64,000 nucleotides of DNA, taken from the NCBI GenBank assembly GCA_016933575.1, contig JAFGAR010000025.1, positions 31,976 through 95,975 of the forward strand. Direction: 5' to 3'. Source of the DNA: Candidatus Thorarchaeota archaeon (GTDB taxonomy: Archaea > Asgardarchaeota > Thorarchaeia > Thorarchaeales > Thorarchaeaceae). This document shows, in pieces, positions 1-64,000 of this stretch. Every line of letters starts with the position of its first letter. Within the stretch, counting starts at the first letter, position 1. The notes beneath the pieces are model-generated. The model ran no database searches. It had not been told where the DNA came from and worked only from the letters and a program-made list of their open reading frames with translations. A program made the position numbers and the translations under genes.

Positions 1-111
1 AATCGGAACGCACACTCAAATCGTGAGTAACCTCAAGTTATCACCAGATCTGAGAGTTCTCTCAAGGTCGTCGTAGCAGTAACTCATATTCATTAGAATC
101 TAATATTCTCA

Positions 112-849
112 TTATGCCAATACTAGTAGATAAGGAATTATTGAATAACCACTGAATAGGACTCCTGTCACATTCAGGAATAGATGAATAAATCCAACTG
201 GCCACATGCTCCCAGTTCTTCTGTAAAGGAATACATATCCAATTGGCATTATGAATTGAATAATGAAGAATAGTTCAGTAAATAGGAAGACATAGTTACT
301 CCCTAGTAGGAATTTCCCCCAAAATAGTGCATGAATCATTCCAATAAGAGTAATGTATAATGCACCACCAACGAATACCATTATTGACCTTTTTCGACCC
401 TCTTTGTAAAATTCAGCATATGAGTCAAAAGTATAGAGCCAGATCAATTGTTCTGAGAACGCATTTATAGGTGCCCAGATTGCTAAAGTCAGAATCCATC
501 CAAGAGGATCAAGGATTCCTATATGTATGATAGTAAACCATGAGGTAATTACCAACACACCTTGAAGTGCGAAGAGAGAGATGAATAGTGGAGTGAGATA
601 GCTTCTGAATTGTTGTCGTATGTTGCCTCTTTGTATTTTGTAGTCAAGACTTCCTTTACGCCACTTCACAATAAGTATTGCAAAGAGACCGTAATATATC
701 GCCATAGGAATCAATGCACCTGTGATGTCGAAGAGATACCCTGCGATAATGGGCATCAGAATTGCTGCAATTGTAGCTATGATGAGATCTAATTGTTTTG
801 GATGGTAGTTGTCATGAACAAAATCAGAAAGCAATCGCTTCATCTCCAA
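112..849 (-). CDS. Polytopic membrane protein, CPBP (CAAX/Abi) intramembrane protease-like
   Basis: 245-aa ORF that is hydrophobic throughout (about 7 helices). It carries CPBP-like motifs FSEQLIW (degenerate EExxxR), IHALFW (FxxxH-like) and HLFLN (HxxxN). Confidence 0.5.
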   Translation of the reverse strand: MEMKRLLSDFVHDNYHPKQLDLIIATIAAILMPIIAGYLFDITGALIPMAIYYGLFAILIVKWRKGSLDYKIQRGNIRQQFRSYLTPLFISLFALQGVLVITSWFTIIHIGILDPLGWILTLAIWAPINAFSEQLIWLYTFDSYAEFYKEGRKRSIMVFVGGALYITLIGMIHALFWGKFLLGSNYVFLFTELFFIIQFIMPIGYVFLYRRTGSMWPVGFIHLFLNVTGVLFSGYSIIPYLLVLA

Positions 850-1024
850 AGGATAATTAACTATAGTGAATATATAATCCTTGCTATCTGACCAAGTTGG
901 CTAGGCTATTGGTTTTGTTGTTTTACAATAATAACATACGATTTGTCACTAGTCCGAAGATGTGGCAAACGTACACAAAATACTTCATTAGATATGATAG
1001 TATATTCTCTCCAGGGCTGATTGC

Positions 1025-2323
1025 TTGAAACTACAAAGAATTGCTATCTTTTTTTATATAATGATTCTATGTGTAGGGCAATTCAATACTCTCCAATTTA
1101 GTTATCAAACGTCTTTGGAACAATCTACAATGTGGCTTGTCACTACTTATTCTGACAGGAATGAGTTTGACTGTTCAGATACTATAATCATTGAATTTGA
1201 TGAGGATTTTAAAAATCAGGGTTGGTCTGGAAATGGGACGTCTAGTAATCCCTACGTATTAGCTAATGAAATAATAGAAGGAGATCGATGTATCTGGATT
1301 AGAGATACTACCAGTTACTTTAGGGTTGATAACTGCACACTAATTGCAGAGTATCAAGGAATCATTCTCTCAAATGTCACTAATGCAGTCCTGATTGATT
1401 GCGTAATAAACTCAAAGCATACTGGAATTGTAATAGATGACTCATATCTGTGTGAAGTAGTCAATAATAGTATTGAAGTGTATAATTGCGGATTTGCACT
1501 CACTCATTCAAATCAGAGTTATCTGGAAAACAACACGATATCGTGTAAGGTCGGTACAAATTCGTTTCTTCATCGTTGTATTAATACGACCCTTCTTAAT
1601 AATACAATTCTCGGAGGAACTAATGGCGTAACATTTCTATCGTGTAGTAGTTCCAATATCCTGAACAATACAATTGCCAGTACTGAATTCGCACTTCAGC
1701 TTATCGAATCAACATATAATTCAACTATTATTGGTAACCAATTAGGAAGTGTAGAGACTCCCACTGCAATTGATGATGGAATTGGCAATTTGTGGGATGA
1801 TGGAATCTCCCTAGGTAATGCTTGGTTTGACTATCAAGGAATTGGAGATTATCAAATACTTGGTACAGCAAATAACGCAGACCACTTTCCGACTAAATTC
1901 GACCCATCATTTCCAATGGATTTCGAGGGTCCCCTGATTCTTGCTTCTTTGGGCTCTCTCTATATTGATTATTGTAATGAGCTCCCATCTTCATACAGAT
2001 TTACTGCAATTGTGAATGACACATCGGGAGTAGATACGGTCATAATGACTGTTAATGGTATTCCTCACAAAATGACACATCAACCTAGTGAAAGTAAACC
2101 AGACCTATATGTCTATGATCATCCAATGGAGTCCTGGATGGTGTATTCCTACTGGGCAAATGATACAATTGGTCTATCATCAGAGACCCCGGTAGGCCAC
2201 ATTTCTGCTGGTGTTATGTATTGTCCGGAGCAATTTAGTGGATTCGATATAGCATTGCAATTACTTGTTGTTGCAATTGTTAGTGTGATTGCTCTTGTGC
2301 TATTTTGGAAAATCAAAAAATAG
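1025..2323 (+). CDS. Secreted, membrane-anchored parallel beta-helix (PbH1/NosD-like) repeat protein
   Basis: TTG start and an N-terminal hydrophobic signal (IAIFFYIMILCVG). About 22-aa beta-helix-type repeats are rich in NxS/T sequons (NNSIEVYNCG, ENNTISCK, LNNTILGG, LNNTIAST). A C-terminal TM anchor is present (LLVVAIVSVIALVLFW). Confidence 0.65.
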   Translation: MKLQRIAIFFYIMILCVGQFNTLQFSYQTSLEQSTMWLVTTYSDRNEFDCSDTIIIEFDEDFKNQGWSGNGTSSNPYVLANEIIEGDRCIWIRDTTSYFRVDNCTLIAEYQGIILSNVTNAVLIDCVINSKHTGIVIDDSYLCEVVNNSIEVYNCGFALTHSNQSYLENNTISCKVGTNSFLHRCINTTLLNNTILGGTNGVTFLSCSSSNILNNTIASTEFALQLIESTYNSTIIGNQLGSVETPTAIDDGIGNLWDDGISLGNAWFDYQGIGDYQILGTANNADHFPTKFDPSFPMDFEGPLILASLGSLYIDYCNELPSSYRFTAIVNDTSGVDTVIMTVNGIPHKMTHQPSESKPDLYVYDHPMESWMVYSYWANDTIGLSSETPVGHISAGVMYCPEQFSGFDIALQLLVVAIVSVIALVLFWKIKK

Positions 2324-2437
2324 AAACAAGTATGAGAATTCTCTTTGAACCCACTCCCCTCTTAATAGACTTCTAGTAGGAATTATCTGTAACAGAACGA
2401 CTAAATACCAATCATCTCTCTATCTCAGTGTTCAGCG

Positions 2438-4018
2438 ATGACGAAACTTCTGATAACCGATACCACATTAAGAGACGCACATCAGTCCCTCATTGCTACA
2501 AGAATGCGTACAGAGGATATGCTTCCAATCTGTGAGAAGATAGACAAGGTTGGGTACCATTCTCTTGAGATGTGGGGTGGTGCAACCTTTGATTCAATGA
2601 TGCGTTTCTTGGATGAAGATCCCTGGGAACGAGTTGAGATACTCAAGGAAGCTATGCCTAAAACAAAATTTCAGATGCTCTTACGAGGATCTAACATTGT
2701 TGCCTATAGACAATATGCTGATGATGTTCTTGAGGCTTTTGTAACAGAAGCAACAAAAGTTGGTATCGATATATTTCGAATCTTCGATGCGCTCAACGAT
2801 ATACGAAATATGGAAGCTGCTATGAATTTCGTCAAACGTGAAGGTGGACATGTTCAAGCTAGTATTTGTTACACACTCAGTCCATTCCATACAAATGAAA
2901 AATTCGTTGAAATGGCAAGGGAACTCTATGAAAAGGATGCTGATTCAATCTGCATCAAGGACATGGCGGGTCTGATCTCACCTGAAGCTGCCTATGACCT
3001 TGTTAAAAGATTGAAAGAAGAGATCGACATACCCATTCAGTTGCACTCGCATTATACAAGTGGTATGGCTGCGATGGCTTATCTGAAGGCATCAGAGGTA
3101 GGTGTCGATGTTGTAGATTGTGCAATATCAGCATTCTCTATGGCGACATCACAACCAGCAACAGAGTCAATTGTTGAGGCATTGAAGGGTACACCTCGTG
3201 ATACGAAGTTGAGTATCAATCAACTATCCGAGATTGCAAATTACTTCAGAAAGATCCGTCGAAAATATGGCCAGTTTGAGGGGAACCTTCAAGGTGTGGA
3301 TCCTCAAGTGCTTGTCTTTCAGATTCCTGGTGGTATGCTTTCCAATCTTGATAATCAGCTACGAGAGCAAGGCGCACAAGATCGTTACGATGAAGTTCTC
3401 GAAGAGGTACCTCGAGTCCGTGCGGAGTTAGGATATCCTCCCCTCGTTACACCATCGAGTCAAATCGTTGGCACGCAGGCAACACTCAACGTAGTAACTG
3501 GAAAGAGGTATAGTATGATTCCAACTGAGGTAAAGCAATACATTAGAGGCTATTATGGAAGACCTCCAGCAGAGATTGACCCAGAAGTCAAGAAGATGGC
3601 AATTGGTGATGAGGAACCACTTAATCGTCGACCTGCAGACTTACTTGAGTCTGAATTACCAGTCGCTCGTGAAGCTCTGAATGGCATACAACACCTACCA
3701 AGGGATGAGGTATCGTATGCTCTATTTCCACAATATGCCTTGGAGTTCCTTAAGAGAAAGGCTCAGCAAAAAATAGCTGGACAAATGACCCCTGAATTTG
3801 AGGTCGCATTAGCTGCAGCGGTACTACACATGAATGGAGCTGGCGTCGGAGCTATCTCACATACAACAACAAGAGCTCAAACATGGTCCGATGCCGGTGT
3901 TTCTGACCTTATTGAAGGCCGTGTAGTTCAACATACTCCTGGTCAATGGGAACAATCCAGATCATCATGGTCTTCTGCTGGTCGAAAAGATATCATGCGA
4001 AGTAGAAGTCGGGGGTAA
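2438..4018 (+). CDS. Biotin-dependent carboxyltransferase subunit (pyruvate carboxylase B / oxaloacetate decarboxylase alpha / transcarboxylase 5S type) with no fused biotinyl domain
   Basis: Signature N-terminus ITDTTLRDAHQS...LEMWGGATFD, the CIKDMAGL carbamyl-lysine motif and the LHSHYTSG metal site. The 526-aa protein ends in an atypical Trp/Ser/Arg-rich tail. Confidence 0.9.
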   Translation: MTKLLITDTTLRDAHQSLIATRMRTEDMLPICEKIDKVGYHSLEMWGGATFDSMMRFLDEDPWERVEILKEAMPKTKFQMLLRGSNIVAYRQYADDVLEAFVTEATKVGIDIFRIFDALNDIRNMEAAMNFVKREGGHVQASICYTLSPFHTNEKFVEMARELYEKDADSICIKDMAGLISPEAAYDLVKRLKEEIDIPIQLHSHYTSGMAAMAYLKASEVGVDVVDCAISAFSMATSQPATESIVEALKGTPRDTKLSINQLSEIANYFRKIRRKYGQFEGNLQGVDPQVLVFQIPGGMLSNLDNQLREQGAQDRYDEVLEEVPRVRAELGYPPLVTPSSQIVGTQATLNVVTGKRYSMIPTEVKQYIRGYYGRPPAEIDPEVKKMAIGDEEPLNRRPADLLESELPVAREALNGIQHLPRDEVSYALFPQYALEFLKRKAQQKIAGQMTPEFEVALAAAVLHMNGAGVGAISHTTTRAQTWSDAGVSDLIEGRVVQHTPGQWEQSRSSWSSAGRKDIMRSRSRG

Positions 4019-4022
4019 TTAG

Positions 4023-4547
4023 ATGAGTCCGGAGTATAAGGTCATAATCGATGAACGACCCTATAATGTTGAGGTAAATAAACTGGATGAGGGTGGTGTC
4101 TTGGTTGTAAAGGTCGGTGATCAGAGCTTCACGATGAAGGCGATTGTAAACGAAGACGGAACTTGGATCGTCAATGACCTTACTACAGATTATCCCGTGA
4201 AGGTGATAAAACGGGCTGGTCAAAATATCACACTTGAGATTAACGGTCAAGAACGTGAATTGGTCTGGGAACGTCTGAGAAAGGTCGAGACCACAAAGAA
4301 GGTTTCAACGACAAATCAAAGTGGTCCAAAAGTGGCTGGCGGTATCTATGCACCAATGCCCGGAAAAATCACTGAGATTCGTGTAACTGCTGGTGATAAG
4401 ATTAAACCCGGTCAGACAGTATGTATACTTGAAGCAATGAAGATGTTCAATGAGCTAAAAGCTGAAACTGCAGGTACTGTGAAGGAAGTCAATGTTGAAG
4501 TGGGTTCCATGGTGACTCCCTCTGACCTACTGGTTCTCATTGGATGA
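4023..4547 (+). CDS. Biotin carboxyl carrier protein (stand-alone biotinyl domain with N-terminal extension)
   Basis: Biotinylation motif CILEAMKMFNEL near the C-terminus. The N-terminus (YKVIIDERPYNVEVNKL) resembles carrier subunits of decarboxylase or transcarboxylase complexes. The gene starts 4 nt after the carboxyltransferase stop. Confidence 0.9.
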   Translation: MSPEYKVIIDERPYNVEVNKLDEGGVLVVKVGDQSFTMKAIVNEDGTWIVNDLTTDYPVKVIKRAGQNITLEINGQERELVWERLRKVETTKKVSTTNQSGPKVAGGIYAPMPGKITEIRVTAGDKIKPGQTVCILEAMKMFNELKAETAGTVKEVNVEVGSMVTPSDLLVLIG

Positions 4548-4559
4548 GGAGGTAGTACT

Positions 4560-5726
4560 GTGGACCCGGTTAATATTATCGGAGTCGGGATGACAAAATT
4601 TGGTGTTCTAGATGATTCAATACTTGATTTAGCTCAACAAGCTGCTTTTCAAGCAATTGATGACTCATCGACTACCGAGGTTCCCTTTGAATATCTCGCT
4701 GTTGGTGTACAGAATCCCGATGAGTTTGTGGGTCGTGGTCATTTCTCTACACTTCTAGCTGACACCCTCGGCATTGTACCTGCAGGAGCAATCCGTGTTG
4801 AGACAGGGCCATCATCAGGTTCAAGCGCATTCGAATCTGCCTTTGCTCTTATTGCTTCTGGGATGGCTGACTTGGTGCTTGTTGTGGGTGTCGAGAAGAT
4901 GTCTGAAGTGGACCGGGGCGTCGCTTCAAAGATATTAGCGAAGATGATGTCCTACGAGAATGAGACCCGCTATGGTGCTACACCTGCTGCTTTAGCTGCA
5001 ATGATAACCCGCAGATACATGCACGATTATGGACTGACGCGCAATGAACTCTCACTTCTCCCGGTGAAAGCCCATCGAAATGGAGCAAAGAATCCCCTTG
5101 CACATTTCCGGAAGGAAATTACAGTGGAAACAGTCAACAATTCTCGTATTGTTGCTGATCCTCTGACTCTGTTTGATTGTTGCCCGACGAGTGATGGAGC
5201 CGCTTCCATAGTTGTTGCATCAGATAGAATCGTGAAGAAGTATGGGCTCTTAGACAGGACCATCCGCGTAGCTGGCATTGGTCATGGTACCGATTATCTT
5301 GCTGTACAACACAGACTTGCACTGACCTCTATGAATGCAACAGTTACTGCTGCTCAAAGAGCTTTCAAGATGGCAGATGTACAACCCAGAGATGTTGGTG
5401 TCTGTGAACTCCATGATGCATTTTCTATTCTTGAACTAATCGATATGGAAGATGTAGGCCTTGTCGAACGTGGGACAGCAATTGATGCAGTTAAGGCTGG
5501 CAATACTGAGGTTTCTGGAGATATGCCTGTCAACCCGAGTGGCGGTCTTAAAGCTAGAGGTCATCCCACAGGTGCGACTGGAGTTGCACAAATTAGAGAC
5601 ATTGTTTTGCAATTACGAGGAGAAGCTCCTAAAGGACTTCAAGTCGATAATCCTCGTTATGGTCTTACCCAGAACATTGGTGGTTTTGGGAACAATATGG
5701 TAGTGGCAATTTTTTCCAGTCTCTAG
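4560..5726 (+). CDS. Thiolase-fold protein (SCP-x / archaeal thiolase-like) lacking the usual nucleophilic Cys
   Basis: GTG start preceded by GGAGG. Thiolase-family motifs are present: GVGMTKFG, LFDCCPTSDGAAS, NPSGGLKARGHPTGATG and NIGGFG. The expected ACASG loop reads GPSSGS and the expected HDCF reads HDAF. Confidence 0.8.
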   Translation: MDPVNIIGVGMTKFGVLDDSILDLAQQAAFQAIDDSSTTEVPFEYLAVGVQNPDEFVGRGHFSTLLADTLGIVPAGAIRVETGPSSGSSAFESAFALIASGMADLVLVVGVEKMSEVDRGVASKILAKMMSYENETRYGATPAALAAMITRRYMHDYGLTRNELSLLPVKAHRNGAKNPLAHFRKEITVETVNNSRIVADPLTLFDCCPTSDGAASIVVASDRIVKKYGLLDRTIRVAGIGHGTDYLAVQHRLALTSMNATVTAAQRAFKMADVQPRDVGVCELHDAFSILELIDMEDVGLVERGTAIDAVKAGNTEVSGDMPVNPSGGLKARGHPTGATGVAQIRDIVLQLRGEAPKGLQVDNPRYGLTQNIGGFGNNMVVAIFSSL

Positions 5727-5943
5727 CAGAATTATTCATCCAAGATTGTCTTATTAGAAGAGCTCAGTCATTTGATGGCTGACAAGTATAATCTAGAGTA
5801 TTTTCCTAATAGACGACCTACTGACTCTAATGGGACTAGAGTAAGGATGCAAGTATTTGCATCAAGCTATGAAGTAGGGCAAATAACTCTAGATAGTACT
5901 ATTCCAGAGTCACTGGAATACCATTGTTTGGAGAATTGTTGAA

Positions 5944-7110
5944 ATGCCTGAAGGCCTTGCTGTAATGAAATGGGATGATGAGCTGGGACCTGTAGTTGCT
6001 TCTAAAACTCCTAAAGGCCTAAAATTGGGTCTTGATCCTACAACATCAATGCGAGTATACGGAATCGCTACTCTTGGAGAAACTGAGGACTCTCAAAAGC
6101 CTGGATTTAACACGCTCGCCTTTAATGACTTCAAGCTAGCTGTTTATTATGGCGGTCTAAATATGCATTTGAAAGGACTGCCCTCTATGGTCTTTCTCGT
6201 TCTAAATTTGGACGAGGATCCTGACCTGTATAAGGACGCCTTGCCTGAAATAGCAACTCAGATTTTTCTTAATGCTGATGATAATAAATTCAAAGAGATG
6301 GTTCCAAAATTATACAAGCAGATTGCAAGATACACGCAAATGAGTGCAGAACAGCGCCAAGCTTCAGTTCTTAATGATCCTGTTCGTCGAACAATTCTGC
6401 AGACATTAATGAAACGTGGAACACTTCAGTCAGCAGACCTTGAACAAATCATCCTTGATGAGGTCGGTAAGAAAATCGATGTCGATCTAATTCTACGACC
6501 TCTTGTTAACATGGGCATCATCGCGACTGGTTGGGTGGAGGGTCTTTCCTCGGAAGTAGTGTATCTTACACGAGCTCTGTTCATTCTACGGAAGGTTTCT
6601 CTCGACACTGTTCATGCATTTAGAGATAGTAAATTCCCTCCTGAGGTATCTGAGCAGTTTATGGAATCTTCTCGTAAGTATCACCATGAGTATGTGACTA
6701 ATTTTCATACTAGTCTATTTGAAACAATCTGGACAGAAGTTGATTCTCTAGTCAAATACATTCTAGATTTCAACACATATGATATCCTCCAAGTACTTCG
6801 CAAAGGCCCCTTGGGCATCAAGGAACTGAAGGCTGAGGTCAAATTGACAGAGTCTAAGCTCAGAGCTCATTTAGAAATCCTTCAGGATGCTGATATTGTG
6901 ATGCAAATAAGTGATGAGGAGGGTCATGAGTATGCCATACTCAAGTGCGATCCGGAAGTTGTTACGGTGTATCCTGAGTGGCTGATACAAAAAACAGTTG
7001 AACTGTATAATGATGAAGAGATTGCTAGTCGTCAAGCCATCCATTATTTAGAGGTTCTTAAAAAATCACATCCTAGTCTAGCTACTTCAATAGCACTAGA
7101 GGTTGAGTAG
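5944..7110 (+). CDS. Longin-like N-terminal domain plus two winged-helix-like domains (uncharacterised)
   Basis: The N-terminal 130 aa or so show a beta-beta-alpha-beta-beta-beta-alpha hydrophobic pattern. wHTH-like segments lie at about 6361-6589 (RRTILQTLMKRGTLQSADLEQII) and 6772-6945 (YDILQVLRKGPLGIKELKAEV...HEYAILK). Confidence 0.5.
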   Translation: MPEGLAVMKWDDELGPVVASKTPKGLKLGLDPTTSMRVYGIATLGETEDSQKPGFNTLAFNDFKLAVYYGGLNMHLKGLPSMVFLVLNLDEDPDLYKDALPEIATQIFLNADDNKFKEMVPKLYKQIARYTQMSAEQRQASVLNDPVRRTILQTLMKRGTLQSADLEQIILDEVGKKIDVDLILRPLVNMGIIATGWVEGLSSEVVYLTRALFILRKVSLDTVHAFRDSKFPPEVSEQFMESSRKYHHEYVTNFHTSLFETIWTEVDSLVKYILDFNTYDILQVLRKGPLGIKELKAEVKLTESKLRAHLEILQDADIVMQISDEEGHEYAILKCDPEVVTVYPEWLIQKTVELYNDEEIASRQAIHYLEVLKKSHPSLATSIALEVE

Positions 7111-7175
7111 GTTCAGAAACATGACACCATTTAATGTGAGGCACCATATGAATGATTGAAATTTGGTGAGAAACA

Positions 7176-8060
7176 ATGATTCGAGAGATACACATTTTCA
7201 AGGATGGACTGACACTCTTCGAAGATGTCATTGTTCCGAATAAGGATTTGGACACATCTGCTGTTATGGATCTCGTTTCTGCTTCTGCTAGAAAGTTACA
7301 GGAGTGGAAGATAGACAGTATGGAGATTGAACGCTATCGTTTTGTCTACATGAACTCGCATGATACACAATTTATCATCACCATGGACAGACAAGCCTCA
7401 CTCCAGAAGGTTAGCGAAGCTCTGATGAGTCTGGTGTCAAAGTTTATGACAGCTTTTGAAAAAATCCTTGAATCAGAAGAATGGAAGGAGACCGATTTCT
7501 CTCCCTTCAGAATTGGATTTCGAACTATTGTTGGTAGGATTCCGTGCAAAGTCTGTCTTGCTGGTCATGGGGGAACTGGAAAAACGACACTTCTTGAACT
7601 TGCTACATTGCCTTCAAAAGGACCCCCTCAAGAATACATACCTACATTCTTTGGAGATAAAGCGCTACTAAAAGCTGATTTTGATCCTTACATCTTCAGT
7701 ATGTTTGACCTTGGCGGTCAAGATCGATTTGTACAGGAATGGGGAAAGATCATCCGCGCAGGAAGTATGGTTGTTATAGTCACTGATTCTACTGAAGAAA
7801 ACATCGAATGGACAAAACGTGTTGCATATCCTGTTTTAAAGTCTGAATTGCCATATGCACGAGTCATAGCAATCGCGAATAAACAGGATTTGAAAGGAGC
7901 CCTCTCTCCTGAACAAGTCAGTAAGCTTCTAGATGTTCCAGCCTATGGCATGCAAGCGAATAAAGCAGAGTTCAGAGAGCAGTGGTTGAGGTTACTGAAA
8001 GCCCTCGCATTTGAAGAGATTGATTTCAACATTGTAAGTGAGATTATGGATAGTGTATGA
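7176..8060 (+). CDS. Small GTPase, Arf/Sar/SR-beta-like, with N-terminal longin/roadblock-like domain
   Basis: G1 is GHGGTGKTT (about 7563-7589), G3 is DLGGQDRF (about 7707-7730) and G4 is NKQDL (about 7878-7892), followed by an Arf-like segment ALSPEQVSKLLDV. A non-GTPase alpha/beta domain of about 125 aa precedes them. Confidence 0.8.
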   Translation: MIREIHIFKDGLTLFEDVIVPNKDLDTSAVMDLVSASARKLQEWKIDSMEIERYRFVYMNSHDTQFIITMDRQASLQKVSEALMSLVSKFMTAFEKILESEEWKETDFSPFRIGFRTIVGRIPCKVCLAGHGGTGKTTLLELATLPSKGPPQEYIPTFFGDKALLKADFDPYIFSMFDLGGQDRFVQEWGKIIRAGSMVVIVTDSTEENIEWTKRVAYPVLKSELPYARVIAIANKQDLKGALSPEQVSKLLDVPAYGMQANKAEFREQWLRLLKALAFEEIDFNIVSEIMDSV

Positions 8061-8132
8061 GGGCGAATATAATGAGTAGAACGATCAAAAAGACAGACCT
8101 TGATGATGAAAGGGTCATCAAATATTTCATGA

Positions 8133-8525
8133 ATGATTTTGATATACGTAGCTATAATCGGGGGTATCAAAATGGGTTTATTTGATAGATGGCGACGAAA
8201 GAAAGATCGAGAAGTAACTATACGGTTGCAAGAACCTGAAAAGGTTCTGATATCCAATAGCGAAATTGATACAGAGAATACCCATGTACAGTCCGAGAAT
8301 GTAGATTCCTTAGTCCGAGAGTATGAAAGCCTCATAGCCAGAAGAGAAGAGCTTCAAATCGAAAGAAATGAACTTACAGAGCGTCTAGATCGCGGAGAAA
8401 TCGACAATGACGAATTTCGAGAACAACTAATGCTTAGAATTCAAGAAGCCGCAATGGTTTCAGAGAATCTACGAATCACTAGTTCCAAACTTACTTCACT
8501 TGGATACCGTGGTGTGCTACATTAG
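8133..8525 (+). CDS. Small coiled-coil protein with SHOCT-like C-terminal motif
   Basis: The real start is probably the ATG at 8172 (MGLFDRWRRKK), preceded by a GGGG stretch. It has a charged heptad-like region and a GEIDNDEFREQLMLRI motif. Confidence 0.45.
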   Translation: MILIYVAIIGGIKMGLFDRWRRKKDREVTIRLQEPEKVLISNSEIDTENTHVQSENVDSLVREYESLIARREELQIERNELTERLDRGEIDNDEFREQLMLRIQEAAMVSENLRITSSKLTSLGYRGVLH

Positions 8526-8542
8526 GTGAACCACAATGATGA

Positions 8543-8965
8543 ATGAAATTCCATCAAGTCACAAATGTATGGAACCCGAGAATGCAGAATACGACTAAAA
8601 TCATGAATTACGGAGATATCCCTTTGGTAAAAACACTAGATGAAGTGATGTGTTTCCTTGAGAACTATACTTTAGCTTGGCATCATTGGCTGATGGTACT
8701 CTCATTAGTGAAACTGGGTGGCAGTGGCAAGAAGAGTCAGATTTTACCAGTATACAAACAAGAAGGGTTCTCGCCGCATGTGATTGATAAGGTCTTTCAG
8801 ACAGACTTAGAAGATTTAGGTGACGCTATCCAGATTCAAGATGGTATCCTCTCTCTTACAGACAATTCAATAATTACTTTAACAGATGACATACGATTTC
8901 AGAAGTTCTTGAAAAAGCACATCAAATCTGTCATATCAACCTTCAAACAACGAAGGATCAAGTAA
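8543..8965 (+). CDS. Hypothetical protein, last gene of the GTPase cassette
   Basis: 140-aa ORF, co-directional and 17 nt after the previous stop. I recognise no motif, and the start codon is uncertain. Confidence 0.4.
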   Translation: MKFHQVTNVWNPRMQNTTKIMNYGDIPLVKTLDEVMCFLENYTLAWHHWLMVLSLVKLGGSGKKSQILPVYKQEGFSPHVIDKVFQTDLEDLGDAIQIQDGILSLTDNSIITLTDDIRFQKFLKKHIKSVISTFKQRRIK

Positions 8966-9023
8966 TATCCAACTTGCACAACTCTTTTCACAGTCAAAAT
9001 TCCTCCCATGAATTGATGTAGAC

Positions 9024-9347
9024 ATGTTACTCAAAGCTTCCAAGTGTCCTGATTGTGAGAGAATTAGTATCCCTTCAAGGACGATATGTCCTTACTGTGG
9101 AAAGAAAGCGGGAGTTTCAACCAATATTGAAGTGGAGGGCTTGGGGCATATTATTACTTTTACCGAGCTGCACATGCCTCCTGAGGGATTTGAACCACCT
9201 CTGAAAATGGCGCTTGTGAAATTGACTACAGATACGATGATTCTGTGCCTTGAGGACGAAGCGAATCATGAAGAAATCTACATTGGAGCTCCGGTAGAAA
9301 TATCTTCAGATAGTAGTGATAGATTTACATTTTGTATAAAAGATTGA
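9024..9347 (+). CDS. DUF35-type zinc-ribbon/OB-fold protein (thiolase-associated acyl-CoA-binding family)
   Basis: Rubredoxin-like CPDCERISIPSRTICPYCG followed by an OB-like beta-rich C-terminus. The size and layout are typical of DUF35 partners of thiolase-fold enzymes. Confidence 0.75.
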   Translation: MLLKASKCPDCERISIPSRTICPYCGKKAGVSTNIEVEGLGHIITFTELHMPPEGFEPPLKMALVKLTTDTMILCLEDEANHEEIYIGAPVEISSDSSDRFTFCIKD

Positions 9348-9419
9348 GATTTTATCTGAGATGAACCTTGAAGGTTACTGATTTAAGCAGGTAATTTTAG
9401 GGACAGGCAGGTTTCGAAG

Positions 9420-10589
9420 ATGGTTGATTTCCTATCGAATGCATTATGGACTAAAGAAGAGATTGAATTCAGAAGAGAGGTACGTGCTTTCTGTGAGAAA
9501 GAAATCCTACCTATCGCTGACGAGATTGACAAAGGTCCTTATCCACGGGAGTTGCTTCGTAAGATTGGCAAAGCTGGTTACATGGGAGTACACCATGATG
9601 AGTCAGTTGGTGGTACGAATCGTGGACTGTCATATGAGATCATAGTTGCTGAAGAAATCTCAGCTGTCAATGGTGGTTTAGATATGGCACGCATGGCTTC
9701 CACGACACTGTATGGAATGCCCGTAGCACGTTTTGGAACTCCTGAACAAAAGAAGAATTATCTCGAACCAGTTGTCGTAGGTGACAAGATTGGTTGCATC
9801 GGAATAACTGAACCTGATGTAGGTTCTGACACGGCAGGAATGAAGACACGTGCTGAGAGAGATGGTGATGATTGGATTCTGAATGGTGAGAAACGATACA
9901 TCACAAATGGTAGTCAGGCTGACTATATGTGTGCTTTCGCCATAACTGATCCCCATGTTAAGTCAAAGGATGGAATGAGTGCTTTCATTGTTGATACAAA
10001 GTCTGATGGATTTAGTGTTGTCCAAGACCATGATCTATTAGGAATGAAATCCGCTCGTGTGTCATGGTTGAAACTAGACAATCTTAGAGTTCCTTCCGAC
10101 ATGGTGCTCGGAGAACCTGGACAGGGTTTCCACATTCTTATGGATGAACTAGACTCTGAGAGAACTGCAATTGCTGGTGAAGCAATCGGTTATGGAAGGA
10201 CCCCTTACGAAATAGCTGTCAAGTACTCGACTGAGCGACATCAGTTTGGGCGACCAATTAGCGCATTCGAGGGTGTGAGCTTCAAAATTGCTGACATGGC
10301 TATGAAACTGGAAGCTGGTCGTGCACTGACTCTTACTGCCGCGAGAATGTATGACCGTGGTGAAAAGATAACCAAACAGGCATCTATAGCTAAGCTATAC
10401 ACAACGGAGGCTGCAATCCAGATAACAAATGACGCTCTCCAAATTCTTGGTGGGGCTGGGTATACAACAGACTATCCTGTTGAACGTTTCTTAAGGGATG
10501 CTCGATTGATGACCATCGGTGGTGGGACTGCGGAAATCTTGAGATTTCTTATTCAGAGAGAGGTCTATAAAGAGTTCTTTCCTAAATAG
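9420..10589 (+). CDS. Acyl-CoA dehydrogenase (isovaleryl-CoA dehydrogenase-like placement of catalytic base)
   Basis: ACAD motifs GCIGITEPDVGSDTAG, RYITNG and GGAGYTTDYPVERFLRDARL. The C-terminal GGGTAEI lacks the YEG glutamate, and ELDSERTAIAG matches the IVD-type base position. Confidence 0.9.
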   Translation: MVDFLSNALWTKEEIEFRREVRAFCEKEILPIADEIDKGPYPRELLRKIGKAGYMGVHHDESVGGTNRGLSYEIIVAEEISAVNGGLDMARMASTTLYGMPVARFGTPEQKKNYLEPVVVGDKIGCIGITEPDVGSDTAGMKTRAERDGDDWILNGEKRYITNGSQADYMCAFAITDPHVKSKDGMSAFIVDTKSDGFSVVQDHDLLGMKSARVSWLKLDNLRVPSDMVLGEPGQGFHILMDELDSERTAIAGEAIGYGRTPYEIAVKYSTERHQFGRPISAFEGVSFKIADMAMKLEAGRALTLTAARMYDRGEKITKQASIAKLYTTEAAIQITNDALQILGGAGYTTDYPVERFLRDARLMTIGGGTAEILRFLIQREVYKEFFPK

Positions 10590-10591
10590 TA

Positions 10592-10620
10592 GAGGGGCAC
10601 CCCCCCTCCTTTCCATTTTT
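10592..10620 (+). terminator. Hairpin plus T-rich tract after the ACAD gene
   Basis: GAGGGG (10592-10597) pairs with CCCCTC (10603-10608) across a 5-nt loop, followed by CTTCCATTTTT. Confidence 0.5.
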
Positions 10621-10690
10621 ACAGTCAAAAACTATTTCTTGTTACAATCAGATTTGGAACTCATGATCATAATTTGGATGCGGTCTTGAA

Positions 10691-11251
10691 ATGGCTGTAT
10701 TAGAATATCTGATGGTGTATACAGAGGCTGGTTTACCAATCTATAGTAAGTGCTTTGGAACATTTTGCATGACAGCATTTCAAAATCCTGAACTACTCTC
10801 AGGATTCTTGTCAGCACTTCAGACCTTACCAATGACCATCTCATCGGATCTAAGTCTTGATTCTGTAAAAATGGGTCCCACAGAGATGCGTTTCTCACGG
10901 ACAATCCCCAGTGGTCATTCAATAGTAGTCGGACTTCCCGAGGATAATAAGGAGATTGCAGACAAGGTCTTTACTTCAGTATCAGAAATCTTAACCTCAA
11001 ATCATTTCAAGGATATTGATTGGAACTTCATCTCATCTGATGTAATGCATCAATTCGAGACCGAGTTGCTTCAGACCGCTCTCTTTCAGGCATTACAAGA
11101 ACATGGCGGATTTGAGGATAAGTGTCCACTCGGGGACCAATGTCCTATTCATACAAATGCTCTTCAGTACAAAACAAAACGTGTGAAAGTCTGGAACATG
11201 ATCAAGGACAAGTATGCAGCGATGAAAGCTCGTATGAGTAGTTCAAAATAA
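10691..11251 (+). CDS. Longin/roadblock-like domain protein with C-terminal Cys/His-containing extension
   Basis: N-terminus MAVLEYLMVYTEAGLPIYSKCFG...ELLSGFLSALQTL...HSIVVGLPEDNKEIADKVF has the same fold-type pattern as the N-domains at 5944 and 7176. The C-terminus contains KCPLGDQCPIH. Confidence 0.5.
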   Translation: MAVLEYLMVYTEAGLPIYSKCFGTFCMTAFQNPELLSGFLSALQTLPMTISSDLSLDSVKMGPTEMRFSRTIPSGHSIVVGLPEDNKEIADKVFTSVSEILTSNHFKDIDWNFISSDVMHQFETELLQTALFQALQEHGGFEDKCPLGDQCPIHTNALQYKTKRVKVWNMIKDKYAAMKARMSSSK

Positions 11252-11269
11252 TGACAGAAAAAGAAAGAG

Positions 11270-11287
11270 AGGAGGGAATTCCCTCCT
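11270..11287. terminator. 18-nt palindrome between convergent genes (bidirectional terminator candidate)
   Basis: AGGAGGGAATTCCCTCCT is a perfect palindrome (16-nt core at 11271-11286) flanked by A-rich and T-rich tracts. It lies between the stops at 11251 (+) and 11292 (-). Confidence 0.55.
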
Positions 11288-11291
11288 TCTG

Positions 11292-13082
11292 TTAGTTCTT
11301 TACAATTGCGATTATTCTATAGACACCATTCACTTCTTGAATTGTGGCTGTGAAATTATCCGTCGAATTTAGGAACAGAAGTGTGTACCAATCTGACGTA
11401 TTCATCCATGCCTGAGCCCCTTCAAGAAATTCGTAGGTTGCATTATCTGTCCTCAGAAGAACATGTTCTTGGTTATTCTGTACAAAGGATGTTTTGTCAA
11501 CCACTGTTGCTGTCATATTGAAGGTATCTGTAGGTTCTGGTTCAAGCATGCCACCAAATAGAGCAACATATTGTTCTCTCGCCTCATGGACAAGATTCTC
11601 ACCAGATAGAGTACCTCCCAAGGGCACCCAAACAAATCTGTCTATATTTGAGGCATCAACAAGACCTAGTGCATGAAGGCGCATGTTTGAAGCAACATAT
11701 TCTCCTAGATCCTCGTCGTAGTAAGCATCCGCCCAGTAGATTGGTGTGTACCAAGTCCACTTGGTCAAAGTTGAATTTACAACGACTGGATAGAGAAGAG
11801 GCATTGCACCATAATAGAATCCACTAGCAGGAGCTCCTATATCCGCAACGACATTAGCTGCTGCTGCATCACCACTTACAAAACCCAATCCACTCAGGTC
11901 GTGATAGTAAACTTCAGTCTGCGTTGCTCTGAATACTCCTGCGAGGGTTCGCGAGGCAGTAACTGGGTGCACCGCGATGAATGCTTCAATATGTCCTGTA
12001 TCTGGATTCAGGATGTATCTAGTATCTTCAGTGATTTCAAGTCTGTCGTTGGAAGGTGCAATGAACCATAGTAGACCGCCAGCAAACAGATCAAATGTAG
12101 ATCCTCGTCGATAGCCACCCCATCGTCCAATCTGTCTCTCAAGCCATTCCTCTGCATATGCTTGAGTGACCCACTTTGGTGTGTCTTCAATCGAATCATA
12201 GGTATATATGGAACCATTCTCTGCATAGACAACAGGTCCAATTGCCCGTTCTACATAATCGAATCCAAGCGGAGTTCTTGTCTGAACATAGACCAAGTTA
12301 CCTGAATTATCCCAGGTCGGGTATGCATATTCGTATGCGGATGTCATATCAGCTAGATAATTTCCAAACTGAATATTTCGATCCCAGAACAGGCCTTCTC
12401 CTACGGGAATTGTCGTGTTAGTTATGAGACCCGGTTCTATTGATTGAGGATCGTTGGCATCGACAATAATGAATCCTTTCACAAAGTTTTCAGCCAGCAC
12501 ATTCGTGGACACTATCGTACACACCCAGACTAGCGTCCCATTCGGGTTCTTAGTAATATGCGCAGAAGCTACTGCTGTATTTGAACCAAAAGGCGAAAGA
12601 TGTTGATTTGCAACATAGATTGCATATTCTTCTGTAACAAGCCTGACCATTCTATCCGGGATTGGATTCAAGAATAGTGGGTCATCAGTCTCAGCAATCA
12701 TGGAATCAAAGTATTCCGCATTCGCAACTCCAGATGTCCAACCAATTACTCCTCCGAACATTGGTACAATCATGAGCACTATGAGTCCAAAACATGTGAA
12801 TGGCACTTTGATCCCACTCAACATATCCTCGATTTGACCTCCGGGACGGAACCCGCTAGTGAACATCATTATTGCACCAAGACTCATTATCAGCCCCAAT
12901 ATAGCCCAAGGCAATGTTGTAGCAAAGAGCAAACAGATGATTGCCCAAGCTACAGTTCCCCAAGCTAATCGAAGTGGTAACCATTTAATAAGTCTAGACG
13001 GAACTGTGTATTGTCGTGAGAAAGGAATTGGTATTGCATGTGCAATTAGTGAAATTAGAAGAAATACAAGTACGTTCATCAA
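11292..13082 (-). CDS. Membrane-anchored protein with large extracytoplasmic domain (uncharacterised)
   Basis: 596 aa, with about 4 N-terminal TM helices followed by a roughly 450-aa soluble region containing several NxS/T sequons. I recognise no family motif. Confidence 0.6.
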   Translation of the reverse strand: MMNVLVFLLISLIAHAIPIPFSRQYTVPSRLIKWLPLRLAWGTVAWAIICLLFATTLPWAILGLIMSLGAIMMFTSGFRPGGQIEDMLSGIKVPFTCFGLIVLMIVPMFGGVIGWTSGVANAEYFDSMIAETDDPLFLNPIPDRMVRLVTEEYAIYVANQHLSPFGSNTAVASAHITKNPNGTLVWVCTIVSTNVLAENFVKGFIIVDANDPQSIEPGLITNTTIPVGEGLFWDRNIQFGNYLADMTSAYEYAYPTWDNSGNLVYVQTRTPLGFDYVERAIGPVVYAENGSIYTYDSIEDTPKWVTQAYAEEWLERQIGRWGGYRRGSTFDLFAGGLLWFIAPSNDRLEITEDTRYILNPDTGHIEAFIAVHPVTASRTLAGVFRATQTEVYYHDLSGLGFVSGDAAAANVVADIGAPASGFYYGAMPLLYPVVVNSTLTKWTWYTPIYWADAYYDEDLGEYVASNMRLHALGLVDASNIDRFVWVPLGGTLSGENLVHEAREQYVALFGGMLEPEPTDTFNMTATVVDKTSFVQNNQEHVLLRTDNATYEFLEGAQAWMNTSDWYTLLFLNSTDNFTATIQEVNGVYRIIAIVKN

Positions 13083-13130
13083 ATAACCTCTCTGGTTATG
13101 ACCTCAACTTACGTGAAAGATTAGAGGCTT

Positions 13131-13643
13131 TTAGCGTTTTCCAACACTCTGTTTATACCAATTTATGGCTCCACCAGCCGAGAGGAGATTTAACATTCTC
13201 TCAATTAAGGGCTTTCCATGAAACCTATCCCCACTTCTTTTTGCAGTCAGAGTTCCATCGTTTAGATCAACCGTGACCACATCTCCATCTTGGACTAACT
13301 TTGCAATGTTTGGGATAATCAAGAGCGGTAGTCCGACATTGAATCCATTCCTATAGAATATTCTTGCAAAAGATTCAGCGACAACGCAGCCAATCCCTGA
13401 TTCGAGAAGAACCTTTGGAGCCTCTTCACGAGATGATCCGCCACCAAAATTCCGACCCGCAATTACTACATCATTCTTCTTTACTTTTGACACAAAGACC
13501 GGTCTTGGAATTTCGAAGGTATGTTTTGCCATCTCGGGATATGACAAGAGAGTGAGATATTGACCCTGAATGATTTGGTCAGTATCAATATTGTTGCCAA
13601 AGACCCATGCTCTGCCCGTTATATTGCCAAGATTGCGATTCAA
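13131..13643 (-). CDS. leuD: 3-isopropylmalate / homoaconitate dehydratase small subunit
   Basis: GRAWVFGNNIDTDQIIQGQYL and GRNFGGGSSREEAP motifs. It lies directly downstream of the large subunit. The LeuD versus HacB paralogue cannot be resolved by eye. Confidence 0.85.
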   Translation of the reverse strand: MNRNLGNITGRAWVFGNNIDTDQIIQGQYLTLLSYPEMAKHTFEIPRPVFVSKVKKNDVVIAGRNFGGGSSREEAPKVLLESGIGCVVAESFARIFYRNGFNVGLPLLIIPNIAKLVQDGDVVTVDLNDGTLTAKRSGDRFHGKPLIERMLNLLSAGGAINWYKQSVGKR

Positions 13644-13646
13644 CTA

Positions 13647-14939
13647 TTACACACTCCTTGGATCAGTTATCGCACCCATCAATGCACTGGCTGCAACTGT
13701 GGCAGGTGACGCAAGGTAGATTGCTGCGTCTTTATGTCCCATTCTTCCTTTGAAATTGCGGTTTGTACTTGAGATACACACTTCACCAGCGCCTAAGACC
13801 CCAAGATGTCCACCTACGCAGGCTCCACATGTTGAATTTGTGACGATGCCCCCAGCTTCCATGAAGATTCCAATCAATCCATCATTCAACGCTTGGATGT
13901 ATGTTTCCTTACTTGCAGGAGTGATAATTAGGCGTACTCCTCTCCTGATTCTCTTTCCTTTCAAGATCTTCGCAGCTATTTCCAAGTCTTGTATGCGTCC
14001 ATTAGTACAGGACCCAATGAATGCTTGGTCAATTGGCACTCCCACAACCTCGCCTACTGGTTTTCCATTTGTTGGACTATCTGGCGTGGCAACAATGGGA
14101 TCAAGTGGTTCTTTGTTGAGATCGTACGCAAATCTCTCAATATATACCGCATCCGGGTCTGGTTCTACTGGGTCCCATCTTCGAGAAGGAGCATATTCAC
14201 TCATCCATGTTGAAACATCCTGATTCAATCTCATGGGGGAGCATTTTGCTCCAGCTTCAACGGTCATGTTGCACATAGTCATCCTCTCACCGACAGGCAT
14301 TCTATCTATAGTAGAACCATCAAATTCTATAGACTTGTAATTAGCTCCATCAGTTCCAAGTTCACTGATTATTTTCAATATCAGGTCTTTACTCATCACC
14401 ATCTTTGGGAGTTTACCATTCACCTCGATGTGTATCGTTTCAGGAACTCTGAACCAGCACATTCCAGTAGCTAGGATGAGCGCAGAGTCAGTTGCTGCAA
14501 GACCTGTTGAGAAAGCATTGAAGGCTCCATAGGTTGTGGAATGGGAATCGCTTCCAACAATGAGATCTCCTGGTGCAACCAAGCCCATCTCAGGCAGTAT
14601 CTGATGTGATATACCACAATCAACATCGCAGAAATTAGTTATCTTTTGTTCACGAGCAAAATTGCGATTTCTCCTGTGAATCTCTGCACTATTTATGTCT
14701 GAAGCTGGAGCCCAGTGGTCATTCACAATCAAGACACGCTTTGGATTCCATACTCGTTTAAAGTCCATCTCTTTTAGAATAGGGATAATACGCGAACCTA
14801 GAACCTCGTGGACCATTAACAGGTCAATATGAGCTTCTATAATATCTCCTCCTGAGGCTTTCCCATCATTGGTATGGCTTGCGAGTAGTTTTTCAACTAA
14901 TGTCTTGCCCATTGCTTCACCCCTTCTATTCCTGTTCAT
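13647..14939 (-). CDS. leuC: 3-isopropylmalate / homoaconitate dehydratase large subunit (aconitase family)
   Basis: Aconitase-family motifs HEV, GSDSHSTTYGA and CTNGR, and cluster cysteines (NSTCGACVG). The real start is probably MGKTLVEKL at about 14912. Confidence 0.9.
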   Translation of the reverse strand: MNRNRRGEAMGKTLVEKLLASHTNDGKASGGDIIEAHIDLLMVHEVLGSRIIPILKEMDFKRVWNPKRVLIVNDHWAPASDINSAEIHRRNRNFAREQKITNFCDVDCGISHQILPEMGLVAPGDLIVGSDSHSTTYGAFNAFSTGLAATDSALILATGMCWFRVPETIHIEVNGKLPKMVMSKDLILKIISELGTDGANYKSIEFDGSTIDRMPVGERMTMCNMTVEAGAKCSPMRLNQDVSTWMSEYAPSRRWDPVEPDPDAVYIERFAYDLNKEPLDPIVATPDSPTNGKPVGEVVGVPIDQAFIGSCTNGRIQDLEIAAKILKGKRIRRGVRLIITPASKETYIQALNDGLIGIFMEAGGIVTNSTCGACVGGHLGVLGAGEVCISSTNRNFKGRMGHKDAAIYLASPATVAASALMGAITDPRSV

Positions 14940-16077
14940 TTATCGTTTGAATAATTGCCTCAGTCACAGCATCTGTCGAACTAGGTTCTATTGAATTCCA
15001 TGGACCAACACAAAGGTCCGAAGTCCGTACTTTGCCTTCTCTTAGTACCTGAGCAACAGACTCCTTGACTAACTCTCCGCCACGTCTTGCATTCTTATCC
15101 TTGTGAACTTGACCTAACCAATCAAGCATCATTCCCATTGCTAGGATTGTAGCTATTGGGTTCGCAGTCTTTAATCCATAATATTTCGGAGCAGATCCAT
15201 GGACTGGTTCAAAGACAGCATGTTCCTGACCGATGTTACCTGCTGGCGCAACACCCAATCCTCCTTGGATAGCTGCTCCAAGATCTGTAATGATGTCTCC
15301 AAACTCATTAGGAGCCACTACAACATCATATTGTTCCGGTTTTCGAATGCACCACTGTGTCCATGCGTCAACGTATGCATAATCTCTCTCGACATCCGAA
15401 TACTCTTGACCTATCTCATTGAATATTTGTCTGAATAGCTGGCAACCAGCAAGAAGGTTACTCTTGTCCACACAGGTGACTCGCTTTTTACCATCAGCGG
15501 GAGCTCCTCTGCCAACCTTTGCCAAATTGTATGCATAGCGAATAACACGCTCTGCGCCTTTCCTAGTTATTATTCGAGTATCAATTGCTACATCAGAGAT
15601 ATTGCCCCGTTTGAGTATTCCCCGTGTTGGAGCATAGAGTCCCTCAGTGTTTTCCCGAATAATTGTCATATCAATATCATTCGGTCCCTTATCCTTAATC
15701 GGAGTCCAGACTCCTTCGAAGAGTCTGACAGGTCTCACATTTGCATAGAGATCCAATTCCATCCTGAGACCAATGACAATGTTATATCCTGCTAGATTAC
15801 CATCTGGAAGTCTTACACTATTTCCGGTGGCATCTAAAGCTCCTATTGCGCCAAGGAGTATTGCATCAGCCTCATTTTTTGTAAACTCCTCAGCTTCGAT
15901 TGACCACTCTCGATTTTGCAGTTGATAGTATTCTCCTCCACAGTCAAACTGATGAATCTCAGTGTGAATTCCATGTAGTTTCTCCTTCACTGCATCGAGT
16001 ACCCGAACAGCGTCTGGTACCACTTCACGACCAATGCCATCGCCTGGAAGAACCGAGATTTTGTAGGTCCGTGACAA
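14926..16077 (-). CDS. leuB: Isopropylmalate/isocitrate/tartrate dehydrogenase family beta-decarboxylating dehydrogenase
   Basis: [14 protein letters not shown]-terminus, [10 protein letters not shown] and [13 protein letters not shown] motifs, in an operon with the dehydratase subunits. At 383 aa it is longer than a typical LeuB, so the substrate is uncertain. Confidence 0.8.
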
Positions 16078-16087
16078 TATATTTCAC

Positions 16088-16444
16088 CTAGTAGCTGCCT
16101 AACCAGCCCAAGTTTGTACCTTTATCATCGAGGATATCTACTCTTGTATCAGCCCGTTCACCATCTGCATATCGAATGTAACAACGAATGGTAAAGGTTC
16201 TACTACACGTTTTACACTTAACGATCCAGTCTTCAATTACCTCTTCCACTCCACTCCCTTTGAGAGTTTCCTTATCCTTCCTAAAATGAAGAAGCTCTAG
16301 TTCTTTGCCATCACACTGATATGTACACTCCTTCAAAGGAATGCCCTCCATACCTCTTCTCCCTAGAGCTACAAACACCTCATCAGGCAAATTATCTAAT
16401 GATAGTTCGTCTGTCATCTTTAACACTAGAGAGTTTGTTACCAC
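16088..16444 (-). CDS. Hypothetical small protein upstream of the dehydrogenase
   Basis: 118-aa ORF, co-directional and 10 nt from the next gene. It has CxxxC...CxxC cysteine pairs (ECTYQCDG, CKTCS), and the likely start is MTDELS. Confidence 0.45.
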   Translation of the reverse strand: MVTNSLVLKMTDELSLDNLPDEVFVALGRRGMEGIPLKECTYQCDGKELELLHFRKDKETLKGSGVEEVIEDWIVKCKTCSRTFTIRCYIRYADGERADTRVDILDDKGTNLGWLGSY

Positions 16445-16463
16445 TAGTGATAAATGAATTTGT

Positions 16464-17381
16464 TTGCCCTATCATCTCATGCGATTGGTAACGTATTCAC
16501 GGATGGGTGTTCCCTCGATAGGTGTAGAACTAGATTCAGGGATTCTCGATATACCTGATGCTGCATCTTATTTTGGCCGTAAGTATCATGTTAGAGGACA
16601 GAGCTTTCCATCAACAATGTTGGACCTACTGAGTTGGGAGTCTGGAATTGATGTTGTTCGACAGATTGTAGAGCGATATAATCAAACGCCTTCTGGAGAA
16701 CGTCTTCTCACTCTGTCACTGGACTCTATCACACTTGAGGCACCAATCCAACGACCAGGTAAGATTGTCGCTCTGGGTCGCAACTATCCTGAGCATGCTA
16801 AGGAAACTGGCTCAGAAGTTCCCAAATTTCCCATAATCTTCGCCAAATTTCCCTCTTGTGTGATTGGTCCAAATGATACGATTCACATTCCCAAGGTATC
16901 AACAAAAATTGATTGGGAAGTTGAACTTGCCATAGTAATTGGGAAAGTCTGCAAAGATGTTAGCGAGGAGAAGGCACTCCAGTATATCGCTGGATATACA
17001 ATTATCAATGATGTCAGTGCTAGGGACCTACAACGCCAAGATGTTCAATATGTACGTGCCAAGTCTCTTGATGATTTCTGTCCCATGGGACCCTGCATTG
17101 TTACAACAGATGAAATAGGCGACGGTAGCGGGTTAAAAATGTCCACAGCAATTAGTGGCATATTAAAACAGAACTCTACTACTTCCAATATGATGTTCAA
17201 AGTTCCTCATATCATATCGTATCTGTCTAAATCATTCACCCTTGAACCTGGAGATATCATTGCGACAGGAACACCTGAGGGAGTTGGTTTTGCAAGAGAC
17301 CCTCCTGAATATCTAAAATCTGGTGACATTGTTGATCAATATATAGAGAAGATTGGCTTTCTACGAAATCCTGTGAAATAG
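16464..17381 (+). CDS. Fumarylacetoacetate hydrolase (FAH) family hydratase/decarboxylase
   Basis: KIVALGRNYPEHAKE, WEVELAIVIGK, ITIINDVSARDLQ and GDIIATGTPEGVG motifs. An in-frame ATG at 16479 (MRLVTY) is the more likely start. Confidence 0.9.
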   Translation: MPYHLMRLVTYSRMGVPSIGVELDSGILDIPDAASYFGRKYHVRGQSFPSTMLDLLSWESGIDVVRQIVERYNQTPSGERLLTLSLDSITLEAPIQRPGKIVALGRNYPEHAKETGSEVPKFPIIFAKFPSCVIGPNDTIHIPKVSTKIDWEVELAIVIGKVCKDVSEEKALQYIAGYTIINDVSARDLQRQDVQYVRAKSLDDFCPMGPCIVTTDEIGDGSGLKMSTAISGILKQNSTTSNMMFKVPHIISYLSKSFTLEPGDIIATGTPEGVGFARDPPEYLKSGDIVDQYIEKIGFLRNPVK

Positions 17382-17400
17382 TATTTTGTAAAAAGTCAAA

Positions 17401-19695
17401 TCATCGACTCGCAAATTTCACATGTAGAATCTGTCCTGCTTGAAATTGGTAGTAAACCTCTATCACTTCAGGAGCGGTCTGATCAAACTCAATCCTCTTT
17501 TCATTAACAGATGCGGCTATTGGTTTCCAATCACTGCCACAGGTGATGAATATCTTCTCTGGGTAACGAGTACTTTTCGTTATCTTGACCTGTAACTCTC
17601 TTGTCGCGTCTGTCCAACTTACATTTGATAGTTCAACTGCACCTTGAGTGAAGTGAATACTTGTAGCGAGTATATTGGGCGTATTTGTCTCTGGGCGAAT
17701 GCACAAGAGTTGACAGGCATGCGCTTTCAATTTTGAAACGGTCACTGACTTCTCAGAGAGTCCATCGTAAGTCTGATCCCAGAAATTGAAGACATGGTGT
17801 GGTATCGCCTCGTGTAATCCTACATCTTCTAGATTGAATGTCACATCAATGGGCGTTTCAGAGAGGTTAATCACACCCACAACAGCCCATCTCCCAAGAG
17901 GTGTTTCGAGAGGCATTGCAAATACTCTAGGTTCGGAACTCTCGAGAAAATCTACAGAGAATGCACCTCTCTTACCAGGTGGTAATAGTCTGTCAATTAT
18001 TCTCAATCGGTCCTCAGACACCTCTGGCATTCGGTCACCAAGGAATAGAAGCCCACCACTCAGACCGACTAATGTCGCCCAGAGCCTAACCTCGTCCAAC
18101 GTGAGGTTATTATCATCTTGTCTCACCAAGACACAGTCAGGGTCATTCAGCCAGAATCTGTTATGAAGGAAAGCTCGAGTCATAGTATTTATTGAGCATT
18201 CATAGACCCCTCCGCCCCAATCATACTTCCAAGCAGTTCCAATATCATTTCCAATACGTAATCCATTTACTATGCCAATACACGGACCAAGTGGAGCTCC
18301 CGAGCCTACAATAAAGGCATCATCGACTGCTTCTCTTATGGCTAATAGACCACTACGGATTGCAGAGGCTCGGGTCATTGACATATCATGACGTTTTCCT
18401 GATATCGATGCATAATGAAGAAAATCGATCTTGAAGTAGTCAAAGCCTTCATTCCGTAGCTCTTTGAAGGTCTTTTTAATGAATTGCAGAACCTTCGGGT
18501 GAGTAAGATCAAGAGGATAGAACTTGCCCAACCAGAGAGGATTCTCTCCTGCAATGACCGGGTTGTCATCATCATCCCTGATAAACCAATCAGGCTTATC
18601 CTTGAACAATCTCGAGTGCTCTGATGCAATAAAGGGAGCTATCCAGATGCCACTCTTATATCCCAGTGATTTGATTCTTGTTGATAGAGGCTTGAGACCG
18701 CCACTGAACCTTGTGTTGACCTCCCAGTCCCCTATGCTCTTCTGATATCCATCATCGATTCGAATCCAATCGATCTCTTTTCCAAATCGGTCCTTCAAGA
18801 ATTGTGCGTTTGCCATAATCTCATTCTCATCAGGCATTGTATAATAGAAGTACCAGCTTGTCCAACCGGTCTTTGCCCGATTCCATTTTGAAGACTGCAT
18901 TCTCTGTGCAGTGATGTCTGCGTACAATTCCAGTCCATGATTTGGATTTCTGGAATAGAGACATAGTAGTTCCTCCGAAACAAGAGAGCCTCTCTCTTTT
19001 ACTATGATGTCATCAGTCAAAGATGAAGCAAGAATCTGAACTAATCGCTTGTGTGTATCATCATTACCTAATGCTGAAATGGTTGTGAATTGATTTATCG
19101 AGGATACAAAGCCGATTACCAAGGCATGCTCTGTTTCACTGTTACTAAGTGAAGTAAATGAGTGGCTTACATTCTCACCTGTATTGATTTGTTGACTCTG
19201 AGCTAAATCCCAGGAATGGAAACCGTTTCTGAAGAATCTAAGATTTCCACAATCCCATCCTGTCACAATGCGATTCTCAGTGTCAACATCAATGACCAGC
19301 GAATCAATTGATCTGATACTCACCTCTTTTCCGCGATTCTTGAACTGAACCACAATCGAATATCCTGGTTGTTTGATGACCATACTAAGTCTGATATTGA
19401 TTTCAAAGGCCTTGTCTGAATTTTCAAGGCGAATGACAACAATCTTGCCTTGCCCTCGGTCATCAGCGAAGTCAAGAGAACTAATGCCTTTGTATACCAA
19501 ATGACGTGTATCCCACACTTCATGGTTGGTTTGAACTTGAGCGTACCCTCTTGTGAAATACGTGACCTTGTTGTCACTTGAGGAGTAGGTAAATGTACCT
19601 AACCGAAAACTGTACGAAATTGCATCAATATCATTACTCAGCCGAACAGTCTCCTCACCGACTTCAATGGTGCAATGACTATTGTTCGTGCTCAA
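17401..19695 (-). CDS. Glycoside hydrolase family 36-like alpha-galactosidase (cytoplasmic)
   Basis: IRIDDGYQKSIGDW and DYFKIDFL motifs, a TIM-barrel-type core of about 764 aa, and no signal peptide. Confidence 0.75.
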   Translation of the reverse strand: MSTNNSHCTIEVGEETVRLSNDIDAISYSFRLGTFTYSSSDNKVTYFTRGYAQVQTNHEVWDTRHLVYKGISSLDFADDRGQGKIVVIRLENSDKAFEINIRLSMVIKQPGYSIVVQFKNRGKEVSIRSIDSLVIDVDTENRIVTGWDCGNLRFFRNGFHSWDLAQSQQINTGENVSHSFTSLSNSETEHALVIGFVSSINQFTTISALGNDDTHKRLVQILASSLTDDIIVKERGSLVSEELLCLYSRNPNHGLELYADITAQRMQSSKWNRAKTGWTSWYFYYTMPDENEIMANAQFLKDRFGKEIDWIRIDDGYQKSIGDWEVNTRFSGGLKPLSTRIKSLGYKSGIWIAPFIASEHSRLFKDKPDWFIRDDDDNPVIAGENPLWLGKFYPLDLTHPKVLQFIKKTFKELRNEGFDYFKIDFLHYASISGKRHDMSMTRASAIRSGLLAIREAVDDAFIVGSGAPLGPCIGIVNGLRIGNDIGTAWKYDWGGGVYECSINTMTRAFLHNRFWLNDPDCVLVRQDDNNLTLDEVRLWATLVGLSGGLLFLGDRMPEVSEDRLRIIDRLLPPGKRGAFSVDFLESSEPRVFAMPLETPLGRWAVVGVINLSETPIDVTFNLEDVGLHEAIPHHVFNFWDQTYDGLSEKSVTVSKLKAHACQLLCIRPETNTPNILATSIHFTQGAVELSNVSWTDATRELQVKITKSTRYPEKIFITCGSDWKPIAASVNEKRIEFDQTAPEVIEVYYQFQAGQILHVKFASR

Positions 19696-19775
19696 GTATG
19701 GAACCTCCTCAGTAGTATTATCGAATTCGACTAATACTCTTATTGCTATAATGGATTTGAGGCCACTAAAGATTT

Positions 19776-20342
19776 CTAATTTCCTCTAATTCTTGCTGCT
19801 CTGTCTAGAGCTTCTTCTGATGCCTCGTACTCGAACATGCTTCTCTCTGCTCTGGCTAAAATCTCCCAGGCTTCTGCATCATCCTTTTTCAAGGTGAGAT
19901 ATGCTTTGATGTATTTCTTCACGTTCTCCCAATCATTTAGCTTTTCATAGCAAACAGCCGCATAGAATGTTCCCCTTTTATGGTCCATTTTTGGTCCTGC
20001 CAGTTCTGTAAATATCAGAAGCGCATTCTCCCATTCCTCATTCTCGAAATGTTCCATTGCTTCATCATATCTAATCTCCATATCTCCGTAGTCTGCAATC
20101 CTTGAAGCAAATGTTCCCTGAAGGATAGCTGCAGCGCAGCATACAAGTATTGTAGCCAACAGGATACTCATTCCCAGAGCTACTCCGGGATTAATGGGTA
20201 AGATGCCTTGACCTCCCAGCCAAGCTATTATTATGCCACCTATTGCAATAAGCACTGCTAGGATACCAACATATCTATACGGTATGTTGGCTCTTCCCGC
20301 TTCATCTTCTGGTATCATTCCTGGCATCATACTAGTGAGCAA
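19776..20342 (-). CDS. Membrane-anchored TPR-like protein
   Basis: Two N-terminal TM helices are followed by TPR-like helical repeats (WENALLIF, FYAAVCYEKLNDWENVKKYIKAY, AEAWEILARA). Confidence 0.6.
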   Translation of the reverse strand: MLTSMMPGMIPEDEAGRANIPYRYVGILAVLIAIGGIIIAWLGGQGILPINPGVALGMSILLATILVCCAAAILQGTFASRIADYGDMEIRYDEAMEHFENEEWENALLIFTELAGPKMDHKRGTFYAAVCYEKLNDWENVKKYIKAYLTLKKDDAEAWEILARAERSMFEYEASEEALDRAARIRGN

Positions 20343-20373
20343 GCTCCTGTTCCTTTTAGGTCTGATGAATCAA

Positions 20374-21084
20374 TCAATCCTTACTCTTTGTCTTCTCCTT
20401 GACTCTTCTCTCATGTTCTTCCTGATCTTGTCTTGATATGAGTCTGTTTCGCGACACATTGATCCATTGATTGATTCTCTCAGTTAATGCTGGATTTAGT
20501 TCCATTGCAAGTTCAGCGTATGCAATAGCTTTCTCATCTTCTTCCTCAATAAAATGCGCATTTGCTTTATTATAGAATGCTTCGGCGTAATCTGGTTTCA
20601 ATACAACAGCTCTTGTGTATGCCTCAATCGCTTTTTGACCATCTGCTAATCTGGAGAAGCAATTACCGAGGTTATTCCATGCCTCTGCATCTTCGGGATT
20701 GATATCGAGAGCCTTCTCATAGCATTCCTTTGCTTTTTCAAAGTCACTCTGTTCATAGAGTGCGGTTGCTTTATTGAACCAGAGTTCGAATATACCATTA
20801 TCAATTGCGAGAGCTTCATCGTACGCTCTAATAGCTTCATCATATTCTCCGTTATCTACAAAGGCATATCCAAGGTTGTACCACCCCTCGATAGAATTGG
20901 GATTATCTTCCACAAGATTACGAAGTATATCTATTGCCTCATCAATGAGTCCCTCTTCTATCAAATCTATTGCTCTCTGAATGGTACTCTCATCTTTCAT
21001 TTTAACCATGATTCGAATATCAACTACTTCGAATAATCCTTTCCCAATGTACTCACTCTGGTTTCTTAGCAGTCTGCCTTGCAA
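20374..21084 (-). CDS. Tetratricopeptide (TPR) repeat protein
   Basis: At least five canonical TPR units are present (WYNLGYAFVDNGEYDEAIRAYDEAL, AEAWNNLGNCF, AEAFYNKANAHF). The real start is probably the Met at about 21009, which removes the overlap with the upstream gene. Confidence 0.85.
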   Translation of the reverse strand: MQGRLLRNQSEYIGKGLFEVVDIRIMVKMKDESTIQRAIDLIEEGLIDEAIDILRNLVEDNPNSIEGWYNLGYAFVDNGEYDEAIRAYDEALAIDNGIFELWFNKATALYEQSDFEKAKECYEKALDINPEDAEAWNNLGNCFSRLADGQKAIEAYTRAVVLKPDYAEAFYNKANAHFIEEEDEKAIAYAELAMELNPALTERINQWINVSRNRLISRQDQEEHERRVKEKTKSKD

Positions 21085-21478
21085 TGATTGTAAGAATAAT
21101 TCCAGCTGTGGAAGCCGAGCTAATTGCTAGATTGAGAAAATCAAATAGAGCGGCAACTCCTGCAGCCATGTATAGAGTTCCCAGGTTTATTATGAGACCA
21201 ATAAGTCCTACACCCACAGCAATACCGATGATGAATTTGCCAGTGCCAACGCGATTTGTCGTCAATAGAAACCCACCAGCAATCGCAGCAACTCCCCCAA
21301 GATCTGCAATGTTCTGTAAAATTAAGAGAAGAATCGTCATTATCTCTACAGTAGTAGGGAAATATAATGTGACATAGGCAATAATGGTTCCATAGAAACC
21401 GATACTACCTGCAATACCTGCAATTATGAGTAAAATTCCACCAAGAAGGCAGAGTAGGAATGATGTCCTATTTTGCAA
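21053..21478 (-). CDS. Small polytopic membrane protein
   Basis: 141 aa with four Gly/Ala/Ile-rich hydrophobic helices and no recognisable motif. Confidence 0.55.
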   Translation of the reverse strand: MQNRTSFLLCLLGGILLIIAGIAGSIGFYGTIIAYVTLYFPTTVEIMTILLLILQNIADLGGVAAIAGGFLLTTNRVGTGKFIIGIAVGVGLIGLIINLGTLYMAAGVAALFDFLNLAISSASTAGIILTIIARQTAKKPE

Positions 21479-21541
21479 TAAATCACCCTTTACTGTTGAT
21501 GCATTTGTACTATAACTCTATTTCGGAGTATAGCAACATGT

Positions 21542-22387
21542 TCACCAAATTGGTCTCTTGATGGCCTTTCTTGCTTCAAAATGAAATATGTGAGTATACC
21601 CTACTCTTTTCAGTAGAGCTGATGCTTGGTGGATACCTGCTCCGACATCAGCCGGAGAGTGAGCATCTGACCCTATCGTCACGACAGTGATTCCAAACTC
21701 TTTGAGCGCTCTTACAATATTCTCTTCTGGCATTGGCTGAGTCTGTTTCCGTCTCAGTGGCGAAGTATTGATTTCAAAACCAACATTATGTTTCTTCATT
21801 GCCTGAACGATTGTCTTCAGATGGGGTTTCCATATTTCATGGATTTCTTCTCCATAAAAAATCTGACCAAATCGCCTGTATAGATCAAGATGTGCCAATA
21901 TATCAAAGAGCTCTGTCTCTATTGCTTCTAGAAGCAGTGTGTAGTATTTCTCGCCGAGTTCGGGGGCAGTATATCTTGAAAAGGCATGCTCCGCCCTATC
22001 ACTAGCTGAAATTGCTATGTGATCTATAAGATGTGTTGAGCCTAGAATCAAATCAAAGTCTGTTGCATAGAATCGTTCTGGGAGTGCTCCATCCATCTCT
22101 GGAATATAATCGACTTCTACTCCCAGACGGACTCTCAATCCTTGATCTTTATAGGTGTCATCTGCAGTTCGTACTTCAGATTCATATTCTTCAAGCCACA
22201 GATTAGAACGTGTGCTGACTCTTCTCCCCTTCACATTGACAAAACAATCATCTGTAGAAGAATCAGTATCCAAGTGTGTAGTGAACGCAATCTCCTGCAA
22301 TCCTCCTTGTATAGCCATCTTACAAAATGACTCAATGCTTCCTTCAGCGTCAATTGAATAATTAGGATGAAGATGATAGTCCATCAT
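21542..22387 (-). CDS. PHP-family histidinol phosphatase-like hydrolase (HisJ type)
   Basis: MDYHLHPNYSID N-terminus and later His/Asp metal ligands (THLD, GSTHL, LAHLD, IGSDAH), typical of the PHP fold. Confidence 0.8.
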   Translation of the reverse strand: MMDYHLHPNYSIDAEGSIESFCKMAIQGGLQEIAFTTHLDTDSSTDDCFVNVKGRRVSTRSNLWLEEYESEVRTADDTYKDQGLRVRLGVEVDYIPEMDGALPERFYATDFDLILGSTHLIDHIAISASDRAEHAFSRYTAPELGEKYYTLLLEAIETELFDILAHLDLYRRFGQIFYGEEIHEIWKPHLKTIVQAMKKHNVGFEINTSPLRRKQTQPMPEENIVRALKEFGITVVTIGSDAHSPADVGAGIHQASALLKRVGYTHIFHFEARKAIKRPIW

Positions 22388-22440
22388 TGATGGCCCTCTT
22401 GGAGGCGTATATTTCAGTATACCTATAGTTGAAGAAGTGA

Positions 22441-23682
22441 CTATTCCATCTGAATACTATCTTCCACTATAGAGATCCCAGCATGCGATACTACTTGTGT
22501 TTCAGCCTCTTTTAGAAATAATGCTACTACTGTTGCTAGCACTGTTGTGACTACGAGAAATAGAATCGAAGATTGAAGCCCATAATAGTCTCCAATGATT
22601 CCAAATATTATGGGTGAGATTGCTCCTGGAATTGAACCAATCGAGAATATGAGACCGAACGCCAATCCCCTGGATTTGCGTGGACAGATCTCTGTTTGAT
22701 ACGCTGTGTTTGCTGGTACTCCAAGATAAAAGAAGAAGCCAATCACGATAAGGACGAAGAGGAGTGCCATCTCTGACAAGGAATAGTTGAGGAGTAATAG
22801 AGCTGGTGTTGCTAGTCCTGTTGATATGACTAGGAACGGTACTCTTCTATTCATTTTATCCGAAAGATATGATGAAACAATTTCACCTACAAGGCCTGCG
22901 GAGAGCATTATAGCTGTCAAATATCCTGCTGTCACAATACTTTCTCCATATGTGACGACAAGATAGAGCGGCATTAGTAATGATGTACATCTGAACGACA
23001 TTCCACGTAATCCCATCAACACTAATCCGAGCCAGAAATTACGAGTCCATCCATCTGGACCTTCACACCCGAGGTCTTCATCTGATTCTGCATTGAAATG
23101 TGCATATTTTCCGTTCGAGGCTCTCATCAATAGGAATGTGGGAACGAATAGAACGAATCCTATGATACCAAGAATCCTAAGCGACGCTTGCCATGTATTC
23201 AGCATGAGAAGTAATGTCACACCTAAGAATGGAGTGATTGCCATTCCTATGAGACCTCCCATCGCCTGAATGCCTGTTGCCTTAGATCGTTCTGAATGCG
23301 GGAATTTCTCAGTTAGAGCGGGAAACGAGCTGGGGTGATATCCAGAGGCACCTAAGCCAAGCAATATCTGAAAAATAACAATCCAGACGAATTCCTGAGC
23401 CATACTTGTCAAAATGATGGCAACGGACGCTCCCAAGATGCTTACTGAAATGAAGGCGTCTCTCCAGCCCCTGTCTCCCATATATCCCACCAGTAGGTGA
23501 GCAGTAGTCATTGAGAGAACTGCTGCACTCGTGATGATTCCCAAGTCTGTATAGCTTATTCCGAGATCTGTTTGAATCTCGGTGAGAAAGGGTGAGAGAG
23601 CTCCTGTAAAGACGTGATTCATAAAATGAGAAATGGTGCATGCTGCTAGAACCGCATATGATGCTCTCGTAGCTCGTGACAA
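22441..23682 (-). CDS. Major facilitator superfamily transporter
   Basis: 413 aa with 12 predicted TM helices and an MFS-like loop 2-3 motif (GYMGDRGWR). Confidence 0.8.
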   Translation of the reverse strand: MSRATRASYAVLAACTISHFMNHVFTGALSPFLTEIQTDLGISYTDLGIITSAAVLSMTTAHLLVGYMGDRGWRDAFISVSILGASVAIILTSMAQEFVWIVIFQILLGLGASGYHPSSFPALTEKFPHSERSKATGIQAMGGLIGMAITPFLGVTLLLMLNTWQASLRILGIIGFVLFVPTFLLMRASNGKYAHFNAESDEDLGCEGPDGWTRNFWLGLVLMGLRGMSFRCTSLLMPLYLVVTYGESIVTAGYLTAIMLSAGLVGEIVSSYLSDKMNRRVPFLVISTGLATPALLLLNYSLSEMALLFVLIVIGFFFYLGVPANTAYQTEICPRKSRGLAFGLIFSIGSIPGAISPIIFGIIGDYYGLQSSILFLVVTTVLATVVALFLKEAETQVVSHAGISIVEDSIQME

Positions 23683-23769
23683 TAGAATGAATCACATCCA
23701 GGTATTCAGCCATTGCCAGTCTGACGTTGAATTAAACATACTGATACTGACATCTGGAGTAATTATTCA

Positions 23770-23835
23770 ATCTTGAAAAATAGTGTCGGTGAGCTGGCGA
23801 ACAGAGGTAAACCTCTGGTCACCAGCATATCCGAC
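23770..23835 (-). terminator. Long interrupted hairpin followed (on the minus strand) by a T5 run, downstream of the S8 protease gene
   Basis: GTCGG-tga-GCTGG-cgaa-CAGAGG-taaa-CCTCTG-gtca-CCAGC-atat-CCGAC spans 23785-23835. The minus-strand transcript continues into TTTTT (the complement of the A5 run near 23776-23780). Confidence 0.45.
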
Positions 23836-23934
23836 TTCGACTCGGAAAGGTTGTTTGTATTGAAATCAAACTCCCTTTAATATTTAAAGGACAGGTTTCA
23901 AGGCAATCAAAGTGTTTGAAGATACACCTTGAAA

Positions 23935-25932
23935 CTAAACCAACAATCCTGAGCACCAGAGCACGATGCGTAAGACCAGCTGCCCATTATCAGCTTCGCC
24001 ATACTCGCCTAGTAATGCCCAGTTGTCAAGCATGTAGTTGCTTCCTGTAACAACCAATCGCCCAGTTCCTTCTTTATATCCCATTACAGGCATAATTCCA
24101 TAACGTGCAAGTCCATGTCCATCGCCAAGAATCTGGATTGTCGCTCCTAAGTAATGAAATGAATTCACTCCTGATGTGATTATATGAGAATCAATATCAT
24201 CAATCAAAGCAGGTGTATCTCCGCTTGGAACTTCGGAGGAAGTCATTGTGAAACCAGTCCAATCAAGAAATTCGTTCAAAGCAGTCAGATTAGCTACTGA
24301 TTCTGATAGGCCTACTACGAAGAGTCCTCCCCCAGCATTGTAATAATCCTCGTAAGCGTGAATCTCAGTTTCTGAAAAGGGAAGTGAATAGTCCGTCACA
24401 CTTGTAGGAATAGTCTCATTCCTTGAATAGACGCAGGGATCAAGAAGAACTACTGCATCGAATTGTTGAAGGAAGCTTAGTGTGGTCAATGAACTATTAC
24501 GTATCTCTGTCACTGAGATATCATTATCGACAAGTACTTTGTAGAATTCTCTGAACTGCCCATAGATCGTGTCCAAATCCCATGGTGTATGCGATATATC
24601 AAAGGCTACTCTACCTACTGATGTTCCAACATCAATCGAGATGGTGAGTTCTGTCACTCCAAAATCCGGCGATGTGAATGTGATGTTACCTTGGATGACT
24701 GTTGCACCAGAGTCTGGTATCTCTACTGTGATTGGGACTCTTGCTGTCTGATTGACCTCGATGGTGTTCTCAATGATGAAGACTGAAGGTGTATCACTGT
24801 CTATCTCAACATCAAAAGTCGTGTATCCAGAGGTCAGGAGTCTGATATCAAAGGAATATGTATCTCCCTCGAATAATCGCTCAAAATCGATGGGTAGAGT
24901 GCCTGGGAATGCATAGCTTATGATTGGTAACTCACCGTCTAATGATGTCTGTTCTATGATGTAGAGCGACTGTTGAAGGTTGAGTTTTCCTGCTCCAACC
25001 TCGTAGTCTGGATATGCTGCCATCGAATCAGCTCCCTTCAGGAGAGCTGTCATGATGGTTCCAGGTGTATATGTAATATTGTTAGTTAGGCAGTAACCAA
25101 TGAGTGCTGCTGCAGCTCCAGCTACTCTAGGTGCTGAAAAGCTTGTTCCGTAATATCGTGTACCACTACTATCAGTAATATATCCTGGTGCACAGATATC
25201 TGGTTTCATTGTTTTCTCACGGGTAGGTCCTGTGGATGAGTAATCAGCTAGTTCACCATTTTCCGAGAGCGCACCAACAGCAATACATACATCAAATACT
25301 GCCGGGGATTCAACTGTTGTACCAGGAATTCCACTATCTCCCGAGTTACCAGCAGAAGTTGTTATTACTACTCCTTGGGAAAAAGCCCAATTCAAAGCAT
25401 CCTCAATAGGATCTCCAAGGGTTGGAGTCCCTCCAAGACTCAGATTGATGACACTCGCGTTTTGTTCAACCACCCAATGAATTGCTTCGACGAGTGCCAT
25501 TGTTGTGGCTGAACCATCATCTCCCATGACCTTCGCATTAATAATCAGAGTATTTCCTATTGTAGCAATCTGTTTGGCTATCAATGTCCCATGAGGAACA
25601 TTATCTGGCCTCGAATCCGACACTGTTAGGTCTGTACTTGGATATCCATTTGCAACTGTAACAAAACTCTGTTCTGCCACCACTCTTCCCTGTAGTGAGA
25701 AATCTATGTCAACTCCTGAGTCGATGACAGCAACTCTGACTGGTTCATATGAAGAAGTGTTTGTCGGATTATAATTCCCGATGAAGACAAGCCCTGTAGA
25801 TACAACGACCATGATGATAATGATAAGCGCGATGATTCTCGTTCCATTAGATCGTGGTTTTCGTTGTGGTTGTGCAGTTTCCCAGTAAAAGCTCACTATT
25901 GACACCTGATTGAAATAGACCGCGCGCGGCAT
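23935..25932 (-). CDS. Membrane-anchored subtilisin-like serine protease (S8) with C-terminal ThuA/GATase1-like domain
   Basis: The catalytic triad contexts are VAVIDSGVD, HGTLIA and GTSFSAPRVAG, with an N-terminal signal anchor (IIALIIIIMVVVSTGLVFIG). The C-terminal 225 aa or so (about 23938-24615) carry GGGLFVVG, HIITSGV and TGRLVVTGSNY motifs resembling the ThuA/DUF4350 fold. Confidence 0.85.
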   Translation of the reverse strand: MPRAVYFNQVSIVSFYWETAQPQRKPRSNGTRIIALIIIIMVVVSTGLVFIGNYNPTNTSSYEPVRVAVIDSGVDIDFSLQGRVVAEQSFVTVANGYPSTDLTVSDSRPDNVPHGTLIAKQIATIGNTLIINAKVMGDDGSATTMALVEAIHWVVEQNASVINLSLGGTPTLGDPIEDALNWAFSQGVVITTSAGNSGDSGIPGTTVESPAVFDVCIAVGALSENGELADYSSTGPTREKTMKPDICAPGYITDSSGTRYYGTSFSAPRVAGAAAALIGYCLTNNITYTPGTIMTALLKGADSMAAYPDYEVGAGKLNLQQSLYIIEQTSLDGELPIISYAFPGTLPIDFERLFEGDTYSFDIRLLTSGYTTFDVEIDSDTPSVFIIENTIEVNQTARVPITVEIPDSGATVIQGNITFTSPDFGVTELTISIDVGTSVGRVAFDISHTPWDLDTIYGQFREFYKVLVDNDISVTEIRNSSLTTLSFLQQFDAVVLLDPCVYSRNETIPTSVTDYSLPFSETEIHAYEDYYNAGGGLFVVGLSESVANLTALNEFLDWTGFTMTSSEVPSGDTPALIDDIDSHIITSGVNSFHYLGATIQILGDGHGLARYGIMPVMGYKEGTGRLVVTGSNYMLDNWALLGEYGEADNGQLVLRIVLWCSGLLV

Positions 25933-26106
25933 TCAAAAGTTACGCTGAATCCTCAAGAACCTATCGACATGGGTATAATTGAACCAAGCTGAAAAGCTTC
26001 AAAAGGTTCTTTCTCTAGCCGTCTAGTGTCGTAGGAATAATGGGACCATTCCAGTTTCATTTATCTGCGATAATATCATCATCTACTCCTTCAAGAGGTA
26101 TAGACT

Positions 26107-29049
26107 TTGTCCATAGAAGACGCCATCACAGAAGCATCACCACTATCGTATCATTCAGTACCTCTTGAAGAAGTGCTAAGCACACTCCAAGTAGATACTT
26201 CTCATGGTCTTTCTATCGAGGAAGCAAAAAAGAGACTGATTGAATCCGGACCAAATTCCATACCAAGATACAGAGGTGCATTTTGGCAGGTCTATATTGC
26301 CCCGATCCTAAATTGGTTGATAACCATCTATATTATCAGTTCCTTCGCTTTGGTCTTCATTGCTTTTACTTTTCCTTCAGAAGCCAACGCAATTAGTCAA
26401 GCTTCAATCTGGCTTGGTGTTGTTGCTGTGAATGCCATAGTAGCCATGATACAACAATATCGTGCTCAGAAAAAACTAGAGGCGTTGGAGAAACTCTCTG
26501 CAGGGGAAGCCCGGGTCATCAGAAATGGAAAAGAAGCTTACATCTCACCAATTGACATTGTACAAGGTGATATTGTAAAACTGGAACAGGGTGATCGTAT
26601 CCCAGCTGATGCACGTCTGGTGAATTCCTCGAACTTGATGACTAATGAAGCATCTTTGACAGGCGAGTCTGTGCCAATTATTAAGAACGAAGATGCACAC
26701 GTGGCTGACAATGCTCCCCTAACTGATAGACTCAATATGGTCTATTTTGGTACTTATGTTGCCTCTGGAATGGCCACCGTGGTCACAACAGCTACTGGTG
26801 GACGAACTGAGATTGGTAAGATTCAGGGAACACTTGAGGCGTTGAACACTGGAGATATTCCACTACGGAGAAAGGTCAATCGTTTGGCAAAGTACCTCGG
26901 AATTGCAGCGATAATCCTGATGGCAGTATCAGTCATCTGGCAGGTGTTTCTATATCCATTCCTTCATGGAGATGTCTTTGACTTTAGTATCCAATATCTA
27001 TCAGAACGGATTGGTGCAGGCATAACTCGGGCAATGACCATTATGCCAATTAACATCCCATTACTTACGACAATTGTACTTCTTACTGGAGTTCTTGCAA
27101 TGGCAAAGAGAGGCGTTATCATTAGAGACCTCTCAGCCGTTGAAAGTCTTGGTCGCGTGAGCGTTATTTGCAGTGACAAGACTGGAACAATGACAAAGAA
27201 CCAGATGACCGTGAAATACTGCTGGGACTCACAGAACCTCTTCTCTGTAAAGGGCGATGGTTATAACCCTGAAGGAGGTATCTATCTTCTAAAAGGTGCT
27301 ACTAATTCCAATCTCTTAGACGTCGAAGAGGAACTAGTTGATGATGTGTTCAGATGGAAAGGTCTCTTCCGCTTGATAAACTGCGGCGGTCTAGCAAACG
27401 ATGCAGAGATCATAACAGAAAATCTTCCAGATCAAGGAACAATATGGGTTCCCCTCGGTGACCCAACAGATGCAGCATTACTCACCCTATTTCGAAAGAG
27501 TGGTATTGATGAGGTAGGAATCAAGGAACGTTACAAGATTGTAGAAGAATTCCCCTTTGAATCTGAGTTAAAGAGAATGTCCAAGATCTGTCAGGATGAG
27601 AAGAAGTTCATCGCTTTTGTCAAAGGCGCCACAGAAGTACTCATGCCTCTGTGCGACTATGTCAATGGGAAAGACACTCCCTCAAAAATTACTCCTGGAC
27701 TTCTTGAAAGAGTGAATATCCTTACGAATGATTTTGCCGCAAAGGGATATCGAGTGATCTCACTTGCATACAAACAAATGGACTCAGTCCCTACAGGCAA
27801 TACAGCTCGTGAAATCGCAGAGAGTCACTTGATCTATCTCGGCTTTGCTTGCATTGTTGATCCACCCCGTGAAGGAGTAAAGGAAGCAGTCCAGGCATGC
27901 CACAGTGCAGGAATTAATGTAATTATGATTACAGGTGATGCTGTGGCAACAGCAAAGACAATTGCAAAAGGTCTTGGTATTTTCGAAGAGAATTCTCTAG
28001 TTGCAGAGGGCTCTCAAATATATGACCTAAATGATGAGGACTTTGCAAGAACAAATGTTTTCGCTCGTGTGAACCCAGAACACAAGCAGATCATCGTAGA
28101 GCGCTATCAGGACCAGAATAAGGTCGTAGCGATGACAGGGGATGGGGTGAATGATTCACTAGCTCTAGCGATGAGTGATGCTGGAATAGCTATGGGAATC
28201 ACTGGTACCGATGTTGCGAAGGAAGCCGCTGATATTGTCATTACAGATGATAGCTTTGCTTCTATTGTTACAGGAGTCCATCAGGGTAGAGGTCTCTTCA
28301 ATAAGATACGAATGATGATCTACTTCTATGTAGCAATCAATCTCTTTGAGAGTATCATCTTCTTCGGAGCATTGTTCATCTTACCGCACTATATTGAGCT
28401 ACTAAGCACATGGCAGAGTCTCTATCTTGTTGTCACTACGCACTCGTTTCCTGGCCTAGCTCTAGTATTCGATAGAACCTCGCCTCGAGCAATGGAAGAT
28501 AAACCCCGTGACAGTCAGGAGATTATAACCCGGAATCTTGCCAAAATTATGGGTGTCAATGTAGTTCTCATGACCATAAGTGCAGCCTTAGTTTACTTCT
28601 TGACTTTTGCAGGGTACGTGGCTGTCGCTCCGGAAAATATGACTGGTTTTTGGGAGATCTTCAGACCAGCTGAACCTAATTTATTCTATGATATCGAAGG
28701 TCCCATCTGGTCCTTGCTGAAATCTACTAGCATGCTCCTATCAGTCATTCTTATCGTGGAGAGTACACTGGTTCTCCTCATTCGTAGAATCAATCTTCCA
28801 TTGCACAAGAGCCTTCGTGAACCTGGAACCTGGATCTTTGTGATATTACTTGGCCTAATCTATCTAGCACATTTGCTATTGATGTATGTGCCAATGGTGA
28901 ATGAGATACTTGCAACCTATGGTCTTCTCTTCTACATCATTCCTTTGACTGCCTTTGACTGGTTGATATGCATCCTATTAGCCCTCCCAACGATACTTGG
29001 TGTAGAGCTCTACAAGCGACGATTCAGAGAACGAGATGTGGATCTTTGA
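26107..29049 (+). CDS. P-type cation-transporting ATPase (P2/P3-like)
   Basis: LTGESVP, CSDKTGTMTKN, TGDAVATA and MTGDGVNDSLAL motifs, 980 aa with about 10 TM helices, and a TTG start. The TM4 motif reads PINIP instead of PEGLP. Confidence 0.9.
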   Translation: MSIEDAITEASPLSYHSVPLEEVLSTLQVDTSHGLSIEEAKKRLIESGPNSIPRYRGAFWQVYIAPILNWLITIYIISSFALVFIAFTFPSEANAISQASIWLGVVAVNAIVAMIQQYRAQKKLEALEKLSAGEARVIRNGKEAYISPIDIVQGDIVKLEQGDRIPADARLVNSSNLMTNEASLTGESVPIIKNEDAHVADNAPLTDRLNMVYFGTYVASGMATVVTTATGGRTEIGKIQGTLEALNTGDIPLRRKVNRLAKYLGIAAIILMAVSVIWQVFLYPFLHGDVFDFSIQYLSERIGAGITRAMTIMPINIPLLTTIVLLTGVLAMAKRGVIIRDLSAVESLGRVSVICSDKTGTMTKNQMTVKYCWDSQNLFSVKGDGYNPEGGIYLLKGATNSNLLDVEEELVDDVFRWKGLFRLINCGGLANDAEIITENLPDQGTIWVPLGDPTDAALLTLFRKSGIDEVGIKERYKIVEEFPFESELKRMSKICQDEKKFIAFVKGATEVLMPLCDYVNGKDTPSKITPGLLERVNILTNDFAAKGYRVISLAYKQMDSVPTGNTAREIAESHLIYLGFACIVDPPREGVKEAVQACHSAGINVIMITGDAVATAKTIAKGLGIFEENSLVAEGSQIYDLNDEDFARTNVFARVNPEHKQIIVERYQDQNKVVAMTGDGVNDSLALAMSDAGIAMGITGTDVAKEAADIVITDDSFASIVTGVHQGRGLFNKIRMMIYFYVAINLFESIIFFGALFILPHYIELLSTWQSLYLVVTTHSFPGLALVFDRTSPRAMEDKPRDSQEIITRNLAKIMGVNVVLMTISAALVYFLTFAGYVAVAPENMTGFWEIFRPAEPNLFYDIEGPIWSLLKSTSMLLSVILIVESTLVLLIRRINLPLHKSLREPGTWIFVILLGLIYLAHLLLMYVPMVNEILATYGLLFYIIPLTAFDWLICILLALPTILGVELYKRRFRERDVDL

Positions 29050-29138
29050 AATGCATATACAATGTATATACTCATACATATCTGCTATAGGGATTCTATA
29101 TATACCACATTAGAACAAAAAAGATTGAGGACTTACTC

Positions 29139-29990
29139 TTGACACGAATGACGACTCATAAGATTGGTCAGATGAAGACCAAGAGCAAGAAGATAGTCAT
29201 GCTCACAGCCTATGATGCACCTACAGCCTCGATTTTGAGTGAATGTGGTGTGGACATGATCCTTGTTGGAGACTCAGTGGGCAATGCTCTTCTTGGATAT
29301 GAGAGTACAATTCCTGTCACCCTTGATGATGTCATTCATCACTGCGCAGCTGTCTCAAGGGCACGACCGGATTCACTGATTATCGGCGATATGCCCTTTA
29401 TGTCCTATAAGGTCAGTGAGGAACAGGCTCTCGAAAATTGTGCACTTATGCTTCAAGAGGGCGGAGCTGAGGCAGTAAAGATCGAAGGTGCTGGCCGAGT
29501 TGTTGATATTGTACAAGCTGTCGTAGATGCTGGTATCCCGGTCATGGGGCATATTGGCCTTACTCCACAATCTATCTTTCAGATGGGTGGTTACCGAGTC
29601 CAGGGAAGAACAGCAGAAAAGACTGAGCTGCTCGTTGAACAAGCCAAGCAACTTGAGGCGGCTGGAGCCTTTTCTATGGTCATTGAGCTAGTACCATCAG
29701 AGACCGCGAAGATGATAACAGAAGCAGTTAGTATCCCAACTATTGGAATTGGAGCTGGTCCGTATTGTGATGGACAGGTTCTTGTCCTCTGGGATATGTT
29801 AGGTCTCTTTGAGGACTTTAAACCTAAATTTGTCAAAAAATATGCATGTATTCGTGATGTCATCAAGAATGCAGTTTCCGAATATGCAGAAGATGTACGG
29901 AAGGGTACCTTCCCTGAAAAAGAACATAGTTTTGAGATGTCAGAAGAAGAAACTGGACGTCTGTATGGTAGAAGTAAGCCCTCCCGATGA
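29139..29990 (+). CDS. panB: 3-methyl-2-oxobutanoate hydroxymethyltransferase
   Basis: KIVMLTAYDAPTASIL, ILVGDSVGNALLGYESTIPVTLDDVIHH and VKIEGA motifs. The ATG at 29148 is the likely start. Confidence 0.9.
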   Translation: MTRMTTHKIGQMKTKSKKIVMLTAYDAPTASILSECGVDMILVGDSVGNALLGYESTIPVTLDDVIHHCAAVSRARPDSLIIGDMPFMSYKVSEEQALENCALMLQEGGAEAVKIEGAGRVVDIVQAVVDAGIPVMGHIGLTPQSIFQMGGYRVQGRTAEKTELLVEQAKQLEAAGAFSMVIELVPSETAKMITEAVSIPTIGIGAGPYCDGQVLVLWDMLGLFEDFKPKFVKKYACIRDVIKNAVSEYAEDVRKGTFPEKEHSFEMSEEETGRLYGRSKPSR

Positions 29991-30009
29991 GGGCATGTCA
30001 TAAGATATC

Positions 30010-30231
30010 TTACTCTTCGTCTTCTACTACTTCATTGAGAACTTCAATGAGCTTGTCAGGATCGATGCCATGGGCAAGCGCACCCTGCTCAATGGTTTCA
30101 TATCGTGCTGCTGCGCAGCCATAACAGTGTAGCCCTGCTTCCATGAAGGCTCCGGCAGTCTCCGGCCATTTCATAACAACTTCAGCAATGCTCATATTCT
30201 TATTTACAGTCTGTGCCATTATAATCACCAT
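30010..30231 (-). CDS. DUF1858 / hybrid-cluster-protein-associated redox disulfide-type small protein
   Basis: 73 aa containing PETAGAFMEAGLHCYGCAAARYETIEQGALAHGIDPDKLIEVLN, which matches the family pattern CxGC followed by GID...L...LN. Confidence 0.7.
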   Translation of the reverse strand: MVIIMAQTVNKNMSIAEVVMKWPETAGAFMEAGLHCYGCAAARYETIEQGALAHGIDPDKLIEVLNEVVEDEE

Positions 30232-30326
30232 TAACTATGGTTAATACTGTAAACTCGGAAATTGGATTAATATACTTTGCTTTCTGACCTATTTCTCAAC
30301 CTTGATTACGGGACTCTGATGCAGGT

Positions 30327-30770
30327 CTACAGTATCATATTGTCTAAGCCCATCTCTCGTAGGACTTCAGGATAGATTTTATAGAGTGGCTTGATTTTCG
30401 AAAGTAGTCCAAGTGCCTTGGAAACAGATCCCTCAAGCTTGACCTGTCCCCTAGCCATTGCCACCGTTGTGGAAAGTTTATCCTGCCAGAATTTGTTTGT
30501 TGTTTCTGATTTTGACCAGACCTTAATCTCTGGTTCTACTGTACTATCAAATGTTAGAGTACCAATCTCGCCATCTGGTCCCGGGTCTCTAAAATTAATG
30601 GTCAGGTGTGCTTCAGGGTCTTCAATATCAAAGCGTACTACAACTTGTGATGTAGCAAGTTTCTGCATTACTTCAGACTCTTTCTTTGCTTCTATCCAGA
30701 ACTTGTTAAAAACTTCCATTAATTGATCTTTACTCTCAAAGGCTACCAAAATAATGACCTCCGATAGCAC
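30327..30770 (-). CDS. SCP2 (sterol carrier protein 2-like) lipid-binding domain protein
   Basis: The C-terminal GQVKLEGSVSKALGLLSKIKPLY motif and the size of about 140 aa are typical of stand-alone SCP2 proteins. Confidence 0.65.
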   Translation of the reverse strand: MLSEVIILVAFESKDQLMEVFNKFWIEAKKESEVMQKLATSQVVVRFDIEDPEAHLTINFRDPGPDGEIGTLTFDSTVEPEIKVWSKSETTNKFWQDKLSTTVAMARGQVKLEGSVSKALGLLSKIKPLYKIYPEVLREMGLDNMIL

Positions 30771-30824
30771 TTCCTATGTAAATTGTAGGATAGAAGTCTT
30801 TTGGGTGATACTAAAGATTGCCCG

Positions 30825-32174
30825 TTAGTTAGTAAGAAGGTATCTCTCAATCTCCCAAGGAGTAATCTCTGAACTTGGTAGGTCTCCAGTAGCTTCAATG
30901 AATTCAGACCATTCCTGACCTCTGATTCTCACCAAAGTATCCACAACGTTCTCTCCCAAGGCACTCCTTACGATTGTACTCCTTTCTAATCTCAATAGTG
31001 CATGAACTAAAGATTGTGGGAGTGATTCAAGAGAACCAAGTGACTTGTACACATCTCGATCTGTAGGCACCGGTGCATCAAGTTTCCGTTCTATTCCAGC
31101 CAATCCACTAGCAAGAAGCACTGCTATAGCCAAGTGTGGTGAAGATGAAGGATCGGGACATCTTATTTCTATTCTTGCTGACTTCTTTGAACCATTGAAA
31201 TGAGGTATCCGTATCATAGTACTGCGATTTCGGTAGCCCCACGCTATGCTTGTAGGAGCTTCAAAACCGGGTACCAACCTCTTGTAGGAGTTTACAGTAG
31301 GTGCAAGAATTGCTGCTAGTTCGTGTGCATCCTCTAAGAGACCTCCAATAAAGTGCATTGCAAGCGGAGAGATTCCACTAGGTCTTTCTGTTGCAAATAG
31401 ATTGTTTTCTCCTTGAAGATCCCAGACACTCTGGTGTAGGTGCATCCCTGATCCGTTCTGATTAGAGAAGGGTTTTGGCATAAATGTGGCAATCAATCCT
31501 CGTCTGTAAGCAATCTCTGAGATTATGAGCCTAGCAAGAAGTATGTTGTCTGCTGCCACTTCTGCTGAACAGTATTGAAGGCCAATCTCTTCTTGCCCCT
31601 GTGCGACCTCATGATGATGAGACGTAGTTGGAATGCCAACTGCCTGCAGAGTCCTGATAATATCGCGTCTAAAATCCAGACCACAGTCACTGGGCTGCGA
31701 GGAGAAATACCCTCCACGATCAAGAGGAACAAGAGTATCATCATGCAGTCGCCTGACAGTGAAGAACTCGAGTTCACTTCCAACCATTAACTGATATCCC
31801 ATTTTGTGAGCTTTATCTACAATCCTTCTAAGGATATATCTTGGATCACTCAGATGAGGTTGTCCTGATATTTCGTGGACCGTGCATATGATATAGGCAG
31901 CGGCAGGATCCCACGGTTGGAGAGTTGGGGTGGCGCTAGAAGGGAGAAGGAGAAGATCGCTCTCGTTAACCGACGCATATCCAGGGACTGATGAACCATC
32001 GATAACAATGCCATTCTCAAGGACCTCATCCAATCGATCATATCCAAGTTCTATGCTTCGAGTATGACCTAAAATATCTGTAAATAATAATCGTAGGAAT
32101 TCCGGATGTGTTACTTTACTGTCCATCAATAGTTCACCGTATGATATAGATAATTCAATTTTGAGAGAATTCAT
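30825..32174 (-). CDS. glnA: Glutamine synthetase (type I family)
   Basis: LRLLFTDILG N-terminal beta-grasp, FMPKPFSNQNGSGMHLHQS, NSYKRLVPGFEAP and IEIRCPD motifs. The start could be the Met at about 32126. Confidence 0.9.
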   Translation of the reverse strand: MNSLKIELSISYGELLMDSKVTHPEFLRLLFTDILGHTRSIELGYDRLDEVLENGIVIDGSSVPGYASVNESDLLLLPSSATPTLQPWDPAAAYIICTVHEISGQPHLSDPRYILRRIVDKAHKMGYQLMVGSELEFFTVRRLHDDTLVPLDRGGYFSSQPSDCGLDFRRDIIRTLQAVGIPTTSHHHEVAQGQEEIGLQYCSAEVAADNILLARLIISEIAYRRGLIATFMPKPFSNQNGSGMHLHQSVWDLQGENNLFATERPSGISPLAMHFIGGLLEDAHELAAILAPTVNSYKRLVPGFEAPTSIAWGYRNRSTMIRIPHFNGSKKSARIEIRCPDPSSSPHLAIAVLLASGLAGIERKLDAPVPTDRDVYKSLGSLESLPQSLVHALLRLERSTIVRSALGENVVDTLVRIRGQEWSEFIEATGDLPSSEITPWEIERYLLTN

Positions 32175-32287
32175 TGCACTTTATTTGAACCCTAAGGGCG
32201 CCGAAACTCGTTAGGTTTCCAGATGTCTGATACTGGGCAACGTAATTCTCTCTTGGTGTTACGTACAAGATTAGGCTATATTCATTT

Positions 32288-32353
32288 CCCGTAAAAATGA
32301 GAAAGTATTTCAGTATTTTCGGTGAAATATGCATTTAATCCGTAAAAATTTCG
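32288..32353. promoter_or_regulatory. Repeated CATTT-N2/3-CCGTAAAAAT motif in the glnA/lrp divergent intergenic region
   Basis: CCGTAAAAAT occurs at 32288-32297 and 32339-32348, each preceded by CATTT. The second copy forms CCG-N9-CGG (32339-32353), and the first CCG is matched by ATTTTCGG at 32314-32321. Confidence 0.4.
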
Positions 32354-32370
32354 GATTTATGGTGGTTTAG

Positions 32371-32862
32371 ATGCTGCAAATTAAACTTGATGATACCGAC
32401 CTGAAAATTCTAGAAATCCTTCAGAAGGATAGTAAGAGAAGCATCGCTAGTATTGCCAAGGAAGTGGGCAAAGGTATTTCCACCGTTCACGATCGAATCA
32501 AGACGCTTCAGAATGATGGCATCATCAAGGGATTCACTGCAATTGTATCACCTCAGACAGTGGGGCGCGAGACCCTTGCATTCATCCTTGTGACAATCAG
32601 GTATCGCGTACCGGGACAAAAGACAGTCCTTTCCCAGAGAGAGTTTTGCCAAGAAATTGCAGTTCACCCATTCGTACAGAGTGTTCATGTATTGAGTGGT
32701 GAATATGATGTACTATTGAAGGTACGCACAAAGAACATCGAGGAGATGAACCACTTCATTGTGGATTTTCTACGTGAGCTTCCTGCAGTTGATAAGACAC
32801 TGACAATGTTTGCTATGGATTCCTATCTCGATTCACTCGTACTTAGAGACCTATCTCTATAA
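32371..32862 (+). CDS. Lrp/AsnC family transcriptional regulator
   Basis: LDDTDLKILEILQKDSKRSIASIAKEVGKGISTVHDRIKTLQNDGIIKGF is the HTH, followed by a RAM/ACT-like C-terminal domain. The gene is divergent from glnA. Confidence 0.9.
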   Translation: MLQIKLDDTDLKILEILQKDSKRSIASIAKEVGKGISTVHDRIKTLQNDGIIKGFTAIVSPQTVGRETLAFILVTIRYRVPGQKTVLSQREFCQEIAVHPFVQSVHVLSGEYDVLLKVRTKNIEEMNHFIVDFLRELPAVDKTLTMFAMDSYLDSLVLRDLSL

Positions 32863-33104
32863 TTTTCTCTCTACATAGCCTACTGGGTTTTCAATCATTT
32901 TGGTACTTGCGTGATTTACTAATGCTCTATATTCATTATACTAAGATCTTTGGGTTGGAATTATTGGGGCAGATTTAGAATCGGAAATTGCCTCTATTTG
33001 CCTCTCAGCTCCGTAATTCTTGCCCAATTCACACCTTTAACTACCATCAGGAATTTCAAGGATAAAATTACGAGTTATATCAAAGATACTTATTATGAGT
33101 AAGT

Positions 33105-33776
33105 TCAATTGATTTTATCATTAGGGTTTTTTTGTGCTTTTTTCTGTAATGCTTGGACATATGCCTGAATAAAATCGCTATCGGTCCTCAAACGATACAG
33201 GTATTTCATTCCGCCCCAAGACGAATCGGAAGCTTTTTTCTCTACTATTTCAAGAGATTCCATTCTATCAATTATTCCATTTTTAGAATATACACGTTTT
33301 TGTGAGACGTTAGATTCTTGAATGATACTATGTTTGTTCATCCAACCTATCTTCTCTTGTGTAGAATATTCATTTGAAAAGTCTATACCCTTATCGAGAA
33401 GGAAATCTGCCATGGCCCTCAATACAGCTATCTCATCCGCAAGAAGGAATTTTTTCAGAAATACATCAAAATCTTGGGAAGAAAATGATAACCACTGTTC
33501 TATTGGTGTATTTGCAAGTTCGACATTCATTTTACTCGTACGATTAGCTAGAGCTTCTGTTCTTGTTGAAACAAGATAAAATGCAATTATGACAATAATG
33601 ACTGCAAGTATTGAAGTAGTGATTGCAATCAGAGGCAGTAATGATAGAAACGAGATTTGATTCAGAATAAATACAGAATGAGTTTCAAATTGTGTCATTT
33701 GCTTAATCATTACTATTCTCTGCAACTCGTTAGACACATTGAATCCCTTCACAATTACTAATCGGATTTTGAGCAA
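33105..33776 (-). CDS. Membrane-tethered winged-helix-like protein (uncharacterised)
   Basis: One long TM segment (LLPLIAITTSILAVIIVIIAFYLV) is followed by a wHTH-like region (HSIIQESNVSQKRVYSKNGIIDRMESLEIVEKK...GGMKYLYRL). The start is probably an internal Met (MIKQMTQ). Confidence 0.45.
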   Translation of the reverse strand: MLKIRLVIVKGFNVSNELQRIVMIKQMTQFETHSVFILNQISFLSLLPLIAITTSILAVIIVIIAFYLVSTRTEALANRTSKMNVELANTPIEQWLSFSSQDFDVFLKKFLLADEIAVLRAMADFLLDKGIDFSNEYSTQEKIGWMNKHSIIQESNVSQKRVYSKNGIIDRMESLEIVEKKASDSSWGGMKYLYRLRTDSDFIQAYVQALQKKAQKNPNDKIN

Positions 33777-33860
33777 GTTTTCTGTTCAAAGGATACTTGA
33801 GAACCTTCATAGTCGCTATTCAAACTGTCTTATCAATTATCTGTATTTTTTCCGTGAATG

Positions 33861-36206
33861 TTAGTACATCTGTTTCCGTAACCGTGTTTCTTTACCAATA
33901 ACTACCAAACCAATGACAATGATTATAGATGCGGTCACCGTAGCAATAGCAGAAATGAGAATCTCAATAGTATTCTCTGTTGAATGAAGTTCAACAATAA
34001 AAGTCTGAATACTGGATGCAACATAATTACCTGCGCGATCATAAGCAATAATCCGATAATCAACAATTGAAGAATTCGTAATTGGAGGAATTATTGCCAC
34101 CCATACTCCTTGCGCTTTAGTCATTGTGATATTTACCCAGTCTGAATTGCTATGCACCATATATGAAAGAATTACAATAGTTACTTCAATATCATCAGTG
34201 ACGTTTGCTCTAATGATGATCGAATCGGTTATTGTCGGATTTTCAGGAACTTGGGTAATTGATTGAATGGTTGGAGGCGTTGTATCTTCTGGATATATCG
34301 AGAAGGTGTAATAACTTCCTAAATTGTCATTGATTGCTGTATTGTGATTAAGAGAATCATCCTGAGCTGAAATATAGTACCGAATTGAGTCATGAACTTC
34401 AAAATCGCACAACTCAATGTGAAAAATATCATCAAACAAATATTGCATAGAAAAACCATGCCAACCATCATTATTCACTTGGTAATAAAGAGATGCGGAA
34501 CTAACTCCTGAATTATCTCTGATTGTTGCATTGATATTCACAACATCATCAACAGTAGGCAATGATGGGTAATGAATAACATTAGTTATTCCAGGTCCAG
34601 TCCAATCGTTGCTTCTTATATAGAAGGAGTAATTGGCTCCTTTATTATCATCAATGGCTGTATTATGATTTTCAGAGTTATCAATAGCAAACACCTGATA
34701 TTCTACGTTGCTTCCTGCTACAAGTGGATTGAAGGTATATTCGTAAAGATCATCCTGCACCTCTTTAAAAGTTGACGAAATCCAAAATTCGTCATTTATT
34801 TTGTAAGTAATATTGACTGATAATAATCCCGACAAATCTCTCACATTTGTTCTCACGGTCACTATGTCTGTGTCGAAAGGAAGTGTGGGTTCATGGAAGG
34901 TATTTTCTATTCGTGGAGTTATGTTGTCAGGATTTGTGAGAAAACTAGCAAATACTGCTAGCATCTCTAAAACAAGCCCTTGTGACAACCACTGCTTCCA
35001 TGTATGGATCGTCCCATCTGCCTTTTTACGCATGTATATTCCACCATATACACTATCTAATAGGTCATTATAGATAACCGATTTGAATCGATACGCTTCT
35101 TCAAGAATGGTATCATTTGCCAGAAGGATTCCAGTCCAAAGATATCCTATAGCGGTATTGGGATCTTTTTCTCCGCTCACCTCATTATTCACATAACTTG
35201 TCCATTCCCGGTTCATCTCCATCAGATATCCTGCAGACGAGTTTGCCTTGAGTATATCATCAAATGTTTTTTGAGCATAAACAAGATACGTATCATTTCC
35301 CAATATTCGGTATGCATCAACAAGCATTCTATAATTATCAAACCATCCCTTTGAATCCTTAATTATTGTTGTCCAGTTCGCGGCAACTCGGTTATAGAAC
35401 CAACCATAGTTTTCGTCATACATGTAATTGATGTAATTATTAATTAATTCAATAGCTCTTTCCTTATAGGTGGCATTTTGAGATATTTCGAAGGTTTCCA
35501 ATAGAAATCTGATACACCATGAAATATCGTTGATGTCATTCATATCCTCAATAACAGTGAGTGTGGATGATAGAGTTGTATAATAACTTCCATCTGAAGG
35601 ATCATAGTAATTTTCGACTATGAAAGCATATAACTCCTCTATATAATCCAAATAGATATTATTTCCAGTTACTGAATAGAGCTTCGCTAAAGCAGTACCA
35701 GTAAGGCATTGAAACCATAGTCGTTTGTTGCCAACCTCGATGCTATTATCCTGGGCAAGTCTTTCATAGTATCCACCATGTACAGCGTCCCAGAAGTGAG
35801 ATCGATCCCAATTCCATATGTCCTCAGCATACTCAAGATACGATTCATTCTCTGTAAATGAATAGGCTTCAGTAAGACCTAAGATGCACTGAGCATCGAA
35901 GTACGCTTTCTTGCCTACTGACCATGCATAGTCTGTGAAATTATCCCAGACTTCCACTTGCCAGCCTCCACCAAAGGAAGATAAATTGAAGTAATTAAAA
36001 ACAAAGAAGAGATTTTGAATTGCATCCTCATAGTCCTGAATGGACCATGTATCAGCAGATGCTATAGAATGCTTTACAATTGTGGATTCTTTCTGTTTAG
36101 GTGGAGTATCGACTCCTCTCAAATACAAAATTGGGGAAAGAACTAATACTATCACAATTAACGAGATAATCCATCTTTGGCAAAACTCTCCCATCTTACT
36201 TTCCAA
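33861..36206 (-). CDS. Surface protein with AGE-superfamily (alpha/alpha)6-barrel-like domain, three Ig-like repeats and a C-terminal TM anchor
   Basis: It has a signal anchor and a recurring D-x3-GG(Y/F)Y hairpin motif (DAVHGGYYERL, DPSDGSYYTTL, DENYGWFYNRV, DSVYGGIYMRK). Three repeats of about 105 aa each lie at about 33990-34950, followed by a C-terminal TM. It is a paralogue of the N-terminus of the 37214 gene and shares YLEYAEDIWNWD. Confidence 0.65.
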   Translation of the reverse strand: MESKMGEFCQRWIISLIVIVLVLSPILYLRGVDTPPKQKESTIVKHSIASADTWSIQDYEDAIQNLFFVFNYFNLSSFGGGWQVEVWDNFTDYAWSVGKKAYFDAQCILGLTEAYSFTENESYLEYAEDIWNWDRSHFWDAVHGGYYERLAQDNSIEVGNKRLWFQCLTGTALAKLYSVTGNNIYLDYIEELYAFIVENYYDPSDGSYYTTLSSTLTVIEDMNDINDISWCIRFLLETFEISQNATYKERAIELINNYINYMYDENYGWFYNRVAANWTTIIKDSKGWFDNYRMLVDAYRILGNDTYLVYAQKTFDDILKANSSAGYLMEMNREWTSYVNNEVSGEKDPNTAIGYLWTGILLANDTILEEAYRFKSVIYNDLLDSVYGGIYMRKKADGTIHTWKQWLSQGLVLEMLAVFASFLTNPDNITPRIENTFHEPTLPFDTDIVTVRTNVRDLSGLLSVNITYKINDEFWISSTFKEVQDDLYEYTFNPLVAGSNVEYQVFAIDNSENHNTAIDDNKGANYSFYIRSNDWTGPGITNVIHYPSLPTVDDVVNINATIRDNSGVSSASLYYQVNNDGWHGFSMQYLFDDIFHIELCDFEVHDSIRYYISAQDDSLNHNTAINDNLGSYYTFSIYPEDTTPPTIQSITQVPENPTITDSIIIRANVTDDIEVTIVILSYMVHSNSDWVNITMTKAQGVWVAIIPPITNSSIVDYRIIAYDRAGNYVASSIQTFIVELHSTENTIEILISAIATVTASIIIVIGLVVIGKETRLRKQMY

Positions 36207-36552
36207 CCTATTATATTCCTAGAATCCTGTTTTTCTATGTACAGAACAAAAAGAAAAGTGTGTCTCTTTTTTACAAGCAAGATTTGTATCTAAAGTCGGC
36301 ATTTTACAAAATAGAGTTTTTTCCAACGATTTAAATTGATTTAAAATCTTATGAAAAGAGATTTTGCAATATTATGGCTATTGAATGCTCTATTTTAGAG
36401 TAGAAAAGATTGAATCCAAAAACTTACACTTTTCTTCCGATTCTTTTTCTTTTCATGTATTCACAACAGCACGAATACAGGAGTGTATGTTATGGTGTTA
36501 GGTGGGGGGTCCTTAGAATTGCTATCAAGAATACGAGGGAGAGTCTTGAAGA

Positions 36553-37233
36553 ATGAACATTGAATCAAAAACTGAATCGAATCGATCCAATCTTACTACT
36601 GGAAAAATAGTAACTATTGTTGGAGTGTTGATTTTCCTCTTCATTCACTTTTTATTCGGGTTAATCATTACTTTTATTGGAGGGCTTATTCAACTATGTG
36701 AAAACCAATCTTCAAGAGCAATCGTTTCTTCTTCGCGCGAAGAAGAAACACAGCAATCCTGTCCAAAATGTGCAAGCCTTCATTTCTATCACTATTCAGA
36801 AAAAGATGTATTTGGAAGAATTATTTGTAAATCTTGTGGACATCTCTTCCATTCCAGTAAAGATGTTAGAACTCCTGATGGTTCAACTTATTCAGAGGAA
36901 ACAAGATATCCACCTAAGGGATTTCCTCGTTCAATTGGACCAGATGATTGCGAGACTTCTCAGGCGGCAGTGGGTCTTGCAAATACACAGTTTGAGTTTG
37001 AAGCAGTAAGACGTGTGATTAGAGATATGGCAGGAGTACTTGGTCAAGACAGACTTACTGACATGATTCGAACTGGTTTTACGTACATGAGTGCAAACCG
37101 GGTTGGTGCAGCTTTAGCTTGCTTTTACGAAGCCGAACTTCTTGAATTCAATGATCCCCGTTTAGAGAAGATCCGACTTGAGTTTGGGCAACCACATATG
37201 AGTTTCAAAAAAATTGCAGAGAAGGTGCTTTAA
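36553..37233 (+). CDS. TM-hairpin plus zinc-ribbon protein (uncharacterised)
   Basis: N-terminal hydrophobic hairpin (IVTIVGVLIFLFIHFLFGLIITFIGGLIQL), a zinc ribbon CPKC...CKSCGH (about 36759-36841) and a helical C-terminus. Its stop lies 1 nt before the in-frame TTG of the giant gene. Confidence 0.6.
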   Translation: MNIESKTESNRSNLTTGKIVTIVGVLIFLFIHFLFGLIITFIGGLIQLCENQSSRAIVSSSREEETQQSCPKCASLHFYHYSEKDVFGRIICKSCGHLFHSSKDVRTPDGSTYSEETRYPPKGFPRSIGPDDCETSQAAVGLANTQFEFEAVRRVIRDMAGVLGQDRLTDMIRTGFTYMSANRVGAALACFYEAELLEFNDPRLEKIRLEFGQPHMSFKKIAEKVL

Positions 37234-40200
37234 GTTGATATTCAGAGGGGTTAAATCGCGGAATACTCAAATTGCCAGTCTAATTGTGTTACTGCTAATC
37301 AGTGTATGCATATTTTCAATTAATCCACCAAATCTTACACTATCGACAAGCAAGACCAAATTGATCAACAGCGAAATGCTCAGTCCTCATGGTCAATCAA
37401 GCCCTTCGATAAGTGATTCATGGTCCTATAATGATTACTTAACCGGTATAGAGGAAATCTTTGACACTTTCAATAAATTCAATCTCTCAAAATACGGAGG
37501 TGGGTGGCAATATGAAGTGACACGCGATTGGACTGATGCCGCATTTACAAATGGCAAATATATAGCACATGATTCAGAGTGTATTATGGGTCTACTGAGC
37601 GCGTATGTTTTGATTGGAGATACGAAATATCTTGAGTATGCTGAGGATATATGGAACTGGGATCTGACATACTTCCTTGATAATACGTATGGCGGGTATT
37701 ATGTAAGATTGAACCAAGACAACTCTGTTGCAATTGATGATAAGGGTATGTTTGAGCACGGTTGGTTTGGACTGGCAACAGCTCAATTGTATAATGTAAC
37801 AGGAAATTCGACCTACCTAAATCAAATGAACTACATCTATTCTTTCGTTACAAGCAATTTCTATGATTTTGGAGATGGCAGTTATTATGGGGCATTGAGT
37901 AGAAACTTAGGGGTACTTGTATCAGATGTTGATACAAATTGGTGCGCGCCATATGCCAGATTCTTACTGAGTGCATATCTCTTCACGGGGAATTCTACAT
38001 TTGGCGATAAGGCAATCGAATTGGTTGATAACCTAATGAATTACGCCTATGATTCACAGTACGGATGGATTGTGAACCGCGTATCTTCGGATTGGGCTTC
38101 ATTCGTGAACACAGCGAAAGGGTGGTATGATGTTCTCCAGACATTCATTGATGCTTATCGCGTATTTAGTAGTCCATCATATTTGATATTCGCACAAACC
38201 TGTTTTTATGACATCCAACAGGCAAAATCAACTGCTGGATACCTAAGGGAGATGAACCGCGATTGGACAACAACTGTGAATAATGAGCTCTTAGGTGAAG
38301 AGGATCCCGGTGTTGCTATTGCATATCTTAGAATTGCATGTGAATTGGAAAATTCAACAATTCTTCAAGAATCCTATAGATACAAAGATGCAATCTATGC
38401 AGGTCTCCATGACCCTGTATATGGTGGAATTTACAGACGAATTTACTCAAGTGGCAGTCAGAGTACTTGGAAACAATGGTGTGGAGCTGGACGTGTCATG
38501 GAAATGCTTGCTGAATTCGCTACGCCAAGTAAAAACCAAACAATCTCAGTTTTGGTGTGGGGCGATGCAGATCCGAATGGTCAAGAAAAAGCTGGACGCA
38601 CAATCGCTGAAAATCTCGAAGAAATTGGATTGAATGTAACTTTTGTTTCAGATTTCAGTGATTTAGAAAATGAGCTCGTAGATTACAATTACCAGTCATT
38701 GATACTTGTAGCAATGCCTTGGAGTGATGTATATTCCAATATTCCCTCTTCAACAGAGAACCTAATTGAATCCCTTGTGAGTACTAGTGAATTAGGGCTT
38801 GTGGGATTTCATGACATTATTTGGCAAAATGCAAATAATCCTATACTAGAAACTATTTTTGGCGGAACTCTAAGCTCTTTTAGAGATAGGGATTCAATAT
38901 ATTCAATCGTGAATATATCGCACCCTATTGTGCAAGAATTGCCATCTAGTTTCCTCCTAGATGATGACCAATTATTGAGGGGATCGTGGGAGAGTGGTGT
39001 TGAAATTGTTATGGAAGCTGATTACTTGCACACTCCCGTTGTAGTCACAAATGAATACGGTGGTGGGAGATCGGTCTATATAGCAACTGGGGGTGGCTCT
39101 GGCTACAGTAGTGCTATAGTCAATAATGACACAAATTTGGTCCAATTGTATAGAAATGCCGTTTTTTGGTCGTGCAATATCACGGATAATTCCGAAACAC
39201 CATCATCTAACATGGCACTCTATTTCGATGGTTCTGATGAAGTTATCATTCCAAGCGATTCATCACTCAACCCAACCTCTGCTCTCACAGTTATGGCTTG
39301 GATTCATGCTGATGATTGGGTCGGAAATCAAAGGATTTTACAAAAAGGCGTTGATGATCAATATCGGCTCTTGGATGAAGGCAACTTGGAATTTGGTCTT
39401 GCAGGAGTTTCTGGTGGCGATATTGGAACGCCTCTACCAACAACAGGTGAATGGCATCATGTTGCAGGAACATATGATGGTTCTACTATTTCATTGTATG
39501 TCGATGGAGTTGAGAGAGTATCAAATTCTGCAAGTGGTTCTTTGCAAACTTCCAGTACTTCATTGTATATAGGAAATAAACCCTTGAGTTCGTATCCGGG
39601 GGATCGTTTCAAAGGAATTATTGATGAAGTTAGAATCTATAACAGAGCCCTATCAAATCAAGAAATCAATAACACAATGATCAATACATCACCTGCGACT
39701 TCTGGACTTGTTCTGTATCTATCTTTCGACATACTGGATGGCTTTACTTGTCCAGATTATTCTGGGTATGGGAATAATGGCACCAATTATGGTGCCGAAA
39801 TTGTAACATCATTTGATTGGAATGATATCAATCCTCATCTTGAATATCCGACAACTCCTCAGTTTGAGAACTTGCCTGCATCAATTTCAGTTGACACGTT
39901 CACTGCTCAATGGAATGAATCCACTCTATCTGGTTTTGTAATACTCTACTATGAGCTACAAATTGATACATCGCCTAGTTTTTCGAGCCCTAATGAATAC
40001 AGTGTCTATGCTACTACTTACGAATTGACGGATCTCATAGATGGTATATATTATCTAAGAGTGCGTGCTGTTGATGAGAGATTACTTAGAAGCGAATGGA
40101 GTTCTGTCAGTACAATATCGGTGGATCTGCCAGAAATTCACTATCCCACAATACCTGAGTTTGCGAATCTGGTGCCATTTGTCAATACAAGTATGTATAC

Positions 40201-43200
40201 CGTTGAATGGACTGAATCTGAGGTTGAAGGGGCTAACATTGATTACTATGAACTTGAAATGGACCAATCGAGCAGTTTCTCAACTCCAAGTCAGTATGTT
40301 TCTGTAAGTACTTCTCATGAGTTGCATGATTTAGTCAATGGAACCTATTACCTTAGAGTACGAGCCGTTGATGATCGAGAGTTGAGAAGCAGCTGGAGTA
40401 CAACAGGAACGTTCACAGTTGGAATTTCTTATATTGTACCAATCGACAGCATTCTACCAATACCTCTCTTCCATCAACATCCAAGAGGTGTCACTACATC
40501 CTATTTTTCGATATCGTGGTCATTACCTCAAAGCTATAATGAAAACGATTTTACTTATGAAATTCAGATTTCTGATGCGGCAGATTTCAGTGATGCATCG
40601 CCCATAATCACAACACAAACAATGCAAATATTCACACTTGATAGAGAGGACTGGTATTACCTTCGGGTTCGTTCCTTCAATGCAACATACCAAAGCGATT
40701 GGAGTGAAACGACAAGAATAGCAGTTCTAGTTTCCACCCTATCTATTGATAACTCTGAATACATCACGATAATTGAAAATAGTATAGACCAATTCATTAT
40801 CTGGGAGATTAATAGTCACTTTTACTTCAACTATTCAATAGAGATAGGTCATGAAATTCATGATGTTGGTTATTTCCGTGAAGAAAATGTCACACTCTCA
40901 GTACATGATTTTCCTGTGGGCACATATTACATTACGCTAACTGTCATTGATGTGATTGGCAGGGAATACCAAGCTGAAGTAGAATTGCATATCGCACAGA
41001 ATTTTTCCGAAGTATTATCTATGCTTGGCACAACATCGCTTGTTGGCTTCTTTCTCTTTTTCATTGGAGTTTTAATCTACAAGAAATATCCTCGTAAGAA
41101 CTGGAAAGATGATGTACGACGTCAGGTAGAAAACACTGGTACAGTATCTTTAGAATTTCTCGCAACATCAAATGAAGTAAACGTCCCAATACTTACTGAC
41201 CATCTCGCATCTGCAGATTATGCTCTAGTGTCTATTGCAGGTATTGTCTATAGTATCGGAAAAATCCTAGATGAAGTAAGAAACAAGCTATTTCACGAAG
41301 ACCGGGTCGAGATCTCACAATTCATCAATGAATATGGTTTACAACATGACCAATTTAAATCACTGATACTTAAGCACCAAAACGAATTCATACTAACTGA
41401 ACATTACGTTTATAATCGGACCAAAATAATTGAAAATCTTAAGGAACGTTTTCAGAAAACAAATTCACTTGATACTGATTTGTTCTATCAAGAAACAGAT
41501 ATTGCGCCTAGCATAACCGAAACTCTGTTGAGTAAAACTGGTCTACATTGTTTCTCCTATAATGATCACACATTCAAATGTGTTGATTATGATGGATTGA
41601 AGTTCATTGATCAGGCAAAAGAGAATGGATTCGTTTTTGTGACTCAAGCTAATGAAAATTCATCAACATATCTTGGAGAACTAAAGTCGTTTCTTTCCTT
41701 GAGGAGGGAGGATGTCGTATATAGTTCAAGCTTGAACCTTCTTGTTAGTACAAAATGGCTATCAAACTTGAGAACAGCCGTTTATGATCAAGGAAAAGTA
41801 GAAATCCAAGATCTTGCCAACAAATACGGTATATCTCCAACCATTATGTTATCACTATTGCAATATTTCCTACAAGGTACCGTTTCATCAGACAATCAGC
41901 AGTTCTATGTAGAGTCACGTAGAATAGAGCGAGCTAGTGATGCTCCAACAACCAGATGGGTTCAACCTAGTCTGAGAACCGTATATCATTCGAACCCGCC
42001 ACCTGCAGGTGTCCAATTCCAAGCACCGGTGATAAATGCAGAAGAGTCTGAACTAGCTAAATGTGTTCAGATATGTGGATGCATTTGGCTTCCAATCAGT
42101 CTTGTGATGATTTTCATTACCCCTTTTGGAAGTGCAGCTGTTATAGTTACAGCCATGCTAGCATTCCTGTGGAGATCGCTGTCAGGCAACCCAAAGAAAA
42201 ATCTTGTCCGTGGACAAATTATACAAAAGCCTGCTAAATTGCAGCCTGATGGAAGATACTTGTGTCCATACTGTCTCACTCCCAAGGAATATGTTGCAGA
42301 AGAGATGAATGATAAAGGATCGGTCTATTGCAAGGAATGCCATGCAATAATCCCTCTTAAAGTAGCATTTGAGTATCCTGCAACTGTTAGTGACACATCT
42401 GCCATTGAACCCACTTCCTCTACATATGAAACAAGCGCTTCTAGAACTGAACCTAAAAGTACGACTAAGAGCGAAATTCCAAAACAGACACGCAGATTTA
42501 TGCTTCTAGGATGCATTGGTGTTGGATTAATCGTAATATCTTACATTCTTCAATACTATACCTACCTATTGATTTTTGAAATAGATACAATAGGGATGAG
42601 TGAGATTGTGTATATTGCTTCAACCTCGTTAGATGTGGTCGGAAGCCTGTTATTAGCATGTGGACTCTTCGCATTACGTGAAAGACATTCTAGCTACTTC
42701 TTTGTAGCTGCAATTGTACTATTGGTGGTTTTACCATTACGATTTTTGGTTGGGCCTATCTTGGTAGATTCTTTTGGTTTCTTGTACATATTGGCTATCT
42801 ATTTCCTCCTATTCTTGAAGTATCTGTTGATTGCATTGGGTATTTTAAAACAAAAAAGCTCTAGTGAGTATCCCTCACTATGGAATGGAACTTGGATAGT
42901 CCTTGTGGCCTGGGGATCTATTAATTCTTTCTTACCACTTCTTATGGGCGGTGTATATTCGCGTTCATCAATCGATATCGTCTATATCCCTGGTATAATT
43001 ATGAATATAGTTGGAGGATTTGCCCTTAGCTTGATCTTTCTCTCGGAGATTAGAATCATTGATCCAACACCTATCATTCGTTATGCGGAAAAAATTATGG
43101 GATTTGTGATTTTAATCGCAGGGATAGGATTGTCCTTACTAGGTCTTATCAGTTGGGTAATCTATATTCCTGTTTTTAGCGAGAGCTGGTTGGGAGAAAT

Positions 43201-43261
43201 TGGAGGTTTTACTGCCATTATTGTTGGACTAGTATTGATTAGAAATGATCGAAGAACGTAA
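37214..43261 (+). CDS. Giant (about 2015 aa) multidomain transmembrane protein with extracellular carbohydrate-binding-type domains, cytoplasmic winged-helix-like repeats and a polytopic C-terminus
   Basis: One uninterrupted ORF with no early ATG. The likely start is the in-frame TTG at 37235, giving (M)IFRGVKSRNTQIASLIVLLLISV as a signal anchor. The domain layout is listed in the following entries. Confidence 0.85.
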   Translation: MQRRCFKLIFRGVKSRNTQIASLIVLLLISVCIFSINPPNLTLSTSKTKLINSEMLSPHGQSSPSISDSWSYNDYLTGIEEIFDTFNKFNLSKYGGGWQYEVTRDWTDAAFTNGKYIAHDSECIMGLLSAYVLIGDTKYLEYAEDIWNWDLTYFLDNTYGGYYVRLNQDNSVAIDDKGMFEHGWFGLATAQLYNVTGNSTYLNQMNYIYSFVTSNFYDFGDGSYYGALSRNLGVLVSDVDTNWCAPYARFLLSAYLFTGNSTFGDKAIELVDNLMNYAYDSQYGWIVNRVSSDWASFVNTAKGWYDVLQTFIDAYRVFSSPSYLIFAQTCFYDIQQAKSTAGYLREMNRDWTTTVNNELLGEEDPGVAIAYLRIACELENSTILQESYRYKDAIYAGLHDPVYGGIYRRIYSSGSQSTWKQWCGAGRVMEMLAEFATPSKNQTISVLVWGDADPNGQEKAGRTIAENLEEIGLNVTFVSDFSDLENELVDYNYQSLILVAMPWSDVYSNIPSSTENLIESLVSTSELGLVGFHDIIWQNANNPILETIFGGTLSSFRDRDSIYSIVNISHPIVQELPSSFLLDDDQLLRGSWESGVEIVMEADYLHTPVVVTNEYGGGRSVYIATGGGSGYSSAIVNNDTNLVQLYRNAVFWSCNITDNSETPSSNMALYFDGSDEVIIPSDSSLNPTSALTVMAWIHADDWVGNQRILQKGVDDQYRLLDEGNLEFGLAGVSGGDIGTPLPTTGEWHHVAGTYDGSTISLYVDGVERVSNSASGSLQTSSTSLYIGNKPLSSYPGDRFKGIIDEVRIYNRALSNQEINNTMINTSPATSGLVLYLSFDILDGFTCPDYSGYGNNGTNYGAEIVTSFDWNDINPHLEYPTTPQFENLPASISVDTFTAQWNESTLSGFVILYYELQIDTSPSFSSPNEYSVYATTYELTDLIDGIYYLRVRAVDERLLRSEWSSVSTISVDLPEIHYPTIPEFANLVPFVNTSMYTVEWTESEVEGANIDYYELEMDQSSSFSTPSQYVSVSTSHELHDLVNGTYYLRVRAVDDRELRSSWSTTGTFTVGISYIVPIDSILPIPLFHQHPRGVTTSYFSISWSLPQSYNENDFTYEIQISDAADFSDASPIITTQTMQIFTLDREDWYYLRVRSFNATYQSDWSETTRIAVLVSTLSIDNSEYITIIENSIDQFIIWEINSHFYFNYSIEIGHEIHDVGYFREENVTLSVHDFPVGTYYITLTVIDVIGREYQAEVELHIAQNFSEVLSMLGTTSLVGFFLFFIGVLIYKKYPRKNWKDDVRRQVENTGTVSLEFLATSNEVNVPILTDHLASADYALVSIAGIVYSIGKILDEVRNKLFHEDRVEISQFINEYGLQHDQFKSLILKHQNEFILTEHYVYNRTKIIENLKERFQKTNSLDTDLFYQETDIAPSITETLLSKTGLHCFSYNDHTFKCVDYDGLKFIDQAKENGFVFVTQANENSSTYLGELKSFLSLRREDVVYSSSLNLLVSTKWLSNLRTAVYDQGKVEIQDLANKYGISPTIMLSLLQYFLQGTVSSDNQQFYVESRRIERASDAPTTRWVQPSLRTVYHSNPPPAGVQFQAPVINAEESELAKCVQICGCIWLPISLVMIFITPFGSAAVIVTAMLAFLWRSLSGNPKKNLVRGQIIQKPAKLQPDGRYLCPYCLTPKEYVAEEMNDKGSVYCKECHAIIPLKVAFEYPATVSDTSAIEPTSSTYETSASRTEPKSTTKSEIPKQTRRFMLLGCIGVGLIVISYILQYYTYLLIFEIDTIGMSEIVYIASTSLDVVGSLLLACGLFALRERHSSYFFVAAIVLLVVLPLRFLVGPILVDSFGFLYILAIYFLLFLKYLLIALGILKQKSSSEYPSLWNGTWIVLVAWGSINSFLPLLMGGVYSRSSIDIVYIPGIIMNIVGGFALSLIFLSEIRIIDPTPIIRYAEKIMGFVILIAGIGLSLLGLISWVIYIPVFSESWLGEIGGFTAIIVGLVLIRNDRRT
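37390..38530 (+). other. Giant protein domain: AGE-superfamily (alpha/alpha)6-barrel-like
   Basis: It shares YLEYAEDIWNWD and D-x3-GG(Y)Y hairpin motifs (DNTYGGYYVRL, DFGDGSYYGAL, DSQYGWIVNRV, DPVYGGIYRRI) with the 33861 protein. Confidence 0.6.
38540..39175 (+). other. Giant protein domain: ThuA-like (class I glutamine amidotransferase-like fold)
   Basis: ISVLVWGD, GLVGFHD, HPIVQELPSSFLLDDD, PVVVTNEYGGGRSVYIATGG and LYRNAVFWS follow the ThuA family pattern. Confidence 0.6.
39211..39680 (+). other. Giant protein domain: LamG / concanavalin A-like lectin
   Basis: ALYFDGSDEVIIP, LTVMAWI, EWHHVAGTYDGSTISLYVDG and FKGIIDEVRIYNRALSNQEI are typical Laminin_G_3 motifs. An extra LamG N-terminal-like fragment (GLVLYLSFD...DYSGYGNNGTNYGAEI) follows at about 39700-39800. 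Confidence 0.75.
39846..40730 (+). repeat. Giant protein: three tandem Fn3-like repeats of about 95 aa
   Basis: The repeat cores are YYELQIDTSPSFSSP...YYLRVRAVDERLLRSEWS, YYELEMDQSSSFSTP...YYLRVRAVDDRELRSSWS and TYEIQISDAADFSDA...YYLRVRSFNATYQSDWS. Confidence 0.75.
41132..41930 (+). repeat. Giant protein: five tandem cytoplasmic winged-helix-like modules of about 55 aa
   Basis: These follow the TM helix at about 41020-41085. The recurring pattern is exemplified by DRVEISQFINEYGLQHDQFKSLILKH and GKVEIQDLANKYGISPTIMLSLLQYFL, each followed by a short beta-hairpin-like stretch and a helix. Confidence 0.4.
42058..42343 (+). other. Giant protein: TM hairpin plus zinc ribbon
   Basis: Hydrophobic hairpin CVQICGCIWLPISLVMIFITPFGSAAVIVTAMLAFLW, then CPYC...CKEC (about 42263-42343). 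This is the same arrangement as the stand-alone 36553 protein. Confidence 0.55.
42490..43258 (+). other. Giant protein: C-terminal polytopic membrane domain (about 7-8 TM helices)
   Basis: A continuous series of hydrophobic helices follows a Ser/Thr-rich linker (SDTSAIEPTSSTYETSASRTEPKSTTKS). Confidence 0.6.
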
Positions 43262-43432
43262 ATCCTTAGTATAATCCGGTCACTAAAAAAATCCTTCAAT
43301 GGATAACATCTGTTAACTACAATCTAGTATCAAAAATACGCAATTGATGCCCTGCAACATGTATAGATTGTCTATCTCTCTTATAGGTTCTCTAACATCC
43401 GACCTTAAAGACCTCACCCTGTAGTTTACCTT

Positions 43433-43729
43433 CTAAATCACTCGAAGGCTGACGCCTACCAGAGCTCGAAGTCTCTCAATCTCGTTCTGCAATTCGTGAA
43501 TCCTTTCGATATCTGCATGATAGACCTGTTTTCTCATGTCCATCAGATTGGGTACTTTTCGCAATAGTTTCTGTCTGATTAATTTCTGAAGGGCAAAGGT
43601 GACCGTTCTCAGCGGGATTTTTGATTCTCTTGAGAGATCACGTGGAGCCATCGGTCCATGAATTGCCAGATGGTCCAGTATCAGAAGAGCACTCTTTGGA
43701 AGGTCGTTTGGAGTCATCATATTCTTCAC
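43433..43729 (-). CDS. Small winged-helix (MarR/TrmB-like) transcriptional regulator
   Basis: LILDHLAIHGPMAPRDLSRESKIPLRTVTFALQKLIRQKLLRKV followed by a coiled C-terminal helix. Confidence 0.7.
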   Translation of the reverse strand: MKNMMTPNDLPKSALLILDHLAIHGPMAPRDLSRESKIPLRTVTFALQKLIRQKLLRKVPNLMDMRKQVYHADIERIHELQNEIERLRALVGVSLRVI

Positions 43730-43742
43730 TATCCATTGACCT

Positions 43743-43776
43743 AAACGGCAAGTTTATGACGAAATAATTGCCGTTT
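43743..43776. promoter_or_regulatory. 9-bp perfect inverted repeat in the divergent promoter region
   Basis: AAACGGCAA (43743-43751) and TTGCCGTTT (43768-43776) are separated by 16 nt. The repeat lies between the starts at 43729 (-) and 43872 (+). Confidence 0.45.
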
Positions 43777-43871
43777 ATGTTACATGATTTATGATATGGA
43801 CAATATATAAGACTTAGTTTCTCCGTAATATCGCTATACAAGTGTGTCCTATAAAAAAGAGATGATAGATT

Positions 43872-53754: not shown

Positions 53755-55371
53755 TCACGTGGACCAACCTATCTGATAGACTGCCATATTGTCAGATCCG
53801 CACACAACATTATCAACCAGATGTGCTCGAAAAACCTCTATTACAGTTCCTCCGCGGCTACCTATTGCCCACCTGAGTCCACCAAACCATTCGACATAAA
53901 ACACAATATAGGTACAATTCATCGCTTCAAGATACTCTACCTGTGATGTAAGATTTGTATAATCATGTAGAAGTGCTGGCGTGACTAGACCGTATATATC
54001 AAGGACTGTACCATTTGTGAAGTACCCAATTGCTCCTACATCATAGGTCCCGATGACTGCACCTTCGGGTACATTCTCAACAATCCACTCTGATATCGTG
54101 ACCTGCATGTCTTCGATATTGCTTGCTTGGTTTGCATGAATGTTGATGTATCCAACCGTGGCTGTCAAAGACGGCACAAAGAGAAGGAATGTAATCATGA
54201 GTGCTAATAGTGTATTAAGCTCTTGATTGGCAGGTATATCCGGACCTCTGGATTTTCCCATTCTCTCAATCACAAGTACGAGACCGCAAACAAATCCAAC
54301 CGCAAGAAGGTCGAAGAGCGGAACGAGATATCTAGCTGCAAACAACAACGACATTCCTGGCATTGTAAGTCTATATAATACAAACAACGATGTCGTCAAA
54401 ATCAACTCATATGGTCTTCGTTTCAACAAAAGCAGGATAACCCCTCCAAAGAACCCAAGTGCAAGGTAGGGCTCTAGTGGCAACCATGCAGTATACCAGT
54501 AGAAATCCCAATAGTCAATATCAATCTGAGAAACTCCCCATCTCAGCTTTGAATAGTAAGAATCGGGAAGAGGTAGTCCTGTGGTATTATAACAATGCAG
54601 AATCCAAGGCAACACCACCAAGGCTGCCAGCACAAACATGAGTATGACTGTGAGGACTCTTTCTTTCTTCAGCCTATCCTTATACAGAACAACCAATGAA
54701 CGAATTGGTAAGCACAGAGCAGCTAGCAGAACAAATTCTGGTCTGCACAAATAGGCAAATCCTGCGAGTACTCCAAGGACCAAATCGTATCTCTTATCCG
54801 GACGAGGTAGAAGAAGGAGTGCGAGAAGTATCACCATCATTGCAAGTGGCGTTTCCATCCCTGAGAGCATTAATCCTGCATTTCTAGGTACTAACACAAA
54901 GATGACTTGACCTAGTATTGCATAGTACCATCGTTCTGTATGTTGTTTCACAATCTCACCAACAAGAAATACGTCAATGATATAGAATAAGCCTGAAATT
55001 ACTAAGACTGATGTGACCACAGTATCATGATCGTACCCAAATAGAAAGATGGGTGACAGTACAACTGACCAGAGAGGCCCTGATGAACCCGTGCTCGGAA
55101 TTCCCCATGCATATTCCCAAGGTCTGCCTTCAAAGATGGTCCTGGCATATTGGACATGGATCCATGAATCATCAAAAGAGAATCCATAAACACCCCACGA
55201 TGCCATTACATATTGAACATTTATGATCGATAAGATGGTAATTATGATTGCTGAGGTGAGTGTGAATTTCCATGAATCTACTCCAAAGGTCAGAATCCGT
55301 TTAAGAACTAGCAAAATCGTGGATAATTCGAATCTTGGTTCTGTATCAGCAGTCTCTTGAGAATCCGCCAT
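53755..55371 (-). CDS. Polytopic membrane protein, GT-C-type glycosyltransferase-like
   Basis: 538 aa with about 12 TM helices. An early loop motif FDDSWIHVQYART...GSSGPLWS resembles the acidic first-loop motif of GT-C enzymes, and there is a soluble C-terminal domain. The assignment is tentative. Confidence 0.4.
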   Translation of the reverse strand: MADSQETADTEPRFELSTILLVLKRILTFGVDSWKFTLTSAIIITILSIINVQYVMASWGVYGFSFDDSWIHVQYARTIFEGRPWEYAWGIPSTGSSGPLWSVVLSPIFLFGYDHDTVVTSVLVISGLFYIIDVFLVGEIVKQHTERWYYAILGQVIFVLVPRNAGLMLSGMETPLAMMVILLALLLLPRPDKRYDLVLGVLAGFAYLCRPEFVLLAALCLPIRSLVVLYKDRLKKERVLTVILMFVLAALVVLPWILHCYNTTGLPLPDSYYSKLRWGVSQIDIDYWDFYWYTAWLPLEPYLALGFFGGVILLLLKRRPYELILTTSLFVLYRLTMPGMSLLFAARYLVPLFDLLAVGFVCGLVLVIERMGKSRGPDIPANQELNTLLALMITFLLFVPSLTATVGYINIHANQASNIEDMQVTISEWIVENVPEGAVIGTYDVGAIGYFTNGTVLDIYGLVTPALLHDYTNLTSQVEYLEAMNCTYIVFYVEWFGGLRWAIGSRGGTVIEVFRAHLVDNVVCGSDNMAVYQIGWST

Positions 55372-55480
55372 CTAGAAGACTCCATTCTTATCTATAGGCT
55401 CCGTTTGGAATCGATGGTGAATATTAATGTTCACTCCTACGAGGCTAAGCAACTGTATTATTCTATACAATTACTCTGTG

Positions 55481-55858
55481 CTACACGTAGGTGATTGTCC
55501 ATCTCTGATTACAGTGTGCCTTTGACATGTGATATTCTGGATGATTGACCCCGAAAACCACTGCCTCCCATCTTCCTCTCTCAACACCACAGAGTTCAAA
55601 GAGAGCCACTCCATTCGAATCTGTTGATTTCGAAAGTGAGAATTTTGAACCATTAGGACTGTTGATTACTAGATCAACATTTCCATGGCGCACTGGTTCT
55701 CCACATAGACTCAGAACAGAAACTGCAACTTTCAAATTTTGTTGGTCATTGACATATGAAGTGACGACATCAACGGATTCAACGCACATCTCGGTTCGAT
55801 TTTTCTGGTAAAAATAATCTTCTTTAAGATAGGACTCTTCATACATCGCCATAACCAC
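55481..55858 (-). CDS. Small beta-sandwich (CarboxypepD_reg / MG-like) protein
   Basis: GEPVRHGNVDLVINSPNGSKFSLSKSTDSNGVALFEL resembles the Ig-like regulatory-domain pattern. The protein is 125 aa. Confidence 0.4.
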   Translation of the reverse strand: MVMAMYEESYLKEDYFYQKNRTEMCVESVDVVTSYVNDQQNLKVAVSVLSLCGEPVRHGNVDLVINSPNGSKFSLSKSTDSNGVALFELCGVERGRWEAVVFGVNHPEYHMSKAHCNQRWTITYV

Positions 55859-55955
55859 AATGATAGATGAGTAAAATAGATATATATAGTTTGTTTACAA
55901 TTATACCAAGGTAATTCCGTAAAAACACCTATATTCATGTGTTTACAGAAATTCC

Positions 55956-56459
55956 ATGGTGATTCATATGAGACCTGCAAAAAGAATGCTCCTTACCATC
56001 ATGTTAGCTGTGATGGTCATGTCCTTTCTCACTGGGAATGCACAGGCCACCAGCTTTAGTGATGGTGGCGGCTCACTGATGGTGTCTATTGAATCTGCGG
56101 ACTATCTGGCTCTGGGTACAGACCAGATCGAAAATGACATTCTGACGGAGTTTACTTTGTCCTTACCAAATGGGTATTGGGTATATGGTTGGACCTATAT
56201 CTACTGCGAAATTGAACTACCTTCTGGCGGATACTATTACACCGAACTATTAGTGTTAGCATCCTACTCACGACTGAGTCTTACCCTTGCTTGGCATAAT
56301 ACTGCCACAGAAATCGGATGGTATACATTCTTTGTATACGCGAATATTCTTGGACAGAATGTACTAAGACCTGGTACTGACTCATTGATGTTTGATCCTC
56401 CAACAGATGGTGACGCAGGCCCTCCTCTACTCGAAATTATCCAAGTGGTAGCAAACTAG
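55956..56459 (+). CDS. Small secreted protein (uncharacterised)
   Basis: Signal peptide MRPAKRMLLTIMLAVMVMSFLTGNAQA (likely start 55968), followed by a beta-rich 130 aa. Confidence 0.55.
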   Translation: MVIHMRPAKRMLLTIMLAVMVMSFLTGNAQATSFSDGGGSLMVSIESADYLALGTDQIENDILTEFTLSLPNGYWVYGWTYIYCEIELPSGGYYYTELLVLASYSRLSLTLAWHNTATEIGWYTFFVYANILGQNVLRPGTDSLMFDPPTDGDAGPPLLEIIQVVAN

Positions 56460-56495
56460 CATAACGACAAGCAATAGGAACAAGGAGATCATAAT

Positions 56496-57581
56496 GTGAA
56501 CGGTCTGACAGGGGCATACCTATCCCTGCTTATGGCAATACAGGAAAACCCCCTTTCAACTGTATCAGACCTTGTCAAAAGGGTTGAAGGTTCAAAACCA
56601 ACAATCATTAAACGACTGACTTTCCTCAGAGAAAACAAGTATTTCAATGTAAAAGCTCTCTTGAACAATCACAATCTTGGATTTGAGCCAATCGATCTTC
56701 TTCTAGATACAAAAAATCTGAAAGCTGTCGAAAAACTGGAAAAGGTAGCCACCAATCATCCATATACTGTATATCGAAGCCGCTGTTTTGGTTCTCATAA
56801 TGGTCTCTTCCTGCAGTTCCGTACACCTATCGGAACCCGCAATCTGATCGAGGAACTTGTGAAGATTTTAAGAGATGATGGAGTCGTTACCAACGATCTC
56901 ATCTTCTCAATGGGTGACGAACCAACAATCAATTCATCAATGCAACTGGATTGTTGGGACTTCAAGACCATGAGTTGGAGTTTCGATTGGGTAAAATGGT
57001 TTGAAACAGATTATGAAATTATACGCTCGCAAAAACCTAAGGAGAAACTTGGTTCTGCACTTGAGTGGCTAACAAAGAATGATATGTACATTCTTCAACA
57101 ATTGATGATTGGAGCTAAGCGACATAATGCTGATATGATTCGTTCGATTGAAGATTTGGGGATTTCAATAACTCCTCAGACTTTTGGTCGACGCCTCAAG
57201 ACATTGGATGAACAATGTGTGGAAAAGTATCGTGTGAGTTTTAATCCGCGAGCCTTTGATATTATAACAAACATTGTTATTCGAGGGGAAGGCAAGAGGA
57301 AGTATCTTCGTAAATTGTACTCGAGAATGAATAAAGACCCAATCCCCTTTGAGTCATCATTCAGGGTTTCGGACACTGAGCTATATTGGTTTGTCCGAAT
57401 GCCTCCTTCTCATCTCTCATCTCTCTTAACGAACCTCCATTCCAACCTTGAGAATATGTCTGTTTCGATTATTGATTATTCACAATCATTTCTCTATTCA
57501 ATATGGCCTGAAACCCTTGATGAGGATAATCACACTTGGCGTCAAGATCGAGCGTTTATGATTGACCAAGCCCTGAAGTAA
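56496..57581 (+). CDS. Tandem (wHTH + Lrp/AsnC-like) double-module regulator, paralogue of 43872..45008
   Basis: GTG start after AAGGAG. There are two HTH segments (LSTVSDLVKRVEGSKPTIIKRLTFLRENKYF and NADMIRSIEDLGISITPQTFGRRLKTLDEQCV) and a Trp-rich linker TMSWSFDWVKWF. Confidence 0.6.
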   Translation: MNGLTGAYLSLLMAIQENPLSTVSDLVKRVEGSKPTIIKRLTFLRENKYFNVKALLNNHNLGFEPIDLLLDTKNLKAVEKLEKVATNHPYTVYRSRCFGSHNGLFLQFRTPIGTRNLIEELVKILRDDGVVTNDLIFSMGDEPTINSSMQLDCWDFKTMSWSFDWVKWFETDYEIIRSQKPKEKLGSALEWLTKNDMYILQQLMIGAKRHNADMIRSIEDLGISITPQTFGRRLKTLDEQCVEKYRVSFNPRAFDIITNIVIRGEGKRKYLRKLYSRMNKDPIPFESSFRVSDTELYWFVRMPPSHLSSLLTNLHSNLENMSVSIIDYSQSFLYSIWPETLDEDNHTWRQDRAFMIDQALK

Positions 57582-57629
57582 ATTAATTGTTACTCGGAAT
57601 TCGAATAATCGATTTACACACCAAATTAT

Positions 57630-59873
57630 TCACTTCCCGCTAGGCAGAACTATCTGAACCGAAATTGAGAGTGTGTTTCCTGACGCTAATTCCGAATGCC
57701 ACTTCATAGAACCTTTGAAGAGACCTATCAATCTTTTTGCATATCCGAATTCCACGACATCATCAGGGTACACTTCTGTATATCTTCGTATAAATCCAAG
57801 AGATTCATCAATCTTGTGAACTCCCACTATGATATCAAGAACAATTTCTATTGAACCCTCTACATTTGGAGCCTCTTCAAGAATACCTATACCTAGCACC
57901 TCTATTGATCCAAGTCTTTTCATGACTCCGTCGAGAAGATAATAGAATCCATCTTCTAAGAGACTATTAGCAAGCACCAGTCCATGAATCCTATCCTTAT
58001 CTTTGATCTGTCTAACTGAATCCGGAATTCCTAAACGATTTGCTGCGCATCTAATGGAATCTATTGCATCGATAGTCTCCAACGTGCTTCTATCGAAGCT
58101 GTTTCCTGAAATCAATATTTGCAGATATCTCGTTAGTTCATTTGCTGATGAAATCTTGTCTAGGATTAATGTTATTGAATCTCTTCGGTCATCGGTCATC
58201 TTTACATCCATGGCCAGATTTGAGAGTAGATCGATCGCAGTTTCTTGGTGACCAACAATGGCATTTGATACCAATTCGGAGTATAGGGATGCATCGACGG
58301 TGGCGCTTTCGAACTTCTTTGTTTCATCCAAATACATGAGGAGTAGTAGGAGTGACAATCCTATTATGGAAAGTAACATTATTGCTTCAGCTACCCACCA
58401 TCCCGGTGTGGCGTATCCAAAATTGGTCTTCAGAATAATGATGACAACCCATATTGACACAAGAGCGGCTCCAACTGAATCAAAAGTAAATTTTCCTCCA
58501 GAAGATGCAGTCAAAAGGAGTATATAGGTCAGAAGACAGTAGAGGGAAATGTAACTCAATCCCAACATGATTGATAGTCCTATGACTGCTTCTGTAATTC
58601 CAAATATTCCTATAATGACCTCAGTTCTGAGTAGTTCTCCAATGAATATTAGAATGGGAGAACCAATTACCACCAAAATGATGGTACTATTAGAACTCAA
58701 GAGTTTGTTCTGGTGTGGATTGAGTACCCTCCTTATTGCGAGGAATAACAAGAAAGATGAAAGGACACTGCCACAGATATATGGTGTTAGAGTCTCTGAA
58801 GCAAATCCATACGCGGGAGTGAAGTGTGAAAACACTATAGCTAGCTCTGAAATCATCCAATAAAGAAGCAAGGAAATGATAGCAATCTGTCCCGGACTTG
58901 AATAGTGTCTTAATTTGCTATAGAGTGTGTATGCCGAAATTCCTGCGAGCATTGCACCTCCCATGTGAACTATAAGAGTGGCACCAATGTCAATAATTAC
59001 TTCACTACCAATGAGTGCTTCAATTAGATGAGAAATAATGAAGGGTACGATAGCTAGGATTGTTGTTACTATTGTAATAACATAAGCAATGTTTTCATTC
59101 ACACTGATATCAAGAAGATATGTATAGCTAATTGCAATATTTGCTATAATCAGAGCAAGAGCAATGAGAGCTATCGACACAATCCACATCGATGTTGGGC
59201 TTGGAAGGATTAGAATATGATTGACCGAAGCTCCAGCAAATAATAGAAAACCTATCATCAATCGAAAAGGATCGTTTGTTTTGATACTATCTCTCCTCTG
59301 GTACATTCTGAGAGCTGCAGCTAAGTACGATATCACTGCAATAATCCCAGCAAGATATCCTGTTATTAGAAAGACACTGTTATCAAATGGAAGTCTTGCA
59401 AAAACGATTGAAACTCCAAAGATAAGCGTGCCAATGAGTATCAAGATGAAAGGAGTCTGCTTTCGCTCCCAGATGGAATTCTCCTTCTTGATGAACTGAT
59501 CCAGACTACTATAGAGAAGAATTAGAATCCCCGTTGTTGCTAAAGCCACGAGGTTCAAGAAAATCCCTGCTGTCTGCACATGAATTACTGGTATTTCTTC
59601 GGTTAGTATATAGAAGATTGCTGCCCCTGAGAACACAATTGATGCATAACCTGTACAAGCAAAAAGGGCATTGTTTGATGGTGTTGGTTCCATTCTAACT
59701 CTGTTTGCAGCACTTGCACTTATTGCAACACATAGAAATGCAAGGATTGAGTAATAGGCTGTTGCAGCACCTGGTGTTTGCCATGGTAGGTTACTCGTTG
59801 ATAGGAGAAAGATGATTGGTATTATAATGAATAGACTGATAATCAATCTGATCCGGTGATATCTCGAGGTCAA
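57630..59873 (-). CDS. Polytopic membrane protein with C-terminal degenerate histidine-kinase-like cytoplasmic domain
   Basis: About 14 TM helices over roughly 510 aa are followed by a helical segment (AIVGHQETAIDLLSNL) and an alpha/beta C-terminus. I could not find clear N, G1 or G2 ATP-binding boxes. Confidence 0.35.
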   Translation of the reverse strand: MTSRYHRIRLIISLFIIIPIIFLLSTSNLPWQTPGAATAYYSILAFLCVAISASAANRVRMEPTPSNNALFACTGYASIVFSGAAIFYILTEEIPVIHVQTAGIFLNLVALATTGILILLYSSLDQFIKKENSIWERKQTPFILILIGTLIFGVSIVFARLPFDNSVFLITGYLAGIIAVISYLAAALRMYQRRDSIKTNDPFRLMIGFLLFAGASVNHILILPSPTSMWIVSIALIALALIIANIAISYTYLLDISVNENIAYVITIVTTILAIVPFIISHLIEALIGSEVIIDIGATLIVHMGGAMLAGISAYTLYSKLRHYSSPGQIAIISLLLYWMISELAIVFSHFTPAYGFASETLTPYICGSVLSSFLLFLAIRRVLNPHQNKLLSSNSTIILVVIGSPILIFIGELLRTEVIIGIFGITEAVIGLSIMLGLSYISLYCLLTYILLLTASSGGKFTFDSVGAALVSIWVVIIILKTNFGYATPGWWVAEAIMLLSIIGLSLLLLLMYLDETKKFESATVDASLYSELVSNAIVGHQETAIDLLSNLAMDVKMTDDRRDSITLILDKISSANELTRYLQILISGNSFDRSTLETIDAIDSIRCAANRLGIPDSVRQIKDKDRIHGLVLANSLLEDGFYYLLDGVMKRLGSIEVLGIGILEEAPNVEGSIEIVLDIIVGVHKIDESLGFIRRYTEVYPDDVVEFGYAKRLIGLFKGSMKWHSELASGNTLSISVQIVLPSGK

Positions 59874-60026
59874 GTCTTCTACTCCCTACATCTGTTTAAG
59901 AAGAAGGTCAAATCTTCCATCACAAATATTTACGGTTTTACCATAATAACTCGTTATAAGGTATATAGAAGAAACATCCGTGATTTTGAAGACTAATAGA
60001 TAGTTCTTTCACAATAGATCTTTCCT

Positions 60027-61475
60027 CTATTCCCTCCTAATCTCTGTGAAAAAGACCTCACATAGAAGTCCAAATCGATCTTCTGCGGTTCTTTGGGAGA
60101 TATCCATGAAATTCAGTGATCCTCTCATGGAATAACACCTCACTCCTGCATTGTTATCTGTTTTTGATGAAGAGGAATCATAGAGTCCCGGTAGGACAAC
60201 AGCTCCAGTTCCGTCCCATGTTACAAAGAAGTCAATAGAATAATGGTCTGAACCAGTATTAGCATGAGCCGTGCCCCCTGCAGTCGAGTTGATCAACTTG
60301 TCCGTGAAGAACGAATTCACGATGATGTAATCGATTCTACCGAGTAGTGGTGCATATTGATGCCCATAGGTGTATCCAATTTCATCAGGATTCAAAGATC
60401 GAAAGACATCAGTGAAGTTATGGACCGCTGAAGAATATTGACCATAGGTTGCATCATCTGGGTCCACTAACATTGTTAGAGGTCCATATCCAAGGTCTTC
60501 ATCCACAGTCACATTATCTTCGGGTGAGTAGGAGTTCAGGTCTCCAAGATAGACAATAGGTACTTCTCCAAGAGTATCCATATAGTTGATGATTCCCTCA
60601 TTCTCAAATTCACGTCTTACCTGATTATCAGAACCTCCTCCTGCTTTGAGATGGGCTCCTATGAAATTGACAGCAGTTCCATTGATATCAATAACTGCAT
60701 GCACAAAATCATGAGTGACTGTATACCCCTGATTACTATCAAGGGTTACCACAGGTATCTGTACGAACTGAAGGATTGGGTACCTACTTAGAATAGCTTC
60801 ACCGCTTGTTGAGAATGCAACATTCAGCGCTGCAAGTCCGGAATATGGTAACTCATCGATAAAATAGGTATTAAACTCTCCAATCACCTGTCGCAGTCCT
60901 GCATATCCATTGTCTTCTAGATAACCAGTTTCTACAAGCATTAGGATATCCGGATTCTCTTCTTTGACGACTTCTTTCCAATCAGCATTGATTCCTGATT
61001 CCTCAATGTTGTAAGACATGATCTTGAATATCCCATCAAATTCGTATTCGGGTATTGCAGTATTATTCACCGTCACTGTAACAGTTGATTGTCCCCAATT
61101 CTGGGAATCATCTCTCGCACGAAACATTATCGTATGAGAACCATCAGACACTTGACCAGTATTCCAATTGTATGCTTGACCCACAGCTACGATCTCTCCA
61201 TCTATGTATACCTCGTATCTCGGTATAGCACTCTCATCAACTGCTGAGAAACTCAGGGCAACAGCTCCGAATAACGAAGATCCATTTTGAGGAATATTAA
61301 CCGTAAGGACCGGGGGCGTCGTATCTCCCGTAGGTATATCTCCTCCAGGCGTTTGAAACGCTAGATATACTATCGCGATTGATGCTACTATAACGATGAG
61401 AACTACACCTCCAATTACTGTATTTCTTGAAACCATGCTGTGCGTACCTCTTGTTACACTACATAATCTATACAA
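60027..61475 (-). CDS. Membrane-anchored extracellular endonuclease/exonuclease/phosphatase (EEP) family protein with Ig-like domain
   Basis: N-terminal TM (VIGGVVLIVIVASIAIVYLAF), an Ig-like module (TPPVLTVNIPQNGS...TVTVTV) and EEP motifs IMSYNIEESG, MLVETG and TGSDHYSI. Confidence 0.75.
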   Translation of the reverse strand: MYRLCSVTRGTHSMVSRNTVIGGVVLIVIVASIAIVYLAFQTPGGDIPTGDTTPPVLTVNIPQNGSSLFGAVALSFSAVDESAIPRYEVYIDGEIVAVGQAYNWNTGQVSDGSHTIMFRARDDSQNWGQSTVTVTVNNTAIPEYEFDGIFKIMSYNIEESGINADWKEVVKEENPDILMLVETGYLEDNGYAGLRQVIGEFNTYFIDELPYSGLAALNVAFSTSGEAILSRYPILQFVQIPVVTLDSNQGYTVTHDFVHAVIDINGTAVNFIGAHLKAGGGSDNQVRREFENEGIINYMDTLGEVPIVYLGDLNSYSPEDNVTVDEDLGYGPLTMLVDPDDATYGQYSSAVHNFTDVFRSLNPDEIGYTYGHQYAPLLGRIDYIIVNSFFTDKLINSTAGGTAHANTGSDHYSIDFFVTWDGTGAVVLPGLYDSSSSKTDNNAGVRCYSMRGSLNFMDISQRTAEDRFGLLCEVFFTEIRRE

Positions 61476-61552
61476 TTTCTCTCATTCCACACTCTCATAA
61501 ATGCCTTGAATCAGTATGTTGCTATTCGAACAGGAGTCTTTATAAGAGTGAA

Positions 61553-61592
61553 ATGTAATACTATTACATGACTAATAGCTATGAGTATTAGT
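61553..61592. promoter_or_regulatory. Two adjacent inverted repeats upstream of the RHH gene
   Basis: ATGTAATA-C-TATTACAT lies at 61553-61569, and ACTAATA-N8-TATTAGT lies at 61571-61592. Both are 30-70 bp upstream of the start at 61624. Confidence 0.5.
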
Positions 61593-61623
61593 ATGCCACT
61601 GATAATCGGGGTATGGTGAGGTA

Positions 61624-61968
61624 TTGGAAATGTCCGGCAAAAAGAAAGCGGAGCGCGTCGCAACAGCTGAGTTGAGTCTGAGAGAGCAGTTACTTGGGAG
61701 ACTGACCAGTGAGGATGGTTCCTCCAAGAAACGTGAGGTTTCTGTCATGACCCGTATGAGTGGTGATATTGTGGAAGTACTCGATGCTCTTGTCGAGCTT
61801 GATATCTTCAAGAGCAGATCCGAGGCTGTTTCAGCTTTTGTTGCTCAGTCTATAAACGATCGAAAGAATCTCTTTGATGAGATAAAGGTGCAGGCTGTTG
61901 AAATTCGCAAGATGAGGGATTCTGCTAAACGTCATGCATTCGAGGCATTTCAAGAAGACTCAACTTAA
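61624..61968 (+). CDS. Ribbon-helix-helix (CopG/Arc/MetJ-type) DNA-binding protein
   Basis: VSVMTRMSGDIVEVLDALVELDIFKSRSEAVSAFVAQSI fits the strand-helix-helix pattern. It has a basic N-terminal arm and a C-terminal helix. Confidence 0.65.
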   Translation: MEMSGKKKAERVATAELSLREQLLGRLTSEDGSSKKREVSVMTRMSGDIVEVLDALVELDIFKSRSEAVSAFVAQSINDRKNLFDEIKVQAVEIRKMRDSAKRHAFEAFQEDST

Positions 61969-62027
61969 CTGACAATATTAGTCAATCCTACATCTGTTTT
62001 CCTGAAAATTATTATTAGAAAAAAGAG

Positions 62028-62105
62028 GGGGGATGTTATCGCATCCCCCACATGTATCCTCTGGGTAGAAACAGAGGATGTCTGCTGCCAGTTTTAGACT
62101 GGCAG
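62028..62105. terminator. Three consecutive hairpins between convergent genes
   Basis: GGGGGATG/CATCCCCC spans 62028-62049, ATCCTCTG/CAGAGGAT spans 62056-62079, and CTGCCAG/CTGGCAG spans 62085-62105. The last hairpin encloses the minus-strand stop codon. Confidence 0.55.
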
Positions 62106-62513
62106 AAGCGTGATGGGACCACGAGGAATGCCCCATAATGGATTATAGAATGGTAGTATCTCTATTGGACCACGTATGATTCCATCTTCTGGATTATAAT
62201 CTGGAGTAATCCAATAACCATCACGAGGGATGCCCCATGTTGGGTTATATGAAGGCGAAACCTCGATTGTTCCTCGGTAGTCCCTTACTTCTAGGGCTTG
62301 TCCTGAATCAAATCCGTTTTCGGTGAACTCATATCCAGTCCCAGAGTCTGATGCAATGATCTCCACATTGCAGGAGCAGAATGCGACATAGAATATAGAG
62401 CCAAAGACAACCACCGACAGAACCAAGAAGACTCCTAGAGCAAGTACAATTCTTGCATTTCTTGAATGACTCATTTTATCTCTCTCCTCTCTTGCATAGG
62501 CCTCTGACATCAC
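62094..62513 (-). CDS. Membrane-anchored small protein with YNPxWGIPRG-type repeats
   Basis: An N-terminal TM (IVLALGVFLVLSVVVFGSIFYVAF) is followed by three C-terminal repeats of about 15 aa: SYNPTWGIPRDGYWI, DYNPEDGIIRGPIEI and FYNPLWGIPRGPITL. Confidence 0.55.
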   Translation of the reverse strand: MMSEAYAREERDKMSHSRNARIVLALGVFLVLSVVVFGSIFYVAFCSCNVEIIASDSGTGYEFTENGFDSGQALEVRDYRGTIEVSPSYNPTWGIPRDGYWITPDYNPEDGIIRGPIEILPFYNPLWGIPRGPITLLPV

Positions 62514-62591
62514 TGCAAAAAATCCTCAGAGTTCACACGACTTGACATCGATTTCATGACACTCCAGTTCCGTTGACTTCACACGAAAGCC

Positions 62592-62703
62592 TTGTAATAG
62601 TATTACATTATATTTGTAATAAACATTTCTATTTCATTATTTATACATTATTATATAGTACGTAATATCTATCACAAATAGTAATATTACAAGAATAATA
62701 TTC
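62592..62703. promoter_or_regulatory. Cluster of TGTAATA-type palindromes in an AT-rich intergenic region
   Basis: TGTAATA-G-TATTACA at 62592-62606 is the reverse complement of the 61554-61568 site. An extra half-site TTTGTAATA follows at about 62612-62620. GTAATATTAC lies at 62680-62689 and AGAATA-A-TATTCT at 62691-62703. Confidence 0.5.
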
Positions 62704-62777
62704 TTACTTATAATTTAAGATATTTCAAACATGACCATCAGTCCGCCTTGACCACATTATTTGAGAATACTATAACG

Positions 62778-62894
62778 CTTTGAAAGAGTGTTTATATATC
62801 AGGCAACATGCCTCTAGTTGTTTATTTATCCCTCTCTAGTGCATTTTCGATTTTTGGAAAAATATTTGACTCTTTCAAAGAGTGTCTAATATAC
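62778..62894 (+). repeat. Direct repeat of a CTTT(G/C)AAAGAGTGT + TA-box element (tandem promoter-like units)
   Basis: CTTTGAAAGAGTGTTTATATATC lies at 62778-62800 and CTTTCAAAGAGTGTCTAATATAC at 62872-62894. The second copy covers the GTG that the ORF track uses as a start. Confidence 0.4.

Positions 62895-64000: not shown

Follow-up and report, generated by a model that had tools for sequence, protein, structure and literature searches.

A conserved gene cluster of Thorarchaeota encoding a longin-GTPase and an NPRL2-like protein, its candidate regulator

Four co-directional genes on the plus strand of a Thorarchaeota (Asgard) genome, at positions 5944-8965 of the window (the whole stretch of 64,000 nucleotides that was analysed), may constitute the conserved core of an operon of Thorarchaeota and Atabeyarchaeum that encodes a small-GTPase switch module, with gene 1 as its dedicated regulator. 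We assign this interpretation a probability of about one half. We count in its favor the retention of genes 1, 2 and 3 in Atabeyarchaeum, the survival of the core through repeated gene loss, the NPRL2-like fold and WD..LGP motif of gene 1, and the intact G1-G4 motifs of gene 2. Counted against it are the lack of sequence homology for gene 1, its marginal Foldseek matches, the missing arginine finger, the lineages that have no gene 1, and the fact that GEFs outnumber GAPs among longin platforms.

Gene 1 (5944..7110) encodes 388 amino acids and gene 2 (7176..8060) encodes 294. Gene 3 opens as an ORF of 130 amino acids at position 8133 and ends at 8525, while the ORF of gene 4 (140 amino acids) opens at 8543 and ends at 8965. 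The gaps between these ORFs are 65, 72 and 17 nt, in agreement with the range of 17-72 nt given in the initial annotation of this DNA, and none of them contains a run of five or more T. Homologues indicate that gene 3 starts later, at M14 (8172, 'MGLFDRW...'; 117 amino acids), and that gene 4 probably starts at M21 (8603; about 120 amino acids), in which case the gaps become 65, 111 and 77 nt. In comparisons with more than 100 Thorarchaeota sequences, the products of genes 1 and 2 show 64-87% identity and therefore are not chance ORFs.

The AF2 model of gene 1 (pLDDT 77.6) predicts a longin domain (aa 1-134, 5944..6345), two winged helices joined by a helical linker, and C-terminal helices. 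The longin domain, mostly modelled at pLDDT 81-91, has a beta-beta-alpha-beta-beta-beta-alpha-alpha topology (DSSP strands 4-11, 15-22, 54-59, 64-69 and 80-87; helices 32-43, 99-109 and 120-132), and each winged helix forms a helix-helix-helix-hairpin unit; the longin-type N-domain and the tandem winged helices proposed earlier are thus both recovered in the model. Mean identity within the longin is 0.84 among 94 sequences, and a search against PDB longins gave zero sequence matches. Winged helix 1 (aa 135-219, 6346..6600) includes a conserved helix-3/wing segment, 'ATGWVEGLSSE..YLTR'; conservation across aa 180-217 is 0.84, and T195, W197, E199, G200, L201, E204, L208, T209 and R210 are invariant, Atabeyarchaeum included. 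Winged helix 2 (aa 274-342, 6763..6969) is ArsR/MarR-like by sequence. Pfam reports HTH_5 (32.7 bits, E 7e-8, cut-off 22) and HTH_20 (30.3 bits, E 4e-7, cut-off 27) for gene 1, and Foldseek finds local similarity of this domain to BigR, HlyU and NolR (rmsd about 1.5 A; TMt about 0.7 for BigR/HlyU). The domain is acidic (net charge -6, pI 4.7), as is the whole protein (pI 5.1), and its recognition helix-3 shows the lowest conservation found anywhere in gene 1 (identity 0.34). Orthologues of gene 1 from 76 Thorarchaeota loci are 61-84% identical, and the Atabeyarchaeum homologue shares 33% identity (E 3e-75).

At the beta1/beta2 junction of the modelled longin lies the motif W10-D11-D12-E13-L14-G15-P16 (5971..5991), which is present as [KR]WDDELGP[VI] in 62 of 62 distinct Thorarchaeota gene 1 sequences; in the Atabeyarchaeum homologue GP is replaced by GT. 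The W-D-x-x-L-G-P motif marks the catalytic pocket of the eukaryotic longin-heterodimer GAP complexes C9orf72-SMCR8, FLCN-FNIP and GATOR1. The C9orf72 segment W33-D34-N-I-L-G38-P39, checked against 6lt0_C, equals the gene 1 motif in pattern and spacing. PMC12290439 reports that the GP motif is peculiar to GAP longins and one class of Asgard longins, and that the non-GAP longins of adaptins, TRAPP, DENND, FNIP2 and NPRL3 lack WD..LGP.

The best full-length Foldseek matches of gene 1 are chains from NPRL2-containing entries (9v0j_A, 9o5d_D, 7t3b_B) and yeast Npr2 (8adl_S), the last being the only one of these chains whose identity was confirmed; E-values are marginal (1.3e-3 to 2e-2) and global TM-scores are about 0.2. 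NPRL2 and NPRL3 are described as a longin followed by at least two winged-HTH repeats (PMC3747258), and gene 1 is predicted to share this layout without detectable sequence homology. Pfam (which matched wHTH families only) and PDB profile searches revealed no homology to NPRL2/3, FLCN, SMCR8 or C9orf72, and hhalign of gene 1 against NPRL2 was negative. A conserved arginine at the position of the NPRL2 finger (R78) is absent from gene 1, whose beta4-beta5 loop usually carries a lysine there; in Atabeyarchaeum the loop has 5 residues fewer. ESCRT-II, to which gene 1 had first been compared, also has two consecutive winged helices, and its 3cuq chains A, B and C are returned by Foldseek (E 8e-3 to 3e-2). 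However, the chains from NPRL2 entries rank above them, an N-terminal longin is lacking in ESCRT-II subunits, and no ESCRT genes surround the Thorarchaeota locus; given the layout and the GAP-longin WD/GP motif, NPRL2/NPRL3 is the nearer analogue. Gene 1 very probably belongs to the NPRL2-like family that Liu et al. report "in most Thor MAGs", since the lineage and the description (longin plus C-terminal domain) are the same.

The AF2 model of gene 2 (pLDDT 89.5, pTM 0.87) comprises a longin domain (aa 1-120, 7176..7535) with the same topology as that of gene 1, followed by a complete G domain (aa 121-294, 7536..8057); the pTM value suggests a fixed arrangement of the two. The motifs G1 (GHGGTGKTT, aa 130-138, 7563-7589), G3 (DLGGQ, 7707-7721, within DLGGQDRF, aa 178-185) and G4 (NKQD, 7878-7889, within NKQDL, aa 235-239), which had been read by eye, are confirmed, together with G2 (T157) and the catalytic Q182; the G-box motifs are invariant in 69 orthologues. 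Orthologues of gene 2 are 76-87% identical. A profile of the longin domains of the family matches AP-2 sigma in the PDB (E 8.9e-6) and also the AP-2 mu N-domain, Bet5, MON1 and AP-3/4 sigma, SRX not being among the matches, and Pfam finds Fuz_longin_1 in 7 of 34 family members and Clat_adaptor_s in 6 of 34. Both model and profile therefore place a longin where the amphipathic helix of Arf would be, as had been suggested. The proposed likeness of the two N-domains of genes 1 and 2 holds for the fold class but not for sequence, where hhalign (0.3%) indicates no relationship. No obvious arginine finger was found in the gene 2 longin.

By Pfam, gene 2 is closest to Arf (47.7 bits), followed by Ras (21.0) and SRPRB (15.7, cut-off 25), with no match to Rag. 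The best PDB match of the G domain in both sequence and fold is GerdArfR1 (8oun/8oum), then Arl8, Arl6 and Arf1; MglA-type structures rank below Arf in both searches. The proposed proximity to Arf/Sar/SR-beta thus stands for Arf, but gene 2 is not a bona fide Arf or SR-beta, and the Arf G1 'LD' signature is missing. Its wider family, in which 170 of 225 members carry the N-domain, mostly has WDFAGQ, while the gene 2 orthogroup has FDLGGQ. Vargova et al. placed the Asgard-specific 'ArfL' outside the Arf clade, and gene 2 fits this type, a large family of Arf-like proteins confined to Asgard whose members normally carry a longin at the N-terminus. Longin-GTPase fusions in Asgard have been known since Klinger et al. 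2016 (via PMC4917890) and also appear in the Liu et al. 2020 preprint, Tran et al. 2024 (PMC10933270) and Zhu et al. 2025 (PMC11914678). Gene 2 shares with them the longin-G arrangement, G-x-[GS]-G-[VT]-GKTT, NKQD and restriction to Asgard, and differs in FDLGGQ and in its operon with an NPRL2-like protein.

The order of genes 1, 2, 3 and 4 is constant, wherever the contig reaches far enough, in the roughly 60 Thorarchaeota loci that could be classified. In 19 loci, the window included, gene 1 is directly followed by genes 2-4 (short form), while 39 loci have the long form, gene 1-GIANT-gene 2-p186-gene 3-CC501-gene 4, in which GIANT, present between genes 1 and 2 in most relatives, is a membrane protein of 2,000-2,400 aa. 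Short-form loci fall into three or more separate clades when placed on the gene 1 tree; therefore the three interleaved genes were lost repeatedly while genes 1-4 were kept, and direct adjacency of genes 1 and 2 is the derived state. The closed genome of Atabeyarchaeum deiterrae encodes, in this order, a giant membrane protein, a homologue of gene 1, an orthologue of gene 2, a homologue of gene 3, and a CC-wHTH protein whose homology is to the C-terminus of CC501 (hhalign 96.7%), between flanks unrelated to those of Thorarchaeota. The related L088 lineage keeps gene 2-p186-gene 3-CC501-gene 4, with no clear gene 1 found, and gene 1 is absent from other longin-ArfL clades (Odin, Njord, Hel). 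Synteny extends equally to the metabolic genes that flank the Thorarchaeota loci (pycB, BCCP, thiolase, DUF35, acyl-CoA dehydrogenase). In keeping with the initial annotation, the N-domains are longin-type in predicted topology, the GTPase scores better with Arf than with MglA or Ras, and the genes are syntenic in relatives.

Gene 3 encodes a protein with a basic N-terminus (MGLFDRWRRKKD; net charge +4 over 20 aa), a coiled coil and a conserved C-terminal 'LGYRGVLH'. The coiled coil had been predicted correctly, but the accompanying SHOCT-like motif is weak (19.5-19.8 bits against a Pfam cut-off of 27; E 6e-4). The gene 3 homologue that follows the Atabeyarchaeum GTPase aligns at 91.6% (hhalign, E 8e-7). 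Gene 4 homologues are 55-67% identical in Thorarchaeota loci extending that far and 29% in L088; Pfam gives no match, and by hhalign the protein is related neither to the C-terminus of CC501 nor to either winged helix of gene 1. No fold could be assigned to this small conserved protein, whose helical pattern may point to a winged helix. A third longin-like protein of 186 aa (10691..11251, plus strand; Fuz_longin_1 E 0.0028) matches the gene 2-type longin profile (hhalign 77%, E 2e-5) and is conserved in position in relatives; its membership in the module is uncertain.

We propose that gene 2, a predicted catalytically complete ArfL-type GTPase with an AP-sigma/Mon1-like longin, would be the switch and gene 1 the regulator dedicated to it. 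The two longins would pair into a longin-longin platform, as in C9orf72-SMCR8, FLCN-FNIP and GATOR1, and the WD/GP loop of gene 1 would touch the G domain fused in cis, at its switch region. In this way gene 1 would govern GTP hydrolysis directly, probably as a GAP-type co-factor. Genes 3 and 4 may serve as adaptors. Most relatives would add to them two more coiled-coil proteins and the giant type-I membrane protein, the cytoplasmic tail of the latter being a likely membrane anchor or input.

GATOR1, whose NPRL2-NPRL3 act on RagA/B, resembles this arrangement in the size of the protein (388 aa for gene 1 vs 380), its domain order, the L-G-P motif before beta2, the top fold matches, and the coupling, here genetic, to a small GTPase bearing a longin/roadblock-class domain. 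Unlike GATOR1, the module has a single gene 1, which lacks the homology and arginine noted above, and not two paralogues; it also lacks DEPDC5, and its GTPase is no Rag but an Arf-like protein with NKQD and without a C-terminal roadblock, the extra domain being N-terminal. The Arf GAP C9orf72-SMCR8(-WDR41) shares the motif, in which W33-D34 and G38-P39 are essential, and an Arf-like partner; however, C9orf72 and SMCR8 are longin-DENN proteins whereas gene 1 is longin-WH, and no equivalent of the catalytic arginine supplied by SMCR8 was found. In SR-alpha SRX/SR-beta and MglB/MglA a longin/roadblock-class domain is likewise the small-GTPase platform, but platform and GTPase are on separate chains, and gene 2 is set apart from SR-beta and MglA by the scores given above.

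It is possible, though a good deal less probable than the GAP-type reading, that gene 1 works together with gene 2 but serves it as a nucleotide-exchange factor, GTP-state effector or scaffold. Most longin platforms act so (Mon1-Ccz1, TRAPP, DENN, Fuzzy-Inturned), neither longin has a conserved arginine finger, the Foldseek matches of gene 1 include the tri-longin GEFs Fuzzy-Inturned (9rs9_B, 7q3d_B) and BLOC-3 (8zwc_B), and the gene 2 longin profile matches the GEF longins Mon1 and Bet5. The reported absence of WD..LGP from non-GAP longins (PMC12290439) and a tandem-WH architecture that is that of NPRL2/3, unlike GEFs, point the other way. We regard as unlikely a reading along the lines of the original suggestion, in which the switch is self-contained in gene 2, the cis longin clamps the G domain as SRX clamps SR-beta, and gene 1 is a peripheral effector. 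The packing implied by the pTM would agree with it, and most N-domain-bearing family members have no gene 1-like neighbor, so the longin-G fusion works without gene 1. Yet SRPRB scores below its cut-off, the longin profile matches AP-sigma/Mon1/Bet5 rather than SRX, and the strict retention of gene 1 beside the gene 2 orthogroup, in Thorarchaeota as well as Atabeyarchaeum, argues that its role is a central one.

Less likely still, gene 1 could be an ArsR/MarR-type transcription factor with a longin-like sensor, regulating its neighbors rather than binding the GTPase. The GenBank/NCBI product name (ArsR/MarR-type), HTH_5 and HTH_20 above cut-off in all 9 diverse members, and the local BigR/HlyU/NolR match favor this; the acidity of winged helix 2 and of the whole protein, a recognition helix far less conserved than the longin and the wing of winged helix 1 (0.34 vs 0.84), and the use of winged helices for protein contacts in NPRL2/3 and ESCRT-II speak against it. 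That the genes are neighbors through shared descent alone, without functional coupling, seems very improbable: one class, Thorarchaeia, supplies nearly all loci, and its metabolic flanks are just as syntenic, but genes 1-3 recur together in Atabeyarchaeum amid entirely different flanks, the core outlasts repeated deletion of interleaved genes, and the short gaps are free of terminator-like T-runs.

Both the gene 1 and gene 2 families have been noted in silico before, and neither has been studied experimentally. The conserved linkage of genes 1-4 appears to be new: no description of a longin-ArfL GTPase linked to an NPRL2-like protein was found in the ArfL/longin-GTPase literature cited here, and Liu et al. 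give ESCRT and LAMTOR1/Rab/DENN operons and no GTPase neighborhood for the NPRL2-like family. Although both families are known from genome surveys, the pairing in one operon of a longin-ArfL GTPase with an NPRL2-like protein carrying the WD..LGP motif of C9orf72 provides a candidate forerunner, in archaea, of longin-based GTPase regulators that is concrete and can be tested.

The locus consists of four co-directional open reading frames on the forward strand, gene 1 (5944-7110), gene 2 (7176-8060), gene 3 (8133-8525) and gene 4 (8543-8965), which are separated by 65, 72 and 17 nt as opened. The closely spaced row of four genes with gaps of 17-72 nt described in the initial annotation is therefore present and is not a product of chance. 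Homologues place the real start of gene 3 at its 14th codon (8172, MGLFDRW...) and that of gene 4 probably at its 21st codon (8603). Proteins 100% identical to genes 1 and 2 exist in GenBank (including locus tag JW779_01845), and among the best 120 hits of each, gene 2 shows 76-87% identity and gene 1 shows 64-76%; as judged from these comparisons, both large proteins are under strong constraint. Inspection of the intergenic gaps for terminator signals revealed no T-runs of 5 or more.

The G domain of gene 2 (aa 124-254) matches the Pfam Arf family (PF00025) with 47.7 bits, above the gathering score of 22.3, and scores lower against Roc (25.5 bits), Ras (21.0 bits) and SRPRB (15.7 bits); Gtr1_RagA (PF04670) gave no match at E<=1. 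Other traits of the Rag/Gtr GTPases are missing as well: the G4 motif is NKQD and not of the HKxD type, the protein ends approximately 15 aa past helix alpha5, and the AF2 model contains no C-terminal roadblock dimerisation domain. The PDB sequences closest to gene 2 are Asgard GerdArfR1 (8oun/8oum) and then Arl8, Arl6, Arf1 and Arl5; Rho/Cdc42 do not show up until about 1e-5. Foldseek places GerdArfR1, Arf1, Arl8, Arl6 and Arl1 on top and Rho, Rab and MglA close behind. Arf comes first by both Pfam and fold ranking, and neither groups the GTPase with MglA or Ras. The ranking of best matches favors Arf and ArfR, one of the Asgard Arf groups, but the PDB holds no representative of ArfL, the Asgard Arf-like type.

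The G1, G3 and G4 motifs recognized initially by eye are invariant in 69 orthologues, including DLGGQ in G3, with Gly at position 3, and NKQD in G4. Rag GTPases likewise have DxGG in G3. The wider family mostly carries WDFAGQ, and NKQD is found in 212 of its 221 members. The Arf-specific signature is a Leu-Asp pair at positions 2-3 of G1, GLDxxGKT (Zhu et al. 2025, PMC11914678). GerdArfR1, when aligned to gene 2, has GLDSAGKTT; the G1 of gene 2 is GHGGTGKT, which lacks Leu-Asp, and the pair occurs in none of 225 relatives. The original placement of this GTPase nearest to Arf/SR-beta thus stands with respect to the Pfam Arf match, but is weakened by the G1 motif and by the low SRPRB score, and we infer that gene 2 belongs to the Asgard ArfL-type longin-GTPases, an Asgard-restricted group distinct from ArfR and RagGtr.

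The AF2 model of gene 2, built from a diversified alignment of 82 sequences (pLDDT 89.5, pTM 0.87), shows an N-terminal domain of beta-beta-alpha-beta-beta-beta-alpha-alpha order (aa 1-120, pLDDT >90) packed on a complete G domain; this 120-aa domain precedes the G domain, and there is no N-terminal amphipathic helix of the kind that Arf proteins couple to an interswitch toggle. When 34 diverse N-domains, trimmed ahead of the P-loop, are combined into a profile, it matches AP-2 sigma in the PDB (E 8.9e-6) as well as the AP-2 mu N-domain, AP-3/4 sigma, Bet5 and MON1, and the Pfam families Fuz_longin_1, Clat_adaptor_s and Longin match members of the gene 2 family. Because the profile and Pfam matches agree with the predicted topology, the N-domain is a longin by both sequence and predicted fold, which bears out the earlier suggestion that a longin-like domain occupies the position of the Arf helix. 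An exhaustive representative search returned 537 relatives of gene 2, many of them 270-750 aa long and aligned over both domains. Relatives occur in Thor, Atabey, Odin, Njord, Hel and Asgardarchaeia, and an N-domain of at least 90 aa is present in 170 of 225. Klinger et al. 2016 (cited in PMC4917890) had already noted longin fusions to such GTPases, and Liu et al., Tran et al. and Zhu et al. noted them again, always in silico. A paralogous longin-Arf-like GTPase with weak Fuz_longin_1 and Gtr1_RagA matches lies inside an ESCRT gene neighborhood (L052, 366-12179) together with EAP30, Vps28, UEV/E2 and Snf7 genes, and coiled-coil proteins follow the Odin-type longin-GTPase at two loci (L049, 4528-5190; L051, 7822-8463) with weak CdvA-like matches (E ~1e-4, below cut-off).

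By sequence, the only domain recognized in gene 1 is a wHTH of the ArsR/MarR type at aa 280-320. The AF2 model (94 sequences, pLDDT 77.6) predicts a domain of longin topology at aa 1-134, with beta-beta-alpha-beta-beta-beta-alpha-alpha order and pLDDT mostly 81-91, followed by a winged helix at approximately aa 135-219, a helical linker, a second winged helix at approximately aa 274-342 and three C-terminal helices. The N-terminus is a longin at the level of prediction only, and sequence comparison lends it no support: full-length and N-domain profiles compared by HMM with all PDB sequences matched neither NPRL2 nor any PDB longin. The best full-length Foldseek matches are chains 9v0j_A, 9o5d_D and 7t3b_B, from GATOR1 entries that contain NPRL2, and yeast Npr2 (8adl_S); the identity of 8adl_S and the presence of NPRL2 in the named entries were confirmed, and other chains were identified from their length, the longer chains 7t3a_C and 9o5a_C being probably NPRL3. 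ESCRT-II, Fuzzy-Inturned, BLOC-3 and the Ykt6 longin rank lower. Across all these matches the E-values are only 1e-3 to 4e-2, with global TM-scores of ~0.2. The longin with two winged helices proposed initially is retained at prediction level, and the likeness of its tandem winged helices to ESCRT-II gives way to an NPRL2/C9orf72-type assignment. Recent duplication as the origin of the N-domains of genes 1 and 2 was rejected (hhalign 0.3%).

GenBank labels gene 1 a wHTH transcriptional regulator. HTH_5 is indeed above its cut-off at aa 280-319, which covers only ~40 of 388 aa, and ArsR-type proteins superpose on the second winged helix alone (TMt ~0.7). However, this label is weakly supported. 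The second winged helix is acidic, with a net charge of -6, and no other part of the protein is as poorly conserved as its recognition helix (identity 0.34, versus 0.84 in the longin and the wing of the first winged helix).

NPRL2 and NPRL3 begin with a longin, after which come at least two winged-HTH repeats (Levine et al., PMC3747258). The predicted layout of gene 1 agrees with this description, and therefore gene 1 appears to have the NPRL2/NPRL3 architecture; the two proteins are also nearly equal in length (388 aa in gene 1, 380 aa in NPRL2). Homology at the sequence level was not recovered. Nine diverse members gave no match to the Pfam NPR2/NPR3 families at E<=10, and hhalign comparison of the 94-sequence and N-domain profiles with verified human NPRL2 was negative, the gene 1 profile being shallow (Neff 1.75). 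A second point of resemblance is a short motif. The GP motif, defined as lying in the loop or at the beginning of beta2, is reported to be specific to the GAP longins C9orf72, SMCR8, FLCN and NPRL2 together with one class of Asgard longins, and in C9orf72 it lies just downstream of the essential W33-D34 (Traffic 2025, PMC12290439). In gene 1 the residues W10-D11-D-E-L-G15-P16 are kept in all 62 distinct Thorarchaeota sequences, with GP at the start of beta2 in the AF2 model (strand 15-22). We verified in PDB sequences the corresponding C9orf72 motif YWDNILGPRV (6lt0_C), NPRL2 HPTLGPKI and the NPRL2 R78 in HKKYSRN (6ces_N). The Atabeyarchaeum homologue differs in carrying WDD..GT, with GT in place of GP. 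No conserved arginine was found in gene 1 at the site of the catalytic NPRL2 R78, the beta4-beta5 loop; the loop reads GGLNMHLKGLP, Lys is usual and Arg occurs in few sequences, and the loop is shorter in Atabeyarchaeum. Gene 1 very probably belongs to the NPRL2-like family reported by Liu et al. The few Loki MAGs of that report were not recovered in our genome and metagenome scans, which returned only Thor-type sequences.

Scans with gene 1 yielded 42 loci in species-representative genomes and 34 in metagenomes, the latter with a profile of Thor and Atabey sequences; identity is at least 60%, partial fragments reach up to ~85%, and almost every record that names a lineage bears the label Thorarchaeota. 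A pycB-BCCP-thiolase group is always located upstream. The order of genes 1-4 is preserved in relatives wherever the contig is long enough, in two main forms. The long form (39 loci) reads gene 1 - GIANT - gene 2 - p186 - gene 3 - CC501 - gene 4 - DUF35 - acyl-CoA dehydrogenase, where GIANT, p186 and CC501 are interleaved genes; the short form (19 loci, including the window) reads gene 1 - gene 2 - gene 3 - gene 4 - DUF35, and one intermediate locus keeps CC501. The short form falls into at least three separate clades in a gene 1 tree rooted with Atabeyarchaeum, which argues for repeated loss of GIANT, p186 and CC501 with genes 1-4 kept in order. The four-gene cassette recognized initially is better seen as a larger operon in reduced form.

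Atabeyarchaeum deiterrae, whose genome is closed, carries a related locus in flanks unrelated to those of Thorarchaeota. There, a 1,595-aa protein with the GIANT membrane layout precedes homologues of gene 1 (33% identity over 377 aa, E 3e-75), of gene 2 (its orthologue) and of gene 3 (hhalign 91.6%, E 8e-7), in this order, and the last gene encodes a CC-wHTH protein that shares homology with the C-terminus of CC501 (96.7%, E 4.6e-10). In the L088 lineage, whose gene 2 is 55% identical, the order is gene 2 - p186 - gene 3 - CC501 - X - gene 4 with no clear copy of gene 1. The protein between CC501 and gene 4 there (493 aa, 12018-13499, family unassigned) was considered as a replacement and rejected, its likeness being confined to the first 28 aa (MPAGIALCSWNEKEGL versus MPEGLAVMKWDDELGP at the gene 1 N-terminus; hhalign 11%, not significant). 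Gene 1-like neighbors of longin-ArfL genes were absent from Odin, Njord, Hel and the paralogue in the ESCRT neighborhood. Liu et al. list as conserved ESP operons only the ESCRT and LAMTOR1/Rab/DENN neighborhoods, and literature searches found no description of an NPRL2-like/GTPase operon. As far as we found, the conserved linkage and the motif match are new, and both protein families were already catalogued.

GIANT is predicted to be a type-I membrane protein. Its signal/TM segment is followed by Ig/MG/CarboxypepD_reg-like domains that span ~2,000 aa, then by a single TM helix and ~330 aa of cytoplasmic tail, where an HhH domain and an acidic tract are found. Its size is 2,360-2,445 aa in Thorarchaeota and 1,595 aa in Atabeyarchaeum (L004, 401-7738; L048, 2085-6872), and it is absent from the window locus. 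CC501 forms a long coiled coil and has a wHTH at its C-terminus. Sub-threshold coiled-coil matches of p186 to Snapin/Pallidin and of CC501 to ATG14/ATG16 were treated as spurious. The SHOCT-like motif initially assigned to gene 3 did not hold up: the match to PF09851 (19.5-19.8 bits) is below the gathering score of 27, and in homologues it is weak or absent, so that it is too inconsistent to be a conserved trait of the protein following the GTPase. Comparison by hhalign gave no signal relating gene 4 to the C-terminal wHTH of CC501/Atab_229 or to the winged helices of gene 1.

The cassette sits between a thiolase-like gene (4560-5726) and a gene for a DUF35 OB-fold/Zn-ribbon protein (9024-9347). 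DUF35 proteins of this kind are normally partners of archaeal thiolases. The two are split in every Thorarchaeota locus examined, which suggests an old insertion of the cassette. Further downstream, a third longin-like protein (10691-11251, forward strand, 186 aa) has a weak Fuz_longin_1 match and a 77% hhalign match to the gene 2-type longin profile, and occupies an equivalent place after the acyl-CoA dehydrogenase in several relatives. It is followed on the reverse strand by a 596-aa protein (11292-13082) that belongs to no Pfam family and carries several transmembrane segments near its N-terminus, a conserved neighbor even in L088. Elsewhere in the window, the stretch at 32000-42000 has a low GC content (0.37, against ~0.43) and may be a horizontally acquired island; it carries glycoside-hydrolase-like genes and the gene for a 2,015-aa LamG/fn3/ThuA surface protein (37214-43261). 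At 45080-48142 (forward strand), an APH-type kinase domain, Peptidase_M23 and a class-III aminotransferase are fused in one unusual protein of 1,020 aa.

The initial interpretation of the locus was partly right and the observation behind it correct. The most economical reading of the operon is a GTPase switch module. Gene 2 would act as the switch under the control of gene 1, a regulator dedicated to it; adaptor roles would fall to genes 3 and 4, and in the full form also to p186 and CC501, with the giant membrane protein as a likely membrane-side partner. Physical interaction of genes 1 and 2, their heterodimerisation and the direction of regulation are all putative. The WD/GP motif and the NPRL2 architecture of gene 1 favor a GAP-type role exerted through a longin-longin platform. 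It may instead act in the opposite direction, as a GEF, which would be consistent with the lack of an arginine finger in gene 1 and with longin platforms in general tending toward GEF function. The operon could be taken one step further, as an archaeal prototype of the GAP machines that eukaryotes build on longin heterodimers (GATOR1, folliculin, C9orf72-SMCR8). In such a prototype the second longin and the substrate GTPase would still form one chain in cis, the NPRL2/C9orf72-like partner would give the WD/GP half of the catalytic pocket, and a giant surface protein would be connected to the full form through its cytoplasmic tail. This proposal is speculative, and we give it roughly one chance in five.

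Two questions were left open in the literature: which GTPases are the partners of the Asgard GP-motif "GAP-like" longins (Traffic 2025, PMC12290439), and whether analysing operons can identify what regulates, or is targeted by, the small GTPases of Asgard archaea (Trends Cell Biol 2016, PMC4917890). To both, the locus offers an answer in a candidate pair, a protein of NPRL2 architecture with a C9orf72 motif and a longin-fused Arf-like GTPase, genetically locked together with two small conserved partners. The four core proteins are all small and lack predicted transmembrane segments, and should therefore suit expression in E. coli, which makes pre-eukaryotic longin-based GTPase regulation directly testable. 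Should gene 1 turn out to act as a GAP that lacks an arginine finger, or as a GEF even though it has the GP motif, either outcome would give a new reading of this motif in the human disease proteins C9orf72, FLCN and NPRL2. If the prototype proposal is true, the operon would represent a primordial receptor-coupled small-GTPase signalling or membrane-organising unit, older than eukaryotic lysosomal nutrient sensing.

Follow-up and report, generated by a model that had tools for sequence, protein, structure and literature searches.

The question raised by this locus is what one very large protein can do that joins a stack of carbohydrate-type domains to winged-helix repeats, a zinc ribbon and a bundle of membrane helices. 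The window, the whole stretch of 64,000 nucleotides that was analysed, comes from Candidatus Thorarchaeota, and the giant (P0005) is already deposited from there as MBN2228331.1, "ThuA domain-containing protein", a name that covers about 10% of the chain. GenBank starts it at TTG 37235, which gives 2008 aa; counted from the first TTG it has 2015 codons, and no frameshift or internal stop was found on the plus strand between 37214 and 43261. The single unbroken ORF of about 2015 codons given in a preliminary description of this DNA is thus borne out, and the domain list, domain order and inferred topology proposed there turned out to be right nearly domain by domain. The parts of the giant are:

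37214–43261, plus strand: coding sequence of the giant, 2015 codons from the first TTG, stop codon at 43259–43261
37265–37321, plus strand: N-terminal signal anchor or signal peptide (residues 18–36; hydropathy)
37391–38533, plus strand: (alpha/alpha)6 AGE/GH76-like domain (residues ~60–440; weak Pfam matches, PDB phmmer)
38549–39169, plus strand: ThuA-like domain (residues 446–652; PF06283)
39227–39670, plus strand: LamG (Laminin_G_3) domain (residues 672–819; PF13385)
39701–39823, plus strand: conserved segment after LamG (residues 830–870; sequence, SGLVLYLSFD...GNNGTNYG)
39845–40732, plus strand: three Fn3-like domains (residues 878–971, 977–1071 and 1082–1173; PF00041, three stretches)
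40733–41002, plus strand: Ig-like beta-sandwich domain (residues 1174–1263; a fourth copy of the YY..V.D core)
41021–41077, plus strand: transmembrane helix TM1 (residues 1270–1288), then KKYPRK (hydropathy, AF2 model)
41102–41911, plus strand: five tandem UFL1/PCI-type winged-helix (WH) units (AF2, Foldseek, hhalign, PF09743)
41102–41254, plus strand: WH1 (AF2, H-E-H-H-E-E)
41255–41416, plus strand: WH2 (AF2, H-E-H-H-E-E)
41417–41593, plus strand: WH3 (AF2, H-E-H-H-E-E)
41594–41749, plus strand: WH4 (AF2, H-E-H-H-E-E)
41750–41911, plus strand: WH5 (AF2, H-E-H-H-E-E)
41912–42049, plus strand: Pro-rich linker with the conserved motif TRW.QPSLR.VY..PPP.G.Q.QAP (8-member alignment, low pLDDT)
42050–42187, plus strand: tight TM helical hairpin (helices ~1617–1635 and 1638–1656; hydropathy, 8-member alignment, AF2)
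42263–42340, plus strand: Cys4 zinc ribbon CPYC-x18-CKEC (residues 1684–1709; four invariant Cys, weak Zn-ribbon Pfam matches)
42362–42481, plus strand: Ser/Thr-rich acidic linker (sequence, charge composition)
42482–43258, plus strand: orphan 8-TM helical domain, an optional module (residues 1757–2015; hydropathy, AF2)

The modules that had been listed ahead of TM1 (signal anchor, AGE-like barrel, ThuA, LamG, three Fn3-like domains and an Ig-like domain) were all recovered in that order. The head belongs to the AGE/(alpha/alpha)6 superfamily by significant phmmer matches in the PDB, to cellobiose 2-epimerase (E=3e-9) and to GH76 mannanases (6e-4); the match to Pfam GlcNAc_2-epim (PF07221) is borderline, 22.8 bits with a cut-off of 23.4, and those to GH76 and GH127 are weak. 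PF06283 matches over its full profile length (38.8 bits, cut-off 33.4), which places the next domain in the ThuA family, and PF13385 (106.9 bits, E=1.4e-30, cut-off 27.6) places the third among the Laminin_G_3/concanavalin-A-like lectins. ThuA is also present in P0008, at another place along the chain. P0001, P0003 and P0004 retain the segment at residues 830–870, of which P0002 has lost a part; read by eye, this segment resembles the strand that is usual ahead of Laminin_G_3 cores, and is a putative N-terminal fragment of a LamG domain. The Fn3 cores YYLRVRAVD/YYLRVRS are only 71–82% identical as DNA (diverged repeat family D1), which points to an ancient duplication rather than a repeat created by assembly. 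The core occurs once more, as YYITLTVID, within the Ig-like domain, for which P0009 offers weak PKD/E-set matches as a comparison, and residues 1228–1291 are 36% identical to window positions 50022–50201, the C-terminal end of the w739 ORF. As many as 21 of the 24 N-x-S/T sequons of the giant are located within residues 37–1269, and this stretch therefore fits an ectodomain. One TM helix (TM1), expected at about 41020–41085 and now placed at 41021–41077, fixes the extracellular stack to the membrane.

The five tandem modules of about 55 aa that follow, earlier described as wHTH-like, are confirmed as winged-helix units, since each takes the canonical fold in the AF2 model. They align in register, with a profile-profile probability of 90–95% for WH5 against WH1–3 (hhalign) and WH4 as the weakest unit. 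The 749-aa model has a mean pLDDT of 57, from a 5-sequence alignment, and its quality is poor in WH4, the linker and the zinc ribbon. The repeats had been left unclassified, and this can be corrected to a tandem array of UFL1/PCI type. Their best Foldseek match is 9gy4_E (E=8.3e-5, probability 1.0, 345 columns), from a structure of the 60S-bound E3-UFM1 ligase, among whose chains UFL1 was confirmed; the TM-scores to UFL1 are low, 0.14–0.16, and the match is to a string of units and not to a rigid assembly. SelB comes second (4zu9, E=5.9e-3), and the WH unit profile has weak matches to the SelB array (2ply). PF09743 (E3_UFM1_ligase) reaches 18.8 bits on the WH region of the giant (E=0.0014), below its gathering cut-off of 23.2; of the remote relatives, P0012, which has an N-terminal TM helix and about ten WH units, passes with 46.3 bits and P0010 with 37, and P0011 (22.2) and P0009 (14.9) fail. 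Sequence-only searches gave no significant link between the family and UFL1. The array is acidic, with a pI of 5.1 and 25 K+R against 36 D+E, and is so in every one of the 8 family members (pI 4.4–5.8), which makes a DNA- or nucleic-acid-binding role unlikely. Of the protein and nucleic-acid scaffolds named earlier as typical of WH arrays, a protein scaffold is the likelier.

Both ends of the WH array are tethered to the membrane, the first by TM1 and the second by the tight helical hairpin, which begins at a conserved CGC and turns at TPFGS. The hairpin, the CPYC...CKEC zinc ribbon, with its four Cys invariant in 8 of 8 members, and the Ser/Thr-rich linker are all as previously described. The C-terminal domain, for which some 7–8 TM helices had been suggested, has eight, and its AF2 model is a confident one (pLDDT 80, pTM 0.70). 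It has no Pfam match, and Foldseek against the PDB gave a best E of 0.11, with TM-scores no higher than 0.38 for natural proteins and 0.47 for designed helical repeats. Thus no known transporter, channel or enzyme fold was matched significantly in the PDB, and the proposed channel role is without support. Only three of 8 members carry the domain, the window protein, P0001 and P0006, and it is related to the standalone proteins P0013–P0018, which are unannotated and combine a B-box-like zinc finger with about 10 TM helices. These have the same layout as the giant (zinc-binding domain, linker, polytopic bundle), share the C-terminal hairpin element SW..YIP.FS..LGE with it, and are encoded within the same surface-protein clusters as the giant family, in L002, L010 and L011. 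They differ in being separate genes with another N-terminal zinc finger and more helices, and are only 24–28% identical to it.

An exhaustive search of 1.84 billion representatives found nine proteins of this family, and those that could be placed are all from Thorarchaeota; the family is very rare and confined to one phylum. The core, from TM1 through the five WH units and the linker to the hairpin and zinc ribbon, can be aligned across 8 members, and this module of about 450 aa is kept at 18–57% identity while the ectodomains change in both content and order. At the C-terminal end there is either nothing, the 8-TM domain or a domain of the type found in w226, the gene next to the giant. The giant is a mosaic, with a constant core, shuffled ectodomains and an optional C-terminal module. 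It is not the fixed single-chain device that was first envisaged, as the C-terminal domain is in other cases a separate gene and the head is shared with a Kelch protein.

Conserved gene partners of the giant were missed in the preliminary description. Three neighbours are of particular concern here:

33105–33776, minus strand: w223, a TM-anchored 'GWRNKY' winged-helix-like protein (its homologues adjoin family homologues)
33861–36206, minus strand: w781, a paralogous (alpha/alpha)6 surface protein (45% identical to giant residues 20–437)
36553–37233, plus strand: w226, the upstream co-oriented gene, with a paralogous TM hairpin and zinc ribbon (hairpin and zinc-ribbon profile)

The stop codon of w226 (TAA, 37231–37233) lies 1 nt ahead of the TTG at 37235. 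Among the window ORFs, w226 matches the hairpin and zinc-ribbon profile with 37 bits (E=3e-11), and its C-terminal part is a helical domain of about 120 aa. An orthologue (E=7.5e-52) is found directly upstream of P0008 in L008, and in L004 a w226-type C-terminal domain follows P0009 in frame, so that what is a separate gene in the window and L008 is fused in L004. Homologues of w223 adjoin homologues of the giant in L001, L002, L004 and L007, and are also found in the zinc-finger and polytopic loci L010 and L011. GWRNKY-WH genes, which encode small proteins, are present at 5 of 6 distinct family loci, L008 having none within 10 kb. The gene w781 shares its strand with w223 and lies immediately upstream of it; its product has beta-sandwich repeats, a C-terminal TM anchor and a PF07221 match of 39.5 bits. 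The pair recurs in the same order in L007 and L011, where the w781 orthologues are 70–71% identical. The w226 paralogy, the GWRNKY-WH companions and the standalone zinc-finger and polytopic protein in the same clusters are new. The giant, w226, w223, P0012 and P0013 had no match among the PADLOC-DB defence models.

We tentatively read the giant, with somewhat less than an even chance of being right, as a Thorarchaeota-specific mosaic cell-surface transmembrane adaptor, in which surface glycan binding would be linked to a membrane-pinned protein-docking scaffold. The outside-in scaffold in one chain is still the most economical reading, although its parts are mosaic and not fixed. The part outside consists of the carbohydrate-type modules (AGE/GH76-like barrel, ThuA, LamG, three Fn3 and Ig-like domains), and the part inside of the five acidic UFL1/PCI-type WH units, the Cys4 zinc ribbon and, in the giant, also the fused orphan 8-TM bundle. 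Pfam and NCBIfam show no kinase, cyclase or protease domain, in agreement with the lack of a classical output domain noted before. By analogy with the WH arrays of UFL1-DDRGK1, ESCRT-II and PCI complexes, the array may be a protein-docking rod along the inner face of the membrane and not a DNA binder. Its likely partners would be the small GWRNKY WH proteins, membrane-anchored and soluble, and w226, which could pair with the giant in the membrane via their common hairpin and zinc-ribbon module; these candidates are assigned by gene neighbourhood at six loci in one phylum. The interchangeable ectodomains would bind or process extracellular or cell-envelope glycans, and the constant cytoplasmic module would couple the surface protein to cytoplasmic partners, for signalling or for organisation of the surface coat. 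The strong shuffling of the ectodomains counts against the adaptor reading, as the cytoplasmic part could be a mere anchor.

Such a passive cell-envelope protein would belong to the thorarchaeal coat as a surface enzyme or an adhesin, its cytoplasmic part an elaborate anchor or packing that transmits nothing. The locus is indeed rich in other surface proteins (w781, w739, NosD-like) whose C-terminal TM anchor is simple, ectodomain modules are freely exchanged among unrelated proteins, and no output enzyme was found in the giant. We nevertheless find this unlikely, because those neighbours get by with a single TM helix and some 10 residues after it, whereas anchoring would not call for a conserved module that has five folded domains and an invariant Cys4 site, and the cytoplasmic partners are conserved between loci. 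It is hardly credible that the giant is an artefact of separate genes fused into one ORF by mis-assembly of a metagenome bin. Its exact combination of AGE, ThuA and LamG through to the 8-TM domain is confined to one cluster of size 1, its exact product was not found in the contig index, and L011 encodes an unrelated Kelch protein of 1254 aa whose head shares 77% identity with the (alpha/alpha)6 head of the giant. However, the cluster record gives NCBI and Logan as sources of the identical sequence, all junctions from LamG onward recur in independent assemblies (ENA, JGI, Logan, NCBI), the 8-TM fusion recurs in P0001 and P0006/P0019, and the repeated Fn3 cores have diverged. The chimera or frameshift that the preliminary description had allowed for was not found: the ORF is intact, and its order of parts is repeated in seven other, independently assembled homologues, so the giant is not a chimera.

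The best structural match, to ribosome-bound UFL1, and the second, to an RNA-binding WH array, would also suit a membrane platform like UFL1/DDRGK1, with the array docking ribosomes or an Asgard Ufm1-like conjugation machinery at the membrane, much as UFL1-DDRGK1 works at the ER of eukaryotes. Two relatives pass PF09743, UFL1/DDRGK1-like proteins have been reported in Asgard archaea with an Asgard origin proposed for both (PMC10183829), and Ufm1 homologues are reported from nine Asgard clades (PMC12962969). We consider this platform decidedly improbable, since the giant itself stays under the PF09743 cut-off and has no significant direct sequence match to UFL1, and its acidic array is unfavourable for rRNA contact. 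In addition, the roughly 8 residues between TM1 and WH1 in the model seem to leave no room for the N-terminal UFC1-binding helix of UFL1, and Pfam found no Ufm1, UFC1 or UBA5-like gene among the 39 window ORFs scanned. That the constant module is a prokaryotic membrane-pinned UFL1-DDRGK1 scaffold, wired to a cell-surface glycan receptor, is a long shot. A membrane-tethered one-component transcription regulator, of the ToxR/CadC kind or released by regulated proteolysis, in which extracellular glycan binding would regulate whether the WH units bind DNA or are released, appears very improbable indeed. No DNA-binding fold is commoner in archaea than the winged helix, the locus has a cluster of several wHTH genes (w223, an ORF of 98 aa at 43433–43729, w378 and AsnC), and the soluble GWRNKY-WH paralogues are basic, with a pI of about 10; but in all members the array of the giant is acidic and poor in Lys/Arg, both its ends are fixed to the membrane, the structures closest to it are protein or RNA scaffolds and not DNA binders, and no site-2 or rhomboid protease is found nearby.

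The family has a meaning beyond this locus. UFL1 and DDRGK1 are thought to be older than UFM1, and we know of no role for proteins of this type in Asgard archaea. The giant family, tiny as it is and from one phylum, sets a UFL1-type WH array in a defined context, in a membrane protein, tethered at both ends and with candidate partners beside it, and is a concrete, testable entry point to such arrays. If the long shot of a membrane-pinned UFL1-DDRGK1 scaffold is true, it would imply, together with the P0012-type proteins, that Asgard archaea already used UFL1-type WH arrays as membrane-bound docking platforms before there was an ER, platforms that might have bound ribosomes, Ufm1-like modifiers or WH proteins. 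The locus is also a record of a cell-surface gene cluster under shuffling in Thorarchaeota, and it adds the hairpin with zinc ribbon and the 8-TM bundle as two orphan modules.

Compared with known systems, the giant is like the N-terminal array of UFL1 with its membrane-anchored partner DDRGK1/UFBP1 in having WH units of about 55–60 aa held at the membrane, and its modelled units are the consecutive PCI-like ones in a single array that characterise the PF09743 fold. Unlike in UFL1, the array is part of a polytopic protein, with a TM helix on one side of it and a TM hairpin on the other, and is fused to an ectodomain. The short distance from TM1 to WH1 in the model suggests that both the UFC1-binding helix and the partial WH completed by DDRGK1 are absent. 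The C-terminal array of SelB/EF-Sec is likewise a row of tandem WH domains, four in SelB, but these bind SECIS RNA and come after a GTPase, whereas the array of the giant is acidic, membrane-tethered and without a GTPase. In ToxR and CadC, too, a single chain has one TM helix between an extracytoplasmic domain and winged helices in the cytoplasm; the giant has these parts in the opposite order, its sensor at the N terminus, its array is anchored a second time, and five acidic WH units stand in place of one basic OmpR-type wHTH, no OmpR/Trans_reg_C match being found in Pfam and no signature of DNA binding in the array. The ectodomain modules are those of archaeal and bacterial surface glycan-binding proteins of the LamG/Fn3/Ig/NosD type, to which the neighbours w781, w739 and the NosD-like proteins also belong. 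Such proteins end soon after their TM anchor, whereas the giant family adds a cytoplasmic module of about 450 aa and sometimes a polytopic domain.

The open frame at 37214-43261 (+) runs without interruption over 2015 codons counted from the first TTG, just as the preliminary description had it. The public record of this giant protein, MBN2228331.1 (P0005), comes from a 116.9-kb contig of a Candidatus Thorarchaeota MAG; it is 2008 aa long, starts at the TTG at 37235, and has the GenBank name "ThuA domain-containing protein", taken from the ThuA domain only. The ectodomain modules read earlier by eye were recovered with Pfam: ThuA at 38.8 bits, Laminin_G_3 at E=1e-30, fn3 in three stretches, and a match of Ig-like type. 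The AGE/GH76 matches in the N-terminus were borderline, and the assignment to an AGE-like (alpha/alpha)6 barrel is strengthened by a match to cellobiose 2-epimerase among the PDB sequences (E=3e-9). Hydropathy placed the membrane segments where they had been expected:

residues 18-36, N-terminal anchor
residues 1270-1288, first transmembrane helix (TM1)
residues 1617-1656, TM hairpin
C-terminus, polytopic region

Of the 24 N-glycosylation sequons, 21 are found within residues 37-1269, which is consistent with this part being the ectodomain. It was also possible to observe conserved cysteines, C.QICGCIW (42050-42075, residues ~1613-1621), where the first helix of the hairpin begins on the cytoplasmic side, near the Cys4 zinc ribbon in the sequence, and these might be a further metal site. 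A 739-aa surface protein encoded at 50013-52232 (-) ends in an Ig-like domain and TM anchor that resemble residues 1228-1291 of the giant (36% identity across 64 aa).

An assembly chimera was rejected as an explanation, because the frame is single and open and the Fn3 repeats have diverged in their DNA. The YYLRVRAVD cores of these repeats had been called near-identical; the three repeats are there, but the cores are just 71-82% identical in DNA, which implies an ancient duplication and no artefact of the assembly. A fourth, weaker copy of the core lies inside the Ig-like domain.

The architecture is real, was described correctly at the outset, and is very rare. A profile of TM1, the winged-helix (WH) array, the hairpin and the zinc ribbon, scored against all 1.84 billion representatives, gave nine proteins at E<=1e-3, of which five reached E<=1e-30, and the sole match in a profile search of 185,579 species genomes was one Thorarchaeota MAG locus. 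The relative P0009 and members of the cluster of another relative, P0008, are likewise annotated as Thorarchaeota, and two profile scans of metagenome contigs gave no match. Word-indexed homologue searches were erratic, the profile of the C-terminal 8-TM domain retrieving only the standalone proteins P0013-18 and missing the giants, and a six-sequence core profile retrieving only P0009. In agreement with the first impression that this was not a described family, the literature search returned no description of the architecture, of a surface-receptor fusion, of the module made of hairpin and zinc ribbon, or of the C-terminal 8-TM bundle.

Each of the eight full relatives has a core of a TM helix, five WH units, a Pro-rich linker, the hairpin and CPxC...CxxC with four invariant cysteines. 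On either side of this core they are built as follows:

P0001-4, ectodomain: LamG-Fn3-Ig
P0006, ectodomain: LamG-3xFn3-Ig
P0008, ectodomain: LamG-Fn3-ThuA-Fn3-Ig
window protein, ectodomain: AGE-ThuA-LamG-3xFn3-Ig
P0002-4 and P0008, C-terminus: ends with the zinc ribbon, no further domain
window protein, P0001 and P0006, C-terminus: zinc ribbon, then the 8-TM domain
locus L004, C-terminus: helical domain of the type seen in w226 (the gene upstream of the giant), in frame beyond a TAA, the gene decayed in appearance

The gene homologous to P0009 in L004/L005 (8904-12042) appears to be split into ORFs of 167 aa (LamG), 144 aa and 594 aa, three in all, and since two independent assemblies agree it is probably a decaying gene. 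The N-terminal barrel of the window protein shares 77% identity with the head of a 1254-aa protein in locus L011 (1757-5521, -), which combines an (alpha/alpha)6 head matching residues 23-437 with Kelch beta-propeller repeats, and the window protein's LamG shares 78% with the LamG of an L010 protein of LamG/FG-GAP type. Judged from these identities, the giant is a recent mosaic around a conserved cytoplasmic core, and the Kelch fusion is evidence for recent swapping of ectodomain modules.

The 260-aa C-terminal domain, earlier described as 7-8 TM helices, was modelled as eight long ones (pLDDT 80, pTM 0.70, from a 9-sequence alignment). It had no match in Pfam or in a fold search against the PDB (best E-value 0.11), and a reading as channel or transporter was rejected as unsupported by that search. 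The domain is related to P0013-18, proteins of 444-448 aa with a B-box-like zinc finger and ~10 TM helices, whose genes are located in the same surface-protein clusters as the giant family; one lies 4 kb away from the giant's homologue in L002, and another directly follows a pair of w781 and w223 homologues in L011. This pattern of fusion and fission suggests that the polytopic module is functionally tied to the surface-protein cluster.

Three genes precede the giant:

33105-33776 (-), w223: one TM helix and a conserved ~90-aa domain with the motif GWRNKY
33861-36206 (-), w781: paralogue of the giant's head (45% identity) with a plain TM anchor
36553-37233 (+), w226, 226 aa: directly upstream of the giant, its TAA stop 1 nt before the annotated giant start

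Among the window ORFs, the hairpin and zinc-ribbon profile found a paralogous module in w226 (37 bits, E=3e-11), which also has an unassigned helical domain of ~120 aa, and in L008 the gene just before P0008 encodes an orthologue of w226 (E=7.5e-52). The w781-w223 pair was found again in L007 and L011. The GWRNKY domain, which had no match in Pfam and was read by eye as a putative extended wHTH, occurs in TM-anchored and short soluble forms, and in one case it forms the cytoplasmic tail of a surface protein of NosD-like type; the soluble proteins are basic (pI ~10), whereas the TM forms are not. Its genes adjoin the family in the first four loci below, and are present too in the last two, which hold zinc-finger polytopic genes:

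L001, 6922-7974
L002, 6472-7497
L004, 7392-8443 and 5182-5403
L007, 11627-12785
L010, 3485-4510
L011, 5918-6325 and 9041-9640

NosD-like beta-helix proteins are repeatedly present (L001, L002, L004, L008, L010). Just downstream of the giant are a 98-aa ORF (43433-43729, -), by eye a small MarR/TrmB-type wHTH, and a protein of 378 aa in which Pfam recognises two wHTH domains of HTH_24/AsnC type (43872-45008, +).

The GC content at ~32000-38000 is 0.37, compared to 0.43-0.44 in the flanks, and this stretch, which looks like a variable surface-protein island, coincides with the end of the synteny with locus L006, past the AsnC gene. The synteny (22441-32862; MFS, S8 protease, ATPase, PanB, GS, AsnC) surrounds P0012 (L006, 8001-9998), a protein with an N-terminal TM helix and ~10 UFL1-like WH units, whose gene overlaps the stop codon of the gene for a P-type cation ATPase. 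At its position the window has only 90 bp (29049-29139), so the gene is present in the L006 genome and absent in that of the window. The window contained no tRNA or Rfam features, and the giant, w226, w223, P0012 and P0013 gave no match to a known defence system. Elsewhere in it are a three-part fusion of APH-type phosphotransferase, M23 peptidase and class-III aminotransferase by Pfam (45080-48142, +), a caspase-like Peptidase_C14 protein (62882-63844, +) and a small GTPase of the Arf family that is extended at its N-terminus (7176-8060, +). Arf/Ras/Roc-family GTPases, common in Asgard archaea, are encoded in L001, L002 and L010 too.

The five ~55-aa wHTH-like modules of the preliminary description came out of an AF2 model of residues 1267-2015 (alignment of five sequences, overall pLDDT 57) as five successive H-E-H-H-E-E units, the canonical winged-helix pattern, with a pLDDT of ~80 for units 1-3 and ~70 for unit 5, unit 4 being modelled at a lower value. 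The five unit profiles of the family are in register; the probability is 90-95% when WH5 is aligned to WH1, WH2 and WH3, and the most divergent unit is WH4. The array is acidic in 8/8 members (pI 4.4-5.8), which argues for protein docking; of the two scaffold roles proposed earlier for such arrays, nucleic-acid binding is thereby disfavoured. The same acidity speaks against a tethered transcription factor, a rival that the winged helices themselves would bring to mind.

From architecture, topology logic, WH fold, acidity, modularity and conserved neighbours we infer that the giant is a transmembrane adaptor. An interchangeable glycan-type ectodomain would be joined to a docking rod of WH units pinned to the membrane, which may recruit WH partners, the GWRNKY proteins, and pair with w226 via the shared hairpin and zinc-ribbon module; the neighbour-encoded proteins are thus candidate partners. 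A passive anchor is a rival reading; w781 has a plain TM anchor, and the giant has the cytoplasmic core common to its relatives.

A further rival is a UFL1-like platform for the ribosome or Ufm1. The Foldseek search first suggested as a check gave, for the modelled repeats, just two PDB matches below E=0.01, both tandem WH arrays: 9gy4_E (E=8.3e-5, 345 columns), from a structure of the 60S-bound E3-UFM1 ligase that was confirmed to have UFL1 among its chains, and SelB (E=5.9e-3). Against PDB sequences, neither the family profile nor P0012 linked to UFL1 or other proteins, and the single-unit profile reached natural WH proteins no better than E>=0.01, its top matches, designed helical repeats, being dismissed as artefacts. 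The family had no significant match to UFL1 directly, and the repeat-unit HMM gave 13 bits on human UFL1 1-389, too weak to count. The Pfam family PF09743 (E3_UFM1_ligase) scored 18.8 bits on the giant, under the cut-off of 23.2, and 46.3 and 37 bits on P0012 and P0010, remote relatives recovered by the giant's family profile (E=1e-4 and E=7.5e-7) and built from the same 55-57-aa unit. UFL1/DDRGK1-like proteins in Asgard archaea are mentioned in one sentence of Picchianti et al. 2023 (PMC10183829), and Asgard Ufm1 homologues were reported in 2026 (PMC12962969). The most puzzling part of the giant is now, according to the model, structurally classified as a UFL1/PCI-type WH array, and the low TM-scores to UFL1 and SelB (0.14-0.17) imply that the likeness is in the chain of units and not in rigid shape.
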